DNA from: an uncultured Chroococcidiopsis sp.
GTDB taxonomy: Bacteria; Cyanobacteriota; Cyanobacteriia; Cyanobacteriales; Chroococcidiopsidaceae
NCBI GenBank assembly: GCA_964248365.1
Contig: CAXTYC010000001.1
Span: 64,001-128,000 of the forward strand
Reading direction: 5' to 3'
Length of the DNA stretch: 64,000 nt
Shown here: one piece after another, positions 1-64,000 of the stretch
Layout: each line of letters starts with the position of its first letter
Numbering within the stretch: the first letter of the stretch is position 1
Program-made: the position numbers and the translations under genes
The notes under the pieces: generated by a model
What the model was told of the DNA's origin: nothing
The model's input: only the letters and a program-made list of their open reading frames with translations
Databases searched by the model: none

Positions 1-1
1 A

Positions 2-187
2 GCAGTAAAAACCCCCGTACTTGAGAAGGCTGAGGATGTAGCAGAGGCAATTTGGCAAGCACTCCACAATCAGCAGTCTGATAAAATTGTTGGCACAGCG
101 AAAGTATCGAAGACAGCTTATAAGTTTTTTCCTGGGTTAATGCAGGCACTGTTTCGACGCATCTTTGGCATGAGCGATCGCCGCTAA
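2..187 (+). CDS. 3' end of a probable SDR-family oxidoreductase (truncated by window edge)
   Basis: Open frame ...PVLEKAEDVAEAIWQAL...FPGLMQALFRRIFG ending TAA at 185-187; resembles an SDR C-terminus. Confidence 0.5.
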   Translation, partial: AVKTPVLEKAEDVAEAIWQALHNQQSDKIVGTAKVSKTAYKFFPGLMQALFRRIFGMSDRR

Positions 188-298
188 TCTCATCCTAGTT
201 TAATACTTTTTGTTATGGCAGCAGGGGGAGCTGGGGGAGAAAAGAAAGCAGGGGGAGCAAAGGGTAGCAGGGGTAGCAGGGGGAGAAAAGAACAATCT

Positions 299-332
299 TA
301 CCAACTACCAACTACCAACTACCAATTACCCA
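299..332. repeat. STRR-like heptamer tandem repeat (TACCAAC)n
   Basis: taccaac x3 followed by taccaat/taccc, between convergent genes. Confidence 0.8.
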
Positions 333-1199
333 TTACCCATTACCAAGAAATTCTCGCATATACTGATTAACTAATTGGGGCTGTTCCTGCTGTACCCAGT
401 GACTAGCATCAGCAATATATTTAATTTGAAAGTTTCTTACATAAGCTTCGGTTCCATAGGATAGTTCCTTTCCCAACGCAGTATCTTTTTCTCCCCAAAT
501 CATCAAAGTTGGAACTTCAAGAATACCCCAATCTGGGTTGAGCATTCGCTGCCCAAAAATATTGCGGTAATAATTCAGCATAGCTGTCATAGCACCGCGT
601 TTAGCAGCTGCATCTTTATAAGCTTCTAAATCTTCCCTAGTGATAGCGCCCTTATTTACAGCCATTCCCTTGAGCGCAGTTTCAATTGCCTGGTAATCTG
701 CTGATTGGATGAGTAATTCTGGTAGCAAGGGTAGCTGAAACAAAAACATATAAGAGCTACGTAACAGTTGTTGTGGGTTGCGTATACCTTGAGCAAACTT
801 CGCTGGGTGAGGCATATTCAGCACAATCAACCGCTCTACCATTTCAGGGTGTGCGTAGGCAAAATTCCAGGCGATCGCTCCACCCCAATCATGTCCAACT
901 AGGACACACTTATCATATCCCAGCCCCTTAATTACACCCTCGATATCTTTAATAAACTCAGCCATCACATAAGCTGATTGATTTGCTGGCTTGTCACTAT
1001 CGTTATAGCCACGCAAGTCAAGCGCAACGACTTTATAATCTTTGGCAAACTCTGGTATTTGGTGTCGCCAAGAGTACCAAAACTCAGGAAATCCATGCAG
1101 CATCAACATCAAGTCACCTTCGCCTTGGGTGACATAGTGCAGCTTGACACCATTGGTAGTAATATATTCGTGCTGCCAAGTACCGAATAGTACAGACAT
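333..1199 (-). CDS. Alpha/beta fold hydrolase (epoxide hydrolase-like)
   Basis: HGFPEFWYSW oxyanion motif, GHDWGG nucleophile Asp, C-terminal His in SHWVQQE. Confidence 0.92.
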   Translation of the reverse strand: MSVLFGTWQHEYITTNGVKLHYVTQGEGDLMLMLHGFPEFWYSWRHQIPEFAKDYKVVALDLRGYNDSDKPANQSAYVMAEFIKDIEGVIKGLGYDKCVLVGHDWGGAIAWNFAYAHPEMVERLIVLNMPHPAKFAQGIRNPQQLLRSSYMFLFQLPLLPELLIQSADYQAIETALKGMAVNKGAITREDLEAYKDAAAKRGAMTAMLNYYRNIFGQRMLNPDWGILEVPTLMIWGEKDTALGKELSYGTEAYVRNFQIKYIADASHWVQQEQPQLVNQYMREFLGNG

Positions 1200-1529
1200 C
1201 TACAATACTCCTCACGAGATACACGCGCTGATGATTTAAGTATTGTCTCTTATTCAAAGCAAAAACATCTGTAAAGAGAAAGTATCACCTACTTTTATCA
1301 CAATAAAAGCTACTCACTTAGACAGATGTAATTTTTGCTCCATTATTATCTTAATGAGGCATTCGCAACAACCCTACCGTGCTTGCATATTGGGTATTGC
1401 AACACCCAGTTCAGTTTATATGATGATGCAGATGCAGTATCGCCGTATAGATCCAACTTAAAATTAAATAATGCTAGAACCTCTTTGTTTCTCTTAGCGC
1501 CTTTGCGTCTTTGCGCGACACTCCCTATT

Positions 1530-2636
1530 ATGACTATATGCAACACCATGCGCGGCGTATGGATAACCAAGACGGATAGTCAAGTTCTCAGTTCCCAGCA
1601 AAACATTAGCGAGGCGATGGACTTCCTTGCCGAAACGGGATTTAATGTAGTGTTTCCCGTTGTTTGGAATAAAGGAGTTACACTTTATCCCAGTATCGTC
1701 ATGCGATCGCTATTTGGTGTTGAAATCGATCCGCGATATACTGGGCGAGATTTGCTAGCGGAAGTAATTAGCGAAGCGCGACGAGTTGGAATCAAAGTTA
1801 TCCCTTGGTTTGAATACGGATTCGCCAGTTCTTACAATTTGAATGGGGGAATGATACTGGCGAAAAAACCCCTGTGGACAGCGCGCGATCGCAATGGTAA
1901 TTTACTCAAAAAGAACGGTTTCGAGTGGATGAATGCACTCGACTCCCAAGTGCAAAACTTCCTGTTAAGTTTGGTGCTGGAAGTCGTTAAAAACTATGAT
2001 GTTGACGGTATTCAAGGAGACGATCGCTTGCCTGCACTTCCCTGTGAAGGAGGTTATGATGAAGGAACTGTCGAGCGTTACCGCCTGGAATTTAACCAAA
2101 ATCCGCCCCAGAACCCCAAAGATAAGCAATGGCTTGAGTGGCGTGCTAATATTCTCACAGATTTCTTGGCTCGTCTATACCAACAGGTAAAAGCCGTCAA
2201 TCCAAATCTTTTGGTGTCACTTGCTCCTAGTATATACGATTGGGGACTTAGGGAATACCTTCAAGATTCTAAAACTTGGCTGGAAAGAGGAATAGTAGAT
2301 ATTATCCACCCGCAAATTTATCGCCGCGACTTTGAAAGCTACAAACGGGAAGTAGATAAACTTGTCAAGCAGTTTAGCTCACAACTAGGGAAAATTGCAC
2401 CAGGTATTTTGATCAAAATTGGCTCGTATCGCATTAGCCCTGATTATTTGTTGCAGGCGATGGCTTACAATCGGTCTTGCGGCATTCAAGGTGAGGTGTT
2501 TTTCTTCTACGAAGGTTTGCGAGAAGATAACAACTTAGCTCAGGTGTTACAAAATTATTATGCTAGTAGCAGTGTAGTCAGCAATCGGAGAAAGGGTATT
2601 CAGGGTTTGTTCAGGTTTTGGGAAAATTTCTTTTAA
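1530..2636 (+). CDS. Glycoside hydrolase family 10-like (YddW/GHL10) protein
   Basis: MRGVWIT, IPWFEYGF, YDVDGIQGDD, PQIYR motifs; ATG at 1530 is a more plausible start than the ORF-track TTG at 1335. Confidence 0.85.
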   Translation: MTICNTMRGVWITKTDSQVLSSQQNISEAMDFLAETGFNVVFPVVWNKGVTLYPSIVMRSLFGVEIDPRYTGRDLLAEVISEARRVGIKVIPWFEYGFASSYNLNGGMILAKKPLWTARDRNGNLLKKNGFEWMNALDSQVQNFLLSLVLEVVKNYDVDGIQGDDRLPALPCEGGYDEGTVERYRLEFNQNPPQNPKDKQWLEWRANILTDFLARLYQQVKAVNPNLLVSLAPSIYDWGLREYLQDSKTWLERGIVDIIHPQIYRRDFESYKREVDKLVKQFSSQLGKIAPGILIKIGSYRISPDYLLQAMAYNRSCGIQGEVFFFYEGLREDNNLAQVLQNYYASSSVVSNRRKGIQGLFRFWENFF

Positions 2637-2647
2637 GAAGTGACACA

Positions 2648-3062
2648 GTGAAACAATTGCAAGTCAAACGAGTAATTGAAACGCTCAAAACTTGATCTAC
2701 CAACACTGGAGGAGCAAGATATCTCGTACGACATTTATTCAAGAGATATCTACTTTCAAGATCCAGTTAACAAATTCAAAGGCAAAATAAATTATCGAAT
2801 TATATTTTGGACTTTGCGATTTCATGCTAAGCTATTTTTTACCCAAATCTACTTCGATCTGCATGATGTAAAGCAGGTAGATGATACTATTTTAGCTAAT
2901 TGGACAGTACGGGGCGTTTTGCGTGTACCTTGGAGAGCTAAGATTTTCTTCAATGGCTACTCGACATATAAACTTAATCAAGACAACTTGATATACGAAC
3001 ACATTGATACTTGGGATCGTAAACCAAGTGAGATTTTGCAGCAGTTTTTCCGCAAAGGATGA
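2648..3062 (+). pseudogene. DUF2358 (NTF2/SnoaL-like) protein with a +1 frameshift near the 5' end (or sequencing error)
   Basis: GTG at 2648 reads KQLQVKRVIETLK then stops; removing one A from the AAAA at 2687-2690 joins it to LDLPTL..DISYDIY..FQDPVNKFKG..HIDTWD. Confidence 0.65.
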
Positions 3063-3513
3063 TATAGGGAATTTATAACACTTGTTTTTCGGGTGTAGGG
3101 ACGGCTTCTACAAAAATCTTTAATCACAATATATTCCCCTAAAACCTGCCCCTACGTCTGATGGATACAAAAGAGTTCGTGCAAGAGCGGGGCGATCGCA
3201 GACACTCGCTTTGCTATATATTGTACCAACAATTTTTTAACTTTAGGGTAATAGCCTAATAGCTCGTAAAATTACTGAAGATCAAGCGATCGCATGGTCA
3301 AATTCACCAAATTCCTCAGTGAAATTGCGATTGGATAAGGGGCAAAGCAAAGGATAAGTTGATAACCAATTGTCTCGTGTCCTATCAACAGAGCAGAGGG
3401 AGCAAAGGAAAGGATGAAGGATAAAGGATAAAGGGTAAAGAGGTATTGCGGTAAAGGTAATTTCCCCCCCAGCTCCCCCAGCTCTTCTTTTGCGCCCCTA
3501 TTGAAACCCAAAC

Positions 3514-5013
3514 ATGAAAAACTTACCTTTAATATCTTCGCCTGCTCAATCACGGCAGGTAAAGCAGCAGTTTGCCAGCCCAGAAGAGTACCTATCTTAT
3601 GAATTGGGTAAAGCAGTTAAAGAATTACCGCCTTTGTATACGCGAGCATTAGCAGGAAGCATTAGCTTAATAATGTTTGGAACGATCGCGTGGGCGCATT
3701 TTAGCCAAGTAGATGAAGTGGCGGTAGCCAATGGTGAATTGATTGCTTCGTTGCAGGTGCGACCAGTGCGATCGCTCGGTGAGGGTACAATTACAGATGT
3801 CAAAATTAAAGAAGGCGATCGCGTCCACAAAGGCGATATCCTAATTGAACGTAACCCAGACTTGCCCCAAGCAGAAGTCAATCGCCTCGCCAAATCTACT
3901 CAACTAATTCGGGAAGACATAAAACGCTTAGAGGCAGAAAGAACTGGCGGGGTAACTGCTGGAACCCAGCTACAAGATCAACTCCTCAGTTCGCGCCTAA
4001 AAGACTTTGAAGCTCGTCAAGCCGCTGCTATAGCAGAAGCAAATCGCCAAGCAGCAGTGATTAATGAAGCTAAAGTTCGCCTCGCTCGTCTGCAAGAAAA
4101 CCTTACCAATGCCAAAACTAATCTAGTCAACGCCAAAACTAATGTAGCCAATGCCGAAGGCGTTTTGATCAAAGGTAAAAGTATGCTCACCAACGCCCAA
4201 AAACGGGAACAAGGACTTCGTACCCTACAAGTTGAGGGTGCTACACCCCGAATCGATTACCTAGATGCCCAATCCGGCGTATTTCAGGCTCAAACTTACG
4301 TTACCAGATCTGAAGACGCTATTACTAATGCACAAGATAAAGTTACTGAAGCACAAGATAAAGTAGAGTCTACAGCAAAAGATATTGCAGGTCAGATGCA
4401 ACAAATTCGGCAAGCAGAACAAGCATATAAAAGCGCTGTTAACAAATCTGAACAATTAGGATCTGAACGCCAGAGCGAAATTATAACTCAACTCAACAAA
4501 CGACGAGAAGATTTGACTACGGTAGAAGGTCAGCTACAGGAAGCAAGGAAGCAGCAAGACAAAGAGACGATCAAAGCTCCAGTGAGTGGCACAATTTACA
4601 GCGTCAAAGCAACTCGTGGTCCTGTGCAGTCTGGTGAGGAATTACTTTCTATTTTGCCAGAAGGCGAACAGCTATTGCTAGAAGTCAAAGTGCTTAACCG
4701 TGATATTGGATTTATTCGTCAGGGGATGAAAGTCAAAGTGAAAATGGCGACATTTCCATTTCAGGAATTTGGTATAATTGACGCAGAGGTAGTGCAAATT
4801 AGCCCGAATGCGATCGTTGATAAAGATTTAGGCTTAGTTTTTCCTACCAGAGTTAAGCTCAGTAAACACTCAATTAGAGTGCGGGGCAAAGACGTAGAAC
4901 TTACTCCAGGTATGTCAGCAACTGGAGAAATTGTAACACGTAAGAAATCAGTTTTGACCTTCATCACCGAACCTGTCACTCGTCGTTTCAGCGAGGCACT
5001 TTCAGTCAGGTAG
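3514..5013 (+). CDS. HlyD-family type I secretion membrane fusion protein
   Basis: N-terminal TM, VKEGDRV.KGD lipoyl half-motif, long coiled coil, IKAPVSG, FPFQEFG, LTPGMSATGEI. Confidence 0.93.
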   Translation: MKNLPLISSPAQSRQVKQQFASPEEYLSYELGKAVKELPPLYTRALAGSISLIMFGTIAWAHFSQVDEVAVANGELIASLQVRPVRSLGEGTITDVKIKEGDRVHKGDILIERNPDLPQAEVNRLAKSTQLIREDIKRLEAERTGGVTAGTQLQDQLLSSRLKDFEARQAAAIAEANRQAAVINEAKVRLARLQENLTNAKTNLVNAKTNVANAEGVLIKGKSMLTNAQKREQGLRTLQVEGATPRIDYLDAQSGVFQAQTYVTRSEDAITNAQDKVTEAQDKVESTAKDIAGQMQQIRQAEQAYKSAVNKSEQLGSERQSEIITQLNKRREDLTTVEGQLQEARKQQDKETIKAPVSGTIYSVKATRGPVQSGEELLSILPEGEQLLLEVKVLNRDIGFIRQGMKVKVKMATFPFQEFGIIDAEVVQISPNAIVDKDLGLVFPTRVKLSKHSIRVRGKDVELTPGMSATGEIVTRKKSVLTFITEPVTRRFSEALSVR

Positions 5014-5028
5014 GTTATACTTACATCT

Positions 5029-5331
5029 TGCACCTGCGATAAATTCCGCATTGAACTAAAGTTCAAAACTCATAGCTCAAGTTCATTCAAATGGACTTAG
5101 AAATATACGTAGGGTGCGTTACGCCAAAGGCTAACGCATCACACTAAGTTTCTGGTGCGTAACGCAATCGCGTCACGCACCCTACCCATACTTGCACCTG
5201 CGTTAAATTCCGCATTGAACTTCAGTTCAAAGCTCATAGCTCAAGTCCATTCAAATGGACTTAAACCTTCAGTTAGTCTTCTTGAGAAGACGAGTGCTAT
5301 TAGCCCGCCAATTAATTGGCGGGCGAGTATC
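5029..5331. repeat. Composite intergenic repeat: two ~70-bp direct copies flanking a GTAG-type REP palindrome pair
   Basis: tgcacctgcg..ccgcattgaact..agttcaa..ctcatagctcaagt.cattcaaatggactt at ~5029 and ~5193; gtagggtgcgttacgc...acgcaccctac between them. Confidence 0.75.
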
Positions 5332-5359
5332 GGCACTAGTGTAGGATCTAAGTTATACC

Positions 5360-5395
5360 AAAACTGAGTCAAAAACCTACTTCTGACTCAGTTTT
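5360..5395. terminator. Bidirectional intrinsic terminator
   Basis: aaaactgagtca-loop-tgactcagtttt hairpin between convergent genes. Confidence 0.75.
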
Positions 5396-5419
5396 AATTG
5401 ATTAGAAATCTAACCCTTG

Positions 5420-6631
5420 TTACCGATTTAACCCAGACTGACTCGCTGAAACTGTCAGGGTGTAGTTAATATTACCACTGGTTGTATAATACGGATAGAC
5501 TCGGATGTAGTAAGTACCAGGATATAGTATATCACTTATTGACTCTGATCTGGTGCTACCGTTAGTCGAACTATCGATTAGCAGATCATTATTAAGATCA
5601 AGCACATTATTATTATTTGTCTCTTCATATAGCTTCACATCAGCATCACCGCTCAGACGATTCAGAGTAAGGTTAAAGTATCTGGTGTCAGACAAAGTAA
5701 AGCGATAAACGTCATTGAGGTCAGTAGGACTTACAGTTCCGCTACGGCTTAGTTGACTACTTAAGACACCAAAGTCTTCTACAGGAGTTAGGGTAGGGGT
5801 ATCGCTTGAATTTGAGCCGCTGCTTCCAGCAGATATGGTTTGAGTGGAGTTGATGGAAGGATTGTAGGATCTATAGACGGGAGCGAAAGATGAATTTCCT
5901 GGGCTACTTTGGCGACCTTCCCCATGTCCATAAACATCAAAGTGTTGCAGTGCCATTTGATTGTCGAAACCTGCTGCCTTTAAGTCAGGATTATGATCGA
6001 GATAATACCTGACATCGAAATTCTCTGAGGAGGTGCGCCCCTCACTCAATCCATAAAGCTCAAAGTGTTCTAATCGTTGCCTGTGATTCTGGTTGTGTGG
6101 TGCTAAATCTGGGTTTGCTTTGAGATAGTAGTTGCTATCAAAGACAAGCGAATATCTGCGTCCTTCAGCTAAACCATTTTTTACCAAATGCTCAAGTAGT
6201 TGTCTATTGTCGAAGTTTCTTGCAAGTAGGTCGGGGTTGACACCTCGATAGAGGTCGAGGTCAACAAATGGTGAAAAGTGGCGTTCTTCCCGCACACCAT
6301 AAGTTTGCAGATGATTAAATAATTCCTCGTTGTTCATATCGGCTAAGTCGTAATTGTTAGCACGATAGTAGTTGAGGTCAACAAAAGGTGAGAAGCGCCG
6401 TCCCTCGGCTACACCACTGTTTTGCAGATGATTGAATAATTGACGGTTGTCTAAGTTAGCTAGGTCTGGGTTACTAGCGCGATAAAAGTTAAGCTCGACA
6501 AAGGGTGAGAAAGTACGTCCTTCGTTCAAACCATTATTCAGCAAATGTGAAAGGGCTTGTGCATCAGTGAAGCGGCGTAGGTCAGGATTAGCGGAGCGAT
6601 AGAAATTAGCGTCGAATAAGTTTACAGCCAT
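5420..6631 (-). CDS. Putative surface/secreted protein: ~39-aa tandem repeats plus one C-terminal PPC-like beta-sandwich domain
   Basis: Repeats FSPFVDLxxYRxxNxDL...HL..xG..EGR; C-terminal DVYRFTL..L.L..LSGDAD..LY..PGTYYIRV..NYTLTV. Confidence 0.8.
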   Translation of the reverse strand: MAVNLFDANFYRSANPDLRRFTDAQALSHLLNNGLNEGRTFSPFVELNFYRASNPDLANLDNRQLFNHLQNSGVAEGRRFSPFVDLNYYRANNYDLADMNNEELFNHLQTYGVREERHFSPFVDLDLYRGVNPDLLARNFDNRQLLEHLVKNGLAEGRRYSLVFDSNYYLKANPDLAPHNQNHRQRLEHFELYGLSEGRTSSENFDVRYYLDHNPDLKAAGFDNQMALQHFDVYGHGEGRQSSPGNSSFAPVYRSYNPSINSTQTISAGSSGSNSSDTPTLTPVEDFGVLSSQLSRSGTVSPTDLNDVYRFTLSDTRYFNLTLNRLSGDADVKLYEETNNNNVLDLNNDLLIDSSTNGSTRSESISDILYPGTYYIRVYPYYTTSGNINYTLTVSASQSGLNR

Positions 6632-7142
6632 AGTTTATGTTTTAAGAAATACAGATTATCTTTATAATTTGCCCTCCCTAATTGAGTCTTGAGAACCCAG
6701 AAATAACTGATTTTTAATAATTGCAAATATATATTTTTTAAGTGGTTGTACGTAAAAGATATGTAATTAAATTTATAAAGTTAACTTCAAAAATGTAGAT
6801 GGTTATGTAAAATTGAGGTGAAGAGCGGCTTGGTAAGCCCTAGAGCGATCGCAAATAATTTACAGTGATAAATTGTCATAAAACAATTACCAGAGGAAAA
6901 GGAAGAAAAAGCTAGAGCAATAAGTGAACTAGCACTTCGGCGATCGCCTAAAAATATCAAAAACGGATGTTAGACATTCGATAAGCACCATAAGACTTGA
7001 TCCCCCCGCCCCTTGCGACCCCCTTTTAAAGGGGGTAGAAGAATTAAGTCCCTCTTTTGGGGGAATTGCAAGGTTTTTGCATTGCTAAGAAAATATTGAG
7101 TGGAGAGGTGTAATCACTTTGGTATAATTCCAAGTATTAAGC

Positions 7143-7180
7143 AAAATACCTCAAAAGTTTATTTGCTTTTGAGGTATTTT
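7143..7180. terminator. Intrinsic terminator downstream of the 7214-9346 gene
   Basis: aaaatacctcaaaag-loop-cttttgaggtatttt. Confidence 0.75.
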
Positions 7181-7213
7181 CAAATGGTAGCTAAATTATC
7201 TGTAGAAGCAAGC

Positions 7214-9346
7214 TTATGTTGCAGATAAATCTAGAGTGTAAAATGTATTAAACTGTGAGGAATATTCTAAGACTTCTAGATAATATGTGCCTGCATTCAA
7301 GGTTTTACTAAATGATTTAGGGGAGCTAGAACTGTCAGTTGGTGTCAAAAATTCTCCAAAATCAATTTGACTATTGCTGTTGCTGTCGTAAATTAGCAGC
7401 AAATCGGCACGATCATTTAAGCTGTTGAGGTTAAAATTGACGTTGCTGGTATGGTCTAGGGTAAAACGGTAGTAGTCTACTTTATCAACAACACCTACGT
7501 ACTGTGTGAAGTTGCGATCGCCACTTAAAAGACCTACATTGTAGGCAGTACTAAGAGTGTCGCCAGGATCTGGGATAGAAGGTTTGGTAGTGGTGGGAGT
7601 TGCAGATAAGCTCAGATTGTAGTTGGTGTTAGAGGAAGTGTAGTTAGTGTAATAATCGGGGAGGGAATTATCAGTAGTGTAGTTAATGCTATTGGAACTA
7701 CTGTAGTTAGTAGTATTGGTAGGGGTATTAAAGGAGTTAGAGTAGCTAATTGAATAAACATGAATATAATATGTTCCTGCACCTAGAGTTTCAGAAATTG
7801 GGTTGGGGTTGTCACTGTTATATCCTGCTATAAAATCATTTCCATCCAAGCTTGGCAGTAGATTAATATAACCATTGCCGTAGAGATCGTAATAAAGTCC
7901 AGCAGTGATTGGTTCAGTAAAGCCGCTAAAGTCTAAGCTGATATTAGTGGTGTCAGTCAGGGTGAAGCGGTAGTAGTCATCTTTGTCACTCGTGCCTATA
8001 AACTCCCTACTGACGTTACTAGTGCCACTCGTAAGGTCAAGATCGTAAGCAGTATTTAGACTATCACCAGGATCTGTTGGAAGTGTACTAGGCGTGGGAC
8101 TTGCTGACAAGTTCAAAGTGTAATTGCTGTCAGATGCAGATGCATCTGTGTAGACATGAATGTAATATGTACCTGCACCTAAAGTTTTACTAATTGGCTG
8201 GGAACCAGAAATCGTATAGGTTGATGCCACATCTTCCTCGGAAGTAACGAAAGCGCCGTTTGGGGCGATAGTCGTATATGTATCATATTGACCGTTGCCG
8301 TTAGCATCGAAAATGATATCTGCATAAGCGCGATCGCTGCTAAGGTTTAAGTTGAATTCACTAGTGGTAGCCAGAGTGAAAGCCATGTAGTCATCACGGT
8401 CATTAGCGCCGACAAACCCTTTTATACTGCTTTGCCTATTTAGAATACCAAGGTTAAATGCAGTATTGAGAGTGTTATCTGGTTCTGTTGGCAGAATTTC
8501 ACGCGGTGGCGCACCAGTGCGTCCCTCCCGAAAACCGTATATTTCAAAGTGCTGTTGCGCTTGCTGATAATCAAATGCCGCCTTTAAGTCAGTATTATAA
8601 TTTAGGTAGAATTGGACATTGAAAGATTCGGAAGAGGCACGTCCCTCAGCTAGTCCATAACGCCCAAAGTGTTGTAGTAGTTGGGAGTTATTTAAACTTG
8701 CTAAATCTGGATTGGCATTGCGATAGTAATTGCTATCAAAGGAAACTGAATAACGTCGTCCCTCCCCTATGCCATAGCTGATTAAATGCTCAAGCAGTTG
8801 TTTATTGTCGAAGCGTTTTGCAGATAGGTCGGGGTTGGCTACTCGATAAATATTGAGGTCAATAAATGGTGAGAAGCGCCGTCCTTCGGTTTCACCATAG
8901 TTGAGCAGATGATCGAATAATTGCTCATTGTTAAAGCTAGCAAGGTCACTGTTGTAGGTGCGATAGAAGTTGAGGTCAACCAAGGGTGAGAAGCGCCGTC
9001 CTTCAGAGAGGGCATATTTGTGCAGATGATCGAATAATTGCTCATTGTTAAAGCTAGCAAGGTCGCTGTTGTAGGCGCGATAGAAGTTGAGGTTAACCAA
9101 GGGCGAAAAGCGTCGTCCCTCAGCAATACCATAATTTTGTAAATGGTCAAACAATTGGCGGTTGTCAAAGGAACCAAGGTCTGAATTACTAGCTCGATAA
9201 AAATTGAGATCTACAAATGGTGAGAAAGCACGTCCTTCACTTAGACCATAGGTTTGAAAATGTGACAATGCTTGTGCATCGTTGAAACTAGCCAAGTCAC
9301 GGTTAGCAACGCGATAAAAATTCGCGTCAAATAAGTTTACCGTCAT
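7214..9346 (-). CDS. Paralogous repeat protein: 39-aa repeats plus three PPC-like domains
   Basis: 117-bp DNA-level tandem units at ~8870-9240; three D.DYY.FTL...GTYY modules. Confidence 0.82.
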   Translation of the reverse strand: MTVNLFDANFYRVANRDLASFNDAQALSHFQTYGLSEGRAFSPFVDLNFYRASNSDLGSFDNRQLFDHLQNYGIAEGRRFSPLVNLNFYRAYNSDLASFNNEQLFDHLHKYALSEGRRFSPLVDLNFYRTYNSDLASFNNEQLFDHLLNYGETEGRRFSPFIDLNIYRVANPDLSAKRFDNKQLLEHLISYGIGEGRRYSVSFDSNYYRNANPDLASLNNSQLLQHFGRYGLAEGRASSESFNVQFYLNYNTDLKAAFDYQQAQQHFEIYGFREGRTGAPPREILPTEPDNTLNTAFNLGILNRQSSIKGFVGANDRDDYMAFTLATTSEFNLNLSSDRAYADIIFDANGNGQYDTYTTIAPNGAFVTSEEDVASTYTISGSQPISKTLGAGTYYIHVYTDASASDSNYTLNLSASPTPSTLPTDPGDSLNTAYDLDLTSGTSNVSREFIGTSDKDDYYRFTLTDTTNISLDFSGFTEPITAGLYYDLYGNGYINLLPSLDGNDFIAGYNSDNPNPISETLGAGTYYIHVYSISYSNSFNTPTNTTNYSSSNSINYTTDNSLPDYYTNYTSSNTNYNLSLSATPTTTKPSIPDPGDTLSTAYNVGLLSGDRNFTQYVGVVDKVDYYRFTLDHTSNVNFNLNSLNDRADLLLIYDSNSNSQIDFGEFLTPTDSSSSPKSFSKTLNAGTYYLEVLEYSSQFNTFYTLDLSAT

Positions 9347-9722
9347 AATTTTTGTTATAATATTTACACTTACTCTAAGTGATATTATAGAGGTTGGTGG
9401 CTTTTATTCAAAATAGAATGTATGTATTTTTTATAAAGTTACTCAGTTAATTTAAGTAGATTTATGTAGAAAATGCCATTCAAACAGGTTTGGCTAGTTC
9501 CGATGTTGCGATCGCCAGGATATGATGGGCGATCGTGGTACAATTCCAAGTCAGAAAAGAGCGATCCCACAAACAAAAAAATTCCCCCAGACAATCTGAG
9601 GGATTAGAACAATCAAATATACCAAAGGTAGGGGCGAGTTTAGCTAAAATCTTCACTCTTAACAAATATCCTCGTTAAACCCGCCCTTACTAAATATTTG
9701 TGCAAGAGATCTATTCAAAACA

Positions 9723-10847
9723 TCAAGCAGGACTAGCTTGCATTCTTTGCTGGAGTAGGCGGAGAATTGAGGCTTTTTCCAAAATACCTATTAGTACTCC
9801 ATTCTCACGTACTACAGGTAAAGCCGATCGCTGTTGTTGTTCTAGTAGCATTGCTGCTTCTAGCAGTGTTTGATTTGATTTAACTACAGTTGATGTTTCG
9901 ATGGGTTGCATCACATCTTTGACGTGAGTTTCTGACCACATTGCACTCGAAATTTTTCTCAAATCATCCGGTGCGATCGCGCCTACTAATTGTCCTGCAT
10001 CATCTGTAACTAAGAATCTGCGCCAGCTATTATTGCTAAGGATAGACTCGTCAGCAAATTCTCTCAAAGAAAGATTAGCACAGATGACAGGGCTATCAGG
10101 CGTTACAGCATCAGCTACTGTCAGATCGTTGAGCTTTGCTTGCACTGTAGCAGAAGAAGCAGCCCGACCAGCGTTTTGTAGCAAGAAGAAACCGATTAAC
10201 AAATTCCAGACGTTACCAAAACTACCGTAGGTTAGGAAAGGAATTAACGCACTGGCGATCGCTAACCAACCGATAAATTGACCTGCACGGCTGGCAAAAA
10301 CAACGCCTTTATAAGGATTTCCGGTAATTTTCCAAACTAGCGCCTTGAGGATATTTCCACCATCTAGCGGTAAACCAGGAATTAGGTTATACACTGCCAA
10401 CGCTAAGTTTACATAAGCCAGCGTTCCTAATAATACAGCAAAGGGTGCTGTGAAGGCAATAGTGGCATTAATCGCTGTGAAGATCCCAAACAGCAAAATA
10501 CTGACTAGAGGACCTGCGATCGCCACCCAAAACGCTTGTGCTGGAGTCGTTGACTCTTTTTCTAGGCTTGCAAGACCGCCGAACAGAAACAGAGTAATTG
10601 ATTTAACTGCAATTCCTTGCTTAATAGCTACAAAGCTGTGTCCTAATTCATGCGCTAGGACAGAAGCAAATAACAATAATGCTGTAACTAATCCCAGCAG
10701 CAAAGGTAATCCATTACCCAAGCCTGGAAATTGAGCCGCTATTCCATTAGCATAACTCCAGGTGACTAAACCTAGAATTAAGAACCAGGACGGAGCGACA
10801 TAAAAGGGAATCCCGAACAGATTTCCCACTCGAATATTGCCGTTCAT
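9723..10847 (-). CDS. Site-2 protease (peptidase M50) with CBS domains
   Basis: HELGH, AIAGP, NLIPGLPLDGG, C-terminal CBS pair; start taken at MNGNIRVG. Confidence 0.93.
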   Translation of the reverse strand: MNGNIRVGNLFGIPFYVAPSWFLILGLVTWSYANGIAAQFPGLGNGLPLLLGLVTALLLFASVLAHELGHSFVAIKQGIAVKSITLFLFGGLASLEKESTTPAQAFWVAIAGPLVSILLFGIFTAINATIAFTAPFAVLLGTLAYVNLALAVYNLIPGLPLDGGNILKALVWKITGNPYKGVVFASRAGQFIGWLAIASALIPFLTYGSFGNVWNLLIGFFLLQNAGRAASSATVQAKLNDLTVADAVTPDSPVICANLSLREFADESILSNNSWRRFLVTDDAGQLVGAIAPDDLRKISSAMWSETHVKDVMQPIETSTVVKSNQTLLEAAMLLEQQQRSALPVVRENGVLIGILEKASILRLLQQRMQASPA

Positions 10848-11232
10848 ATTGGCAACCTCTGACTTTAGCTTATTTGAGATGTTTACCACCTCTGTATGTT
10901 CTCATCGTAACGAAATGTAAATAGCTTTTTAATCTTTTAGTTACCGTGATAGCCGTCTGGTTAGGTGCGGTTATTCAGTTACCAGTTATCAGTAGACCTC
11001 GTAGCAATTGTATTTTTTTTGTTTCTCGCAAAGACAAGGACACCCAGGTGGGCGGGTTTCCCGACAGGAGGCAAAGTGTCCGCGCAAAGCCGCAAAGCAA
11101 GGACGCAAAAAGTCCCGAATAGCTCCTTATGCAAGAAGTCTAGTTACCAGTTACCAGTTACCAATACATCCTTTATCCTAGCCTGCGGCAACGCGCGCGA
11201 ACACACTTCATCCTTCATACTTCATAGCTGTT

Positions 11233-12315
11233 ATGGAACAAGACAATCGCTCATTACTTATTAACTCTTCTGATGATAGATTGGCGTTTGAGACTTATCT
11301 GCATGACTTGCATTGCAAATACAAGCCATTGCGCGAGGGTAAACTAGCAAATTGCATTCCAGAATTGGCAAAAGTGAATCCTGACTTATTTAGTATTTGT
11401 GTGATTACAGTAGATGGTCAAGTTTACCAGGTTGGGGATTATAATCACTTATTTACGATTCAGTCTATTTCAAAAGTATTTGTATATGGGATGGCGCTTG
11501 AGGATCACGGGCGCGATTATGTTTTACACAAGGGTTGGTGTGGAACCGACAGGAGATGCTTTCAACGCTATTGTTCTGGATGAAAAATCCAAGCGACCTT
11601 ATAACCCTATGGTTAATGCAGGAGCGATCGCAACTACAAGCTTAATTAAAGGCTATGGTGCAACAGAACGGCTCAACCGTATGCTGGAAATGTTTCAGCG
11701 GTACATTGGTCACGATATTTTCGTTGACATTTCTGTATTGATGATTGAACACTGCTGAAAATATAGGTCAAGCGCTTCGTCGATTTTTTGATCGATCATG
11801 CCAAAATTCAGCATTAGATGTGCCATAGCGCGATTACGATGTCCCGTTGTGCATTCTGACATGGTTAACTGCCATGACTTGGCATTGATGGCGGCTACGC
11901 TTGCTAATAAAGGTATCAATCCAATCACAAAAGAGCAAGCGGTTAAAACCTGTTATATCAAAGATATCTTAAGTGTAATGTATACCTGCGGGATGTATAA
12001 CGAAAGCAGGTGAGTGGGTGTATAAAGTTGGTTTACCAGCCAAAAGCCCTCTAGTCGGCGGTGTGGCTTTGCCTCCCGCCGAACTAGAGCAAGCGTGGCG
12101 TTAGTGGCGGTATTATCGTTGTTGTTCCCAATCAGGGAGGTATCGGCGTATTTTCACCTCTGCTTGATGCGAATGGTAATAGCGTTCGGGGAATTAAGGT
12201 TTGTGAAGAACTTTCGCAAGAGCTAAGGCTGCAATTGTTTAAATGTTCGACAGATACACAGCCAAATTTCTTGTCTCACAAAAACGCTGATGTTAGTCAA
12301 ACAAACCAATACTGA
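11233..12315 (+). pseudogene. glsA: Glutaminase A pseudogene (frameshifts, internal inversion, hairpin insertion)
   Basis: [55 protein letters not shown] are split across frames and one segment lies on the minus strand. Confidence 0.9.
12047..12095. mobile_element. 49-nt hairpin insertion (very small dispersed repeat) inside the glutaminase pseudogene
   Basis: Interrupts PAKS|GVSGG; CTCTAGT-CGGCGG...CCGCCG-A-ACTAGAG followed by CAAGC. Confidence 0.7.
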
Positions 12316-12420
12316 CGTACTACTGGTGACTTTTACCTTAAAATAAGGATTGGCTCAATTAATCCGCTATGGCGAATAGCTAGATTTTTCAGGTAAAGTA
12401 AAATTCTTTCTACATAAATT

Positions 12421-12897
12421 ATGGTTCAGTACACTCTCGCTCAGGCTCCAGAAGTCATTTTGACAGTTTCCGGTAAAGATTCAGCGAAAGCTCGTGACAA
12501 AGCAATGGATCAGCTGATGGAGCAGATAGATGAAGGTAAACTACCTACAGATCTATCAGAAGGATTTAGCCCCGAACAATTGATTGAAGTAAAAGAATCA
12601 ATAACGATGGATAATGCTAGCAATGAGGACGCAATTACCCAAGCAGTACAAGTTCTCAATAATCTTGCCACACTCAAGCTAAAGGTGCAGGAGTCACGCA
12701 CTGAAGCACTGGAAATTCGTAAAGCAGTTGATGTACTGTTTACAGATAAGTCTGTGAGCGATGAGGAAATTACTCGTCTCAAGGAAGGTTTTAAGGTACT
12801 GAAAAACTTTGCTCAGGCTAATGTGCGCTATCAGGAAGCTAAAGCCAAAGCAGAAGAAGCTCGTGCTATCCTCGATCAAGCTTTAAAATCACAGTAA
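12421..12897 (+). CDS. Hypothetical protein (helical C-terminus)
   Basis: 158-aa ORF with ATG start and natural composition. Confidence 0.75.
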   Translation: MVQYTLAQAPEVILTVSGKDSAKARDKAMDQLMEQIDEGKLPTDLSEGFSPEQLIEVKESITMDNASNEDAITQAVQVLNNLATLKLKVQESRTEALEIRKAVDVLFTDKSVSDEEITRLKEGFKVLKNFAQANVRYQEAKAKAEEARAILDQALKSQ

Positions 12898-13119
12898 AAA
12901 GTAAACTCAAGCCGAATTTGGTTAATCAGTACCGAATTAAAGCGATCGCACCGTAGCAACAAAACAAGGGCGATCGCTAAAGACTAGACTAAGAGCAAAT
13001 ATAATTGCTTTGCGCTAAGACACATCGGTTGAATAGAACCATATATAAGTAGATATGGTAAAGAGTAGGGGCGATCTTACTGATGGGGAGGATGGGTACG
13101 CGATCGCCTTCAACCTACA

Positions 13120-13404
13120 TTGTGCCTTCCCCAAGATGTAATTGCCTTCCTTGGCTTAGAACTATTAAAAGAAGTTGATGTAGCTACCGCCACAGGCATT
13201 AGCAAAGCACATATCTTTCAAGATGCTAAAATTTTCCTGCTGGAAAGGGAAGGAACCTTTGAAGGTCTAGAATTACCAGGAGGTAGGGATGCACTATTAG
13301 GCGTGATTCCCCTAGAAGCATTGGGAATTGAATTAGACTTGCAAAATCAAATCTTAAAACTCTTACCCATTAGCCCTAACGATACTTATTTAACTATCCT
13401 TTAA
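13120..13404 (+). pseudogene. 5'-truncated clan AA (retropepsin-like) aspartic protease
   Basis: LCLPQDVI..LGL..V.TATG..LLGVIPLEALG.ELDLQNQ.L match the family; the upstream DTG motif is missing. Confidence 0.6.
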
Positions 13405-13692
13405 CAGTACCCATGTCTGAGCCGACTTAGCTAAATATATCGTGATTTAATCTGACTTAAGCTACTAGAAAAACAGCATCTTCTAAACCGCTCCAATAGG
13501 TGCGTTACGCTTACGCTAACACACCCTACACAAAATATTCATGTAACAGATCTAATAAAATTCCTCTTCCCTTCCTATCTTTGCGCCCTTTGCGCCTAAC
13601 GTCCTTCGGGCTTCGCTTCGCTGGTGCGGTTCGTTAAAACAAAAAAGCCTCTCGACATGAGAGGCTAAAAAGCACACAAACCAAACCAAACC

Positions 13693-16600
13693 TTACAAAG
13701 CCACAGCAACCGCCCCAGCAATCGCCGAACAAATCGCAGACACTAACGCAGTACCAAACAACCACCAAGCAGCTGATGCAGCCGCCTTTCTGGTTTCCTC
13801 TGCTTGGCGCTGCGCTTGCTCCTTCACAGCTTCTAAACGTCGTTGCGCCTCGTGCTGAATCCGCTCTGCCCGTTGCAGGACAGTGTTACGCGCACCCTCA
13901 ATCTGATCGATAATCCGGTTAGCATCCGCCTCGGAAATATCCTCACGGGAACTCAGAACCGCAACCAGAGTATCACGATTGAACGAAGAAAGCCGCGAAC
14001 GTATGGCATCAAATCCCGCCTGCGGATCGTCAAACATTTTGCGGACATCGCGCTTGATGCTGTCATAGTTAAGTTCAGGACGGTCAAGCGAATTAAGGTA
14101 ATGGCGAATTCTGGCAAAAATCCCCTCAATTGTATCTTGAATCCGCCGCTGAATCGCCCGTACTTGTTCCACAAATTGCTCACGGACTGATAAAACTTGA
14201 TCTACAATTCGGGCAGCTTCCTGATCCGAAATATCCTCGCGCAGTTTCAGCAGGGAAATTAAGGTATCGCGGTCGAAATGGGAAAGGCGATCGCTCAAAC
14301 TCTCCACCCCAGCTCGTGGATCGTGCAACAATAGATTCAAATCGCGCTTGATCCCCTCTGGGTTGAGTTCTTCCTTGCCAGTGTAGCGCAGGTATTCTTC
14401 TAGATAAGTTCGGAAATCATTCACTCTTTGCTGTGTCCGACTTGCAAAGCGACGGGGTGCTTTGACAATATCCCGAATTGAAGATTGAAGAGAATCGATT
14501 ACCTGATTAACTTGCTCTTCACTCAAGTCTTGACGTTGACTCAACAACTTCACCAGCGTGTCTCGATCAACTTGAGACAAGCGCCTTCTCAAGGCGGCGG
14601 CTCCCTCTTTCGGGTTAGAAAACAGTTTATTCAAATCCCGCTGGATGCCTTCGGGATTTAACTCTGACTTGCCAGTATTACGCAGATAATCAGCGATCGT
14701 CTGCGTGACAGAATCATACTGCTCCTTAGCTTTATCCGCTACCTTTTGCGGTGCGTGCCGAATGCTACTCCAAGAATCCTCAACAGAAGAGACAATTTGA
14801 TTTACTTGCTCTTCACTCAAATCTTGCCGCTGACTCAACAGTTTTACCAACGTGTCGCGGTCAAAGCGAGACAGTCTCGCCCCAATCGCCCCTGCTCCGG
14901 CTTGCGGATCTTCTAACAGAGTTTTCAGATCAGCTCTGATTCCATCAGGATTTAGTTGCTCTTTACCTGTGTTACGCAGATATGACTCTAAATTCAACCA
15001 CAGGCTTTCTGCTTGATATTTTGCTTGTTCTGCCAGTCCCTGAGACTCTACTACAACTTGATTGCGCTGTTTTTCCAGTTGATCCAAGATAGGATCTACT
15101 TCTTCGGGCGCAATATCATTGCGTTGGAGCAGCACTTGCCTCATTGATTCGCGGTCAAGACTAGCTAGGCGAAGATTGAGAGTATCATGATCTGTGTCTG
15201 GATCTTGAAGCAGTGGTTTGAAATTCTGCTCTATTCCTGGGGCAGTTAATTCTGCCTTACTCGTAACGAGCAAATAACTTTCTACACGACGCTGTAGTTC
15301 TTGTGCCGCCTCTTTTTCCTCAGCTGCTCTGACCTGGGCTAAAACTTCCATGCGGATAGCTTCTAACTGATCAGCAATATTATTGATTTGAGCTTGGGTA
15401 AGAATACCCCGCTGCCCTAGCAGTTGCACAAAATCGTTTCTTGATAGTTGCTCTAGCTGACGGCGTACTATGCCAGGATCGGCTGCGGGATCGTAGAGTA
15501 CATCTCGAAATTCCTGGGCAATTTTGTCCCGACTCATCTGCCAGGAGTAGGTATTGAGCAGGTAGTTTTCCACATCCGCCCGAATGGTGCTATATGGAAC
15601 TTCTGCGGATTTCATACCTGTTTGAGTAGCTACCTTATCCACTTGATCGGTAACTTTGTCTCTAGCGGTTAAGAGCGATCGCAATATCTTTTCTACATCT
15701 AAATCAGATAGATCCGCTCGTCCCATCACCATACCCATTAAGGTGTTGATGCCAGTCTGGAGAGTTTGCTGAACAGGACCTGGCGTAGCTTGTTCGGCTC
15801 CCTTTTGATCGCTAGAGTTAGATGAGCGCATTTCTGCCATCAGCTGATCGAGCTTTTGGTTTAGCTCATCTGTTTTTGTCTGTCCTGGCTGCACAGACTT
15901 GATATAATCGATCAATTCATCCATGCGATCACGCTGCGGCGGAGCTTGCTGATCCACCACTTGCCGCCAAACACTTTCTAGCTGGTCTACGATACGGTTC
16001 ATATCCCGTTTTGATAGATCGGTGCGATTGCCAATCAAATCGATAAACTTCTGCCGATCAATATTACGCAAGTCTTGACTACCAGCAACAGCTTTTAGCT
16101 GCGGATCGTTGAGTAACTTTTCAAATTCACCCCGAATCTTTGATAAATCTAGTTCTGGGGGACGGAGCATTTCCAGGTAATCTTCGATGTTGTCGCGGAT
16201 ACTGGCAGGGTCTACAGCACTTCCTAGTTCGCGGCGCACAGCTGCTGCTGCTGCTTCAGCCGTCGATACCACTTGCTGATTAACAGCTTTAGCTCCCAGT
16301 GCGGCAGTAGCTGTTCCCATGATCGCCTGAAAACCAGAAGTTGCTGCATTGACAACTGAACCGATCAACGAACCTACAGTCGTCGAACTCACCCAAACCA
16401 GCAGCAAAAAGTATGCGCCCCATATCACCAAACCCAGGATCGCTCCTAATCCCACATTCACAGTCAACAAGCTTAGTTGCACTGCTAAAAAACAAGCGAT
16501 CGCTAAGGCGATACTGACAGTTACTAACGTCCAAACCCCTACTGCTGTACCAATTTTGCGAACTGTGCCGCCCACACTGCCCGACTCATGAGTGCCTACA

Positions 16601-16836
16601 TCTGGTTCTGATTGCCGCCCCAAGATCGAAATTCCGGCGGCTACAGATAAGTTGGTTAATACCAATTGGACAGCAAAAGCCAAGATCACGCCCGATATCA
16701 AGGCGACAAAAAATCTTGGACCTGACAATACAAACGCTGCCTCTGCTGGCGTGGTGACTCCGCCATTTGTTGGTATTTGTGCCAACCAGAAGAGTGTTTT
16801 GTACAGTCCCGTGATTGTTTCTGTATTCTGAAACAT
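13693..16836 (-). CDS. Large membrane-anchored protein with ~100-aa helical repeats
   Basis: N-terminal TM helices, repeated YLRxTGKxELNPEGI.RDL..L..DP..G...LS..DRDTLV.LL units, C-terminal TM; start taken at MFQNTE. Confidence 0.8.
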   Translation of the reverse strand: MFQNTETITGLYKTLFWLAQIPTNGGVTTPAEAAFVLSGPRFFVALISGVILAFAVQLVLTNLSVAAGISILGRQSEPDVGTHESGSVGGTVRKIGTAVGVWTLVTVSIALAIACFLAVQLSLLTVNVGLGAILGLVIWGAYFLLLVWVSSTTVGSLIGSVVNAATSGFQAIMGTATAALGAKAVNQQVVSTAEAAAAAVRRELGSAVDPASIRDNIEDYLEMLRPPELDLSKIRGEFEKLLNDPQLKAVAGSQDLRNIDRQKFIDLIGNRTDLSKRDMNRIVDQLESVWRQVVDQQAPPQRDRMDELIDYIKSVQPGQTKTDELNQKLDQLMAEMRSSNSSDQKGAEQATPGPVQQTLQTGINTLMGMVMGRADLSDLDVEKILRSLLTARDKVTDQVDKVATQTGMKSAEVPYSTIRADVENYLLNTYSWQMSRDKIAQEFRDVLYDPAADPGIVRRQLEQLSRNDFVQLLGQRGILTQAQINNIADQLEAIRMEVLAQVRAAEEKEAAQELQRRVESYLLVTSKAELTAPGIEQNFKPLLQDPDTDHDTLNLRLASLDRESMRQVLLQRNDIAPEEVDPILDQLEKQRNQVVVESQGLAEQAKYQAESLWLNLESYLRNTGKEQLNPDGIRADLKTLLEDPQAGAGAIGARLSRFDRDTLVKLLSQRQDLSEEQVNQIVSSVEDSWSSIRHAPQKVADKAKEQYDSVTQTIADYLRNTGKSELNPEGIQRDLNKLFSNPKEGAAALRRRLSQVDRDTLVKLLSQRQDLSEEQVNQVIDSLQSSIRDIVKAPRRFASRTQQRVNDFRTYLEEYLRYTGKEELNPEGIKRDLNLLLHDPRAGVESLSDRLSHFDRDTLISLLKLREDISDQEAARIVDQVLSVREQFVEQVRAIQRRIQDTIEGIFARIRHYLNSLDRPELNYDSIKRDVRKMFDDPQAGFDAIRSRLSSFNRDTLVAVLSSREDISEADANRIIDQIEGARNTVLQRAERIQHEAQRRLEAVKEQAQRQAEETRKAAASAAWWLFGTALVSAICSAIAGAVAVAL

Positions 16837-17259
16837 TGTATTTCCTTCGATTAAGCTGCAATCAGCGCTAATTTTAAGTGTTATGTGAGGAGGAATTCTG
16901 GACTTTAGAATTTTCAACGCAACTACATAGGCTTAGAATCACCGCCCAGGGCTGCTTTAAGCATCCACCTCAGGTCTGAAAACTATGTCTTTTGCAGGAT
17001 GAGATTAAATTTACAAAAGCCAAGGTTTATTGAAAATAGCAGCAAGTAAGTGAATATATATACTTATTTCCAGTTATATCTAATACATTGCTGTAAAAAT
17101 CAAGCTTTTACACTCTCGATTGATAGAATTTCCTCACCTAAAAAGCACTTTGTAATAGTCCATTAGAAGGGGTAGCAGATTATGTCTCCAGACAGAAAGC
17201 AATTTTAAGATTCTTAACTAAATTAAAGATATCGAAGCAATTATTGGTCGGAGCAAAAG

Positions 17260-17469
17260 ATGGAAACCCGCGAAACTCGCCCTACTACTGATTTACCTCC
17301 TGTCGCTACAGAATACAACGGCGTAGATCGCAACGCCTTTTTGTTTGGCTATAATCCCCAAGCTGAATTGTGGAACGGACGCTTGGCAATGATTGGTTTT
17401 CTAGCTTACTTACTTTGGGACATGGCAGGATATAGCGTCCTACGTGATGTATTGCATCTAATTGGCTAA
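17260..17469 (+). CDS. High light inducible protein (HLIP/SCP)
   Basis: AELWNGRLAMIGF chlorophyll-binding motif. Confidence 0.93.
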   Translation: METRETRPTTDLPPVATEYNGVDRNAFLFGYNPQAELWNGRLAMIGFLAYLLWDMAGYSVLRDVLHLIG

Positions 17470-17525
17470 TCAAGAATAAACACCAAAAAAACCAATCTAT
17501 ACAATCTATATAGGAATACAAAACA

Positions 17526-17735
17526 ATGCAATCTCCCGAAACTCGTCCTGCTACCGATGTACCACCTGTTGCTAAAGCTTACAACGGCGTAGACCGCAAT
17601 ACCTTTTTGTTTGGCTGGAATCCCCAAGCTGAACTATGGAACGGACGCTTGGCAATGATTGGTTTTCTAGCCTACTTACTTTGGGATATGGCAGGATACA
17701 GTGTTCTACGTGACCTACTGCACCTGGTTGGATAA
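17526..17735 (+). CDS. High light inducible protein, tandem paralog
   Basis: AELWNGRLAMIGF; near-identical to the upstream copy. Confidence 0.93.
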   Translation: MQSPETRPATDVPPVAKAYNGVDRNTFLFGWNPQAELWNGRLAMIGFLAYLLWDMAGYSVLRDLLHLVG

Positions 17736-17754
17736 GAAATCTCATCTCACAAGC

Positions 17755-17799
17755 AAACTAGCGGTTAGGCGTAAAAGCCATAACCGCTAGTTTGTTTTT
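17755..17799 (+). terminator. Intrinsic terminator after the HLIP pair
   Basis: aaactagcggtta-ggc-loop-gcc-a-taaccgctagttt followed by a T-run. Confidence 0.75.
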
Positions 17800-17809
17800 A
17801 TAGCGGTTC

Positions 17810-17836
17810 TCGTTCCCAAGCTGAGCCTGGGAACGA
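17810..17836. repeat. Palindromic dispersed repeat (also at ~33679-33707 and ~52649-52679)
   Basis: tcgttcccaagctgagcctgggaacga; related copies ctcattcccaggctcagcctgggaatgag and ctcgttctcaggtactcagcctgggaacgag. Confidence 0.75.
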
Positions 17837-17851
17837 AAAACTAGGAAGAGC

Positions 17852-18961
17852 CTAGATTAACTTTGAAAGGCGAAACCAAAACTGTGAACCACCCGCCTGA
17901 CGGTTATTGCAACCAATAGTACCCCCCCAACGTTCTATTGTAATGCGGCAAAAATAAAGTCCTAGACCACTTCTACCTGGTTGATTTTTACCTTGAGAAA
18001 ATTTTTGAAATAAAGTTGCAGCAACTTCTGGCTCTATACCATATCCTTCATCATCAACTGTAAAAAGAATAAATTCTCCTTCTTCTTTGACTCCAACAGT
18101 TACAGTTGAGCTAGGTGGACTGTACCTAAAAGCATTTTCTACTAAGTTAGTAATAACTCTTTCCAAACGTATCTTTTCTCCAACAACTTTCCATTCTCGC
18201 GTTTGGTCAACATTTGATTCTAGCTGCAAATTTTTATGATTTAAAGAAAAAGTTGGTGCTAAAGCGTTCACGACTTCCCTAGCACACAAAAGCGCGTCAG
18301 GAGCTTGCGAGGGATCAACTTCAGAATCTATTGATTCGACTTCAGCCGAAAACGCATCTAATATTTCTCGAATTAATGTTTCTTGTTTCTGACACTGTTT
18401 CTTACCAATTTCCAAATATTCTAAAGCTTTGGGAGATAAATTATTTAAGGTATGTAAAGAAAGAAGCTCAAAACAATATTTAATTGCGGTTAATTGTCCT
18501 GCTAAATCGTGGACTATACAATGAATCAAAATTTCTTTTTTTTGAATTTCTTTAATTAAGTTGTAATAACTTAAACTATTTTCCCTAGCTTTCTGGATTA
18601 AGGTCTGTTTATCTTGAAAATTAGCAATTATTAATAATATTTTTTTATTTTTTAAACTAACTGCTGAAGCTTCCAGGTACAATTCATCTCCTGACTCGTC
18701 AACTTCAATCCATATTCCTGATTTGAGCCTTCCTGTTTCATTTTCCATCCAAAAACTTTCTGCATCAATTAGAAAGTTTTCAAGCACGGGAAATTTTTCT
18801 CCTGGCATAAATTCATCACGCTTGCTATCTGCATCAGGATAAAATTGCCTAAACCAATTTGGCATAGCACCAATTATTTTAAAGTAATTATCATCACATC
18901 GCTCCATAGCTACAGTATCCAAGGCGGCAAATAACTCATCCGTGACAGAAGGGGTAATCAT
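17852..18961 (-). CDS. Cytoplasmic sensor histidine kinase
   Basis: H-box VHDL, N-box NLVENA, G1 DDEGYGI, F-box LFQKF, G2 SGLGL; no TM helix evident. Confidence 0.92.
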   Translation of the reverse strand: MITPSVTDELFAALDTVAMERCDDNYFKIIGAMPNWFRQFYPDADSKRDEFMPGEKFPVLENFLIDAESFWMENETGRLKSGIWIEVDESGDELYLEASAVSLKNKKILLIIANFQDKQTLIQKARENSLSYYNLIKEIQKKEILIHCIVHDLAGQLTAIKYCFELLSLHTLNNLSPKALEYLEIGKKQCQKQETLIREILDAFSAEVESIDSEVDPSQAPDALLCAREVVNALAPTFSLNHKNLQLESNVDQTREWKVVGEKIRLERVITNLVENAFRYSPPSSTVTVGVKEEGEFILFTVDDEGYGIEPEVAATLFQKFSQGKNQPGRSGLGLYFCRITIERWGGTIGCNNRQAGGSQFWFRLSKLI

Positions 18962-19971
18962 TTTACCTGGTAAGAGTATCGTAATGGCTCAATTATTTGT
19001 GTATCTAAAAGAGTACTCGTAGAGAAATATTTTTGCATTTCCCCAAGTTGATTAAATGTATTTTCATCGATTAAAATTTCTCTGGGACGAGCTTGATTTC
19101 CAAGTTGTTCTGCTAACTTGACGTGATGACCAACAGCAATAAGTGTTTTATTGTTTTTACTACCGATTATACCTAACGCAACCCTTCCTGAAGCAATACC
19201 GATTCCCGTCTCGAACGTGCAGCGTTTATCTTTTTGCCAAATACCAACTTCCCCTACTGCTTCAATCATACAGAGTGCTGCTGTAATTGCCCTCTCGCAT
19301 GGTGAGCCAGTTGCAGGTAGAATACCAAATAGAGCGATCGCTACATCTCCACTTATTTTATCTACCATACCACCTTGGTCAAGTACTGACTGAACTATAG
19401 TGGAAAAGTAGGATTTGAGTGCTAGAAAAATCTCCTCTGGCGAGTGGTTATCAATGTAAGAAGTTAATCCGCAGATGCGCGCCAGCAGAATGGTTACATC
19501 CCTGCGTTCTCCTCGTTCTAGTAGACGCAAAAACCCTTGAGATAAGTTTTCTGTGTCATAACGATTAATATACTGATTCAAGCTTCTGGCTTGTTTGTTC
19601 CGAATCAAGCTTAAATCATTACCCTTTTGTTGAACTAAACTGCGCTGGCTTTCAAACAAAGTTGCATCCAGCAATATAACCCAATCTCCTTCCTTTGCAG
19701 AAAAAATATGAACATCAGCGGAAATTCCTGACTCCATTTCTACACAAGGCAGATTTATTGGCGCTCCATTTAAAGGTAATAATCCTGTTAAAAATAATAT
19801 CTGTTGTTCTACATATTCCCCTTGTTGTAAGTTTGTTAATCCATACAAAGTCAAATTACCCCCCCAACGGGATAAGCGCCCATCTTTCATTACTAAAAGA
19901 TATGCTGGAGAACGACTTTCAATTGTAAATGTATGAAGAAAATTAACAACAGGATCAGGGAGGTAAAGCAT
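18958..19971 (-). CDS. Class III adenylate/guanylate cyclase-domain protein, apparently catalytically degenerate
   Basis: GERRDVTIL, GGMVDKISGD, GIGIASG, EILID; first metal Asp and the N/R pair appear substituted. Confidence 0.85.
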   Translation of the reverse strand: MLYLPDPVVNFLHTFTIESRSPAYLLVMKDGRLSRWGGNLTLYGLTNLQQGEYVEQQILFLTGLLPLNGAPINLPCVEMESGISADVHIFSAKEGDWVILLDATLFESQRSLVQQKGNDLSLIRNKQARSLNQYINRYDTENLSQGFLRLLERGERRDVTILLARICGLTSYIDNHSPEEIFLALKSYFSTIVQSVLDQGGMVDKISGDVAIALFGILPATGSPCERAITAALCMIEAVGEVGIWQKDKRCTFETGIGIASGRVALGIIGSKNNKTLIAVGHHVKLAEQLGNQARPREILIDENTFNQLGEMQKYFSTSTLLDTQIIEPLRYSYQVK

Positions 19972-20467
19972 CTATTTCCTCCAGCATTTTCTCGGTTAAG
20001 TTAAGAAAGGCTTGTTCCACACCTAAGCCTGATTTAGCACTGGTTTTAATTACCTGCCAATTTTTTTGAGAAATGTTTTCAAGGGTAGCATCGTCTATTT
20101 CCCATTCATCGCTTAAATCTGATTTATTAAGTATTAAAATAAACGGAATACCAATAGTACTTTCTACTCTTTGTTGAAGAGAAAATGCTTTATCTAAGGT
20201 GTAGCGTCTAGTTCCATCTACTACCAAGAGATAACCAGATGCTCCCCGCATATAAGACATTTGCACTCTTTGAAATTCGTCTTCTCCGTGAATATCCCAC
20301 AAAATCAGGTTTACTTCCACATCTTTTAGCTTGATTACTATCTTATCAATCTTCACCCCTACAGTTGAATGATAAACTTCAGAATAAATGCTTTTAACAA
20401 AACGTGATACTAAACTAGTTTTTCCCGTTGCAAAAGCACCCACCATGCATATTTTTTTTTGAATCAT
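19955..20467 (-). CDS. Ras/Rab-like small GTPase
   Basis: G1 GAFATGKT, G2 STVG, G3 WDIHG, G4 NKSD, G5 SAK in a 170-aa standalone protein. Confidence 0.92.
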   Translation of the reverse strand: MIQKKICMVGAFATGKTSLVSRFVKSIYSEVYHSTVGVKIDKIVIKLKDVEVNLILWDIHGEDEFQRVQMSYMRGASGYLLVVDGTRRYTLDKAFSLQQRVESTIGIPFILILNKSDLSDEWEIDDATLENISQKNWQVIKTSAKSGLGVEQAFLNLTEKMLEEIDALPP

Positions 20468-22425
20468 AACTCAGTAGATTTTCCCTTGGGCGCATCAGAT
20501 AAGAATACCTTAAAAGACACTCTACGGTTCAAGTCTTTATTCTTTTGCCCAAATTCTCTTGAACCTACCCCCACAGCAGTCAAATTAGATACTTTTAGTC
20601 CCTGCGAGGTTAAAGTAGATAAGATTGCATTTGCCCGCGCTTGGCTAAGGCGCAAATTATCTTCTTCTGAACCATCACTGTCAGCGTGTCCAATAATTTC
20701 AATTCGGATATTCTTATGAAAATATGGTGCAATATCGCTCAGTGTCCTAATTTGTTTTATTACTGCCTGTAGTTTATTATCCTCACTTGGTAAAAGTTGT
20801 GTACTGCCTTTGATAAAATAAAGTATTTGTTTTTCGAGTTGTTCTTTATTTGATTGAAGTGATTGAAGTTCTGTCTCAACTAAATTATGAGCCTGAATTT
20901 GATTAACACCAGGAAAATTGGTAGCTAGTTTTTTGGCTTGAGCAATCCATTGACGAGGAGCGGAGCCACTAGCATAAAGAATTCCGTTATTGTCAACTTT
21001 TAGTGCTACAGTTGCAGGCGGTTGCAGTAATCGTTTTACCCTTATAGTGGTAAATATAGGATCAATTGATATGTAAGATTCCCAACGGATAATAACTGCT
21101 TTGGGATTCAGCTTTGCTTCTTGTATCAGCTTAGTTGGCTCAGTCGCCAAAGGATCGCGCAGTCCAGAAATAAAATATTTTCCATTACGCTTCTCGGCAT
21201 TAACTACAACTATTCCAGGCTGGGAATTTAATTTTTCTAAAAAGTTTGCCCAACGCCATCTTTCTTGTATATGAAAAAAGCCCCAAATTCCCAAACAGCA
21301 GAATATACCACCTAGTAATATCCCTACAATAGGAGAAGGTTTGTCTTTTTTGGCTTGATACTGAACCTGAAGGCAATCTTCTAAATACGACCTACTTTTC
21401 TCAAAAGGCGTATCATCTCCTTGAAAAGAAATTAGAGCGCTACGAAACTGTTTATGAATTTTTTCAATAGTAGTTTGAAAAACTAACCTCAGCTCTTGCG
21501 GAGCATTCCCTCGGATTACACCTGCTAATATTGCCTGTGGACCTTGTTCAATCAAAATGGTAAGTTCTCCAAACTCTAAAGTGTCGAGGGCATCCTCTTG
21601 TGACACATTGAAAGAGTCTTGAACAAAAGTTTGAATAGCTGTCAACATAGCTGAAACTAAATCCGCATCTTGTGCAGCTACCGATTCGGCTACTACGTGT
21701 TGCAGAACTAAGCTAGTTTGTTTGTGAATCAAAAACACCTGTTCAACGCGGTAGACAAGAGTACGTAAAAGTACAACTTCAGCGAATGATTTCCCAGTTC
21801 GTTTAGCTTCTAGCCTCCATTTAAAACTTTGTGGAGATAAGCTATTGTCGAGAGTTTGATTGAGAGATTCGGTTAAGGTTTTGAGAGCTGTAGAAACAGC
21901 TTTTCTGATGGCTGGTCCCATTACTGGAAAAAGCGCATCAGAAAGAACATTCAGGTCTTGTTTAACCGAGTTGTGGATAGCTTGTTCAATCGTTGGAACC
22001 ACTGCTTTGGTGAGTTGTTCATCTTGCATCGTTCGCAGGATAATCGCCTCTGGTAGCACATTGCTAACATCCTCTGCAAGTACCTTGGGATTATCTAGTC
22101 GCGCTTGCAAATCCGCACCGAACAGCAAATTTCGTAGTTCAGAGAGTCCCTCCTCTTCTGAAGTAGAAGGATTGTGGGAAGAAGGCTGAGGTTTTGGCGG
22201 TGGTTCTACCCCAGACTGATGACCAAATAGTAGGTTTCTAAGTTCAGCCAGCGCCTCTTCTTCTTGTGCTGGAGAATAATTGGATGGCACTTTGTTAGAA
22301 TTTTGAGTATAAAAGTTAACTCCTTGCTGAATCGTTTCCTCATGGCTAAAGCTTCCGTTTTGTACCTTTAATTCGGAATTGGATTCGGAGAATTCCAAAT
22401 TGTTTTTATCTCTTTCATTGCTCAT
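20464..22425 (-). CDS. Single-pass membrane protein with C-terminal OmpA-like peptidoglycan-binding domain
   Basis: TM IVGILLGGIFCCLGIWGFF; IIGHADSDG..N..LSQARAN...NRRV. Confidence 0.88.
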   Translation of the reverse strand: MSNERDKNNLEFSESNSELKVQNGSFSHEETIQQGVNFYTQNSNKVPSNYSPAQEEEALAELRNLLFGHQSGVEPPPKPQPSSHNPSTSEEEGLSELRNLLFGADLQARLDNPKVLAEDVSNVLPEAIILRTMQDEQLTKAVVPTIEQAIHNSVKQDLNVLSDALFPVMGPAIRKAVSTALKTLTESLNQTLDNSLSPQSFKWRLEAKRTGKSFAEVVLLRTLVYRVEQVFLIHKQTSLVLQHVVAESVAAQDADLVSAMLTAIQTFVQDSFNVSQEDALDTLEFGELTILIEQGPQAILAGVIRGNAPQELRLVFQTTIEKIHKQFRSALISFQGDDTPFEKSRSYLEDCLQVQYQAKKDKPSPIVGILLGGIFCCLGIWGFFHIQERWRWANFLEKLNSQPGIVVVNAEKRNGKYFISGLRDPLATEPTKLIQEAKLNPKAVIIRWESYISIDPIFTTIRVKRLLQPPATVALKVDNNGILYASGSAPRQWIAQAKKLATNFPGVNQIQAHNLVETELQSLQSNKEQLEKQILYFIKGSTQLLPSEDNKLQAVIKQIRTLSDIAPYFHKNIRIEIIGHADSDGSEEDNLRLSQARANAILSTLTSQGLKVSNLTAVGVGSREFGQKNKDLNRRVSFKVFLSDAPKGKSTEL

Positions 22426-23023
22426 TTCTCAGTCTTATAGCAATTTCTGCAAACAAAGCCGATAGAGTGGATCGATTAGCTTTGTCTTTATGCAACTCTT
22501 GCGTTTGTCTTTCTATTACAGCCAACATTTCGGTAAATTTTTCTCTAATTTCATCGTCCAAGTTTTTGGATTGCTCTAAAATCTGTTGGCGTAAGTCACT
22601 AGCAGTTTTACTACCTTTCTCATCAAGCTGGGAAAGTTTTTCATTTATGGAAGTAGTTTGATTTCTTTGTTCTAGTTCAAGTTGTTTTAAAGCTTCATCT
22701 TGGGCAGTCTGTTGTTTTTTAACGGTTCGTGCCAAAGACTCAATTTCTTGTTTTATATACGTTTCTATAGAATCTAACCGCTTTCTTGTATCATTTCTAA
22801 GTGTGGCGCATTCATTGCTCAGCCGTTCTTCTAGGCGATTAAATCTTTTTTCATATTCCTGCATTTGGGAACCAAAAAGAATATCTCTAACTTTGTCTAA
22901 ATTCCCACTACTTCCAATATCGCTGCCTGAAAGTTGAGGTCTATTCATATTTATTCCTTGACTTAAATTTTCTGTTATCGGTTCTACAGTAATGTAAGTT
23001 ACATTTTCCTCTGGTGTGTTCAT
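22415..23023 (-). CDS. Coiled-coil hypothetical protein
   Basis: LDKVRDILFG then a long heptad-rich segment; stop overlaps the start of the OmpA-domain gene. Confidence 0.8.
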   Translation of the reverse strand: MNTPEENVTYITVEPITENLSQGINMNRPQLSGSDIGSSGNLDKVRDILFGSQMQEYEKRFNRLEERLSNECATLRNDTRKRLDSIETYIKQEIESLARTVKKQQTAQDEALKQLELEQRNQTTSINEKLSQLDEKGSKTASDLRQQILEQSKNLDDEIREKFTEMLAVIERQTQELHKDKANRSTLSALFAEIAIRLRNEQ

Positions 23024-23679
23024 GATTTTGATCCTTTTGTGCAATTGAATTTTAACAGTTTACTTTTTCAATAACATATTATGCGCTCTGTCACTCAAAT
23101 ATATTTATTTAATTTGTATATGAGGATTGCATAATTTTTATCCTTGCTTTACTAAAGTGAGTCCTAGCAGCGGACACCAGGGGCTAAAATTGCTCAAAAT
23201 CCATAAGCATATATGATAATTGCGATTGCAGTAAATCAAAGCCGACTCAAGACTAAAGATATTTTCTCAACTTGTAAAATACCATAGTTTAAAATACGGT
23301 TATCTGGATTTTTTATAAAATTATTATATTTATAAATATACATGGTTATTTTGATTTATCTCAAGAATCTGTTGGCTAAAAATTAAGGTTTTAGTTGTGA
23401 CATTATCATATTCGGATTTTACTTATTTTAACTAGTATAATTTATGACTTATTTTTTGCAGTTGCCTGCACTGAAAACTAGCAAATGGTGCGTTACGGCA
23501 AAGCAAGAGCGCACCTTACGCATTTTAAATCAAAATAATTTTTACTATCAGATGCAATGTAAATTATCAAAATCTCAAAGTATTATTTGTTGCTCTATAA
23601 TCGAAAAAATAAATGTAAATTTTGATATACTGTAACGATTGAAACAGTTGTAGTACTTAAAATGGGTTGAATTGGTTAA

Positions 23680-23735
23680 GTGGTAACTGGTAGTTGGTAG
23701 TTGGTAACTGGTAACTGGTAACTGGTAACTGGTAA
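23680..23735. repeat. STRR-like heptamer tandem repeat (TGGTAAC/TGGTAGT)n
   Basis: About eight consecutive heptamers. Confidence 0.85.
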
Positions 23736-23821
23736 GCTTATGTCAGCAAATCCAAAATAGAATAAGGTAAAGTAATAGATTAGATAGATTGAATTAATTT
23801 TTTATATAAACATCAGGAGGT

Positions 23822-24229
23822 ATGAGTTTGTTTGCCGGAAAAAGACCATCAAATTTGGGTGTACAAGATGGTAAATTAGCACCATGCCCCAATACCCCAA
23901 ACTGTGTTTCTAGCCAAAGCACAGACACAGTACATAAAATTGAGCCTTTGACTTACAAATCTACTAGCGCGGAGGCTTTTGCTAAACTCAAGCAAGCGAT
24001 CGCAAGCCAGCCAAGAACTAAAATTATTACCGAATCTCCAAACTATCTCTATGCAGAATTCACTAGCGCCATTATGGGGTTTGTGGATGATGTAGAGTTT
24101 TATCTCGATGAAGGCGCAAAAGTGTTTCATGTTCGTTCAGCCTCTAGATTAGGACAATCTGATTTAGGAGTAAATCGCAAAAGGATAGAGACTATTCGCG
24201 CAAAACTCCAAGAGTTGGAACAAGCTTAG
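23822..24229 (+). CDS. DUF1499 family protein
   Basis: L.PCP.TPNCVSSQ, GFVDDVEF, RSASRLGQSDLGVNRKR; RBS aggagg upstream. Confidence 0.92.
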   Translation: MSLFAGKRPSNLGVQDGKLAPCPNTPNCVSSQSTDTVHKIEPLTYKSTSAEAFAKLKQAIASQPRTKIITESPNYLYAEFTSAIMGFVDDVEFYLDEGAKVFHVRSASRLGQSDLGVNRKRIETIRAKLQELEQA

Positions 24230-24354
24230 AGTAAATGATGCTGGATTTGGATAATTTTAATTTCTGGCGTTGCACAATGTCGTAATGATTATGTCTCGCA
24301 AAGACGCAAAGACGCTAAGGCTTCTCGTAGAGTAGGCGCAAAGATAATAAGATG

Positions 24355-24430
24355 AAAAAAAATCCCCTCAAGCTACAGCAGGAGGGGGTTGAATCTTTGC
24401 ATGAGGAAGCAGACGGTTTACCTACTTATT
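24355..24430 (-). ncRNA. Candidate small RNA with intrinsic terminator
   Basis: Minus strand GUAGGUAAACCGUCUGCUUCCUCAUGCAAAG...CCCCUC-loop-GAGGGG-AUUUUUUUU; no ORF. Confidence 0.35.
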
Positions 24431-24481
24431 AAGAAGCATAAGTTACAAACATGACAACAAAGTGACGAGATCCGATGATGA

Positions 24482-24598
24482 TAAAACCCGCATAAAGCAA
24501 TTGCTTTACGCGGGTTTTGGTTTAGATATAGAGTTTCAGTATAGTGTTGGAGATATTCGGCTTTGCTTCGAGTAAACACTTTATTTGTTTACCCTGTT
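24482..24598 (-). ncRNA. Candidate sRNA, possibly a PsrR1 homolog
   Basis: Minus strand 5' stem GUAAACA..UGUUUAC, core UCUCCAACACUAUACUGAAACUC, terminator AAAACCCGC..GCGGGUUUU, TAATAT -10 upstream; PsrR1 resemblance is from memory only. Confidence 0.45.
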
Positions 24599-24792
24599 TA
24601 TATTAAAGACCAAAAAAATCTTTTGATCATCAAGAAACCGTGAAGAAATAGGGGTTAAACGGTAAAGAAACGATGTTGTTTACGCCAACGGTATGGGTGA
24701 GTTTACGTAGGTTTGTACTGACAAGGGTAGTTTTGCTAATAATCAGTTAAACTTTGATCGCAGTGATAATAAGCTTTTGCGTAAGAACACCA

Positions 24793-26493
24793 ATGCTTAG
24801 AAGCTTGAAAAATCACACCATCACAGCGGTTGTGTTTTTGGTATCCTGGTTGCTGATTCTGCTGTTAGTGCAAGCAACCAGACAGCCCATGATGCAATCT
24901 CAGCCTCAACTACTAAGCGATCCATTTTTACAATTACCAACCGCTAACTCGGTGCGAGTTGTTTGGTTTACCGAGTTTGCTGGTAGAGATCATAAAGTTG
25001 TCTATGGTGAAAATCTACAGCAAACCACCCTCGCCACTACTACCAAACTTAGCCGCACAAGGGAAGATAGAGATTCTCGCGTAGGTGAAAGCCAAAAGGA
25101 GCAATACAAAGTACCAACAATGCGTGATATTTGGCGACACGAAGCCCAAGTAACTCGGTTAAATCCTAACGCCCGTGTGCCTTATCGTGTAACGAGTGTC
25201 AGAGAAGATGGCTTGAGTGTAAGCAGTGGTGAATTCACTCTAGCCCCTAATCCTACACCAGGTACATCAATAAAGATTCTTTTAACTTCAGATCATCAAC
25301 TCATGCCGATGGTTGCTGCTAATCTCCAAATGGTGGTTGAAACTGTGGGTAGAGTGGATGCGGTGTTTATGGCTGGTGATTTAGTCAATATTGCCGATCG
25401 CGCGTCAGAGTGGTTTGATGATAATCGGGGTGGTGCTTTTTTTCCCTGTCTCCAAGGTAGAGCAAACTATGAATTAGCAAAGACTTTATATAAGGGAGGG
25501 GAAATTATTCAACACGCTCCTTTATTTCCTGCTATCGGCAATCATGAAGTAATGGGGCTTTTTGGTAAGGGTAGTTTAAGTGACCAGTTCAATAATGCTT
25601 TTCCCCGTACAATTGGGCATCACAAGGACAATTCTTTTAATACCAATACCTACGAAGAGATTTTCACTCTACCCGAAAGTAGTTCAGGGGGGAAGACTTA
25701 CTACGCCACTACTTTCGGTGATGTGCGCTTGGTGGTATTATATGCAACTAATATGTGGCGATCGCCTAAGATTTCCCCTGAGATTCGAGGAAAGTATCAG
25801 GAACGACAGCAAGATTTGAATAATCCTGATACTTGGGGATATGGACAAATTATATTTGGGGCGATTTCTATTGGTACTCCTCAGTACAACTGGCTAGCGC
25901 AAGAACTCCAAAGCTCTGAATTTCGCCGAGCAAAGTACAAAATCGTCATGTTGCATCATCCGCCCCATTCTCTGGGTGACAACATTGTACCTGCATATAC
26001 TGATCCTGTGCAAATCATTGACCGCAAGGATAACACCATCCAGGCGGTACGTTACGAGTATCCAAAAGATGCAGATTATATTATTCGTGATGTTGTGCCA
26101 CTGTTAGAAGCAGCTGGGGTGCAACTAGTATTGTATGGGCATTCCCATTTGTGGAATCGCTTTGTTAGCCCCACCCGAATGCACTTTCTAGAAACGTCCA
26201 ATGTAGGCAACTCTTACGGTGCGGCGACGATGGGTGGTAAAAAGCGAGAGGTTCCGAATGGTAACGACAAGGACTATGTGGCAATAGGCGATCCGAATGG
26301 ACTTGAACCGATAGTTCCGAGTATTATACCACTACAAGGAGAAGATGGCAAGCCACTAGGGTATATTGCCAGTAATGATATCACTGTTTTCAGCATCTTT
26401 GATACATCAAAAGGAACAGTGAGTAGCTATCGCTTTGATACTAGGGAACCAGGATCAAAAGTGGTGAAGTTTGATGAATTTAAGCTGAAATAA
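24793..26493 (+). CDS. Metallophosphoesterase (purple acid phosphatase-like, N-terminal FN3-like domain)
   Basis: SDHQ, AGDLV, GNHE, HHPPH, GHSH motifs; N-terminal hydrophobic segment. Confidence 0.9.
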   Translation: MLRSLKNHTITAVVFLVSWLLILLLVQATRQPMMQSQPQLLSDPFLQLPTANSVRVVWFTEFAGRDHKVVYGENLQQTTLATTTKLSRTREDRDSRVGESQKEQYKVPTMRDIWRHEAQVTRLNPNARVPYRVTSVREDGLSVSSGEFTLAPNPTPGTSIKILLTSDHQLMPMVAANLQMVVETVGRVDAVFMAGDLVNIADRASEWFDDNRGGAFFPCLQGRANYELAKTLYKGGEIIQHAPLFPAIGNHEVMGLFGKGSLSDQFNNAFPRTIGHHKDNSFNTNTYEEIFTLPESSSGGKTYYATTFGDVRLVVLYATNMWRSPKISPEIRGKYQERQQDLNNPDTWGYGQIIFGAISIGTPQYNWLAQELQSSEFRRAKYKIVMLHHPPHSLGDNIVPAYTDPVQIIDRKDNTIQAVRYEYPKDADYIIRDVVPLLEAAGVQLVLYGHSHLWNRFVSPTRMHFLETSNVGNSYGAATMGGKKREVPNGNDKDYVAIGDPNGLEPIVPSIIPLQGEDGKPLGYIASNDITVFSIFDTSKGTVSSYRFDTREPGSKVVKFDEFKLK

Positions 26494-26641
26494 AAGATAT
26501 GGAGTTAGTCTGGATCTATGCCAAGCGATCGCAGCCTTTGGGCTAGCCGTTCTGCTCGTTGTTGTGCTAATTCCTTCTCTTGTCGTTCTTGTAGTGCTGC
26601 TTCCTCTGGTGTGGGAACTTTATCGCCCTGTGGGGTAAAAT

Positions 26642-27065
26642 AGCGCAACTGTTCTTGTTCTACACCCAAATATAAGCCTAGTTCTTCGCTCCAGCGCCAG
26701 CCTTGGGGATTTGGGGTTATCTCTTGATAACGTCCCATCAGCCTCCATCCTTCAAACTCCAAAGTATCTGGAGAAAACCAGAAATACTCTGGTGTGCGAA
26801 AGCGTTCTTGATATAAGTCTTTTTTCCTTGTGCGGTCAGTTGTAGCCGTAGAGAGCGCAACTGTTCTTGTTCTACACCCAAATATAAGCCTAGTTCTTCG
26901 CTCCAGCGCCAGCCTTGGGGATTTGGGGTTATCTCTTGATAACGTCCCATCAGCCTCCATCCTTCAAACTCCAAAGTATCTGGAGAAAACCAGAAATACT
27001 CTGGTGTGCGAAAGCGTTCTTGATATAAGTCTTTTTTCCTTGTGCGGTCAGTTGTAGCCGTAGAG
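26642..27065. repeat. 212-bp tandem duplication
   Basis: 26642-26853 repeated at 26854-27065, apparently identical. Confidence 0.92.
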
Positions 27066-27076
27066 GTGGATAATAA

Positions 27077-27121
27077 CTCAACGTTCCGCGCCAGGAGGCT
27101 GGCGCGGCTGCGTTGAGCAAG
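27077..27121. mobile_element. 45-nt hairpin insertion in the Uma2 pseudogene
   Basis: Splits IIE|LLS in frame; CTCAACG..CCGCGCCAG-GAGG-CTGGCGCGG..CGTTGAG-CAAG, then CTC repeated. Confidence 0.75.
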
Positions 27122-27690
27122 CTCAATAATCAAATTTGGGTACTTGCCATCTTCTTCCCACACAACCCAAGCATTGCGATCGCGCTTTTGTGTCTGCTTG
27201 ACTAGGGAAAAAATCGGGACCACGAAAGTCTCGATTTCGCAGTTGTTGGCGACTGAAATATATAGTTAGGTTAGCGCCGATAAAGAAGTCGTTGCGATCG
27301 CGCCATAGCCATTCTAGACAGCTAACGAGCAGCAGCAATTGCATATAGTGTAAAGAACTTTCCATTTCTGGCTCGTCGCTATACAGTTGAGTGGCATCAG
27401 GCATCATTGATTCTAGTTGCCCCGCTGTTAAAACCATATTCGCCTAGTGTCTGCTGGATTTTGTTTTTATTATGGCTGCTACGGGGCGATCGCGTTATCA
27501 TGCTTTCTCGCTTTTACACCTCGAAAGAGGTAGAACCTCTGCGAGAAAAAACTCGAACGCGAAGGGTAGTTTGTCGCTGGGAGTTGATAATAGAAGAGAG
27601 TAGGGGCGGATTGAATCGATATATTTGTTGGTAGCACAGATATTAGAAAAACTCGCTTTTACGTCTATCACAATTCTTAAATATATAGAT

Positions 27691-29199
27691 ATGGCAAGAG
27701 ATTTGCGGGGATTCCTAAAACTGCTAGAAGAAAGAGGACAATTGCGGCGAATTAGCGCTTTAGTTGATCCAGATTTAGAAATTGCAGAGATTTCTAACCG
27801 GATGCTGCAACGCGGTGGACCTGGGTTGCTATTTGAAAACGTTAAAGGATCTCCTTATCCGGTAGCGGTGAATCTGATGGGAACGGTGGAAAGGATTTGC
27901 TGGGCGATGAATATGCAAACACCCCAGGAATTAGAAGGGCTGGGGAAAAAGCTAAGTATGTTGCAGCAGCCGAAGCCACCTAAGAAAATTTCCCAAGCTG
28001 TTGAGTTTGGTAAGGTTCTGTTTGATGTGTTGAAAGCGAAGCCAGGGCGAGATTTTTTTCCGGCTTGTCAACAAGTGGTAATTCAGGGTGATGAACTCGA
28101 TTTGAATACTCTACCGTTGATTCGTCCTTATTCGGGTGATGCGGCGAAAATTATCACGTTGGGGTTGGTGATTACCAAGGATTGTGAAACGGGTACGCCG
28201 AATGTGGGAGTATATAGATTACAGTTGCAATCACCCAATACGATGACTGTGCATTGGTTGTCGGTGCGGGGTGGGGCTAGACATTTACGCAAGGCGGCGG
28301 AAAGAGGAAAGAAATTAGAAGTTGCGATCGCTCTGGGTGTCGATCCTTTAATTATCATGGCAGCTGCTACACCCATTCCAGTAGATTTATCAGAATGGCT
28401 GTTTGCTGGGCTTTACGGCGGTTCTGGGGTGCAATTGGCTAAGTGTAAAACGGTAGATTTAGAAGTTCCGGCAGATTCTGAGTTTGTGCTGGAGGGAACG
28501 ATTACGCCTGGGGAAATGATGCCAGATGGTCCTTTTGGCGATCACATGGGTTATTACGGTGGCGTAGAGGATTCGCCCCTAATTCGCTTCCACTGCATGA
28601 CGCATCGAAAAGATCCGATTTATCTAACTACATTTAGCGGTCGTCCACCCAAGGAAGAAGCAATGATGGCGATCGCGCTTAACCGCATCTATACACCTAT
28701 TCTACGGCAACAGGTGACAGAAATTGTCGATTTCTTCCTGCCGATGGAAGCTTTAAGTTACAAAGCGGCAATTATATCTATTGATAAAGCTTACCCTGGT
28801 CAAGCTCGTCGTGCTGCTTTAGCTTTCTGGAGTGCTTTACCTCAGTTTACTTACACCAAGTTTGTGATTGTAGTAGATAAAGATATCAATATCCGCGACC
28901 CGCGAATGGTGGTATGGGCTATTAGTTCTAAGGTTGATCCGACACGGGATGTGTTCATTTTGCCCAATACTCCTTTTGATACCCTAGATTTTGCTAGCGA
29001 GAAAATCGGTTTGGGTGGCAGGATGGGAATTGATGCAACTACAAAGATTCCACCGGAAACAAATCATGAATGGGGTGCTGCGTTGGAATCAGATCCCGAT
29101 GTGGCGGCGATGGTAGAGAGGCGTTGGGTTGAGTATGGTTTGGCAGATTTGCAGCTAGGGGAGGTTGATCCAAATTTGTTTGGGTATGACGTGAGGTAG
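27691..29199 (+). CDS. ubiD: UbiD-family decarboxylase
   Basis: MARDLRGF, NVGVYRLQ, DGPFGDHMGYY, GRPPKE, RMGIDAT. Confidence 0.93.
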   Translation: MARDLRGFLKLLEERGQLRRISALVDPDLEIAEISNRMLQRGGPGLLFENVKGSPYPVAVNLMGTVERICWAMNMQTPQELEGLGKKLSMLQQPKPPKKISQAVEFGKVLFDVLKAKPGRDFFPACQQVVIQGDELDLNTLPLIRPYSGDAAKIITLGLVITKDCETGTPNVGVYRLQLQSPNTMTVHWLSVRGGARHLRKAAERGKKLEVAIALGVDPLIIMAAATPIPVDLSEWLFAGLYGGSGVQLAKCKTVDLEVPADSEFVLEGTITPGEMMPDGPFGDHMGYYGGVEDSPLIRFHCMTHRKDPIYLTTFSGRPPKEEAMMAIALNRIYTPILRQQVTEIVDFFLPMEALSYKAAIISIDKAYPGQARRAALAFWSALPQFTYTKFVIVVDKDINIRDPRMVVWAISSKVDPTRDVFILPNTPFDTLDFASEKIGLGGRMGIDATTKIPPETNHEWGAALESDPDVAAMVERRWVEYGLADLQLGEVDPNLFGYDVR

Positions 29200-29267
29200 G
29201 GGAACGAACCGCATAGCCTGGGGTTTAAACCCCAGGGAAGCAAAGGACGCTGGGAGGGAAGGTTGAG

Positions 29268-29504
29268 ATGAAGTACCTTGATATAGCAGATGCTCAAAAG
29301 GATTTGTTGATGTTGTTGGATGAGATTGCTGTTAGTCGTGAGGAGGTGATGATTACTCGTGACGGTATAGGAGTTGCCAAGATCTTACCTTGTGAAAAAA
29401 CAAAGCCAGAAGTTAGTAAGTATTCATTGCGAGGTTTACCAATTCACATTGCTGATGATTTTGATGAACCTTTAACCGAGTTGTGGGATGCTATGAATGA
29501 ATGA
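29268..29504 (+). CDS. Phd/YefM-family antitoxin
   Basis: EEVMITRDG..VAKI, C-terminal IADDFDEPL; ATGA overlap with a PIN toxin gene. Confidence 0.8.
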   Translation: MKYLDIADAQKDLLMLLDEIAVSREEVMITRDGIGVAKILPCEKTKPEVSKYSLRGLPIHIADDFDEPLTELWDAMNE

Positions 29505-29925
29505 TTGTTTTAGATACTCATGTATGGTTGTGGTGGTTGCATGAGCCGGAAAAACTATCAGCTCTTGCACAGACTTTAATTAATCAAGAAGAGCAACTCA
29601 ATGGATTGCTTGTATCTGCTATTTCTGTATGGGAAATTGCTGTCAAGGTAGGAGTGGGAAAGCTGGTGCTACCTATGGAAGTTAATGAGTGGTACGACCA
29701 AGCTTGTGCGTTCCTGGTTTGATTATCGAGTCGGTGACTCCCCAAGATGCGATCGCCAGTACCCAGTTACCTGGTACTTTTCATAAAGATCCAGCAGATC
29801 GAATCATCGTTGCTTTGGCTCGAAGATATAATGTGCCACTAATTACCTGCGATGATAAAATTCTTGCTTATCCTTATGTTGAGACTGTTTGGCAATCGTT
29901 TATGAAATATACTGCACTTGTTTGA
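29501..29925 (+). pseudogene. VapC/PIN toxin with a 1-nt deletion frameshift at ~29712
   Basis: LDTHVWLW..SAISVWEIA in one frame, FHKDPADRII..LITCD.KI in another. Confidence 0.8.
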
Positions 29926-29975
29926 AAGCGAATCGAAGTGATAAAGATAGTCATCAGCAATCTGTAGAACTAAAT

Positions 29976-31208
29976 ATGGACTGGACTACTCCATTAAGAG
30001 CGCAACAAGCTGATTTTATCCAAAGGCTGAAATCTGGTCATCTGCTTCATTGTGACACACAAGGTCAACACAGTGAATTAACAGTTATCTCAGGGGAGAG
30101 ATTAAAGCAGTTGCGTGACTTCTGCTGGGAAATGGCTGAAAAGTACAAGCGTAATTCTCAAGTTCGTGATGTTTTTATCAGCAATTTAAAGGGCAAACTA
30201 GCCGAGGAAGTTGTAAAAGCAAGGTTAGGAAATATTGTTACTGAAGTTGACTATGAAAAACGAATTGGAGGCGATGGCAAAGTAGATTTTAGGCTGGCTT
30301 GTGATCCATCTATTGGTATTCAAGTAAAAGCACGTCACGACACTATTGATTCAGTTCGATGGTCAATTAGCGAAGAGGAAGCTGATAAAAACGCTGCTTT
30401 GGTCTGCGTTTTGATTCAAGAGGAAGTGAATGAAGCGCAGTCAAAATATAATTTGATAATGGCTGGTTTTCTTTCAAATAAATACTTTCAAGAAAGTAAT
30501 AAACCCTCTTTCAATATAGATGAATTGTTATACAGCGGCGGCTTAAGCTGTTATCTAGATTTTATTACTTCTAAGAATTTCATCACTCAAAAGCAAGAAA
30601 TTAAATTGGACGAATTTCAATTAAAAGGCACAGAAATATGTAATATAATTACAACTGATTATGTGGAGCTTGAAACTTGTAGGAAACAAATTGAGAAATT
30701 AAATATTGCCAAAGCATACTATGAAAGCGGAAAGCAGCATCAAGCTTTAAAGGATAAGCATAAAGCAAGTGAATATTTCCAAATGTCAGCACAACTGTTG
30801 TGCGATAATCAAAGCGAAGAGTTAGCTAAATGGACTCCTTTCGAGTTAGGTGAATCAAATAGAGAAGAAGCAATTTGTTACATAAAAATATATCTTGCTC
30901 ATGGAAACTATAATGAAAAAAGGTTAGCAGCTTCAGCTATCTATAAACTTGCTAATAGATTCAAGACAAGCTGTAATTTAGCTATTCCCTACCTGTTGAA
31001 TAACTTATCCGCTCCACTTCCCCAAGTGCGGCAGTATACTTTGAAAGCCCTGAGTATACTTGATTTGCCAAGCTCTGCTGTTTTAAAAATAAAAGAAATT
31101 GCTGAAAATGATTCAAAAGAATACAACAGGATTTTAGCAGAATCTATATTGCTAAAATTGAGCAATCTTAAAAAAGCCTCTTTCGGAATTGAAGTAGAGC
31201 AATTCTGA
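29976..31208 (+). CDS. Hypothetical protein: restriction endonuclease-like N-terminal domain plus TPR/HEAT-like C-terminus
   Basis: GKLAEEVV..DGKVDF..IQVK; helical repeats NEKRLAASAIYKL and PQVRQYTLKAL; start taken at MDWTTPL. Confidence 0.65.
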   Translation: MDWTTPLRAQQADFIQRLKSGHLLHCDTQGQHSELTVISGERLKQLRDFCWEMAEKYKRNSQVRDVFISNLKGKLAEEVVKARLGNIVTEVDYEKRIGGDGKVDFRLACDPSIGIQVKARHDTIDSVRWSISEEEADKNAALVCVLIQEEVNEAQSKYNLIMAGFLSNKYFQESNKPSFNIDELLYSGGLSCYLDFITSKNFITQKQEIKLDEFQLKGTEICNIITTDYVELETCRKQIEKLNIAKAYYESGKQHQALKDKHKASEYFQMSAQLLCDNQSEELAKWTPFELGESNREEAICYIKIYLAHGNYNEKRLAASAIYKLANRFKTSCNLAIPYLLNNLSAPLPQVRQYTLKALSILDLPSSAVLKIKEIAENDSKEYNRILAESILLKLSNLKKASFGIEVEQF

Positions 31209-31280
31209 TTCAAAGATGCGATCGCCCACCTCCCCAGCTACGATAAACTAGCAATAACACCGTTTCCCTGCACTATTGCC

Positions 31281-32000
31281 ATGTCTGTCGCCAAAGATTT
31301 CGAGATTTCCGCAGACTCAGGGGAAGATATTATCATTCCACCTGGCGATTTATGGAGTGATGAACCGCCCTTGGAAAGTGACTTGCATCGTATTCAGATA
31401 GATCTGCTGATAAACTGCCTGGAATGGTGGTGGCGTAACCGTAATGACTTTTATGCCAGTGGAAATCTGACAATTTATTTCAGTCCCGACCAAATAAAAT
31501 CAAGAGACTTTCGAGGACCTGACTTTTTTGTAGTGTTGGGAACCGAACGCAAACCTCGTAAAAGTTGGGTGCTTTGGGCAGAAGGCGGCAAGTATCCCAA
31601 TCTGATTGTAGAAATTCTCTCAGATAGTACCGCTGCTATTGACAGAGGATTGAAGAAACAACTTTATCAAGATACCTTTCGCACTCCTGATTATTTCTGG
31701 TTTGACCCCCAAAGCCTCGAATTTGCTGGGTTTCACTTAGTCGATGGACAGTACCAACCGCTAGAACCAAATCCCCAAGGTTGGTTGTGGAGTCAGCAGT
31801 TAGAGCTATATCTGGGTATCTATGAGAGAAAGTTGCGCTTTTTTACCAATGAGGGGCGTATGCTTCCCACACTTGCAGAAGTGGGTGAGGATGAAAGGCA
31901 GCAGAAGGAATTAGCACAAGCTAGAGCCGAACAAGAGGCACAACGAGCCGAACGCTATTCGGCGCTCCTCAAGGACTTGGGTATTGATCCACAAGTCTAA
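31281..32000 (+). CDS. Uma2-family endonuclease
   Basis: SDEPPLESDLH, FRGPDFFVV, PNLIVEILS, TPDYFWFDP. Confidence 0.92.
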   Translation: MSVAKDFEISADSGEDIIIPPGDLWSDEPPLESDLHRIQIDLLINCLEWWWRNRNDFYASGNLTIYFSPDQIKSRDFRGPDFFVVLGTERKPRKSWVLWAEGGKYPNLIVEILSDSTAAIDRGLKKQLYQDTFRTPDYFWFDPQSLEFAGFHLVDGQYQPLEPNPQGWLWSQQLELYLGIYERKLRFFTNEGRMLPTLAEVGEDERQQKELAQARAEQEAQRAERYSALLKDLGIDPQV

Positions 32001-32310
32001 AAACCACGAGTCCAACACAACTATAGTGCGATCGCTCCTCGCCCTGTCTTGCGATCGCTCTTTTTTGTAGAACTAAACCCAGCCTGAGCCTTCAGTACAA
32101 AATGCACTCCCTTTTGACATATCAAACTCTACTATTGCGCTCCCTATATGGCACAATAAATAAAATCCTACGAGTGCTGCTGCCAGAATAGATACAATTT
32201 AACCACTACTACCTTAAATCACCATCTCCCTTAACATAATTCTAAATCTTTTTACCAACCATAAATACTTTTTTAAAATTTGGCAACTATCCACTTACCG
32301 AAGTGAAAAT

Positions 32311-32625
32311 ATGAAAAGTAAATCCGAAGGTCTTCGCGTTGCTGCTACCGCAATCATCTGGGGTTTCGCTACGGGTATGCTGGTAATTTGTATTCCACTG
32401 GTAGGTATGACTGGAACTCCAGTTCTTCCCCTAGCTGTGATTATAGGTGCTGCTGTTAGTACTGTTGTGGTTTGGCGTAGCTCTGAGCGCAAACCTCGAA
32501 ATCAACCTTTTTTAACCAGTACCATGCAACAAATAGAGCAACGAGTAGGTAATTTGGAAACGATTGTTAGTAATCAAGAATTAGATCTAGATAATAAGAT
32601 AAAAAGGTTAAATTCAAAGGATTAA
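32311..32625 (+). CDS. Small membrane protein (2 TM plus coiled coil)
   Basis: IWGFATGMLVICIP, LAVIIGAAVSTVVVW, IEQRVGNLETIV. Confidence 0.75.
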   Translation: MKSKSEGLRVAATAIIWGFATGMLVICIPLVGMTGTPVLPLAVIIGAAVSTVVVWRSSERKPRNQPFLTSTMQQIEQRVGNLETIVSNQELDLDNKIKRLNSKD

Positions 32626-32900
32626 ATAGAAACAATTATATTATCGTAATTTACGCTGTATTGACGTACACTTTTGCGTTTCTACAAACGTAATATCACA
32701 TAATAAATAACTTATTTTAACATCATATCTAAAGAAATATACGTTTTATTTTACCATACTTTTTTTTAAAAAACAAATAATAAAGTTATCTGAGAATTTG
32801 TAGTAAAACTACTTAATTACTTGCGGTATAAATCTAATGATAGATGACGGTATAACTTGTTACTTTTTTAATATAAATATAGTTGTTTTTCAGTAATTGG

Positions 32901-33623
32901 ATGCTTACATCAACGCAGCAGGTCAAAGATATCTTCTTTTGTCCAGAAGAATCTAGTTTTTATGCATATTGCTTAGAGACATTAGTGTTAAATCAGTGTA
33001 TTGACACAGAATCAATTATTGAATTTGGCTCAGGTGATGGTAGTCCGGTTATTCAATCTCTGCTTAGAGCAAATTTTAATGGTATAGTTCATGGTTTTGA
33101 GCTTAATAAGCTAGCTTGTGCAGAGGCAAATTCAAAAATAGAAGAATATGGATTAGGAAAAAAATACCTAATTCACAATCGCTCTTTCTTTGATTCAGGG
33201 CGACCGAAGGCTAAGTATCTAGTATCAAATCCTCCCTATTTACCTGCATTAGATAATAAACTATATCAACCTCTATTGCATGGTGGAAAAGATGGAATTA
33301 CAGTTACTCAAAAACTTTTAGCCTTAGATTATGAAAATGTCTTAGTGATGGTTTCTAGTTATTCTAATCCAGAGGGTTTGATTGATTACGCTATCACAAA
33401 AGGATACCACACTTCTAATTTTCTCGTCTCGCCTTTACAGTTTGGCTATTACAGTTCTGAGCCAAAGGTGATGGATAGAATTGGGGAAATGAAAAAACAT
33501 AACATGGCTTTTTGCACGAAAAATATCTATTTGTTAGCAGGTGTTTTGTTTAGCAAGCGACATCAAGCAGCATCTGATTTATCCAATGAACTATTGCAGA
33601 TAATGACATCACTTCATGAGTGA
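32901..33623 (+). CDS. Class I SAM-dependent methyltransferase with NPPY motif
   Basis: IIEFGSGDG motif I, SNPPY, GGKDG. Confidence 0.85.
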   Translation: MLTSTQQVKDIFFCPEESSFYAYCLETLVLNQCIDTESIIEFGSGDGSPVIQSLLRANFNGIVHGFELNKLACAEANSKIEEYGLGKKYLIHNRSFFDSGRPKAKYLVSNPPYLPALDNKLYQPLLHGGKDGITVTQKLLALDYENVLVMVSSYSNPEGLIDYAITKGYHTSNFLVSPLQFGYYSSEPKVMDRIGEMKKHNMAFCTKNIYLLAGVLFSKRHQAASDLSNELLQIMTSLHE

Positions 33624-33721
33624 TTAAGGTAAAGGGTGAATAAACAGACGTAACAGTGCTACGCCTGTACTGGTTGTTCTCATTCCCAGGCTCAGCCTGG
33701 GAATGAGAATTCTACTCATTA

Positions 33722-34807
33722 CTATTTGGCTGTCTGCTCTGCAAGACGTGCCTCGCGCACGATGGCTGCACCTGCGCGATCGCCCATTAGCTTTTCTTGG
33801 TCGTATCCTAGTACTAATTCCCAAGCATCATGGGGATATCGATCTGCTAGGGGTAATGCAACATCATCCAACATCCAACGTCCGTGTCGTTCGTCTTCTC
33901 TGATGTGCAGTTCCCAATATCCCATAGCAGCTGATGATAATCCCAGCCGTTGCGCTGCTGCTAAATAATTTCTATATGCCGCAGGTCCTGCGACTTCAAA
34001 ATATGTTAATCCTCCATTGTAGCGCAAGAAATAGCGTTTACGCTCGGTCAGGAGGAAATTATGATTAGCACTAGCTAAGACTTCCCAAGGAACTAGATCA
34101 AAGTATGCCTCTGGTTCGGTGTGCATCCCAAACTCAGACAGCATTTGAGCGAAATAGGTAGAATGCTTGCGCGACAAGCGACCGTTGCCGTATTCTTCTA
34201 GCAGTACTCGAAAGAGTGTTGCCTGTACTTCGTTGGCAGCACCACCAAGGATACTGCACATTCGGCTTCCTTCAACTAAGCCGTCGAAAGAACCGATAGC
34301 TAGCACTCGGCGGTATCCTGCTTGTGTCATCTGTTCGCGCAAATACCGACTATCCTCAGACAAAGGTGGAGCGAGATCCTTTTCGCCACGCTCAATTAAT
34401 GCTTGCTTGACTGATGTAACATCTAATTGTTGCAGCTGGGCTACGTCGAGGTGGGATAATTCCCACTCTTGCCAAGATGCTTCGATGCGATCGCGCACAC
34501 TATGTAAATATTCAGAACGCTCGTTGGTATAATGTCGTAAGTCGTCATACCAAAATAGTTTGAGGCGGTTGATGCGATAAAGTACCCGTTGCAAAAACAG
34601 GTGCGGGGCATCAGAACTGTTTTGTTCTGCGTATGCTTCTTTTATTGCCGATGCGAGCGCGATTTCAAATTGATTTGCAATTGCAGGATCTGCATTCAGT
34701 TTTTTGTCTAGATCCTCCAATTCGAGCAGTTGGATGAATTGCTGCTCGGCTTCATCGTAGTTAATTTGTGCTGTTTGCTCGGTTAAAGTAGCGATGTTGC
34801 TGGGCAT
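33722..34807 (-). CDS. Iron-containing redox enzyme (heme-oxygenase-like diiron family)
   Basis: LLEEYG..KH, YFE, LHIREDERHG metal-ligand pattern. Confidence 0.85.
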   Translation of the reverse strand: MPSNIATLTEQTAQINYDEAEQQFIQLLELEDLDKKLNADPAIANQFEIALASAIKEAYAEQNSSDAPHLFLQRVLYRINRLKLFWYDDLRHYTNERSEYLHSVRDRIEASWQEWELSHLDVAQLQQLDVTSVKQALIERGEKDLAPPLSEDSRYLREQMTQAGYRRVLAIGSFDGLVEGSRMCSILGGAANEVQATLFRVLLEEYGNGRLSRKHSTYFAQMLSEFGMHTEPEAYFDLVPWEVLASANHNFLLTERKRYFLRYNGGLTYFEVAGPAAYRNYLAAAQRLGLSSAAMGYWELHIREDERHGRWMLDDVALPLADRYPHDAWELVLGYDQEKLMGDRAGAAIVREARLAEQTAK

Positions 34808-35025
34808 CTATATCTTGTTCATACTAGTATAACTCAATACTATTTTCGATGATCGCCACATTTGGTTACATCTACCAAAGTGGTAGTTTATAATTCTGTA
34901 AACAGAAAGATGTCTCCTTGTGCGATCGCACTGTGCAACTGCGGCTAGGCTGATCCAAACAAAAGATCAAGGGTGTTGCATACTATTGTGATGATCGTGT
35001 CACGCAAAGACGCAAAGGCGCAAAG

Positions 35026-35811
35026 GTGAGAAGAGAAGATTGCTTTTTTGTGCAACGCCAGGTAAGTTTGTTTTTTTCAGGCTGTGTCTTGGTTGTGCAA
35101 GTGTTTGTTTTCAGTATTGCTAATCCTGTTATAGCTAGTGTAAAAACTCAAACTCTATGCTACAATGCTAATTCCCAATTTCAACCAATTACAGATAAAA
35201 TTTCCTCGCAACCACGTATTGTAAAAGTGGTACAGCTATGGGTGGGAAAACCTGATCAAGGATTTCGTGCTGATGGCTTTGTACCCGAAGGTGCGATCGC
35301 CACAACTAATATAGCTTTAGATGGTTTAAACTCAAGTGTGCGTAGTCGCGCCACCAACCTCACAGCCTTAATTGCATTGGCTATGTTAGGCGAAGTTGAG
35401 CGAGCAGATTTAGCAATTTTTAATGCTGGTGCAATTCGGATTGATGGCTATATTCCACCTGGTTTAATTACCCAGAATGATATTATTCGTATTTTCCCAT
35501 TTGGTGGCAAAATATTAGCTGTAGAAATGAAGGGTAGTTTATTAGAAAGAGTGTTGGAACAAGGACGAGCTAACCGAGGCACAGGCGGTTATTTGCAAAC
35601 AGCTAATGTGAGTAAAAAACAGAATTTCACCACCTGGTTAATTGGAGGAGAACCTCTCGATCCAAGTCGTAATTATCGAGTGGCAATTAATGATTTTTTG
35701 ATGAGTGGTAAAGAGAAAGGTTTGGAATTTTTGAATTTTAATCAAAAGGGAGTGAAGTTAATTGCCCAAAGGCGTGATATTCGCTTGGCTGTGATTTCGC
35801 AGCTAAGATAA
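35026..35811 (+). CDS. 5'-nucleotidase C-terminal domain protein (start uncertain)
   Basis: NAGAIR..IPPGLIT..DI..IFPF, GGYLQ, PLDP...YRVAINDFL.SG; no phosphatase N-domain. Confidence 0.75.
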   Translation: MRREDCFFVQRQVSLFFSGCVLVVQVFVFSIANPVIASVKTQTLCYNANSQFQPITDKISSQPRIVKVVQLWVGKPDQGFRADGFVPEGAIATTNIALDGLNSSVRSRATNLTALIALAMLGEVERADLAIFNAGAIRIDGYIPPGLITQNDIIRIFPFGGKILAVEMKGSLLERVLEQGRANRGTGGYLQTANVSKKQNFTTWLIGGEPLDPSRNYRVAINDFLMSGKEKGLEFLNFNQKGVKLIAQRRDIRLAVISQLR

Positions 35812-35839
35812 GGTGGGCATGGGTTGCCTGCATTTACTT

Positions 35840-36208
35840 TTAAACTTTTCGCATATTATTGCTATTGGGATCAAAACCACGCGAAAACCTGGTAGTTTGG
35901 TCGTAGCAGGCTCCACTAAAATTAGCTCCATACAGCTTGGCATTGTTTAGTCTAGCTTGCCGAAGATTAGCGTCACTCAGTTTGGCTCCACACAAGTTGG
36001 CTCTAGTCAAGTTGGCTTTGACTAGGTTAGCGCCACATAAGTTGGCTCCCCATAGTTTTGCTCTAGCTAGGTTAGCACCCTCCAAGTTGGCTCCCCACAA
36101 GTTGACTCCCGCTAAGTTAACTCCAATTAGCCTAGCGTTGACTAGGTTAGCTCCCGTAAAGTCTCGTTCCCCCGCAGCATAACGCCGCTTTAGTTCCTCA
36201 GTATCCAT
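35840..36208 (-). CDS. Pentapeptide repeat protein
   Basis: YAAGERDF followed by A(N/K)LxG repeats. Confidence 0.93.
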   Translation of the reverse strand: MDTEELKRRYAAGERDFTGANLVNARLIGVNLAGVNLWGANLEGANLARAKLWGANLCGANLVKANLTRANLCGAKLSDANLRQARLNNAKLYGANFSGACYDQTTRFSRGFDPNSNNMRKV

Positions 36209-36253
36209 AGTTGGTTTTTATAGTGCGATCGCAGCCTACTTTGATCTTGGCAT

Positions 36254-38485
36254 TTATAGCCAAAACTGGCGATCGCCTTCCAGCATTCCGCTGAAATTTA
36301 TTCCCTTTAGCCGTAAATAAGCAATGCTGTCAGCGCCATAGAGCGGCATTGGCAGACGAGGTGTTTGTAACGCTCCATGATGAAGTAATGTCAGTTTAAG
36401 TGTTGTTTCTAGAATATCTTCAATTGGTACTTGATATCCTTCCTCACGAACTGTCAAGCGCAAGGGACGAGCCAAACCTACTCTTTCAGAAACCTTGGTT
36501 GTCACTAAAACTGCTTCACGACATGAAAAGCGAAGCGCCAAACCTTTTTCTGGTGCTGATACAATTTTTTGATTCAGGTTATACAGTCGGGGATTATAAG
36601 ACTTGCGACACTCTACCAGAACAAACCTCGCTCCAATTGCTTTTGCCCATGCCTTTAAATTCTCCGCTTCCTTACCACGAAAAACTCCATCTCGATAAAT
36701 TAGAATAGTTTTACCTCTCAGTTGGGATTCTCCTAGCAATGTCTCTAAAAATTTTTGCGGAATTTCTTCGCCTTCAAGTGTCGAATCATCTTCCAACTGA
36801 TAGCGAATGAACTCTCCTTGTTTCCCATAAAGACGTACACTGGCACAAGCATTCCTAGTTCCAGGCAAACTTTGCTTAGCCTTTCTAGAAATATCCAAGC
36901 CAACAAAATAGTCAGCTATCTCTAACGGTTCAGCTAGAACAAAAGGCAAGTTACCCAGCTTTGCCAGCATCCCTGGAATTACTTGATTAAGAATTTGTCT
37001 ATGCTCAACACTACTCAATGTATCGGCATAAATAACTTGGCTAGCAATACCACGCCGCATTAGCTTTGAGTAGATACGATGATATAAACTGCCACCTTCT
37101 TCATTATCAGTATTGCGATCACTCTGAGGTAAAAATGTTAAAACAATATCAGTTGGAATCTCTATTGTTTCATTAATGGTTCTTTCTAACTCTGCTCTAG
37201 CATCAGCTCCTCTTAAGTTACTGATTACCACTGGCTTTTTAGTAACAACCTGACTATTAAACCCATAACTTCTCAAACGTTGTTGAACGCTATCTAAAAA
37301 AGGGTTAACAGTGAAGTCACAAATTTTCAAAGCCGCAATGCGAATCACGCTTGAGCGCTCGCGATAATGATCGTGACGGTAATAAACACCCCCACCATTT
37401 CGCTCAGATAATCCTTTAATAATTTCACCTCTCTTACCTATAAAACCTTTTCCAAAAAGTAGTGGTGTTTCATCAAGCTTGTGCGGTAATTGCCAAAATA
37501 ACGTTTTATAATCACGGCTGTTGATACTACGTTCTAACTGAAATCCATAAGTGGCTAGAGCAGTTTCAGCTTTTTGTCTATAAGAAGCTAAGAGGGCTGT
37601 TCGGTCTTTGTGGGAAATCTTGGTTGCCTTGAGTAACTTACCATAATCCACCTCGAAGCTGTCAGCAGTTTCAGCTGTAACCACAGGACGCAGTAGTACT
37701 AAGGGATAGTCACGCGATTCTCTATTTTTAAACTGTACAGTGACTAGGGGTTGGCTGTCAGGAGCAACTTTCAGTGCTTGTTTACTGATTTCACGAGTTG
37801 CCCTCTTGATTAGTCTTTCTCTGTGTTGTCCTACTGTTCCTACCCAGCGAGTGATAGTACCGTAACTATCTGTATCTATATCTCGAACATTTAAACCGTT
37901 TAAAAGCTCCTCTAAATTCTGCTTATTGGAATGATTTTGATAAAAATCTTCTAAATTACCTCGGTAAAGTACACTACTGTGAATTGTTAAAGCAAGAGCA
38001 GGCTGTAACTGTCCCTGTATTTCAATTGTTTCTGCCCAAAATTCAAGCTCGCGTCTCACATCAACCATGTTGTCAGATTCGACAGGTTTACTGGGAAGGA
38101 TTTTTGTTTTTCTTAAAACCTGGAAAGCCATCTGAGACAAAATATAAGGTGTTAATTGCCACTGACTTACTAATTCAACTGAGTAGTAGCGGTCACCAAA
38201 ATCAGTCAATTTTTCTTGAGTATTTTCGAGAGTATCCTGCCATTCTTTTTGTGTAGGCATGGAAATATTAGCCATCCCCAAGGCATAGAAATATTTATCA
38301 TGCTCCTGCCAAACAACAACCATTCCAGTTAAGTTACGACTGAGATGAAAACTCAAGCGATTGCCGTCTTCTTTACTAATTTCTGGAATTAGTCGAAAGC
38401 AGCACCAATTAGGTTGTAGAATGTTAAGCGGGAAAACTTCACTCAAAAATGTGGAAGCTTGGGAAACTGAAACAGTGCTTGTCAC
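36254..38485 (-). CDS. Long prokaryotic Argonaute with intact catalytic tetrad
   Basis: 743 aa; MID region Y..GIASQVI..AKLG; PIWI GLDIS (D), GEEI (E), YRDG (D), [11 protein letters not shown] (D). Confidence 0.93.
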
Positions 38486-39294
38486 GTACTAACCTCAGAA
38501 ACAGAAAATTCACAAATACGGCTAAATGGACAGAATTGACAACTGTAACCAGGATTAGGTGGAAAAATTCGTTTAAACTCTGCTGGTTTTTGTTTATAAC
38601 ATCGCAAATCTTTTTGATGCTGCCCAGAGATGCGTACTAATTCGATCTGGATAGCATTCAATTGAGCAGGTGTTGCAGTAATTCGCTCAGACCACTTACC
38701 AGTTTCTAAGTTGTAGAATGAGGCTATAGCTGGTTGCTGTGGGTAAAGATAGCTAGCTGCTAGTAGATAAACAAATCCCTGTCGCCGATCGAAGTCAGTT
38801 TTACCAGTCTTGAAGTCTAAAATATGTAGTGTGCCATCTTGTTCTTCAAAGATACAATCAATAGCAGCATATAAATTAAAGATGTAACTGCCCTGCTGAA
38901 TCAAAATTGGTTCTGGAAATCCTTCATCACCTCGGTTCAACTGTATAATGTTTTTTCCAAGAAGAATTGGATTATCGAAATAGTTTTTTAAGATTTTAAT
39001 TACTCGCTGCTGCACATTAGCTGGCTGTTCATTTAGTTGCAGAATCTGTGCAACTTGCTCCACACCATCCTTGCAGTAAAATACTTGACGGTTTTGATGA
39101 AATTCATAAATCCCTCTTTGAGCTAGATGACCAATTAACTGAGGTGTATTGTCTTGAGCCAATAATTCTGCTACTTGAGGTTCTTGTTTTCGAGCCTTAG
39201 TAAAGCCCCGCTTCATATCACAATGGCAACTTTCTTGCCCTATAGGTGGCCAAAATAATAACCAAAGATTATAACTTGCAAATGGTAGCCACAT
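38482..39294 (-). CDS. Cas4-like/RecB-family PD-(D/E)XK nuclease with predicted Fe-S cluster (ACE-type Argonaute partner)
   Basis: AIDCIF..ILDFKTG..RQGFVY; N-terminal Cys (CHC) plus C-terminal [14 protein letters not shown] overlap with the Argonaute start. Confidence 0.87.
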
Positions 39295-39307
39295 ATTTGG
39301 TATCAAT

Positions 39308-39889
39308 TTAAGCTTCAGTAATACATAGTTGGCAATCAGTTTGTTGCTGCTTCCAACCATGCTGTATTGCTACTCGCTTCAAAACTGACTTGATAGTTGT
39401 TGGAGAAGCAGAAGACATCATAATACTGGGATAAACTGCTCTACCCCATTCATGATGCTCTAGGGTACGGCAATTATTATGAACCATCGGCAACCCAAGT
39501 AAAGCTTTAACTACAGCACTATCGTCATGAGAAATTTGTCCTGAGCGCGAGAGTAGAGGATAGCCACTGCGGGAGTCGATCAAGTCTGTTAAAAATCCGC
39601 GCTCGCGCAGTTTAAACATCACTTCCAAGCCGAAGCGTTTAAACTTTTCCCGCAGTCGCTCTTTTTCCCTTTCGATATGAGGTGTAGTTTCTACTAGCTC
39701 ATATCGGGATTGCTGCAAGACAACTATAACCCACACAACAGGCAAATTCCAATCTGGTATAACTCGCTCTAAATTTTGGGCAATAAACCGACTGGGCAGA
39801 TGAATTGAAACCTGCACTGCCTGTCCTGTTTCTGTAACCAGGTAGATTGGAAAAGTTTGTGGTGACGTATATAGTTTTGAAGAGTTCAT
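39308..39889 (-). CDS. MMADHC/CblD-like protein
   Basis: [33 protein letters not shown] pattern. Confidence 0.7.
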
Positions 39890-39977
39890 GAAGTTTTAGA
39901 AATTCCTTATTACCTCAAATTATTTCGTACATAATATCCTGCTAATCAAGCCCTAATTAAAGTTGATTTTTTCCTCA

Positions 39978-40019
39978 TGTTGCTTGTTTAATCAACACAA
40001 TCGTTCACTTGTTAGTGAA
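39978..40019. promoter_or_regulatory. Candidate operators in the divergent promoter region
   Basis: TGTTG-N10-CAACA at 39978-39997 and TTCACT-N4-AGTGAA at 40004-40019. Confidence 0.4.
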
Positions 40020-40056
40020 GTTTAGAATGATTTGTGTCCAATAAAAAAAAATATAT

Positions 40057-40419
40057 ATGGAAGCAAGTTTTGGTCAACTTATACGTCAAGCGCGTAGGAA
40101 TAAAGGTTATAGCCAACGCCAACTTGCAGATCTAGTGCATTTAGATTTCACATACTTATCCAAATTAGAAAACAATCGTGCTGAACATCCTCCTAGTGAG
40201 GAAGCAATTCGATCACTGGCACAGCATTTAGATCTGCCAAATGAGGAAGAATTGATTTACCTTGCAGGTCGTATGCCTCAACGCGACCAAGAGCTTCTCA
40301 AGCCGAACTACAAATCTATGCCAGAACTATTTCGTAGGTTGCGAGAAGATCCTGAGTTTGCTCAAGAAATCCTTCGTCGGTCAGCTACACAGCCAGAAAG
40401 TGAGGACGAGCAAAGTTGA
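40057..40419 (+). CDS. XRE-family HTH transcriptional regulator
   Basis: FGQLIRQARR.KGYSQRQLA..LDFTYLSKLEN. Confidence 0.92.
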   Translation: MEASFGQLIRQARRNKGYSQRQLADLVHLDFTYLSKLENNRAEHPPSEEAIRSLAQHLDLPNEEELIYLAGRMPQRDQELLKPNYKSMPELFRRLREDPEFAQEILRRSATQPESEDEQS

Positions 40420-41117
40420 ATATCTTTAAACCTTTTCGCTATCAAAAAAAACAAGAGATTGAGCGTCTAGCTAATGACCTTTTGGCGCAGATGCAAACAA
40501 CGCCTAAGTACACTCCTACATTACCTTTAGATGCTAGTCGTGTGGCTGACTTTCTGGATTTAGCTGTTGTTTGGGACAAAATTCCCGCTGACGATGAAGG
40601 GCTGATAGCAGCTAGAATTCTGCCATTAGAACGTTTAATTGAGATAAATGAAGACATTCCTCGACTAATTAACGACGCTGAAGGATTTGCAGCATCCACA
40701 ATTGCTCACGAAATTGGACACTGGGTACTTCACATCAACCAAGACGAAGTTGATAGATTTTTAAACCGACGAGTGCAAATTACACAGTCAACTGTACAGC
40801 CATTCTTGTGCCGTAGTACCAACAACCAGAAGGTAAGCAACTCAATTGAATGGCAAGCTCAGTATTTCGCTAGTTGCTTGCTGATGCCCCAATACATCCT
40901 AGAAGAAAAACGAGTAGGACGTGATTTGACCAACTGGCGCGATCTTTATGCAATGAAAGACGAGCTTGGTGTAACAATATCTAATCTGACAAATCGGCTA
41001 AAAGATCTTGGCTGGATTCACATTCCTTCAGGTTCTAAGCAAATATATTTAGGTGAGGCTGCACCTATTCGAAATAATGAGTGTTTGGATAGCGATCGCT
41101 TTTCCACCATTTCATGA
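40416..41117 (+). CDS. ImmA/IrrE-family metallopeptidase
   Basis: TIAHEIGH (HExxH), EWQAQYFASCLLMP; TTGA overlap with the HTH gene. Confidence 0.92.
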   Translation: MNIFKPFRYQKKQEIERLANDLLAQMQTTPKYTPTLPLDASRVADFLDLAVVWDKIPADDEGLIAARILPLERLIEINEDIPRLINDAEGFAASTIAHEIGHWVLHINQDEVDRFLNRRVQITQSTVQPFLCRSTNNQKVSNSIEWQAQYFASCLLMPQYILEEKRVGRDLTNWRDLYAMKDELGVTISNLTNRLKDLGWIHIPSGSKQIYLGEAAPIRNNECLDSDRFSTIS

Positions 41118-41183
41118 GCGCGATCGCCCTCTCCTCCCATACCAAAGCTAAATTAAAGCATATGCCAATATTTAGGATTACCT

Positions 41184-41780
41184 ATGGAAACGGCTACAAT
41201 AACGCTCCCTCCTACCCTCAAATTGCATCTCGAATTGACGGATGAGCAATTTTTCCAGCTGTGTCAGCAAAACCAGGATTTGAGATTTGAACGCACAGCT
41301 AAAGGAGAAATACTAATTATGCCACCAACCGGAGGAGAAACTAGCAACTGTAACTTTGAAATCGCCGTGCAGCTTGGAATTTGGAACAAACAGAATAATT
41401 TAGGAGTTTGCTTTGACTCTAATGGTGGCTTTACACTGCCTAATGGTGCTGTTCGCGCACCTGATGTATCTTGGGTAAAGCGAGAGCGTTGGGAGGCTTT
41501 AACTACCCAACAGCAAGAGAAATTTGCTCCCTTATGTCCTGATTTTGTGGTTGAGTTACGCTCTGCTAGTGATTCGCTCAAGGAAACTCAGGAGAAAATG
41601 CAGGAGTATATAGATAATGGCGCACGTCTGGGTTGGTTAATCGACCGGAAAAACCAGCGCGTTGAAATATATCGCCCCCTTCAGGATGTGGAAATTTTGG
41701 AAAATCCTGCAACTGTGTCGGGGGAAGACGTGCTACCTGGGTTTGTCTTGGATCTCAGCCCGATCATGAGGATAGATTAA
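41184..41780 (+). CDS. Uma2-family endonuclease
   Basis: IMPPTGGET, RAPDVSW, CPDFVVELRS, LGWLID. Confidence 0.93.
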   Translation: METATITLPPTLKLHLELTDEQFFQLCQQNQDLRFERTAKGEILIMPPTGGETSNCNFEIAVQLGIWNKQNNLGVCFDSNGGFTLPNGAVRAPDVSWVKRERWEALTTQQQEKFAPLCPDFVVELRSASDSLKETQEKMQEYIDNGARLGWLIDRKNQRVEIYRPLQDVEILENPATVSGEDVLPGFVLDLSPIMRID

Positions 41781-42451
41781 GCAAGTGCCGCTACACGCTC
41801 TAACAACCCTTGAAATAACTTCAACCCATCTGTTCCACCCAACATCGGATCTGAGGCTCTTTCAGGATGGGGCATCATGCCCAATACGTTCCCCCCACGA
41901 TTACAAATCCCAGCAATATTGTTCACAGAGCCGTTGTGATTTTCGCCTTCGTAGCGAAATAGGACTTGACCGTTATCTTCAATTTGTTGTAAAGTCTCTT
42001 TGTTAGCGTAAAATTGACCTTCTCCGTGCGCGATTGGCAAAGTGATGATTTGTCTGGGGGAGTAAGATTGTGTCCAGGGTGAGTCAACACGTTCAACTTT
42101 TACCCACACGCGATCGCAGATAAAGTGTAAATCCCGATTTCGCATCAACGCGCCAGGTAATAACCCCGTTTCAGTCAACACCTGGAAGCCGTTGCAAATA
42201 CCCAGTACCAATTTACCTTGCTGTGCGTGTTTGACAACAGATTGCATGACGGGAGAGAAACGAGCGATCGCACCGCAGCGGAGATAATCGCCATAACTGA
42301 AACCGCCTGGAATAATTACGACATCCAAATCGTCAATATCGGTTTGTTCATGCCAAATCATGCGAGTCGGCTGCTGTAGCAAGTCGCGGGTGACATAAGC
42401 GACATCGCGATCGCAATTCGAGCCAGGAAAAACAACAACCCCAAATTTCAC
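41777..42451 (-). CDS. purQ: FGAM synthase glutaminase subunit PurQ
   Basis: FPGSNCD, PGGFSYGDYLR, GICNGFQ, MPHPER. Confidence 0.97.
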   Translation of the reverse strand: MKFGVVVFPGSNCDRDVAYVTRDLLQQPTRMIWHEQTDIDDLDVVIIPGGFSYGDYLRCGAIARFSPVMQSVVKHAQQGKLVLGICNGFQVLTETGLLPGALMRNRDLHFICDRVWVKVERVDSPWTQSYSPRQIITLPIAHGEGQFYANKETLQQIEDNGQVLFRYEGENHNGSVNNIAGICNRGGNVLGMMPHPERASDPMLGGTDGLKLFQGLLERVAALA

Positions 42452-42729
42452 GCCGAAGCTCCCATCTCTACAGATACTTCTTTTAAGTCAAAGCGATAAT
42501 TTTCAATCACCGGATTCGCCAGCAAAGAATCGCACATCCGATCCACCTGTTCCCCTGCACTCTTCTGGTCATCTGCAATCAGGATAAGCTCAATATACTT
42601 ACCAATTCGTACCTGTTCAACGTTGTCATAACCCATGTGACTCAACCCAGCCTTGAGTGCTGTACCTGCTGGATCTAGCACAGAAGGGCGCAGGGTGACA
42701 AAAATACTAGCTCGATACTTGCGTAACAC
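42448..42729 (-). CDS. purS: FGAM synthase subunit PurS
   Basis: VLDPAG, VRIGKYIEL, LLANPVIENY. Confidence 0.96.
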   Translation of the reverse strand: MLRKYRASIFVTLRPSVLDPAGTALKAGLSHMGYDNVEQVRIGKYIELILIADDQKSAGEQVDRMCDSLLANPVIENYRFDLKEVSVEMGASA

Positions 42730-42849
42730 TTGACTTCTTTCTCAATCCAATAAACGCTATGGTAACGCGATCGATGGTTAGAAGAGTTGGGTATAGGCGA
42801 TCGCTTTAAGCTAGTTTAGAGAAAAGCAAAGATATTAATTTTAACTCCT

Positions 42850-43254
42850 ATGAAAGCTGGAAAAGCTGTACGTACTCGCTCTGGGGAGCGAATTTTCAAC
42901 CTACTTAAGAGTTTAAATCGAGCTATTTCTGCTCAAGATATTTATGTAGAACTGCGTAACCGCAACCAAACCGTTGGTCTAGCTACAGTCTACCGCGCTC
43001 TAGAAGCTTTAAAACTAGAAGGCGTAGTGCAAGTCCGAACACTAACTTCCGGCGAATCGCTGTATGGTTTAGTACAACAGGACAAACATCACCTAACTTG
43101 TCTTGTGTGTGGCAAATCTATTCCGATTCATCAATGCCCAGTTCATGAACTAGAAACCCAGCTAAACCAATCGCACAAATTCAAGATTTTTTACCACACA
43201 TTAGAGTTTTTTGGTTTGTGCAACCACTGTCAGTTGACTGAGGGGCTAGGCTAG
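42850..43254 (+). CDS. Fur-family regulator (Zur/FurB-like)
   Basis: GLATVYRAL, HHLTCLVCG, FFGLCNHC. Confidence 0.9.
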   Translation: MKAGKAVRTRSGERIFNLLKSLNRAISAQDIYVELRNRNQTVGLATVYRALEALKLEGVVQVRTLTSGESLYGLVQQDKHHLTCLVCGKSIPIHQCPVHELETQLNQSHKFKIFYHTLEFFGLCNHCQLTEGLG

Positions 43255-43422
43255 GAAATTATGAATGATGAATCAAATCAACATAGCCTGCGGTAGGTTC
43301 CTAAGCGTCTACTGCATTTGGTACTTTGCAGTAACAAATCGAAAGACGTTTTCATTAAGTCTAATAAAAAATCAGGTGGGCAATGCCCATCTTACTATCA
43401 AACCCTGGGGTTTGAATAAACT

Positions 43423-44079
43423 TTAACGGTGATTTTGTAATTGTCTCATTTCTTCTTGAACGCTAATAGCAATTTGTAATGCTTCATTGAGTAATTGTCC
43501 ATGTTCGCTGGCGCGATCGCTCACTTGCAATGCTTTTACAGCAGTTAAGTTGCTGGAAAACATATCCTGGTTGCTAGCAATAAAACTCTGATTTTCCCTG
43601 ATGATTTTTTCTGTCTTTAAAGCGCGAACTAAATCCTCTCTTGTCAGCTTTAGTGCTTCAATAACTTTTTCTCTATCTTGTACAGCAATTCCTATATTTC
43701 CAACTGATTCTAGTTGATCGTTAATATCTATTGCTTTGATAACTGCGTTGTACCTATCAACATCCTCAAGTAGGTCAACCAGAGACTTTTTACTATTATC
43801 TTTAAACTTTTTGTATCGCAAAGCTACAGCAGCAATCAAACTGACCCAAATGGTTATGAACCAGGGAAAATTTAAAATAGCTCCAATAAAAGTAACAGGT
43901 ACAAATATAATTAAAAAAGAGTAACCGAGTTCTCGCACTGTCTCGGATATAAAATCGGCTCGTTTTTTAGCGTCTTGCATAATCGCGGGTCTGTACACAT
44001 CATTCATATGTACACCCGTTAAATGTTTTAGTTCTCCCTTAGTAATCATTAAACCTTGTAAATCAGATTGCACAACCAC
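43423..44079 (-). CDS. Hypothetical membrane protein (2 TM plus coiled coil)
   Basis: 218-aa ORF, two hydrophobic helices, helical C-terminus. Confidence 0.75.
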   Translation of the reverse strand: MVVQSDLQGLMITKGELKHLTGVHMNDVYRPAIMQDAKKRADFISETVRELGYSFLIIFVPVTFIGAILNFPWFITIWVSLIAAVALRYKKFKDNSKKSLVDLLEDVDRYNAVIKAIDINDQLESVGNIGIAVQDREKVIEALKLTREDLVRALKTEKIIRENQSFIASNQDMFSSNLTAVKALQVSDRASEHGQLLNEALQIAISVQEEMRQLQNHR

Positions 44080-44234
44080 TATACTCCTTTAATCTAACTA
44101 GCTATTTTGCTTTGTTTGTTTATAAATACTTACCCAGTCAAACTCCAAATAAAAACCGCAGATATACGTATAGCAACGCTAATATTATATCTGCAATGAA
44201 ATTTTATGAATTTGTATTGCCACCCATGCCCACC

Positions 44235-44434
44235 ATAACCAACAAATTAACTAAATTTTAAGCCGTCAAACCATTAATTGCCATCAATTGCGCTCTTTAT
44301 AGCTGTAGTCTCCCCACGCTTCCAAGCGAAGGTATCCCGCCTACAGTTACTTTGCAGCATAATCAGTTTTAGCATCCCCGTTGCACCTGCTTCCACACTA
44401 TTAAAGCATCACCACCAAACAACGCCTCGAAAGC
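44235..44434 (-). pseudogene. Degenerate duplicate of the phosphoketolase 3' end
   Basis: Shares agccgtcaaaccattaattgccatcaattg and tagctgtagtctccccacgcttccaagc.aaggtatcccgccta with 44947-45155. Confidence 0.85.
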
Positions 44435-44527
44435 TGCATTATTCAATACTCTAGTCCACTCCCCTATAGAGAGCAAACTTTTAGTGTTTTCCATTGCAGG
44501 CTAGACTATTGTTTAGGAGGAGTATTT

Positions 44528-44917
44528 GTGGAACCAAATGAAGTACAACTGCGCCGAATGTTTGAAGCTTTACGACAAGAATTAGCCCTACAATGGCGAG
44601 CAAGGTATACAGAAATATTACCAGGTAGAGAATTAGCATTAAGCTTCGAGCATTCTACAAATACCAGTTGGCGGTGTCTCTACATAATTAGAATTAATGG
44701 TGAATGGATTCGGAGAGAATTTATGTCTAAGCTTAACTATCAATTAATGACTGATGCAGAACTAACAGATCGACTGGAGAAAGGGGAAATGCTTTCAAAC
44801 CCAGATCTCTATGTAGAGTTTCTCAGGCGCATGGAGGAACACGGAACCAAATATCGCAATATGCCAGAAGATACTGCGCGATGGAAGGCTGACACGTTGA
44901 AATCAGTACACAAGTAA
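44528..44917 (+). CDS. Hypothetical protein, possibly a fusion of a DUF6888-like and a DUF6887-like small gene
   Basis: RBS aggagg before GTG; internal MSKLNYQLMTDAEL resembles a separate small-protein start. Confidence 0.55.
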   Translation: MEPNEVQLRRMFEALRQELALQWRARYTEILPGRELALSFEHSTNTSWRCLYIIRINGEWIRREFMSKLNYQLMTDAELTDRLEKGEMLSNPDLYVEFLRRMEEHGTKYRNMPEDTARWKADTLKSVHK

Positions 44918-44946
44918 GGTGGACAATGCCCACCTTACATTTGTAA

Positions 44947-47160
44947 TTAACCAACCAACTCCAAAGCGCGTTTCACCAAATTCTCAGCCGTCAAACCATT
45001 AATTGCCATCAATTGGGCTGGACTAGCTGTAGTCTCCCCACGCTTCCAAGCAAAGGTATCCCGCCTAGAATTACTCCGCAGCATGACAGGTTCTAGCATC
45101 CCACTTGCACCCGCTGTAACACCAATCAAGGCATCGCCACCGAATAGCGCCTCAAATTTGGTATCATCTAAAAAGCCGCCATCGGACTGGGAACAGCTAT
45201 CCCAAGCAACATCGCTAGGACGATACAAGCGGCGGGGATTGATAATAGAAACAATCCTCACACCCATTTCTTGTGCCTCTAGGTAGGCAGCAGCTTCAAA
45301 TACTGGCATTAAAGCCATATCGCCAACTACGGCAAATACTACTGTTTTGCTGCCTTTGATTTCTTGGAGTGCGATCGCCCCCTCTTCAAGTGCTTTTCTA
45401 CCTTGTTCAAATGTTGTCCGAATCGGTAATGGTGACTTACTCGCAGTAATCACAATTCCCTTATTCTTCGTCGTCAATGCCCACTCATAGCAAACTTGAA
45501 TAGAGTTAGCATCGGGTGGGAACAAAGGAAACACATTACCATTACGCATCATTGAAGCAAAATAAGCTTCAACTTCTGGACGCTGGTGAGTCCAACCGTT
45601 ACGCCCTTGTTCTAATGCCCCTGCTGTGAATAGAGTAACAGTAGATGGAGTCGGACGACGCAATTCTGCCATCGCTTGCGTTACTGTTTGCCAAATTGGT
45701 AAACCGTTAATTGCAAAAGATTCGTAGGAACACCATAAGCTACGGCTACCCATCAACGCCGATCCCACCGCCAAACCAGCACAAGCATCTTCACTAAGCG
45801 GTTCGTAAACTTGTCCGGCTGGATTTTGATTGTATAAAGGATCTTCCGTTGGGTGGATGATTTTCAGCGCTGCGTTGATATTGGCAATACCAGAGGCTTC
45901 GTTACCATCGGCGTTGGTGACTAGGAAATTGCGATCCCACTCTCCCACTTTAGCCACCAAACTCCCCATCGTTGTCGTCGCAACTTTGGGATCGCCAGCA
46001 ACGGCAAATTCTTGTAAAGGTAATTCATCTAAATCAGCCAACGGTAACACTGATTCTGTTACTACTGTACGACTAGCCGAACCACCACCAGCACGTTCAC
46101 AGTTAGTACGTACCAATTCCCAAGCAGCAGCAGGTAAAGCACGAGTTTGCAGTGCCTTGATAATATCTGGGTTATCCAGAGTATGCATGGCATAGAGGTT
46201 GTGAGATTTAGCACCTCTTGCGTGTACTCCTGCGCCCTTTAGCTGTTTAATAATTAATGCTGTCAGCTTACCACTAAGAGCAGAACGAGCAGCTTCATCA
46301 ACTGCAATTAACACAGCCTTGGTAAAAGCTAACCTCTGCTCAAACGAAAAGGCAGTACTATCAACATAATCCCCTGGCTGCTCCTTGTCATCAAAATCCT
46401 TAGCATCCACTAATACCACTTCTTCAAACCCGTTTCCATGCCAATAAGCCATCATTCGCTCATTTGACTGGATAGAAACCATACTGTGATGTTCTTGACT
46501 GTAACCATTCCAAACCAGTATAGGTAGGAAATTAGTTACACCAGGATAGGCAGTGTGGAAGTGAGCCATACTGCTCATAACGTAGGGTTCACCTAACCCA
46601 CCATCACCAATCGTCACAGGGAACAGTTTATCAGGATGGAGACGGGCTGCTGCCATAGCAAAATGTTGCCCTTGACCAAGGGGACCTGCGGGGGCGAGAA
46701 TACCAGGAATAAAACCAGAAAGATGACCTAATAGCCCGTTATGTTCACGGAAGCGATCGCGCAACTGTTGTACAGTTGTAATCCCCATATCTTCCAACGA
46801 CCGATCCAAGAACATAGCACTATAAAAACCTGGAGCATGATGCCCAACTTCTGTAATGATGTTCTTGTAACCCAACATCACCAAAGCCGCATAAGCTTCA
46901 GCTTGACTGGCAAATCCGCCAGGGTGTCCAGAGGCTTTGCTGCCTGTAACTTGTAGGGTAAGATAACGTAGAGCATCAGCATATAGTAAAGTCTGGAATA
47001 CAGCCGCCCGATCTTCTGGATTGCTGATCGAGGTGCTACCTTCGGCGATCGCAGGTTCTATACCATAATTCTCAAATCCTGGCAGCATTTCGCCAAAATA
47101 CTGAATTCCTTGGCAAAAATCTGGAATTGCTAACTTTGCCTCTTGGGACAATGCCGTCAT
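44947..47160 (-). CDS. Phosphoketolase/transketolase-like ThDP enzyme
   Basis: SGHPGG, GHHAPG, GPLGQG, ThDP motif GDG..N, EQGRNGWTHQ. Confidence 0.9.
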   Translation of the reverse strand: MTALSQEAKLAIPDFCQGIQYFGEMLPGFENYGIEPAIAEGSTSISNPEDRAAVFQTLLYADALRYLTLQVTGSKASGHPGGFASQAEAYAALVMLGYKNIITEVGHHAPGFYSAMFLDRSLEDMGITTVQQLRDRFREHNGLLGHLSGFIPGILAPAGPLGQGQHFAMAAARLHPDKLFPVTIGDGGLGEPYVMSSMAHFHTAYPGVTNFLPILVWNGYSQEHHSMVSIQSNERMMAYWHGNGFEEVVLVDAKDFDDKEQPGDYVDSTAFSFEQRLAFTKAVLIAVDEAARSALSGKLTALIIKQLKGAGVHARGAKSHNLYAMHTLDNPDIIKALQTRALPAAAWELVRTNCERAGGGSASRTVVTESVLPLADLDELPLQEFAVAGDPKVATTTMGSLVAKVGEWDRNFLVTNADGNEASGIANINAALKIIHPTEDPLYNQNPAGQVYEPLSEDACAGLAVGSALMGSRSLWCSYESFAINGLPIWQTVTQAMAELRRPTPSTVTLFTAGALEQGRNGWTHQRPEVEAYFASMMRNGNVFPLFPPDANSIQVCYEWALTTKNKGIVITASKSPLPIRTTFEQGRKALEEGAIALQEIKGSKTVVFAVVGDMALMPVFEAAAYLEAQEMGVRIVSIINPRRLYRPSDVAWDSCSQSDGGFLDDTKFEALFGGDALIGVTAGASGMLEPVMLRSNSRRDTFAWKRGETTASPAQLMAINGLTAENLVKRALELVG

Positions 47161-47479
47161 GCTGAATCCCTCTTTAAACGTACTATTTGAATATTTAAAT
47201 TATTTTACATTTAAATCTGACCATACATATTTACTTTTATTGTATGTATATATCAAGTAACTTGATTTCATCATCGCCATCATTTATAGCAACATTTTTT
47301 AGCCCTTTTATTTCTCCTACCTATAGAGCAACATCAATAAACAACAATAAGATTATCTATACCACTCCTAAAATCCCTCTCTATTTCTTACCTCTGCGCT
47401 CTCTGTGTCTGTGCGGTTCGTAAAAAAAGTACCTCTCACAAATCGAGAAAAATGACTATATATCTTAGTTAAAAAAGCA

Positions 47480-48850
47480 ATGATACTAGAGGAAACCAAA
47501 ACCCCAGCCTTACTACAAACTTTGCAATTAATTGCCAATCCAACCAAATTTTTAGCAAAGTATGCTAAGAGATATGGAGATACATTTACCCTAAGAGTTC
47601 TAGGTTTAAATTCACCACCAGTAGTATTTTTTAGCCAACCGCAAGCAATTAAAGAAATATTTGCCTTACCTGTAGAACAATTTGACTTTAAAAAGGCAAC
47701 TCATGTATTTAAACCCCTAATGGGCGAACAATCGCTAATATTACAAGAAGGAAAAAGCCACCAACGACAACGACAATTAATGTTACCTCCGTTTCATGGA
47801 GATCGCATGAAAGCGTATGGTAAAACAATATGCCAAATTACCCACCAAGTAATCGAGCAGTGGATACCAGGTAAATCAATTAGTATTAATCACTTCCTGC
47901 CAGATATTACCCTGCAAATTATTTTACAAGTTGTGTTTGGGATCAATCCTGGGGAGAGATACCAACAATTAAAAAAAATGCTCAGTTCGCTGCTGGAAGA
48001 TATTACTACTCCCTGGTACTCCAGCTTATTTTTTTTTCCACCACTGCAACAAGATTTAGGTGCATGGAGTCCTTGGGGACATTATATTAGGCGATTACAA
48101 CAAATTGATAATTTAATTTATGCCGAGATTGCCCAACGTCGGGTAGAAAATGATTTGTCGCGTACAGATATTCTTACCATGCTGATGTCAGCACGGGATG
48201 AAAACGGACAACAAATGACAGACATTGAGTTACGCGATCAGTTAGTTTCGCTGCTACTACTAGGTTACGAGACTACAGCCGCTGCTTTAGCGTGGGCGTT
48301 TTATTTAATTCACTCCCATGCACAGGTACTTGGTGAGCTAAGGTATGAAATAGACAGCCTTGGAGATCACCCACAACCAGAAGCGATCGCATCTCTACCA
48401 TATCTAACAGCAGTCTGTCAGGAATCTTTACGAATTCACCCGATTGCCTTGATTTGCACTCCTCGCATGGTAAAAGAGTCGGTGCAAGTAACAGGTTACA
48501 ACTTTCCAGCCGAAACAATCATCGTACCTTGTATTTATTTAGCTCATCGGCGGACAGAAACTTACCCACAACCAGAAAAATTTCAGCCAGAAAGATTTCT
48601 CAATCATAAATTTTCCCCTTTTGAGTATCTTCCCTTTGGTGGTGGTAGTCGTGGCTGTATCGGGGCAGCATTTTCCCTGTATGAAATGAAACTAGTGTTA
48701 GCCTCTGTTATGTCGCGTTTTGAGCTAGCACTAGCAAATCAACGTCCAGTGTATCCGGTACGGCGTGGCATTACCATTGTTCCTTCATCAAGTGGGGTGC
48801 AAATGGTTGTAAAAGCACATTTGCAGCAAAAAACCCCAGTTCAAATTTAG
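47480..48850 (+). CDS. Cytochrome P450 (CYP110-like)
   Basis: GYETT, ESLR, PERF, FGGGSRGCIG heme-ligand motif. Confidence 0.95.
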   Translation: MILEETKTPALLQTLQLIANPTKFLAKYAKRYGDTFTLRVLGLNSPPVVFFSQPQAIKEIFALPVEQFDFKKATHVFKPLMGEQSLILQEGKSHQRQRQLMLPPFHGDRMKAYGKTICQITHQVIEQWIPGKSISINHFLPDITLQIILQVVFGINPGERYQQLKKMLSSLLEDITTPWYSSLFFFPPLQQDLGAWSPWGHYIRRLQQIDNLIYAEIAQRRVENDLSRTDILTMLMSARDENGQQMTDIELRDQLVSLLLLGYETTAAALAWAFYLIHSHAQVLGELRYEIDSLGDHPQPEAIASLPYLTAVCQESLRIHPIALICTPRMVKESVQVTGYNFPAETIIVPCIYLAHRRTETYPQPEKFQPERFLNHKFSPFEYLPFGGGSRGCIGAAFSLYEMKLVLASVMSRFELALANQRPVYPVRRGITIVPSSSGVQMVVKAHLQQKTPVQI

Positions 48851-48995
48851 ATCTAGTTTGCCACCCATGCCCACCATTATTAAATTTGGTGGGCAATGCT
48901 ATAAATTTAAGCATTTTCCTTCTACCATCTGACAGATACAATCTCTTAAGCAAATTACCTAAATTGGGCTGTGATCGGGTAGTAGGAAAAGTAGC

Positions 48996-49724
48996 GTGAC
49001 GCAACCTGAAAAATCCAAATTTGGAGAACAAGCAATCAATAAAATAGCAGAAGTAGCGCTTGCCAGTCAACTTAAGCAAGTAGAAAAATTAGCAGTTCAA
49101 CTCAAAATTGATATTGGCAAACTTGCTCATGGAGAAGTTGATTCTATTAATATCAATATGAATGGTTTATTAATGCAGCAAGAGCTGATAGCGGAGGAAT
49201 TACAACTACAAGTTAATCGCGTTATTGTCAAACCTTTTAGTGCTATTTTAGGCAAAATTAAACTGACTCAACCCTGTAGGGGAACAATTCGCGTTGTCTT
49301 CAACGAAGACGATCTGACTCGTGCCTTCAACTCCCAATCTTTTCGTGAAAATCTGCTCCCAGGTAAACAAGTAAAAATTTATTTGCAACAGGTAAATTGT
49401 CATCTGCTAGCAGATGGTAATATAGCTTTCCAGTTAGATATAATTTTAACTGATACTGGACAAACTCAATCAGTTGCTTTTACAACTCCACCTCGAATCG
49501 GCAATGATGGACGAGAAATTTTACTTCAAGATGTGCATTATCTAGACTCAGAAGAACTCGCACCAGAATTAACAACAGCTTTGCTCGCACAGGTGGGAGA
49601 ATTTTTAAGCCTGCCTTGGTTTGAGCAAAAGGGAATGTCACTGCAATTTCAGCAGCTTGATGTTACGGCTGGCAAATTAACTATACAAGCCGCTGCCCAT
49701 ATTGAGCAATTTTCCTCCTCATGA
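48996..49724 (+). CDS. DUF2993/LmeA-like lipid-binding protein
   Basis: EQAINKIAE..L.SQL, GEVDSI.I, PFSAILGKIKL, EDDL.RAFNS. Confidence 0.8.
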   Translation: MTQPEKSKFGEQAINKIAEVALASQLKQVEKLAVQLKIDIGKLAHGEVDSININMNGLLMQQELIAEELQLQVNRVIVKPFSAILGKIKLTQPCRGTIRVVFNEDDLTRAFNSQSFRENLLPGKQVKIYLQQVNCHLLADGNIAFQLDIILTDTGQTQSVAFTTPPRIGNDGREILLQDVHYLDSEELAPELTTALLAQVGEFLSLPWFEQKGMSLQFQQLDVTAGKLTIQAAAHIEQFSSS

Positions 49725-49851
49725 ACGAAAAAATGCAACTTTGACGCGCCTTAGATTAGTATTGAAAATAACATATCAACGTAACAATAATACTATTCTT
49801 TAGTTAGAAGTATAAACCAAGTAATACGATTTAATCTATTAGTTAATGACA

Positions 49852-49985
49852 CAAAAAAGAGGGGAGCCACCTGGGAGTTTTAATACACAAAGTCAACAGG
49901 TTTATTTTTAGTCTGTTCTCCGTACCTGTTCTGGGCTTCGTGAAAACAGCTCCCAGTTTTATTAAACTTAGGTGGACCGGAAAAC
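49852..49985 (-). ncRNA. Candidate structured ncRNA
   Basis: Relatively GC-rich island in an AT-rich spacer; CCACCU and CUGGGAG can pair with 3' CUCCCAGGUGG; ends in a U-tract. Confidence 0.4.
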
Positions 49986-50306
49986 CTGACAATTACCTAG
50001 ATAAAAATTATTCTTTGTGTAACAAAATTTAAGTTTCAAATTCATTATTTTAGTTAAGCTATAGCATAAAAGGTTAATTAGTTTGGCTAAATTAATATTT
50101 CTTTATATTTAATCCTATGCAGAATTTAATCTGCTAATTGAATAGCGTTAGTAGAACTTTTAGTAGAGGCACTCGCAATTAATTTAAGGAAAAAATATAG
50201 AGTGCTGGCAAAAGACTTGCAGCAAAGCAAAGCAGTATTTCTTAGCAGCAAATATCCTTTGGCTGCAAAGGCAGCTTCGTTGTTGAACCTCTACCTTGGT
50301 TGACTT

Positions 50307-51623
50307 ATGACTCACTTTGGTATCGTTTGCCCGCCTTTCCCTGGTCATATTAACCCCCTGGCAGCCCTGGGACGAGAGTTACAACGGCGTGGTCATTGCG
50401 TTACCTTCCTACAAATTTCTGATTTAGAGCCGAAAGTGCGATCGGAAGGATTGAACTTTTGGGAGATCGGGCAGTCTACATATCAACCTGGCTTACTAGC
50501 ACAAACCTTTGAACAGCTTGGGAAATTGAGTGAGCTTGAAGCACTGCGTTATTCAGTCCAATTTTGCCAACTCCTAGCACAAATAGTTTGCCAGGATGCG
50601 CCAAAAGCGATCGCCCACTCAGGGATAGAAGCACTACTAGTCGATCAGCTCGAGCCTGCGGGGGAAACAGTCGCAGAATACCTGCGTATACCATATATTA
50701 CCGTATCCTGCGCTCAAGCTATCCACCGCTCTTGGGACGTTCCTCCCTTCTTCACGCCTTGGAGCTACCAAAATACCTGGTGGGCGCGTATTCGCAATTC
50801 TCTTGCCTATTATTTGTTAGATCACAATAGCAAACCGATTCTACAAGTCCTCAATCGATATCGCAAAAAGTGGAAGCTACCTCAGTATCGCCATTTATAT
50901 GCTTCTGCTGCTCGACTGGCACACATTAGCCAACAGCCAGCCGCTTTTGATTTTCCAGCAGCCAAAGTGCCAGCCAACTTCCATTATGTAGGACCGTTAC
51001 GTGATTCTCAGGGGCGAGTTGAGTTTCCCTTTGAACGATTGACTGGGCAACAGATGATATATGCTTCTCTGGGGAGTGTACAGAATACTAAACATAATGT
51101 TTTTCGCTGTATCGCCGCAGCTTGTCTAGAACTAGATGTGCAACTTGTGATTTCTCATGGCGGCGGAATGAACGCCGAAGCAGTGCAACAACTGCCTGGT
51201 TCTCCCCTAGTTGTAGAGTATGCACCTCAACTTGAAGTAATTTCTCAAGCTAGATTAACCGTTACTCACGGTGGACTTAATACAGTGCTTGATTCTCTTA
51301 GCAATGGAGTACCTCTAGTTGCCATTCCCATCACTTATGAGCAGCCAGGAACCGGAGCGCGAATAAGGTGGACAGGTACTGGGGAAGTAGTTCCTTTAAA
51401 TCAGCTAAGCATACCCCTTTTGCAAGCAAAGATCAGGCAAGTGCTAACAGAGGATTCTTACCTAAATAATGCCTTGAAGCTCAAGCAGGCTATCGGGGAA
51501 GCAGGGGGAGTTCGCTGTGCGGCTGACATTGTCGAGCGGGCAGTAGTGTCTGGGTGTCCAGTACGTAGGCGCTTAACGTCGAGTGGTACTAATTCAGTCA
51601 GACAGATCATTAAGTTTGGATAA
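50307..51623 (+). CDS. GT1/MGT-family glycosyltransferase (CrtX zeaxanthin glucosyltransferase-like)
   Basis: PPFPGHINP, YASLGS, APQLEV, THGGLNTVLDSL..GVP, EQPG. Confidence 0.88.
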   Translation: MTHFGIVCPPFPGHINPLAALGRELQRRGHCVTFLQISDLEPKVRSEGLNFWEIGQSTYQPGLLAQTFEQLGKLSELEALRYSVQFCQLLAQIVCQDAPKAIAHSGIEALLVDQLEPAGETVAEYLRIPYITVSCAQAIHRSWDVPPFFTPWSYQNTWWARIRNSLAYYLLDHNSKPILQVLNRYRKKWKLPQYRHLYASAARLAHISQQPAAFDFPAAKVPANFHYVGPLRDSQGRVEFPFERLTGQQMIYASLGSVQNTKHNVFRCIAAACLELDVQLVISHGGGMNAEAVQQLPGSPLVVEYAPQLEVISQARLTVTHGGLNTVLDSLSNGVPLVAIPITYEQPGTGARIRWTGTGEVVPLNQLSIPLLQAKIRQVLTEDSYLNNALKLKQAIGEAGGVRCAADIVERAVVSGCPVRRRLTSSGTNSVRQIIKFG

Positions 51624-51732
51624 AATTTTTATTTTTACACTAGTCCACCAAATTACTTATTCCGTGCTATAGATTCGCTACGAACTACCAATGTGTCTAG
51701 ATTAACCAGTAGTAGGGATAAGAGGATAGGTT

Positions 51733-52476
51733 ATGACCCACGAAGAGCATAAGCTAGAGGAACAACTAGTTAGCAAAGCAGCAGAAATTACACTGTCTAG
51801 TCAGCTAGATGCAGCAGAGAAAATTGACGTAGATGTGCAAACTAATTTGTCAGAGGCAATTCAAGGAAACGCAGAAGAAGTAGTGATCTCTGGAGAAGGA
51901 TTGGTAATGCAAAAAGATATCCGTGTGCAAGAAATGGAACTGCATACGGATAAAGTTGATATCAATCCTTTGAGCGTTTTATTTGGGAAAGTTGAACTAA
52001 ATCAACCAATTGATGCCAATGGTCGAATTGTACTCACCGAACCAGATATTAACCGCGCTCTTAACTGTGATTACGTCTTGAGTAAGGCGCAAAAATTTGA
52101 TTTAGATGTAGAAGGTCAAACTGTAACAATGGCAATGCAGCAGATGGAATTAAAATTACCAGATGGTGACAAAATGGTATTTAGTGCTAAAGCTCTGCTG
52201 CACGAAATGGGTAAAACTCGGCGAATTGGTTTTACTGCCATTATGTACCCACGTAATAGGCAGCAACCATTACGGGTTGAAGGTTTCAACTGCCACGACG
52301 GACAGACTATTTCCCTAGAATTTGCTGCCGCATTAATGCAGAAGCTCAAAGAATTAACCCACTTACCTTATATTGAGATGGAGCAAATGAGGATACGTGT
52401 TGAGGAAATGGAGGTGCAAACTGGCACTATTACAATACAAGTACAAGCTCATATAAACCAACTTCCTTCTTCCTAA
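51733..52476 (+). CDS. DUF2993/LmeA-like protein, paralog
   Basis: EEQLVSKAAE..LSSQL, INPLSVLFGKVEL, LTEPDINRALN. Confidence 0.82.
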   Translation: MTHEEHKLEEQLVSKAAEITLSSQLDAAEKIDVDVQTNLSEAIQGNAEEVVISGEGLVMQKDIRVQEMELHTDKVDINPLSVLFGKVELNQPIDANGRIVLTEPDINRALNCDYVLSKAQKFDLDVEGQTVTMAMQQMELKLPDGDKMVFSAKALLHEMGKTRRIGFTAIMYPRNRQQPLRVEGFNCHDGQTISLEFAAALMQKLKELTHLPYIEMEQMRIRVEEMEVQTGTITIQVQAHINQLPSS

Positions 52477-53668
52477 AAACAGCCGCTTATTGTTGGGAGG
52501 GAAAAGGGAAAAGGGAAAAGGTAAATACGACAAGTTTAACTTTTAACTTAATACTATTACCCTTAGCAGCAAAAGAGACGAGTGCAAAAGGTCTATTAAA
52601 AAAATTCTCGTTAACGACAGGTGGTGGAGAAAAAATTTTAAAAAAATTCTCGTTCTCAGGTACTCAGCCTGGGAACGAGAGCAAGTGGAGGAATCAATTT
52701 AATGCCTTTTGCGCGTCGTTACTTAGAGAAATTCCAATTATTCCCTAAATACTTTTCTGAATGATGCCCATTATTGCGTAAAGCGGTGCGATACAGATTA
52801 ATCAAAGTGGGTGAGTAGCGAAACCAAGTAGCTAGTATGGCTACGAAAGAAACTGAGATAAAGCTGAAGGTGAAGAATTGTTCTAGGGGTGACATAAGGC
52901 TTTCCAAAAGTAGAGGCAATTATTAGAAAAATCTTAAGAACTGAGTTGATCTTAGTTTTTATGCCTTATAGTATCGTCAGTATAACCACGGTTTTTTTCC
53001 GCTTAGAAAAGCTGTTGTTTAAGCATTTTTCCTGAGATTAGTATTTCCTAACGGGTTTTAAGTATTTGTAATTTCTACCCAATCAGAAGTTGTGGCGATC
53101 GCGCCTTCATCTGGTATAATTACCCTCCCCATAAAGCTCTTTGCTTCTACTATGTTGGGAAGAGTCATCCAATTGCGACAGAGGAAAAAGTTCCCACGAG
53201 GGCTTTAAGTGTGGAGGGTGTCCGGTTACTGATGAGTGTGTTGCGATTAGCTCCCCTTGTTCGCTCAATAGCACAAAAGCATATACCATTAGCATAAAGC
53301 TTCACACAATTGCTCCATCGGGCAAGTGGATATTGGCTGACCTAATTAGACTCAATAGAGTAGTGCTGGCAGTAGTAGCAGAAAATTTCAGACAAACAGT
53401 GCCTTTTTTGCAACAGTGTGATGAAAACAGGAAAATTTTTGGTATGATTTACAAAAATTAATATGGTTTAACTTGACAAATAATCACGCTGACAAGTTAA
53501 AGACGTAAGTTACTAGTGCCATATATCTAAGTGTCTGTGGAGAATCACTTGCAACAACAAAGAGTTTAGCCAATAACAGGCAATACAATAAAAATCGCCG
53601 CAAAACTCAAATGATACTAGGCGTTTGGCAGCCGCTTTTAGTGTGTCAAATTCAATTAAGGAATTCTC

Positions 53669-54583
53669 ATGAAGCAACTTGTTAGAGCTGAGCGCTTGTG
53701 CTTGATTGGTCATATTGCGTCAAAAGCTTTTGGACTGGCAGGGTTGTTGCTAGTCGTTCCTCATGCTGATGTGATTTTAAATTTATTTGCGGCTGGGCAA
53801 ACCCTATTCCAGTGGAGTGTTGAAAAATCAATGGCTGGGGGTGGAGTGACTGATATCCTGTTTGGAACAGTAGCAGTATCCATATATGCCTACCGGACGT
53901 TGGGACTAAAACCCTGGCTAGGATTTATGCTGCCAGCTATGTTGATCTCGTTAGGAAGTGAATTATTGGGAACCAGTAGTGGCTTTCCATTTGGTGACTA
54001 TAGTTACCTGAGCGGCTTGGGATATAAAATTGCTGGGCTAGTACCTTTTACAATTCCCTTGTCGTGGTTTTATATGGGTTTGTCTTCCTACTTAATTTCT
54101 CGTGTAGCTTTAAATACGATTAAGCCCAACTGGTTGCGCCACATAGGAGCTATACTGCTGGGAGCGATGCTCTTTACTTCTTGGGATTTTGCCCTAGAGC
54201 CAGCTATGAGTCAGACAGCCTTTCCTTTTTGGTATTGGCATCAACCAGGAGCTTTCTTTGGCACACCGTATCAAAACTATGCTGGTTGGTTTGGTACTAG
54301 CGCCCTATTTATGAGTGTGGCAGCACTTTTGTGGGGCAATCTGCCACTGAAATTAGAGCGATCGCAACTAAGTATACCTCTAGTAGTTTATTTGAGTAAC
54401 ATTGCCTTCGCAGGTGGGATCAGCTTGGCTTCAGGATTCTGGCTACCCGTGTCTCTGGGCTTACTATTAGGCGTGGCTCCGATTTTAGTTTTGTGGTGGA
54501 TGGCTCCACCAAGTTCAGGCAACACCGTTGTCGAAGAAGCGAGTGGTATTGCCGAGCTTCCTGTCGAAGTTGCCTTAAAGTAA
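53669..54583 (+). CDS. cruF: Gamma-carotene 1'-hydroxylase CruF
   Basis: SELLGT.SGFPFG.Y.Y, VPFTIPLSWF, WDFALEPAM, GTPYQNYAGW; adjacent to cruG. Confidence 0.92.
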   Translation: MKQLVRAERLCLIGHIASKAFGLAGLLLVVPHADVILNLFAAGQTLFQWSVEKSMAGGGVTDILFGTVAVSIYAYRTLGLKPWLGFMLPAMLISLGSELLGTSSGFPFGDYSYLSGLGYKIAGLVPFTIPLSWFYMGLSSYLISRVALNTIKPNWLRHIGAILLGAMLFTSWDFALEPAMSQTAFPFWYWHQPGAFFGTPYQNYAGWFGTSALFMSVAALLWGNLPLKLERSQLSIPLVVYLSNIAFAGGISLASGFWLPVSLGLLLGVAPILVLWWMAPPSSGNTVVEEASGIAELPVEVALK

Positions 54584-54601
54584 GCAAAGGCGATTAAAAC
54601 T

Positions 54602-55789
54602 GTGGCTGAATTGATATTAGCGAGTGCGTTCTCTCTAGGACTATTACTAATCCAATTACCAGCAACGGCGATTTTGCTATCGCGCTTGCTCAAAGGTCCT
54701 GGTCGTCATCCTCCGATTAAACCCGCCTCTCCCACTCCAGAACTGTTAGGTAGCGTTAGCGTTGTTGTTCCCACCTTGAATGAGGCACAGCGAATTAGCC
54801 CCTGCTTGGCTCTTTTAAGTCGGCAAAGCTATGAAGTTCGGGAAATCACCATCGTAGACAGCAATTCCCAAGATGGGACACCGGACTTGGTGAAAGCAGC
54901 AGGGCAGCAAGATCCCCGCTTTCGTGTAATTACAGATGATCCCCTACCACCTGGCTGGGTGGGGCGACCTTGGGCTTTGCATAACGGCTTTTTGCATAGC
55001 TCAGAACACAGTGAGTGGTTTCTGGGGATCGATGCAGATACCCAGCCACAGCTGGGGTTAGTTGCTGGTTTAGTCAAGACGGCTGAGGCTGAGGGATATG
55101 ATTTAGTGTCTCTCTCGCCTCAATTTATCCTCAAGTATCCTGGGGAGTGTTGGTTACAACCAGCACTGTTGATGACACTGCTGTATCGATTTGATAGTGC
55201 TGGTGTAGATACTCAGGTAGCAGAACGAGTAATGGCAAATGGGCAATGTTTTTTATGCCGACGCTCTGTTTTAGCTCATGTGGGTGGCTATAGCAGTGCT
55301 GCTCGTTCTTTCTGTGATGATGTCACTTTGGCTCGTAACATCGCCGCTAGTGGGTTCAAGGTAGGATTTTTGGATGGAGCTAAGGTACTAAAGGTACGAA
55401 TGTATGAGGGTGCATGGGAAACTTGGCAGGAATGGGGGCGAAGTCTCGACCTCAAAGATGCCTCTTCTTCTGCCCAACTGTGGGGCGATTTGTGGCTCCT
55501 ACTCTGTGTTCAAGCCCTCCCCCTCCCCATCCTACTCACCTACCTCTTTCTCCCTCAGCTTCCTCAGCCTCCTCAGCTCATCCTATTGGGACTAAATTCA
55601 TTCCTACTAGCGATCCGCTTTGCTCTACTGTTTGCGATCGCGCCGTCTTATGATCGTACTGGGGCGACAGGGGGCTGGTTGTTCTGGCTTTCCCCCCTAG
55701 CCGATTGTTTGGCAGTGCTACGGATTTTCTTGTCTGCTTTTCGTAAGCCTACTCAGTGGCGGGGTCGGAGTTATACTCAGGCAGGTTAA
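54602..55789 (+). CDS. cruG: Carotenoid 2'-O-glycosyltransferase CruG (GT2)
   Basis: VPTLNEA, GWVGRPWA, IDADT, ANGQC, DDVTLAR, VRMY, WRGR. Confidence 0.92.
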   Translation: MAELILASAFSLGLLLIQLPATAILLSRLLKGPGRHPPIKPASPTPELLGSVSVVVPTLNEAQRISPCLALLSRQSYEVREITIVDSNSQDGTPDLVKAAGQQDPRFRVITDDPLPPGWVGRPWALHNGFLHSSEHSEWFLGIDADTQPQLGLVAGLVKTAEAEGYDLVSLSPQFILKYPGECWLQPALLMTLLYRFDSAGVDTQVAERVMANGQCFLCRRSVLAHVGGYSSAARSFCDDVTLARNIAASGFKVGFLDGAKVLKVRMYEGAWETWQEWGRSLDLKDASSSAQLWGDLWLLLCVQALPLPILLTYLFLPQLPQPPQLILLGLNSFLLAIRFALLFAIAPSYDRTGATGGWLFWLSPLADCLAVLRIFLSAFRKPTQWRGRSYTQAG

Positions 55790-56672
55790 GGGCATCTGTC
55801 CTTTCTAGTTCCCAGAGAATTTGATTACCTTCGCGGCGCACTCTTGACACAATCCAATTGCGCCAGCGCCACTCATCACCCCGACTGGTGACGGCGCTGG
55901 CGTGGACATCCATCAAGTCAGCTAGTTCTGAACTGGTGATCAAATAACCTTTGGCGGCAATTTCGTCAGCAATGTGGAGAGTTTCGAGCAAATTGCGGAG
56001 TTGAGCCACCCTGATTTCGCGGGGTAATTCTTCGCTAGCAACAGGGGAGGTATTAGGCGCATCCATCATGGTTGTATTTGAGACAGGGTGGCTATTTGGT
56101 GACGACTTGTTAATTATCATATAGCTGCTGTCAAAATCAGCTATTTCTGCTACAGGAAGAGAATTGTTTGACGAGGGGGCTTGATCGCCAATTGTGGGTA
56201 GTTGCTGTTGTAAATGCGGGGTTTTACCGCTAGCAAAGGTACGGGCGATCGCGTCACAGCGTTCGTTACCAAAATTACCTGCATGACCCCGCACGTACTG
56301 CCACTTTATCTGTTTGCTGTTGAGTTGATCTAGAGTTTCCCAGAGTTCTTGGTTGAGGACTGGTTTACCTTCGGCAGTTTTCCAGCCTTTCTTTTTCCAT
56401 CCTTTCACCCATTTGGTAACGCCGTTGATTAGATATTGGCTATCGGTGTAAAGGGTGATGAATTCTTGCTGTCCAGACTCTGCTAAGAATTGTAGGGCAG
56501 CTATAGCTGCTTGCATCTCCATGCGGTTATTGGTGGTTTGGGCTGCGCTACCACCAATTTCGTAAGCTGAGCCGTCGCTGAAGTAGACAACGACACCCCA
56601 GCCGCCAGGACCTGGGTTGCCCGTACAGGCTCCGTCGGTGTATATGCTTTGAATTGTGCGGGGGATAGTCAT
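55749..56672 (-). CDS. rnhA: Ribonuclease HI with C-terminal extension
   Basis: YTDGACTGNPGPGGWG, TTNNRME, TDSQY, VRGHAG..GNERCD. Confidence 0.95.
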   Translation of the reverse strand: MTIPRTIQSIYTDGACTGNPGPGGWGVVVYFSDGSAYEIGGSAAQTTNNRMEMQAAIAALQFLAESGQQEFITLYTDSQYLINGVTKWVKGWKKKGWKTAEGKPVLNQELWETLDQLNSKQIKWQYVRGHAGNFGNERCDAIARTFASGKTPHLQQQLPTIGDQAPSSNNSLPVAEIADFDSSYMIINKSSPNSHPVSNTTMMDAPNTSPVASEELPREIRVAQLRNLLETLHIADEIAAKGYLITSSELADLMDVHASAVTSRGDEWRWRNWIVSRVRREGNQILWELERTDALNLPEYNSDPATE

Positions 56673-56887
56673 GGTTAAGAGGAACGAACCGCAAAGACGC
56701 GAGCCTGGGGTTTAAACCCCAGGGAAACGCGCTCGTAAGAGGGGAAGAAATAATAAGGGTAGCATAGTTGAGGGGCGATTATCGAAGCGTGAGCGAAGTT
56801 ATCTTGGGAATTTAAAGAAGCGATCGCCGCCTAAAACACTATCAATTTCAGTTGATTGTGCCACTCCTTACTTGTGTTTAATGAAAA

Positions 56888-59467
56888 TTAGACTTTGATG
56901 GGAGCTACAACATCAAAACCAGGCGCATTTATTATGATTGATTCTGGGCTGGAAAATCCAGCTTTTTTGCGCGCCTGTCGAATTTCAATAAATAAGTTTT
57001 TAAGATGTGATACTAGCCAACGCGGATCGTTACCAGCATGAAGGCAAATTTGCCATTGATAACAGTAATTTCGTTGTCCGACTTCAACAGATTTGACTGC
57101 ATCACACCCATAGAATAGATTAACGCTACGGCGAAAAAACTGTTGCCATTGGGCAATCCCATTCATGTAGCATGAATCTGGTAATTCTAATTTAGGTAAT
57201 TTTGATGGTGGAGCATTCAGAGGAGTTTGATGAATGCGGAAGTCAATTGTTTCTGTTCCTTTCAATGTGTTGCAAGTAATACAAAGAGTTTGCAAGTTTT
57301 CATGCGAATGATCCCCGCCGTGATATTTGGGCTTAACATGGTCAATTACTAATAGATTTTTCTTAATTTCTCCGCAACAAAGGCAACGAGATTTATCTCG
57401 TTTTTTAATCTCTGTTTTGACTTGCTCAGATGGCTCAAGTGGAGGAGTCGATTTTGATGTGAAAGTTGAGCCGTTAGATTCTGGAGTTCCGCGTTGACGT
57501 ATGATAGCTAAGAGCCTTTCAACACAAGCATTATACTGTGATTTAAATAACCCATAACTGTGGTAAATAATTTTCCAGTAGCGGTCTGACCGATTGAATT
57601 CTTCTATTAATTTATTATCTTCTTCCGAACGACTCAGATGAGAATCTATAAATCTTTGAGCTACATCATCAAGATTATGTTCTTGCCGTTCTTTAAAGTC
57701 AAACCAATCAGGTGATTCTCTGTCATTCTGTGCCATGTGACAGGTGACGTAAAACAAGTTTGTCAGCAAATCTCCACCTATATGCTGTCCAAAATTGGAA
57801 AAACTACCCTCCTGCAAACTTTCAACACGCTGCTGATGCTGTTTATCAAAGCTGATAGTTGGTTCAACAAATGTTTCTAGCTCTGATTCTTTACAATATT
57901 TAAGGCATTCAATATAATTCTCGTAACTTTCTTTTTCGTTTTCAAACACCATTACTAAACGTTGCACTATCTCAACATTTTCATTTCCCTCTGTCAGCGT
58001 TTCTAACTCAACTCGATACCAGCCTATCGGCATGAGTGTAAGAAATGGAACATCATTAATGTTGAATCCACTATCCATTTGACGGACTAACCGACGCACT
58101 AAATCAATAGAAATTAGTTGCATTGGTAGTGTTTCACCAACCTCACCATTACTATCGTTAATTCCTCCATCTTCTAACTCAAATTCAGCCCAGTTAATTA
58201 ATTGCTGCCAATTATCAATGAAAGAGACAATGTTAGCCTCATCTGTACCACCAAACTTAGAACCGCGTAAGGCTCTGCCAACCATTTGAGTTAGCAGAAT
58301 TTTACTGGTGGTTTGTCTGGTGAGGAAGACAGTATTGACATTAGGTACATCAGTGCCTTCAGTCAGCATCCGCACATTAATTAGTACATCTAACTGGTTG
58401 TTACGAAAAGCCTCTAAAGTTTTTGCATTTTCATCTTTATCTTGCTTATTTATGGCATCAGCACTGCCAGGGTATGCTTCGACGTGAGCGAACATTGTGC
58501 CTACTCTGATTCCTTTTTTCTGTTGTTCTAAAAATCCCCGCAACTGTTCGCATTGAAACCAGCGGTCTGCAAAGATAATTGTTTTTCCATAACGCTCTTT
58601 GTTATCAGCGTAGGTTTTAGCAATGAAGGCGTTACGCTCTTGATTTTCAGCTAATTTAGTGATAATTTCTTCTGGCAATTCTCGAAAGTCTCTCACCCAT
58701 TGTTGATACTTATACTCATCAAATTCAGGAGTAAAAGTTGTGTGAGATGTTTCAAAAATTGGCTTTGCCAGAATTCCATCAGCCATCAATTTTTCGGGAC
58801 TGATTTGGTAGAGAATTTCTTGTGGAAACAGCTTTTTTAACCAACCACGTTTATGCTTGTCTGTATAGGTGGGAGTAGCAGTTAGCCCTAACAAGTACAT
58901 TCCCGAAATGCGATCGCGCAGTTCCATAATGAATCTGCAATAACTAGGTGCTGGTGAGTGGTGCGCCTCATCAAATACAACAAAAAGTTTATTTCCTGCT
59001 GCTTTAATGAACTTCTCAAGCTGAGCAACTTTGTTTTGGTAGGCGCGAGTCACCGTTTGGAGAGTGCAAATCATCACATCATCACTAGCCTGAATGTGAC
59101 AGGGGCGAAAGTGTCCTGTTGTACCAGAAACGACACGCACGTTTAACTGCTGTTTGTTCCTAATTAGCTTGACTTCTGACTCAAGACTTAAAAATGCTTG
59201 ATCGAGCAGATGGTGAGTATGTGCTAGCCACAGCACCTTGTAGCCATTGGAAAGCGGCTCAGTACAGAGGAAACGAACAGCAGTGAAAGTTTTGCCGCCT
59301 CCTGTTGGTAAAACCAAAATGCCGCCAGCGTCAGAATGTTTCGCCTGAAACCATTTATGCAGCTTGTCTAATGCTTGGTACTGGTGGGCGGCTGGATCTT
59401 TCGGCTGTTTCTGTGGCTTTGTTAAGTCGTATGTACGAAAAAAGCCACTTTTTTGTTGCTCAGACAT
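56888..59467 (-). CDS. SF2 (ResIII-like) helicase fused to a C-terminal HNH endonuclease
   Basis: LPTGGGKT, DEAHH, LTAT, EGTDVP, QMVGRALR; HNH CLCC..DHVKP..GG..ENLQTLCITCN. Confidence 0.9.
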   Translation of the reverse strand: MSEQQKSGFFRTYDLTKPQKQPKDPAAHQYQALDKLHKWFQAKHSDAGGILVLPTGGGKTFTAVRFLCTEPLSNGYKVLWLAHTHHLLDQAFLSLESEVKLIRNKQQLNVRVVSGTTGHFRPCHIQASDDVMICTLQTVTRAYQNKVAQLEKFIKAAGNKLFVVFDEAHHSPAPSYCRFIMELRDRISGMYLLGLTATPTYTDKHKRGWLKKLFPQEILYQISPEKLMADGILAKPIFETSHTTFTPEFDEYKYQQWVRDFRELPEEIITKLAENQERNAFIAKTYADNKERYGKTIIFADRWFQCEQLRGFLEQQKKGIRVGTMFAHVEAYPGSADAINKQDKDENAKTLEAFRNNQLDVLINVRMLTEGTDVPNVNTVFLTRQTTSKILLTQMVGRALRGSKFGGTDEANIVSFIDNWQQLINWAEFELEDGGINDSNGEVGETLPMQLISIDLVRRLVRQMDSGFNINDVPFLTLMPIGWYRVELETLTEGNENVEIVQRLVMVFENEKESYENYIECLKYCKESELETFVEPTISFDKQHQQRVESLQEGSFSNFGQHIGGDLLTNLFYVTCHMAQNDRESPDWFDFKERQEHNLDDVAQRFIDSHLSRSEEDNKLIEEFNRSDRYWKIIYHSYGLFKSQYNACVERLLAIIRQRGTPESNGSTFTSKSTPPLEPSEQVKTEIKKRDKSRCLCCGEIKKNLLVIDHVKPKYHGGDHSHENLQTLCITCNTLKGTETIDFRIHQTPLNAPPSKLPKLELPDSCYMNGIAQWQQFFRRSVNLFYGCDAVKSVEVGQRNYCYQWQICLHAGNDPRWLVSHLKNLFIEIRQARKKAGFSSPESIIINAPGFDVVAPIKV

Positions 59468-59614
59468 ATTTTTCTGGACTCCAAATTGCAGAGCGGTTTC
59501 TTTATGTAGTCTCCACTCGCTCTTGTACTTAGAGTTCCCAGAATATAAAGCACATCAACAACAGCTACTAGCCTGTAAACAAGCTAACAGGAAACTATAC
59601 CTCAAACAAAGCGA

Positions 59615-61573
59615 CTAAAGTTGCCTATTATCCCCTTGTCTCCTTGTCTCCTTGTCGGGTTGTCTCTTATCTCCTGTCTCTTGATTAGAACTGGGAGTTG
59701 CCATAACTCTAGGCTGAGTCGGCGGCATCCGGTCAAGTGAGATAATTGTACTCATGATTGACTTGGCAACTGGGGCAGCGACGGTGGAACCGAAAATTAA
59801 TTCTCCTTTCTTCCTTGGCTTCGGCTCGTCTACTACAACTAATACTACATATCGTGGGGATTCTACTGGCAGGATGCCAACAAAACTGGTAATGTAGGCA
59901 TCTTTATAGTAGCCACCCTTGGAACTAGCCTTTTGTGCCGTGCCAGTTTTTCCAGCTATGCGATAGCCAGAAATTTCTGCTGTTTTGCCTGAACCCTGCT
60001 TTACCACCGTTTCCATCATATCTAGCACGGTCTTTGTTGTCTGTGGCGAGAAGATCTGACGCGGTGCTGGTAGTGTGGGTTGTGAGTCAGGCTGACCTTT
60101 AGCGTCGAATAAGCCTCGTACTACATGAGGCGTGACGAGTTTACCGCCATTGGCTATAGCTGCGTGTAGTTGTACCAGTTGGATGGGCGTGAGAGAAAAT
60201 CCTTGCCCAAAGGATGCCGTTGCTGATTCTATGGGGTAAGTGACAAACTGCTTTTGACTTTTAATTTGACTTTTTGCCTCGAAAGGCAAATCTATATTTA
60301 CAGATTGCCCTAGTCCTAGCTTTTTCAACCAACTATAGTATTCGGCAGGTTGTAGTCTTTGCATGACTTGCACCATACCTACATTGCTAGAGCGTTGTAG
60401 AATCTGAGCTATAGAAAGCTGTGCTGGTTTATTGTGTTCAGCATTTGTGATGACTCGATCGCCTACTTTGATCATGCCAGGATCGGGGAATGTGGCAGTG
60501 GGTGTAATTGCTTTTGTTTCCAGTGCGATCGCTACGTTTAAAGGCTTGAATGTCGAACCTGGTTCATAAAGGTCTGACAATGCCCAATTTCTAAATAATC
60601 CCACCTTATACTTATAGTACTCATTCGGGTCAAAGGATGGTTCATCTGCCATAGCGAGTATGGAACCATCTTGCACATCCATCACAATTACGCTGCCACG
60701 CTTTGCCTGGAATTGTTGTAATTGCTGCTTGAGGGCTAAAGAGGCGGTTCGCTGTAGGCGACTGTCAAGAGTTAATTGTAACCGCAGGTCGTCAACATGG
60801 ACAAATCCCTTGGGTACGTAATAACTAATTATCCTTTTGTTGTTTGTTTGTCGTAACTGGGTTATTTTAATTGGGCGTTCCAGCCATTTCTGTTGGCTAA
60901 ACTCCACACCCGCCTGACCATGACGTTCAGTATCCACATAACCGACCACATCTGCAACTAAGTTGTGTTGAGGGTAGAAGCGAGAGTAGTGTTGCTCCCA
61001 TTCTAAGCAGTTGAGTTGCAATTGCTTGATAGAATTGGCAGTCTCCTCTGGGAGCGCCGAGCCAATTTTGATGCGTTTATCACTGGAGTTAAGTTGTTTT
61101 AGCAGTTCCTCGCGTGAACGATTGAGATAGTCAGCCAACTTGTATGCCTTGTTTTTATTCTCTTGGGCTTCTTTCTCTTTTTTGGTTGCTTGAAACACTT
61201 TGGGATAGGCGTACAGCGTAAAAATTGGTCGATCCATTGCTAATACACTGTTATTGCGATCCACAATTGGACGGCGAGGATTTAAGCTTCGTAAAGAAAC
61301 CATCTGCCTATTTTGTGCTTCCTTTAGTAGAGAGGAAGATTTAAGTACTTGCAGATCGTACAACTTCACAGCCATTGCCACACTAGCTACCACCAGCACA
61401 CCCCAAACACACAGTAGCCGAAATAAGGGCAATGGTGAGCCAGTTGACTGCCCCAGAGGTGGAATAGCCCCTTTTTGGCGACGACGCTGTGCCTGGGATG
61501 GTGTGTTTATCCGGCTAGCTGAGGCACGTCGTTTGCGATTAACACCAGAGGACGGAGGAACCGGAGTAGGCAT
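59615..61573 (-). CDS. ftsI: Class B penicillin-binding protein (FtsI)
   Basis: TM anchor, EPGSTFK (SxxK), SSN, KTGTAQ; downstream of an ftsL-like gene. Confidence 0.88.
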   Translation of the reverse strand: MPTPVPPSSGVNRKRRASASRINTPSQAQRRRQKGAIPPLGQSTGSPLPLFRLLCVWGVLVVASVAMAVKLYDLQVLKSSSLLKEAQNRQMVSLRSLNPRRPIVDRNNSVLAMDRPIFTLYAYPKVFQATKKEKEAQENKNKAYKLADYLNRSREELLKQLNSSDKRIKIGSALPEETANSIKQLQLNCLEWEQHYSRFYPQHNLVADVVGYVDTERHGQAGVEFSQQKWLERPIKITQLRQTNNKRIISYYVPKGFVHVDDLRLQLTLDSRLQRTASLALKQQLQQFQAKRGSVIVMDVQDGSILAMADEPSFDPNEYYKYKVGLFRNWALSDLYEPGSTFKPLNVAIALETKAITPTATFPDPGMIKVGDRVITNAEHNKPAQLSIAQILQRSSNVGMVQVMQRLQPAEYYSWLKKLGLGQSVNIDLPFEAKSQIKSQKQFVTYPIESATASFGQGFSLTPIQLVQLHAAIANGGKLVTPHVVRGLFDAKGQPDSQPTLPAPRQIFSPQTTKTVLDMMETVVKQGSGKTAEISGYRIAGKTGTAQKASSKGGYYKDAYITSFVGILPVESPRYVVLVVVDEPKPRKKGELIFGSTVAAPVAKSIMSTIISLDRMPPTQPRVMATPSSNQETGDKRQPDKETRRQGDNRQL

Positions 61574-61589
61574 CTTGAGATTTATCAAG

Positions 61590-61755
61590 TGTGAAGGATG
61601 AAGTTATAAGGATGAAGTGTAAAGGATGAAGTGTGAAGTGTGAAGTGTGAAGTGTGAAGTATGAAGTATGAAATTTAATCTTTTTGCCTTTAGCCTTCAA
61701 CCTTCATCCTTTAACCTTTCCCTTTCCCCTTTTCCCTTTTCCCTTTTCCCTTTCT
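61590..61755. repeat. STRR-like heptamer tracts (GTGTGAA/GGATGAA and TTCCCTT)
   Basis: gtgtgaa tandem run then ttccctt tandem run. Confidence 0.8.
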
Positions 61756-62229
61756 TTAGTAGCCTAGTGGGAGCGAGGTTGATTGGGTATTTTGGGCAGA
61801 GGTGGCTGTAGCCAGATGAATTGATTTGTTAGCGCCCATAGGATGTCTAGTTACTGGCTGTAAGACAATGGCATCTGCCGGATTGGGCAGAACGAGTCCC
61901 ATATCTGGATGCCCAGCTTGCTGTGCTAGGTCGTCTTTGATTACTTCATTAGTTCTCATTAGCTGCCGTTCGTAGAGTTGCAAGTTTTCTAGCTTACTGT
62001 AAGCCTGACTCCACTTTTGTTGAGAATATACTGTCCAACCATACACCGTCAGCATTGCTATCACTAATAGCCAACTGACCGCACAAAAGCGTTGTTGCAA
62101 GTGAGATATACGTATCAGCCATAAAGGTAATGAGCGCGATCTTTGTGGAAACTGAACAGTTTGATTTTTCGCTTTCGGTGTAGTTTGTCGCTTGTGAGAA
62201 GAAGTCGGGGGTTTAGAAGCAACAGCCAT
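61756..62229 (-). CDS. FtsL-like cell division protein
   Basis: Basic N-tail, one TM (VYGWTVY), coiled coil; upstream of ftsI. Confidence 0.65.
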   Translation of the reverse strand: MAVASKPPTSSHKRQTTPKAKNQTVQFPQRSRSLPLWLIRISHLQQRFCAVSWLLVIAMLTVYGWTVYSQQKWSQAYSKLENLQLYERQLMRTNEVIKDDLAQQAGHPDMGLVLPNPADAIVLQPVTRHPMGANKSIHLATATSAQNTQSTSLPLGY

Positions 62230-62918
62230 AATTAGTCACTCATAAATTGAGCAGGAGTTACCAGCCATTAGTTTATTACTTTTGGCATAATTGCGGGGCT
62301 AAAATTTGCTCCCCAGCCGATCGCCAGATTCAGTTATCAGTTTCCAGTTTCCAGTTATCAGTTACCCCCACTCAAAACTTCCACCTGAAGGTAAATAGAT
62401 AGTATAGTAGCTCAATACCTGTAAGCAATGACTCTTTACCCCCACTCTTGAGTAACACAAAAAGGTAAATATTCGGAAGTAAAAACAATAATTTTTGAAA
62501 CACAACAGCAGGTAACTGTGCGCCTGGAGACTGATAACTGGGAAAGACGTAGCACAAGCTCGTCTCTACTCGAAACTGGTAACTGATAACTGTTCACTAA
62601 TGGGGGTGGGGGTCACTCGACCTTGAGGATTTATTAAATTTATGTCTTTGGGAGGAAGATATTTCTACGTTATAGCGTATTTAATGACTCTAAACTTAGG
62701 GGAGACTGAGCGTTGTACTTGAGGTATAAGCTTTCGTGTAAAGCTATTCATCCCAAGTTAATCAAACTAAAAAATCGTCAAAACCCCCGCTCCAGGCTGT
62801 ATAGAAGCCGTAAAATCTAGCCGCATTAATTAAACTGATGTAAAAAAAGTCAACAAATGCGGTATCGTGATCAACGAGCGGCTCGTTCATTATTACCGCA
62901 TTTGGTGAAAGAGGAGTT

Positions 62919-63104
62919 ATGAACAAAAAAGTAGTTAGTTTAGCTCTAGCACTATTATTAGGTGGCGTTTTAGCAGCTTGCGAAGGAGGCGGTGGAGGTG
63001 GTACTGGTGGCGGCGGTGCAGGTAGCGGTGCAGGTGGTGGTGCAGGTGGTACTAGCCCTTCTCCAGCCGAATCCCCATCTCCAGCTACCTCACCTTCACC
63101 CTAG
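62919..63104 (+). CDS. Small Gly/Ser/Pro-rich lipoprotein
   Basis: RBS gaggag; signal peptide with lipobox LAAC; Gly-rich then SP-repeat tail. Confidence 0.8.
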   Translation: MNKKVVSLALALLLGGVLAACEGGGGGGTGGGGAGSGAGGGAGGTSPSPAESPSPATSPSP

Positions 63105-63791
63105 TAGTTAAGCAAACGCTCGCTCCTCACAATCTTGCACCTGATCTCTCCTGCACCTCGCCAACCCCTAGCTATACTAGTTGAAATGGGCAAGTTTTAT
63201 CAGCCTTTCGCTACTATTGCATCAGGCATCACGGCAGGAGAGGTTTTTCTCAATTAGGGTAGCAAGATCGCACCCTAGTCGCTAATCTTCCTAATCTTCT
63301 CCATCCCTCCCATTTTCCTAATTCTCGCTCGCTGAGGGAAAATAATCGCCCCTCTTCTAGCCCATGTAAGGTATAAATCAAAATTATTCTTCCAGGGAGC
63401 GCCTTCAAATGGTTGTACTCCCGCTAGATATTTATCTTAACTAGGTGAAAAAATCTTCTTGAATTCATTTAAGACAAAGTTGATAACTTGCCTTGAATTT
63501 CTAGAATTGACTTGCCAAATTCCTATAGTTTAGCGTTGATAGACATCATGTTTTCTCCTTTGGTTGAGAAAGATGATTTAAGAAGTAGCAAATGAGCCTT
63601 GTAAAAGCCAGATTAAGTGCTCCTCCGACAGGAATGTTAACTATTTGCATGATCCCAATTTAATCGGTTATAGGTAGGGGAGGGTTTAACAAAAAACTCG
63701 CCTTGACAACAAATATTTTTCCTCCTAAGCGCCCCTGCAATATATTCGTGCAAGAGGTCTATTTTAACACCATCGGATTGCAAAAAAATTC

Positions 63792-64000
63792 ATGAAAGTT
63801 CGCAAGGCTGTGATTCCAGCGGCTGGTTTTGGTACTCGTTTGTTTCCAGCTACCAAAGCTATCAAAAAAGAATTTTTCCCGATTATTGACAATGATGGTA
63901 GGGCTAAGCCTGTAATTTTGGCAATTGTGGAAGAAGCGATTAGTGGGGGTATAGAAGAAATTGGGATTGTGGTGCAAAGGAGCGATCGCGCCCTATTTCA
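63792..64000 (+). CDS. UTP--glucose-1-phosphate uridylyltransferase-like nucleotidyltransferase (5' part)
   Basis: [31 protein letters not shown]; runs off the window. Confidence 0.88.

Follow-up and report, generated by a model that had tools for sequence, protein, structure and literature searches.

The five overlapping minus-strand genes between positions 17852 and 23023 of the window (the whole 64-kb stretch of DNA analyzed) are, judged by their sequences, a cyanobacterial copy of the known Rup1 module, with a four-gene core of the same architecture as in the published description. In the reading that we favor, which draws mainly on structural models, a wall-anchored platform with a longin fold would set the state of a Rab-like GTPase, the GTPase would act on the N-terminal domains of the downstream proteins, and a histidine kinase would serve as the relay; we consider this reading on balance probable. 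What it adds to the known module, all of it by prediction, is the longin fold, the contact between the longin dimer and the GTPase, the PAS fold, the decay of the cyclase, and the residue pair F12/E62 of the GTPase.

Operon layout and kinship with Rup1 modules

Open reading frame (ORF) calling gave five minus-strand ORFs (17852 to 23023) that overlap successively by 11, 4, 17, and 4 nt, which bears out the five-gene set with small overlaps described in the earlier note. They encode a soluble coiled-coil-type protein (gene 1; positions 22415 to 23023; 202 amino acids from ATG, or 209 from an upstream TTG at 23044), a 653-amino-acid OmpA-domain membrane protein predicted to be single pass (gene 2; 20464 to 22425), a 170-amino-acid Rup1 (Rab-like) GTPase with F12 and E62 (gene 3; 19955 to 20467), a 337-amino-acid protein with a predicted PAS domain and a degenerate class III cyclase homologue (gene 4; 18958 to 19971), and a 369-amino-acid soluble histidine kinase (gene 5; 17852 to 18961); these genes and all features given below lie on the minus strand. 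The sequence AAGGA stands 10 nt before the ATG of gene 1, and a terminator-like hairpin followed by a T-run (17841 to 17855; a consensus match only) spans the stop codon of the kinase gene. Terminator-like sites numbered 8 versus 4.3 ± 2.3 in shuffled sequences, and promoter-like sites were in no excess (20 versus 19.3 ± 5.1 in shuffles). The AT-richness remarked on earlier is present, with a GC content of 37.7% for the operon versus 42.0% for the window, but it is modest, since 9 of 236 windows of equal length are as low or lower. The operon also lacks a response regulator, as had been claimed: two receiver queries gave 0 tblastn matches at an E value of ≤1e-4 across the 64-kb window, and none of the 7 flanking ORFs encodes a receiver.

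The neighborhood of the group 1 Rup (Rup1) GTPases has been described computationally (Wuichet & Sogaard-Andersen 2014, Genome Biol Evol 7:57, PMC4316618). As published, the set consists of a coiled-coil protein, a protein with an unknown domain, a transmembrane (TM) segment, and an OmpA domain, a Rup GTPase whose G3 motif has no Gln, and an output protein with an invariant Gln in its N-terminal part; it includes no response regulator and occurs in Cyanobacteria among other phyla. The operon is not an undescribed system, its gene set having been cataloged in 2014 (PMC4316618). No bacterial proteins stand nearer to eukaryotic Rab, Ras, and Rho than the Rup1 GTPases (PMC4316618; bioRxiv 10.1101/2024.02.28.582541). 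Q114/Q115 of gene 4 and Q123 of the kinase probably correspond to the invariant Gln of that description (PMC4316618). The operon differs in having two outputs, a class III cyclase homologue and a kinase, where the paper gives GGDEF/EAL or kinase outputs as typical (PMC4316618), and in that its cyclase is degenerate; the membrane domain and the output N-terminal region, to which the paper assigns no fold, model here as longin and PAS, respectively. Our literature search, outside of which lay subscription journals, found no experimental study of a Rup1 GTPase and no paper naming the OmpA-linked domain as a longin.

Synteny, which had been set beforehand as the test on which the earlier proposal could fail, holds among the relatives of the operon, 368 of which were found and 80 loci kept. 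Of the 75 testable loci, 74 have the coiled-coil gene upstream of the membrane-protein gene and 73 have the GTPase gene downstream of it (72 by script, plus L021, where the membrane-protein match is split in two pieces), and the coiled-coil/membrane protein/GTPase order is found in 4 of 5 sampled loci of a paralogous subfamily (∼26% identical). In two loci, L016 and L018, the coiled-coil and membrane genes are present with an NRPS or FAD-oxidoreductase gene at the GTPase position, indicating that the coiled-coil/membrane-protein pair can exist without a linked GTPase.

Actinobacterial conservons (CvnA-D) likewise encode, in one operon with no response regulator, a histidine kinase, a small GTPase, a protein of the roadblock type, and one more protein, an analogy also drawn in PMC4316618. 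As described there, however, a Cvn joins an MglA-family GTPase to a HAMP kinase in the membrane and to a roadblock protein that is soluble; in this operon, it is the longin protein that sits in the membrane, the kinase has no membrane or HAMP part, and the GTPase groups with the Rabs. The likeness is taken as an analogy only.

Anti-phage defense of the Zorya or Pycsar type, with a MotB-like anchor, a coiled-coil tail, and a cyclase, was also considered and rejected as highly improbable. The PADLOC matches that suggest it are weak (coiled-coil protein to ZorA, 2.6e-5; OmpA domain to ZorB, 2e-10; cyclase domain to PycC, 6.9e-15) and fall on generic parts, namely, a coiled coil, an OmpA domain, and a class III cyclase fold; a MotA-type channel and an effector are both missing, and neither the GTPase nor the kinase has a PADLOC match. 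Further, the cyclase has degenerated, the order of the genes holds in the 73 of 75 loci given above, and PMC4316618 describes clades that follow taxonomy.

The wall-anchored membrane protein and the coiled-coil protein

The gene 1 protein weakly matches coiled-coil families in Pfam and the ZorA coiled-coil tail in PADLOC. Its motif LDKVRDILFG (residues 42 to 51; 22871 to 22900) is found again in the membrane protein as LAELRNLLFG (residues 59 to 68; 22222 to 22251) and LSELRNLLFG (residues 94 to 103; 22117 to 22146). That the two proteins have a motif in common, as the earlier note had it, is real, and the motif is conserved: of 76 orthologues of the coiled-coil protein, 74 match the pattern [LIVM]R.[LIVM][LIVMF].G, as do 69 of the 80 orthologues of the membrane protein. 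The consensus of 65 distinct segments from gene 1 orthologues is LdKVRDILFGnQmRevEKrF.RLEERL, and the consensus ELRxLLxG is visible in the family alignment of the membrane protein as well, whose relatives never scored more than one copy (one in 69, none in 11), compared to two in the window protein. The coiled-coil protein may assemble as a scaffold with the membrane protein, with which it has this N-terminal motif of 20 to 25 residues in common.

From the N terminus onward, the membrane protein consists of the motifs, a helical region, a longin domain, a TM helix, a periplasmic region, and an OmpA-like domain. The cytoplasmic helical region (residues 105 to 222; 21760 to 22113) is strongly conserved in the family alignment and helical in the AF2 model, with pLDDT values of 56 to 91 by 10-residue block (56 to 80 before model residue 100). 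It is followed by the longin-fold domain of the AF2 model (residues 223 to 357; 21355 to 21759) and by the predicted TM helix, a hydrophobic run at about residues 364 to 386 (21268 to 21336; model helix 261 to 280) with a Lys-rich flank on its N-terminal side. The OmpA-like peptidoglycan-binding domain (residues 536 to 634; 20524 to 20820) was identified with Pfam (OmpA, 6.1e-15) and has NCBIfam matches of the Pal, MotB, and YiaD type. The protein is predicted to cross the membrane once, with the OmpA-like domain on the peptidoglycan outside and the helical and longin parts inside.

No Pfam or NCBIfam model matches the cytoplasmic domain, which has 4587 relatives among 50%-identity clusters. 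The AF2 model of the cytoplasmic region (pLDDT 81.2) points to a longin fold, with the topology β-β-α-β-β-β-α-α and superposable on known longin domains over ∼125 residues. VIA-align matches included Sec22b (Z 15.0, rmsd 2.5, 125 aligned), Ykt6 (13.9), Fuzzy (12.7), TRAPP (about 10 to 11), and Mon1-Ccz1 (10.5), and Foldseek gave AP sigma (6.3e-5), Mon1-Ccz1 (2.5e-4), and MglB (1.8e-3). The modeling supports an earlier guess of a longin- or roadblock-like domain, and longin appears to fit better than roadblock: for the roadblock/LC7 fold (α-β-β-α-β-β-β), MglB chains gave Foldseek values of 1.8e-3 to 8e-3 with a TM score of 0.45, versus 0.75 for Sec22b, and MglB was absent among the 50 VIA-align entries listed, all with a Z of at least 9.8.

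In the periplasmic part of the window protein, no sensor or ligand-binding domain was detected and no BON domain was found at an E value of ≤0.01; a BON domain occurs only in 5 of 15 longer relatives, so that sensing of the envelope state is a conjecture. The missing ligand-binding domain would fit a spatial landmark or polarity device in place of an envelope sensor. In such a device, the OmpA domain, an anchor type common to Pal and MotB, would only fix the complex at a wall site such as a pole or septum, to which the GTPase would recruit the kinase. The analogy is with MglA/MglB, and pairs of a small GTPase with a roadblock/longin protein are reported to control localization in Myxococcus and in eukaryotes. 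The outputs, however, are classical signaling enzymes reached through modular PAS heads, which fits signal relay, and the BON domains of the longer relatives suggest envelope contact beyond anchoring, so that a polarity device seems to us unlikely. In the favored reading of the operon as a signaling module, the GTPase, itself free of a lipid anchor, would be held at the membrane by the longin platform, which would set the nucleotide state of the GTPase according to the state of its own periplasmic or wall-bound part.

The GTPase and its predicted complex with the longin domain

Gene 3 encodes a Ras/Rab-like GTPase with complete G1 to G5 motifs, both as claimed before. It matches Pfam Ras (5.5e-30), its best solved relatives are Rab23 (6e-24) and then Rab4, a Thorarchaeota Rab, Rab2, and Rab1, and its gene is present as a single copy in its genome. 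The five motifs, located by eye, read GAFATGKT, STVGV, WDIHGE, NKSD, and SAK; the G3 motif is of the Asp-containing Ras type and has no Gln, and the GTPase groups with the Rabs. F12 is invariant and E62 occurs in 25 of 27 sequences, at what we take to be the positions of Ras Gly12 and, for the G3 Glu, Ras Gln61. On its own, such a GTPase would hydrolyze GTP poorly.

When two copies of the cytoplasmic region were modeled with the GTPase, the complex reached an ipSAE of 0.65 (runs, 0.63 to 0.66), compared to 0.00 for the best of 3 controls, a mark that 116 of the 157 solved complexes and 2 of the 215 mismatched pairs attained; the alignments were unpaired, unlike those of the calibration set, and the score may reflect solved longin-Rab and MglB-MglA complexes that the model has memorized. 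The runs share at least 97% of their contacts, with a partner pLDDT of at least 77. Contacts on the longin side lie in helix α1 (residues 252 to 271), which holds the family-invariant residues M260, A263, and F267, and those on the GTPase side lie in residues 1 to 5, 25 to 42, 53 to 57, and 67 to 76. The α1 helices of the longin dimer are predicted to clasp the GTPase at switch I, at the strands between the switches, and at switch II. The longin fold controls Rab GTPases in eukaryotes, where longin Rab-GEFs contact their GTPases in the manner predicted here for the platform, as does MglB in bacteria. Of the earlier proposal that the OmpA protein acts on the GTPase as a GEF, a GAP, or a scaffold, binding is predicted by a model that passed its controls; the modeled contact would fit an exchange factor, a GAP, or a plain anchor alike. 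Exchange-factor-like action is our first choice.

Like the eukaryotic longin Rab GEFs (Mon1-Ccz1/Ypt7, TRAPP/Ypt1, and Fuzzy-Inturned/Rab23), the operon joins a longin fold (Z 10 to 13) to a Rab-like GTPase, Rab23 itself being the best solved relative of the GTPase, and the predicted α1 contact places two protomers on the switch/interswitch face. The likeness is one of predicted fold, however, and at ∼10% sequence identity does not show homology; here, moreover, a homodimer is modeled on a single-pass, wall-anchored bacterial protein, and the GTPase carries F12 and E62. MglA/MglB of Myxococcus and Thermus also pair a bacterial small GTPase with an adjoining dimeric partner of the roadblock/longin superfamily, but the GTPase here belongs to the Rup family and not to the MglA family (PMC4316618), and the partner appears nearer to longin than to roadblock topology and is membrane and wall anchored.

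It is conceivable, though doubtful, that the two form a true bacterial pair of a Rab and a longin regulator, homologous to the eukaryotic Rab-GEF platforms. The Rab/longin logic would then exist, or have been exchanged, outside eukaryotes and Asgard archaea, peptidoglycan would be coupled directly to a kinase without a second messenger, and the GTPase, with its F12 and E62, would be a switch that hydrolyzes poorly and is controlled by exchange and by PAS partners. If the wall-anchored partner is a longin-type regulator, the operon would offer a compact bacterial model for longin control of a Rab-like switch, and the proposed origin of longin domains from roadblock domains within eukaryotes, the two folds being circular permutants (PMC3521125), would have to account for a bacterial family of 4587 clusters.

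The output proteins and their N-terminal domains

The N-terminal domain of gene 4 with its signaling helix (residues 1 to 135; 19567 to 19971; AF2 pLDDT 83.5) has no Pfam PAS match by sequence and is predicted to have a PAS fold, the model having a five-stranded antiparallel sheet, a helical connector, an N-cap, and a C-terminal helix. Fold comparison gave PYP (Z 10.1, rmsd 2.2, 84 aligned) and the ThkA PAS domain (9.9); all of the 50 matches listed are PAS-type sensor domains, and Foldseek agrees. Residues Q114, Q115, and N118 are invariant in 38 sequences, and the model places the Gln at the start of the post-PAS helix.

The class III cyclase homology domain follows (residues 156 to 317; 19021 to 19506; Pfam Guanylate_cyc, 1.3e-12), with HMMER matches to Synechocystis Cya2 (2w01, 4.2e-15) and Spirulina CyaC (1wc1, 4.2e-10), class III cyclases with sensor heads in which a homologous catalytic fold likewise stands behind a sensor domain and a helix. 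The gene had been called cyclase-like, which is right for the fold; the catalytic set, in contrast, is degenerate, with RKDIKQ in place of the canonical DKD(T/D)NR and 4 of the 6 catalytic residues lost. In the canonical set, two Asp bind the metals, Lys and Thr/Asp serve the base, and Asn and Arg serve the transition state. Here R165 stands where the first of the metal Asp belongs, I278 takes the place of the specificity Thr, K285 that of the Asn, and Q289 that of the Arg; K205 and D209 are the two that remain. From these replacements, the homologue is read as catalytically degenerate. DKDTNR is kept in 5 of 50 relatives and the first metal Asp in 10 of 50, and in 40 of 67 related loci the gene 4 equivalent is a PAS domain alone. 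The dead cyclase would be a PAS-domain regulatory partner and not an enzyme, making the operon a clear example of an enzyme output that decays into a regulatory PAS protein.

The kinase (gene 5, 17852 to 18961) comprises an N-terminal domain (residues 1 to 140), an H-box with H151, and an HATPase_c domain (residues 262 to 366; Pfam, 5.4e-23); HisKA matches weakly, below the gathering score (0.0052), and Pfam detected no membrane or HAMP part. By eye, H151 lies in VHDLAGQL, followed by NLVENA, DDEGYG, FQKF, and GLGL, which we take to be the H-box and the N, G1, F, and G2 boxes. On these motifs, the kinase retains its phospho-acceptor His and ATP-binding boxes, and at least 90% of 68 sequences share its Q123.

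These Gln residues and the lack of a catalytic Gln in the GTPase, which makes a trans-acting catalytic residue plausible, would suit the same module run with the opposite polarity. The longin platform would then be a GAP, as are MglB, FLCN-FNIP, and GATOR1, or a nucleotide-independent tether, with the PAS-headed proteins as pure effectors; or else the output N-terminal domain would supply the missing Gln in trans and itself be the GAP, as is proposed in PMC4316618. Roadblock and longin proteins do include GAPs, and MglB and GATOR1/FLCN chains are among the Foldseek matches; the best structural matches, however, are the longin domains of SNAREs and Rab GEFs, not GAPs. Phe at the position that we number as Ras G12 would be likely to obstruct a mechanism of the classical finger or Gln kind, and the start of the post-PAS helix, where the invariant Gln residues lie, is a usual position of a dimer contact or signaling helix. 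We hold the opposite polarity to be rather unlikely. With exchange-factor-like action of the platform, which we prefer, the loaded GTPase would act on the N-terminal domains of both downstream proteins and would switch the kinase, which may pass the signal to an unlinked response regulator; for cyanobacterial biology, this would be a candidate path linking the cell wall with a two-component kinase.

The PAS fold is modeled for gene 4 only. Its N-terminal domain and that of the kinase gave a BLASTP E value of 0.25 and an hhalign E value of 0.17 (probability, 0.4), and reciprocal HMM searches over 3784 ORFs gave no cross-match better than an E value of 1.5; homology of the two domains is not supported, which leaves the fold of the kinase domain unproven. 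Among relatives, the outputs behind such N-terminal domains include a cyclase, a histidine kinase, an HD domain of the HD-GYP type, a PAS domain, and a hybrid histidine kinase with receiver and Hpt. As a lead only, the nearest look-alikes of the kinase N-terminal domain listed in the Atlas are hypothetical proteins of 132 to 142 amino acids from Cyanobacteria and Acidobacteria (0.92 to 0.93).

A Rup1 GTPase operon of a known kind

The operon consists of five overlapping minus-strand genes at 17852 to 23023, as the earlier note had described, with overlaps of 11, 4, 17, and 4 nucleotides (nt) in gene order. The first open reading frame (ORF), at 22415 to 23023, encodes a coiled-coil-type protein, to which Pfam gives weak matches, all of them to coiled-coil families. 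It is followed by ORFs for a 653-amino-acid membrane protein (20464 to 22425; Pfam OmpA, E = 6.1e-15, residues 536 to 634), a GTPase (19955 to 20467; Pfam Ras, 5.5e-30), a cyclase homologue (gene 4; 18958 to 19971; Pfam Guanylate_cyc, 1.3e-12, residues 156 to 317), and a kinase (17852 to 18961; Pfam HATPase_c, 5.4e-23, with a weak HisKA match). The DNA is indeed AT-rich (GC content of 37.7% for the operon versus 42.0% for the window), although the effect is modest, since 9 of 236 equal-length windows have a GC content as low or lower. A terminator-like hairpin lies across the kinase stop codon (17841 to 17855), and promoter-like matches were no commoner than in shuffled sequence.

This operon is real, strongly conserved, and of an already known kind. 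In their 2014 paper (PMC4316618), Wuichet and Sogaard-Andersen defined "Group 1 Rup" GTPases, which lack the G3 glutamine and whose genes adjoin three conserved genes. One of these encodes a coiled-coil protein of the cytoplasm, and another a protein in which a conserved domain of unknown type precedes a membrane helix and an OmpA domain. The third encodes a signalling output, usually a GGDEF/EAL protein or a histidine kinase, with an invariant glutamine in its N-terminal region that was proposed as possibly acting in trans. The authors also liken the actinobacterial conservon to this system and state that no Rup protein had been characterised (PMC4316618). A later preprint (10.1101/2024.02.28.582541) accepts bacterial "Rup1" as an established group that nests with Rab, Ras, and Rho. 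Our literature search found no experimental study of the Rup1 module. The five-gene form with its decayed cyclase is a minor variant of the known module; what we add are predicted longin and PAS folds and a model of a complex that passes our scoring.

Seven flanking ORFs were scanned, comprising two HLIP-type ORFs, a DUF1499 protein, a metallophosphoesterase, two Uma2 proteins, and a large repeat protein. Two tandem high-light-inducible (one-helix CAB-like) genes for 69-amino-acid proteins (17260 to 17469 and 17526 to 17735, plus strand) are convergent with the 3′ end of the operon. A 1,074-amino-acid ORF (13693 to 16917, minus strand) has hydrophobic segments at both termini and contains six or more tandem ∼90-residue repeats with the pattern ...ELNPEGI.RDL...DP.AG...RLS.FDRDTLV.LLSQR.DLSEEQVNQI...; its only Pfam match is a partial one to Bac_DNA_binding (2.5e-7), of which no stretch passes singly. 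The two Uma2-family ORFs (26505 to 27223, minus strand) overlap and share an identical stretch of ∼70 residues, which points to a tandem direct duplication of ∼216 nt within one Uma2 endonuclease gene. PADLOC gave matches that could be taken to indicate a defence system, but these were weak and generic, and we consider that reading very unlikely.

Gene order among relatives

A pattern scan with one genome per species retrieved 368 membrane-protein relatives, of which the 80 best loci were used; they come mostly from Nostocales and other cyanobacteria, with a few contigs labelled Acidobacteria, Desulfobacteraceae, and Tatlockia. With the five window proteins as tblastn queries, the gene order on which the earlier reading depended was recovered nearly throughout. 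Of 75 testable loci, 74 have the coiled-coil gene upstream of the membrane-protein gene (all but L041). By the script rule, 72 of the 75 have the GTPase gene immediately downstream, or 73 when L021, whose membrane-protein match falls in two pieces, is counted as kept. The true exceptions, L016 (Scytonema) and L018 (a Rhizonema metagenome-assembled genome [MAG]), keep the coiled-coil and membrane-protein genes and have an NRPS or FAD-oxidoreductase gene in place of the GTPase and outputs (9217 to 15633 and 7662 to 8792, respectively).

Across the phylum, the cytoplasmic domain of the membrane protein was found at E ≤ 1e-10 in 44 of 301 sampled genomes, 11 of which hold close copies (49 to 100% identity); the remainder have paralogues (26 to 32%). 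In four of five paralogue loci examined, the coiled-coil, membrane-protein, and GTPase genes again come in that order, with kinases or cyclases after them. The window's genome holds one Rup gene.

Four cyanobacterial loci (L082, L084, L085, and L086) carry a second, paralogous Rup-type module in this order, with larger kinases or cyclases, membrane proteins of 729 to 905 amino acids that are ∼26% identical to the window's, and GTPases that are 34 to 38% identical; some genomes have two or three such modules. Another locus (L083) encodes a 1,203-amino-acid paralogue with no GTPase gene adjacent. A complete five-gene copy, with proteins ∼50 to 73% identical to the window's, is present on a contig labelled Tatlockia (Legionellales; L037); its binning to a gammaproteobacterium could reflect horizontal transfer or a binning error.

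The membrane protein and its predicted contact with the GTPase

No Pfam or NCBIfam model matches the membrane protein's cytoplasmic region (residues 105 to 385), and this region belongs to a very large family (of clusters at 50% identity, 4,587 reach E ≤ 1e-3 and 1,578 reach E ≤ 1e-30). An AF2 model built from the query and 56 of 150 listed representatives, hand-picked for spread, has a mean pLDDT of 81.2 and consists of helices up to model residue 118, followed by β-β-α-β-β-β-α-α. Foldseek matched it to AP sigma subunits (6.3e-5), Mon1-Ccz1 (2.5e-4), the Sec22b longin domain, and MglB (1.8e-3). VIA-align gave Z scores of 15.0 for Sec22b (root mean square deviation [rmsd] of 2.5, 125 of 128 residues), 13.9 for Ykt6, 12.7 for Fuzzy of the Rab23 GEF, about 10 to 11 for TRAPP subunits, 10.5 for Mon1-Ccz1, and 10.2 for a Lokiarchaeal longin. 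All of these VIA-align matches cover model residues 119 to 253 (protein residues 223 to 357), and a longin arrangement is predicted for this part, in agreement with the earlier guess of a longin/roadblock-like domain. A hydrophobic helix follows at about residues 364 to 386. In the periplasmic part, the OmpA domain is the sole domain detected at E ≤ 0.01, and 5 of 15 longer relatives have BON domains.

The best solved relatives of the GTPase are Rab23 (6e-24), Rab4, a Thorarchaeota Rab, Rab2, and Rab1. Its G1, G2, G4, and G5 motifs are canonical. G3 reads WDIHGE, and, at the positions of Ras Q61 and G12, Glu is found in 25 of 27 orthologues and Phe is invariant (n = 27). Since both classical hydrolysis positions are noncanonical, intrinsic hydrolysis is probably slow. 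The GTPase has no C-terminal lipidation motif, so its attachment to the membrane must come via a partner.

For a 2:1 complex of the cytoplasmic region and the GTPase (alignment of 27 sequences), the prediction gave an ipSAE of 0.65 (runs, 0.63 to 0.66), compared with 0.00 for the best of three controls. Of the solved complexes, 116 of 157 reach this ipSAE mark, as do 2 of 215 mismatched pairs, in a calibration with alignments unlike ours. The pass may arise because the complex resembles longin-Rab or MglB-MglA structures that have been solved; it is support, not proof, that the cytoplasmic region binds the GTPase. At least 97% of contacts agree between runs, and partner pLDDT is at least 77. 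The predicted contacts involve, on the longin side, helix α1 of both copies (252 to 271), the β1-β2 loop (236 to 240), and residues 336 to 339 and, on the GTPase side, residues 1 to 5, 25 to 42 (switch I and interswitch), 53 to 57, and 67 to 76 (switch II). Helix α1 bears the family-invariant residues M260, A263, and F267, and the GTPase face includes the invariant W57 and Y72. In the mechanism that we consider the most probable, the wall-anchored membrane protein would dimerise, and the longin platform of the dimer would keep the GTPase at the membrane and set its nucleotide state. The module would also be linked to envelope state, as we favor; a rival reading is that the module is a spatial landmark and not a sensor.

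The short motif that the earlier note had seen in both the coiled-coil and membrane proteins proved to span ∼22 residues in each. Its consensus is LdKVRDILFGnQmRevEKrF.RLEERL in 65 distinct orthologue segments of the coiled-coil protein; in 66 distinct segments of the membrane protein it is LseLRSLLlG.Ep..L.klyerL. The consensus of the wider membrane-protein family shows the motif too, and the window membrane protein has two copies. Judged from sequence, the motif may be a pairing or common-partner helix, and the coiled-coil protein may serve as a scaffold.

Outputs and the response regulator

Sixty-seven loci had sufficient downstream DNA for a census of outputs. A stand-alone gene-4 N-domain followed by a kinase was the commonest arrangement (40 loci); others were a kinase as sole output (12), an N-domain-cyclase plus kinase as in the window (8), a gene-4-type N-domain protein alone (3), an N-domain-cyclase gene alone (1), an HD-GYP-type output (1), and no output gene (2). 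The model of the N-domain (residues 1 to 135; alignment of 38 sequences; pLDDT of 83.5) is predicted to have a PAS fold, with Z scores of 10.1 for PYP (rmsd of 2.2, 84 residues aligned) and 9.9 for the ThkA PAS domain; the 50 matches listed are all PAS-type, and Foldseek concurs. Its invariant residues are W36, G37, G38, D86, W97, Q114, Q115, and N118. The Q114/Q115 pair stands at the start of a long helix after the PAS core and very probably corresponds to the "invariant glutamine" of the 2014 paper. In an alternative reading, the longin platform would act as a GAP or simply as a tether, and the PAS-linked helix might or might not supply a glutamine in trans; we infer that the platform acts as an exchange factor rather than a GAP, and that the PAS domain contacts the GTPase.

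The PAS head is found by itself or attached to either a cyclase or a second PAS domain. Single ORFs encode PAS plus kinase in L006 (4550 to 6010, 486 amino acids) and L031 (9202 to 10701, 499 amino acids) and are natural fusions of the two output heads. The cyclase domain aligns with Cya2 (2w01, 4.2e-15) and CyaC (1wc1, 4.2e-10). Among the catalytic positions, R165 replaces the first metal Asp, I278 the base-contacting Thr, and K285 and Q289 the Asn and Arg that serve the transition state, leaving K205 and D209 only. Among 50 full-length sequences (the window's and 49 relatives), DKDTNR is kept in 5 and the first Asp in 10. Contigs labelled from three phyla carry the fused PAS-cyclase form, and Nostocales-type loci carry the stand-alone form; we interpret the series as a cyclase output that has decayed to leave a PAS-only regulator.

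As read by eye, the kinase keeps H151 and the N, G1, F, and G2 boxes, and its N-terminal 140 residues hold a conserved Gln (Q123). Sequence comparison did not link this N-domain to the gene-4 PAS domain, and the sole link between them is an Atlas look-alike hint. The GTPase would act on both the kinase and the dead cyclase through their N-terminal domains, and the kinase would relay the signal to an unlinked regulator. No receiver domain was found: two receiver queries gave no matches at E ≤ 1e-4 across the 64-kb window, and none of the seven flanking ORFs scanned encodes a receiver. Among the 80 loci and the window, 7 of 81 sources have receiver-like matches, including L004, L015, L019, and L021. 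In L015 (Microseira), a receiver-domain gene lies ∼2.3 kb downstream of the kinase, and its placement is similar in L019 (Microseira) and L021 (a MAG); L004, also a MAG, has a receiver-domain gene and no detected kinase. In the lineage of these four loci, this receiver could be the missing regulator.

Follow-up and report, generated by a model that had tools for sequence, protein, structure and literature searches.

What raises a question at this locus is that an Argonaute operon faces, across a short intergenic region, a pair of genes for a putative repressor and a zinc peptidase: is this defence system held under the control of the pair and, if so, how is it released? In the window (the whole stretch of DNA that was analysed, 64 kb), the relevant genes and the region between them are the following:

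36254..38485, minus strand: long-A pAgo of the APACE1 type, 743 aa (PADLOC pAgo_II, 1124.8 bits; PDB 9iad)
38482..39294, minus strand: ACE1, a Cas4-family PD-(D/E)xK ssDNA endonuclease, 270 aa (PADLOC Aga_Cas4-like_Nuc, 468.5 bits; PDB 9iab/9iac)
39308..39889, minus strand: MMADHC-like protein, 193 aa, optional first gene of the operon (Pfam PF10229, 7.1e-9)
39890..40056: divergent control region, 167 nt, holding operator-like repeats
40057..40419, plus strand: XRE-family HTH putative repressor, 120 aa (Pfam HTH_19, 2.1e-12, and HTH_3; PADLOC capH, 1.1e-11)
40416..41117, plus strand: M78 (IrrE/CapP/ImmA-type) zinc peptidase, 233 aa (Pfam PF06114, 8.8e-8; PADLOC capP, 2.7e-16)

Direct reading places all five ORFs where the preliminary description had put them and bears out the rest of its layout. 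The genes for pAgo, the Cas4-family nuclease and the MMADHC-like protein form one tight minus-strand operon, in which the GTG start of pAgo overlaps the TGA stop of the nuclease gene (GTGA, 38485-38482) and 13 nt lie between the nuclease start at 39294 and the MMADHC-like stop at 39308. The XRE and peptidase genes diverge from this operon across 167 nt, and the TTG start of the peptidase overlaps the XRE TGA stop (TTGA, 40416-40419). Although the longest ORF of the nuclease extends to 39360, the match to the PADLOC profile begins at residue 23, and the start was therefore set at the ATG at 39294. Pfam and PADLOC likewise agree with the families previously assigned to the five genes. The same gene arrangement was found again in dozens of other cyanobacterial genomes and is thus far beyond chance.

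Judging from their sequences, pAgo and ACE1 constitute a clear APACE1 system, in line with the immunity module proposed earlier. The pAgo has a Piwi match (Pfam, 1.7e-18), is matched over residues 7-743 by PDB 9iad (E 3.5e-260) and, when aligned and compared with the published residues, retains the DEDD tetrad intact (D531, E573, D599 and D719, equivalent to D533, E574, D600 and D721 of CtAgo). ACE1 matches 9iab (8.6e-108), 9iac (5.5e-100) and PDDEXK_1 (Pfam, 1.3e-10), its catalytic aspartates D146/D160 align to D148/D162 of CtACE1, and its C-terminus carries a CxxCx5C motif. The described systems, CtAgo/CtACE1 of Chroococcidiopsis thermalis and MaAgo/MaACE1 of Microcystis aeruginosa (Mol Cell 2025, PMC12094033), likewise combine a long-A pAgo bearing the DEDD tetrad with an ACE1 bearing the same catalytic aspartates, and the likeness extends to adjacent, co-oriented genes, here with a four-base overlap, and to the near full-length matches to solved structures. 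For the Ct and Ma systems, the main text of that paper reports a pAgo-ACE1 heterodimer, siDNA-guided DNA cleavage, interference with plasmids and phages, and the production of short ssDNA by ACE1. The locus analysed here differs from them in that an MMADHC-like gene stands first in the operon and in that a divergent XRE and M78 pair with conserved operator-like repeats adjoins it. The Ct and Ma systems were, according to the same main text, expressed from T7 promoters, and a term search of this text returns no occurrence of HTH, XRE, M78 or peptidase.

The MMADHC-like gene qualifies the earlier notion of a five-gene unit. It does fall inside the block that is missing from the nearest relative (see below), but among the best 80 of 155 relatives only 7 of the other 75 evaluable pAgo loci have it in this position (8/76 in all), and outside pAgo loci it stands alone in 19 of the 19 best loci. 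The assignment itself rests on a PF10229 match of 36.2 bits (cut-off 27), which covers profile positions 123-263 of 272 only. The gene is an optional extra.

Co-conservation of the HTH protein and the peptidase with pAgo, for which a neighbourhood survey had been set as the test, is borne out by two overlapping searches. Among the 36 evaluable loci of the pAgo-seeded search, 12 carry XRE and M78 divergently upstream of ACE1-pAgo; the wider search, restricted to the best 80 of 155 relatives, yielded 75 evaluable loci, 44 of which do so, whereas 28 lack both genes and 3 have one only. The clustering of the pair on the pAgo tree, the cargo-specific regulator lineages, operators that travel with the pair and the inheritance of the block further support the association. 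On the pAgo tree (44 rows), presence of the pair requires 4 changes, compared to a mean of 14.3 for shuffled labels (0 of 500 shuffles as low), and on the M78 tree (92 rows) cargo labels require 12 changes, compared to a shuffled mean of 42 (0/200 as low); both trees come from quick searches, their branch support is limited to SH-aLRT, and labels are shared among related genomes. The regulator pair tracks one pAgo clade, starred in the tree, in which 17 of 19 rows are pair-bearing; two entire pAgo clades lack it. Given these clades and the 28 pair-less loci, pAgo-ACE1 works without the switch.

Nor is the pair specific to pAgo, since, of the 80 closest M78 relatives, 70 lie next to other genes. 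Throughout, however, the pair keeps a divergent, operator-sharing place beside a cargo operon. The second cargo of the same regulator family is an operon of two coiled-coil paralogs (~330-370 aa), in some cases preceded by three small genes, for which Pfam and PADLOC returned no match. That the regulator family also adjoins this uncharacterised operon family points to a modular switch. In each of three genomes that have two pairs of known cargo, the regulators group by cargo across genomes and not with their genomic sibling.

Within the genus, the block is present, absent or replaced as one piece at a fixed, syntenic chromosomal site flanked by purQ/purS, fur, a pentapeptide gene and Uma2, and annotation of the neighbourhood shows no integrase, phage or other mobile-element gene near it. 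The nearest relative (G405) lacks exactly the segment corresponding to window positions ~36281-41119 and retains the last pAgo codons, and the ends of this deletion are marked by a short repeat:

36268..36280: 13-nt repeat, left copy with GCGATCGC, in the last pAgo codons; left boundary of the segment lost from G405
41120..41131: same repeat, right copy, 3 nt past the peptidase stop; right boundary of the segment lost from G405

In three congeners, pAgo, ACE1, XRE and M78 are 51-61% identical to their counterparts, compared to 76-86% for the flanking proteins. In the window, as in 14 of the 44 pair-bearing loci (best 80 of 155 relatives), Uma2 is the co-oriented gene on the 3' side of the peptidase; it is retained in G405 despite the block deletion and belongs to a high-copy family with at least 8 close matches per genome. 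One congener carries an unrelated XRE-HExxH fusion, without pAgo, at the same site.

The control region of the window contains the following candidate elements:

39962..39979: operator-like inverted repeat GTTGA-N8-TCAAC, 2 mismatches, -95 from the XRE start, at the distal-site position of other pAgo-linked loci
39979..39996: operator-like inverted repeat GTTGA-N8-TCAAC, 1 mismatch, -78
40003..40020: variant near-palindrome, -54, with the central G/C swapped in both half-sites; its putative role is suggested by position only
40077..40050, minus strand: promoter-like match, by consensus only

The repeat at 39962..39979 is degenerate and weak taken alone, whereas -54 is the proximal operator position in relatives. 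In the window by itself, the operator motif is not enriched (4 matches versus 2.26 expected), nor do promoter-like matches exceed those of shuffles (16 versus 12.1). Upstream of XRE, GTTGA-N8/9-TCAAC with at most one mismatch occurs 201 times in 22,411 nt, compared to 116 sites in the remaining 834,186 nt of the same loci, that is, 8.97 versus 0.139 per kb, a 64-fold higher density. Relative to the XRE start, the sites keep constant positions near -53, -76/-95 and -113, and 73 of the 76 regulator loci have at least one; L002, the nearest relative of the window locus, has none at this stringency. Among the pair-less pAgo loci, 18 of 24 have no site and the other 6 one match each. The complete intergenic region of L013 and L014 measures 111 nt and holds two sites, so that both promoters must overlap them.

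The defence-library matches closest to the XRE protein and the peptidase are capH and capP of PADLOC, and the nearest NCBIfam model is a 'repressor/antitoxin' family. In alignments of its relatives, XRE has a conserved C-terminal tail with invariant L91, R93 and P99. Across 45 aligned peptidase sequences, H98-E99-xx-H102 and E145 are invariant, and C132, which belongs to the segment inserted between H102 and E145, is conserved in at least 90%; it is substituted in 3 of 13 pAgo-linked peptidases. In the AF2 model (pLDDT 87.4), residues 130-133 are predicted to form a strand, and the peptidase domain and a helical domain extending to about residue 197 are followed by two short strands and a disordered tail, leaving no GAF domain; the protein ends ~35 residues past this central helical domain, as do all 45 relatives at the same place. 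Foldseek retrieved IrrE (3dti, 6.5e-6) and CapP (7t5t, 7.7e-6) as top matches, along with PprI in an ssDNA-bound structure, although the structural likeness to IrrE/CapP is partial (TM 0.47-0.49) and CapP is only weakly similar in direct sequence comparison (E 0.72). The predicted complex of M78 and XRE scored 0.80, compared to 0.00 for the best control, and thereby passed a mark that 116 of 157 solved complexes attained, as did 2 of 215 mismatched pairs, with at least 94% of contacts agreeing between runs and partner pLDDT of at least 85; this score may reflect family likeness rather than binding within this particular pair. The predicted interface comprises XRE residues 10-41, in the HTH domain, and leaves out the peptidase active site.

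Taken as a whole, the account that we favour, and consider reasonably probable, is that of an APACE1 system whose dedicated XRE repressor sits on the repeats and is disabled by the M78 peptidase. Argonaute, with its catalytic residues intact, would cut invading DNA using small DNA guides, assisted by ACE1 as a Cas4-family ssDNA endonuclease. An XRE dimer would bind the GTTGA-N8/9-TCAAC repeats in the 167-nt region and, because the half-sites include a -35-like TTGA(C) on both strands, binding there would shut off the promoter of XRE itself and that of the cargo alike. The peptidase, presumably co-translated with XRE, would dock on the HTH domain of the latter and, once activated, inactivate it, most likely by cutting the conserved C-terminal tail, thereby derepressing pAgo-ACE1. 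In the resting enzyme the active site is probably closed off, as it is in CapP, by C132, which sits on a strand inserted after HExxH and ahead of the third zinc ligand. Of this scheme, we infer repression, cleavage and the cysteine switch; gene identities, catalytic residues, co-conservation, conserved operators and inheritance as a block are observed.

The preliminary description held the module to be probably triggered by DNA damage or ssDNA, and here our assessment departs from it. A peptidase that, like CapP and IrrE, responds to ssDNA by-products and so induces pAgo-ACE1 would fit the genuine family resemblance (PADLOC capP/capH; Foldseek IrrE, CapP and ssDNA-bound PprI) and the CapP-like cysteine, and the short ssDNA made by ACE1 makes a feed-forward loop conceivable. 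However, in IrrE and CapP the ssDNA occupies the groove that the peptidase domain forms with the GAF domain, and the 233-aa peptidase has no C-terminal GAF domain; GAF-bearing IrrE homologues are stimulated by ssDNA, whereas the GAF-less ImmA and Rir are not, and no LexA-type or damage-related evidence was found. We regard this trigger as rather unlikely: ssDNA from DNA damage is one candidate signal and not the favoured one.

A different division of labour, in which the peptidase is a non-cleaving anti-repressor that binds the HTH of monomeric XRE and prevents dimerisation or DNA binding, as reported for Rir/Crh, would accord with the predicted interface, which includes the conserved TYLSKLEN helix and excludes the active site, and with the published observation that Rir inhibits Crh without detectable cleavage. 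Yet IrrE also binds the HTH domain of DdrO while cleaving its C-terminal domain, and the invariance of HExxH, E145 and the surrounding motif in 45 sequences argues for retained catalysis, which makes pure anti-repression improbable. It is very doubtful, finally, that the pair is self-contained and just happens to neighbour pAgo at a variable hot spot, be it as a self-regulating unit of the toxin-antitoxin kind or as a remnant of mobile-element immunity, or that it controls Uma2. The many close relatives of the pair beside other genes, the NCBIfam model and the hot-spot site, with its XRE-HExxH fusion in a congener, would suit such autonomy, but the divergent, operator-sharing position is always kept, regulator lineages go with cargo type and not with genome, intergenic regions of 111 nt are too short for an independent cargo promoter, and no mobile-element gene lies near. 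Control of Uma2 is suggested by its place behind the peptidase, but 30 of the 44 pair-bearing loci have no Uma2, and this high-copy gene stays behind when the block is deleted. The preferred reading remains a repressor relieved by its peptidase.

Several known regulator pairs resemble this one in part. CapH/CapP, described as regulators of CBASS and other immune operons by Lau et al. (2022, bioRxiv 10.1101/2022.04.27.489752; see also the preprint by Calloji et al., 2026), are also an HTH and HExxH M78 pair upstream of, and divergent from, an operon, and in CapP, too, a strand inserted after HExxH and ahead of the third ligand bears a cysteine; a cysteine-switch loop over the active site is reported there for 33% of CapP proteins. 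The present peptidase differs in having no GAF domain (233 aa versus the 291-aa CapP chain), in its longer insertion (43 residues from H102 to E145 versus 29 from H100 to E129 in CapP) and in its pAgo-ACE1 cargo. DdrO/IrrE (PprI) of Deinococcus includes the best structural match, IrrE; the predicted docking on the HTH domain is as reported for IrrE-DdrO, and DdrO shares a conserved C-terminal tail. IrrE, however, possesses a GAF-like domain and is stimulated by ssDNA, and it serves a dispersed regulon; in the present case each genome has a single copy, next to a single operon. ImmR/ImmA (ICEBs1) and Crh/Rir (Streptococcus thermophilus phage) likewise join a GAF-less M78 protein to an XRE repressor, but they control mobile elements, and ImmA and Rir are smaller than the present peptidase, with its central helical domain and cysteine-bearing insertion. 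The chromosomal syntenic flanks and the lack of nearby integrase or phage genes speak against a mobile-element immunity pair of the ImmR/ImmA type. In term and passage searches, the ACE1 paper and the 2018 pAgo survey make no mention of a link between an HTH-peptidase pair and pAgo-ACE1, and the searched passages of the CapH/CapP paper and the 2026 CapP preprint do not name a pAgo-ACE1 cargo.

Because the putative repressor and zinc peptidase travel with the operon across many species, this Argonaute defence probably stays off until it is needed. More tentatively, the features may jointly describe a cyanobacterial 'plug-in' of GAF-less, cysteine-switch M78 and XRE, whose GTTGA-N8/9-TCAAC operator would coincide with the -35 of both promoters, which would make APACE1 inducible rather than constitutive in response to a signal other than ssDNA, and which would also drive a second, uncharacterised operon family. 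If this is true, the coiled-coil-paralog operons, being driven by the same switch, would qualify as candidates for a new defence or stress system.

The five-gene block consists of three minus-strand genes and a divergent pair, and the reading frames, overlaps and spacings given in the preliminary description were borne out exactly by the ORF coordinates and sequence:

36254-38485, minus strand: pAgo (PADLOC pAgo_II, 1124.8 bits)
38482-39294, minus strand: Cas4-like nuclease gene, GTGA overlap with pAgo (PADLOC Aga_Cas4-like_Nuc, 468.5 bits)
39308-39889, minus strand: MMADHC-like gene, 13 nt upstream of the Cas4-like gene (family by Pfam)
40057-40419, plus strand: XRE gene, 167 nt from the MMADHC-like gene (PADLOC capH, 1.1e-11)
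40416-41117, plus strand: HExxH peptidase gene, TTGA overlap with XRE (PADLOC capP, 2.7e-16)

All five families were confirmed with Pfam and PADLOC, the PADLOC models listed being the best matches in the defence library. Long-A Argonautes are usually regarded as stand-alone nucleases acting constitutively. The window pAgo aligns over its full length to the solved chain 9iad, 'Protein argonaute' (3.5e-260), and the nuclease matches 9iab (8.6e-108) and 9iac (5.5e-100). According to alignments and the residues named in PMC12094033, the DEDD tetrad of pAgo (D531, E573, D599, D719) and both catalytic aspartates of the nuclease (D146 and D160) are kept. Judged by sequence, the effector genes are those of an APACE1 system, in which a long-A pAgo is combined with ACE1, an Argonaute-associated Cas4-family nuclease. 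PMC12094033 reports DNA-guided DNA cutting by APACE1-type pAgos and describes ACE1 as an ssDNA endonuclease that binds pAgo and raises plasmid interference, the characterisation having used T7 expression constructs.

The pair formed by the XRE gene and the M78 (HExxH) peptidase gene proved to be co-conserved with pAgo. A pAgo-seeded scan with one genome per species yielded 40 loci, 36 of which had enough upstream sequence to be judged, and XRE and peptidase orthologs (45-71% identity) occupied the same divergent position in 12 of these 36. In a wider scan with a pAgo alignment, 75 loci were evaluable among the best 80 of 155 relatives; both regulator genes were found in 44/75, XRE alone in 2/75 and peptidase remnants alone in 1/75, in a sample that overlaps with the first and is biased towards the clade of the window. 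Neither sample includes the C. thermalis or M. aeruginosa locus from which APACE1 was characterised. On a 44-row pAgo tree, presence of the pair takes 4 changes, compared with a shuffled mean of 14.3 (0/500 shuffles as low), and 17 of the 19 loci in a well-supported clade are pair-bearing. This clade spans Nostocaceae, Microcoleaceae, Stigonemataceae, Prochloraceae, Xenococcaceae and others, and each of its two pair-less loci is sister to a pair-bearing one. Two other pAgo clades lack the pair and carry different genes upstream of ACE1, namely, Uma2, or a 5-hmdU DNA kinase with MazG-C, or DUF6932 with a 492-aa HTH-HExxH fusion. As far as comparative genomics can reach, the core of the earlier proposal is supported: an Argonaute immunity module with a putative HTH and peptidase switch of its own. 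The association turned up neither in library searches nor in term searches of the papers on ACE1 and on CapH/CapP, of the listing of the 2026 CapP preprint and of the pAgo survey from 2018; a term search of the main text of PMC12094033 returned no mention of HTH, XRE, M78 or peptidase. An APACE1 system with a repressor and peptidase pair is a combination of two known kinds joined in a new way.

The neighbourhoods of pAgo-ACE1 contain further variants. In another pAgo clade (L003:6442-8999, minus strand; also L007, L010, L011, L015 and L036), DUF6932 (PADLOC PDC-M63A), the 492-aa HTH protein with HELWH and DUF4186 run divergently from ACE1, the 492-aa protein being a second, unrelated HTH-metallopeptidase-like neighbour. 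At L004:6392-9127 (plus strand), as well as at L005, L006 and L033, two genes of thymidine hypermodification families, the 5-hmdU DNA kinase and MazG-C, immediately precede ACE1-pAgo in the same orientation, a hint that DNA modification and self/non-self discrimination by pAgo may be connected. Variants of the regulator genes occur at L027, L115, L215, L217 and L224; for instance, L027:7485-8588 (minus strand) encodes a 367-aa XRE-M78 fusion with a degraded second peptidase behind it. Tandem duplication of the peptidase gene is seen in several pAgo-linked loci, and L045:1549-6642 is decaying, with an internal stop in the peptidase and, in the same MAG, a pAgo split over two ORFs.

Almost all loci have two to four GTTGA-N8/9-TCAAC inverted repeats upstream of XRE, in fixed positions relative to its start (about -53, -76 or -95, and -113). 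At least one repeat is present in 73 of 76 regulator loci, and the 300 nt preceding XRE hold 8.97 repeats per kb, compared with 0.139 per kb in the rest of these loci. Upstream of ACE1 in pair-less pAgo loci, 18/24 have no repeat and 6/24 have one match. The half-site includes TTGA(C), the core of a -35 element, on both strands, and the intergenic regions of L013 and L014 are each 111 nt in total and hold two repeats, so that, as inferred from sequence, both promoters must overlap the repeats. The window itself contains degenerate copies:

39962-39979, no strand assigned: degenerate repeat, 2 mismatches
39979-39996, no strand assigned: degenerate repeat, 1 mismatch
40003-40020, no strand assigned: variant near-palindrome

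Within the window alone, repeat enrichment is not significant (4 matches versus 2.26 expected), and the evidence for an operator therefore comes from cross-locus conservation only. Since promoter matches in the window were at background level, no better than in shuffles, no promoters were assigned. The putative operator is conserved and travels with the pair.

The chromosomal site of the locus is fixed within the genus, between a pentapeptide-repeat gene and Uma2-purQ-purS-fur. In the nearest relative genome (G405), the flanking proteins are 72-90% identical and the segment corresponding to window ~36281-41119 is missing, the junction running through a short repeat:

36268-36280 and 41120-41131, no strand assigned: 13-nt direct repeat containing GCGATCGC, bracketing the five-gene block (counterpart at L249:3875-3887)

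We take GCGATCGC to be the cyanobacterial HIP1 palindrome. The last seven pAgo codons are still encoded in G405, indicating a deletion of exactly the five genes. Three congeners (L251, L252 and L253) carry pAgo-ACE1 divergent from XRE-M78 at the same site, with an operator at -52 and without the MMADHC-like gene. Their pAgo, ACE1, XRE and M78 proteins are only 51-61% identical to those of the window, the flanking proteins being 76-86% identical, which suggests either that the cassette was replaced as a unit at a hot spot or that it has evolved much faster. A fourth congener has no pAgo and encodes an unrelated 411-aa XRE-HExxH (HEYCH) fusion and an 89-aa ORF at this site (L250:4390-5625, plus strand). 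Taken together, the G405 deletion and the congener variants indicate that the pair shares the fate of pAgo-ACE1 in variation, exchange and loss; the genus comparison also places Uma2 in the flank. Elsewhere in the window, a 27-29-nt element at ~34998-35026 is a short dispersed repeat that recurs, at 93-100% identity, in four congener genomes, dozens of times in each.

The preliminary description treated all five genes as one unit, which agrees with their deletion as one block in G405 but not with the distribution of the MMADHC-like gene, which lies between the operators and ACE1 in only 7 of 75 other evaluable loci, all pair-bearing (among the best 80 of 155 relatives). In eight loci the same slot is filled by another gene:

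L008:8923-9144 (plus strand), L027:8904-9146, L029:8874-9095 and five further loci: conserved 73-80-aa ORF between the operators and ACE1, no family match

Locus scanning with the MMADHC-like protein as the only query gave no relative. A whole-genome search detected the gene, usually in single copy, in 74 of 401 sampled cyanobacterial genomes and in 44/45 genomes from one family, and in 19/19 best other loci neither pAgo, ACE1 nor XRE lies within 1.5 kb of it. The congeners have only a 37-38% identical copy elsewhere in the genome, and G405 has none. The MMADHC-like gene is an optional accessory, not a defining part of the system. Uma2-family PD-(D/E)xK genes, recognised by family match, were considered as a sixth member:

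41184-41780, plus strand: Uma2-family gene, after the peptidase gene
31281-32000, plus strand: Uma2-family gene

Uma2 genes occur in 23/75 pAgo loci among the best 80 of 155 relatives. Membership was rejected because the family is high-copy (at least eight close copies per genome), because contact with M78, ACE1 or pAgo is seen in only 4 of the 29 best other Uma2 loci, and because the gene is left behind by the deletion in G405.

The pair is not confined to pAgo. A reciprocal scan with a peptidase alignment yielded 368 relatives, and among the best 80 examined (53-64% identity) ACE1-pAgo adjoins only 10. Most of the other pairs in this set adjoin one recurrent divergent operon family built around c3, two paralogous coiled-coil proteins of ~330-370 aa, which occur alone at 12 loci and are preceded by three small genes, c0-c2, at ~45, as in L074, where c0-c2 are followed by the c3 pair. 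Cargo type, i.e., the kind of operon beside the pair, takes 12 changes versus 42 expected on a 92-row peptidase tree (0/200 shuffles as low); this tree is a quick search on which the pAgo-linked set forms a grade, not a clade. Three genomes, Microcoleus vaginatus WJT46, 'Phorm 6' and a Xenococcaceae MAG, have two pairs of known cargo, each clustering with same-cargo pairs of other genomes; the genome of the window has one member of the regulator family. By these comparisons, the pair appears as a modular cassette that was not invented for pAgo.

Operons of the c0-c3 type lie divergently beside the same XRE/M78 family, with the same operators, at L041-L120, for example, L074:1724-5467 and L042:3295-5435 (both minus strand). 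The c0-c3 proteins have no match in Pfam, PADLOC or NCBIfam, and c3 matches only phrog_29668 of PHROGs, a family of unknown function. The AF2 model of c1 is of low confidence (pLDDT 36.5). In the ESM Atlas, c3 falls into unnamed clusters only; c1 is weakly linked to viral Pam3_Gp34/DUF5895 clusters, at scores of 0.92-0.95 and with a recognition value under the customary mark. Derivation from a prophage or mobile element is unsupported, L074 and L042 being flanked by ordinary chromosomal genes. The family is a candidate for a new inducible system.

In the peptidase, HExxH (H98, E99, H102) and E145 are invariant in alignments of 45 sequences, and C132, within the motif FLCR, is conserved in at least 90%. 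The AF2 model (pLDDT 87.4, pTM 0.85) comprises a peptidase domain, a strand (130-133) in the insertion between HExxH and E145, a helical domain extending to ~197 and a short disordered tail. The top Foldseek matches are IrrE (3dti, 6.5e-6), CapP (7t5t, 7.7e-6) and PprI with ssDNA (8sln), with a TM of only 0.47-0.49. For CapP, coordination of the zinc by a cysteine on an inserted strand, which blocks the active site, has been described; the window peptidase likewise has a cysteine, C132, on a strand inside the insertion, and by analogy a similar autoinhibition is plausible. In IrrE and CapP, ssDNA is reported to bind between the peptidase and GAF domains. By contrast, no GAF domain is present in the model of the window peptidase. 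PMC12828697 reports stimulation by ssDNA for IrrE homologs with a GAF domain, and none for ImmA or Rir, which lack one. The absence of this domain weakens the proposal that DNA damage or ssDNA triggers the switch. Complex prediction for peptidase and XRE gave a score of 0.80 versus 0.00 for the best control, a mark reached by 116/157 solved complexes and 2/215 mismatched pairs; at least 94% of contacts agree between runs, and the partner has a pLDDT of 85 or more. In the predicted interface, XRE residues 10-41 meet residues 31-54 and 74-87 of the peptidase. The model supports binding of the peptidase to XRE, although the score may reflect family likeness.

If a dedicated switch controls a large share of natural APACE1 loci, the host would keep a DNA-cutting system off until needed, which would bear on the cost of pAgo, the risk of self-targeting, assay design and the coordination of defence systems. 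The comparison defines a tractable set of operators and regulators (short sites, one copy per genome), flags the uncharacterised c0-c3 operon family under the same control and points to a sensing mechanism in the GAF-less branch of the IrrE/CapP family.
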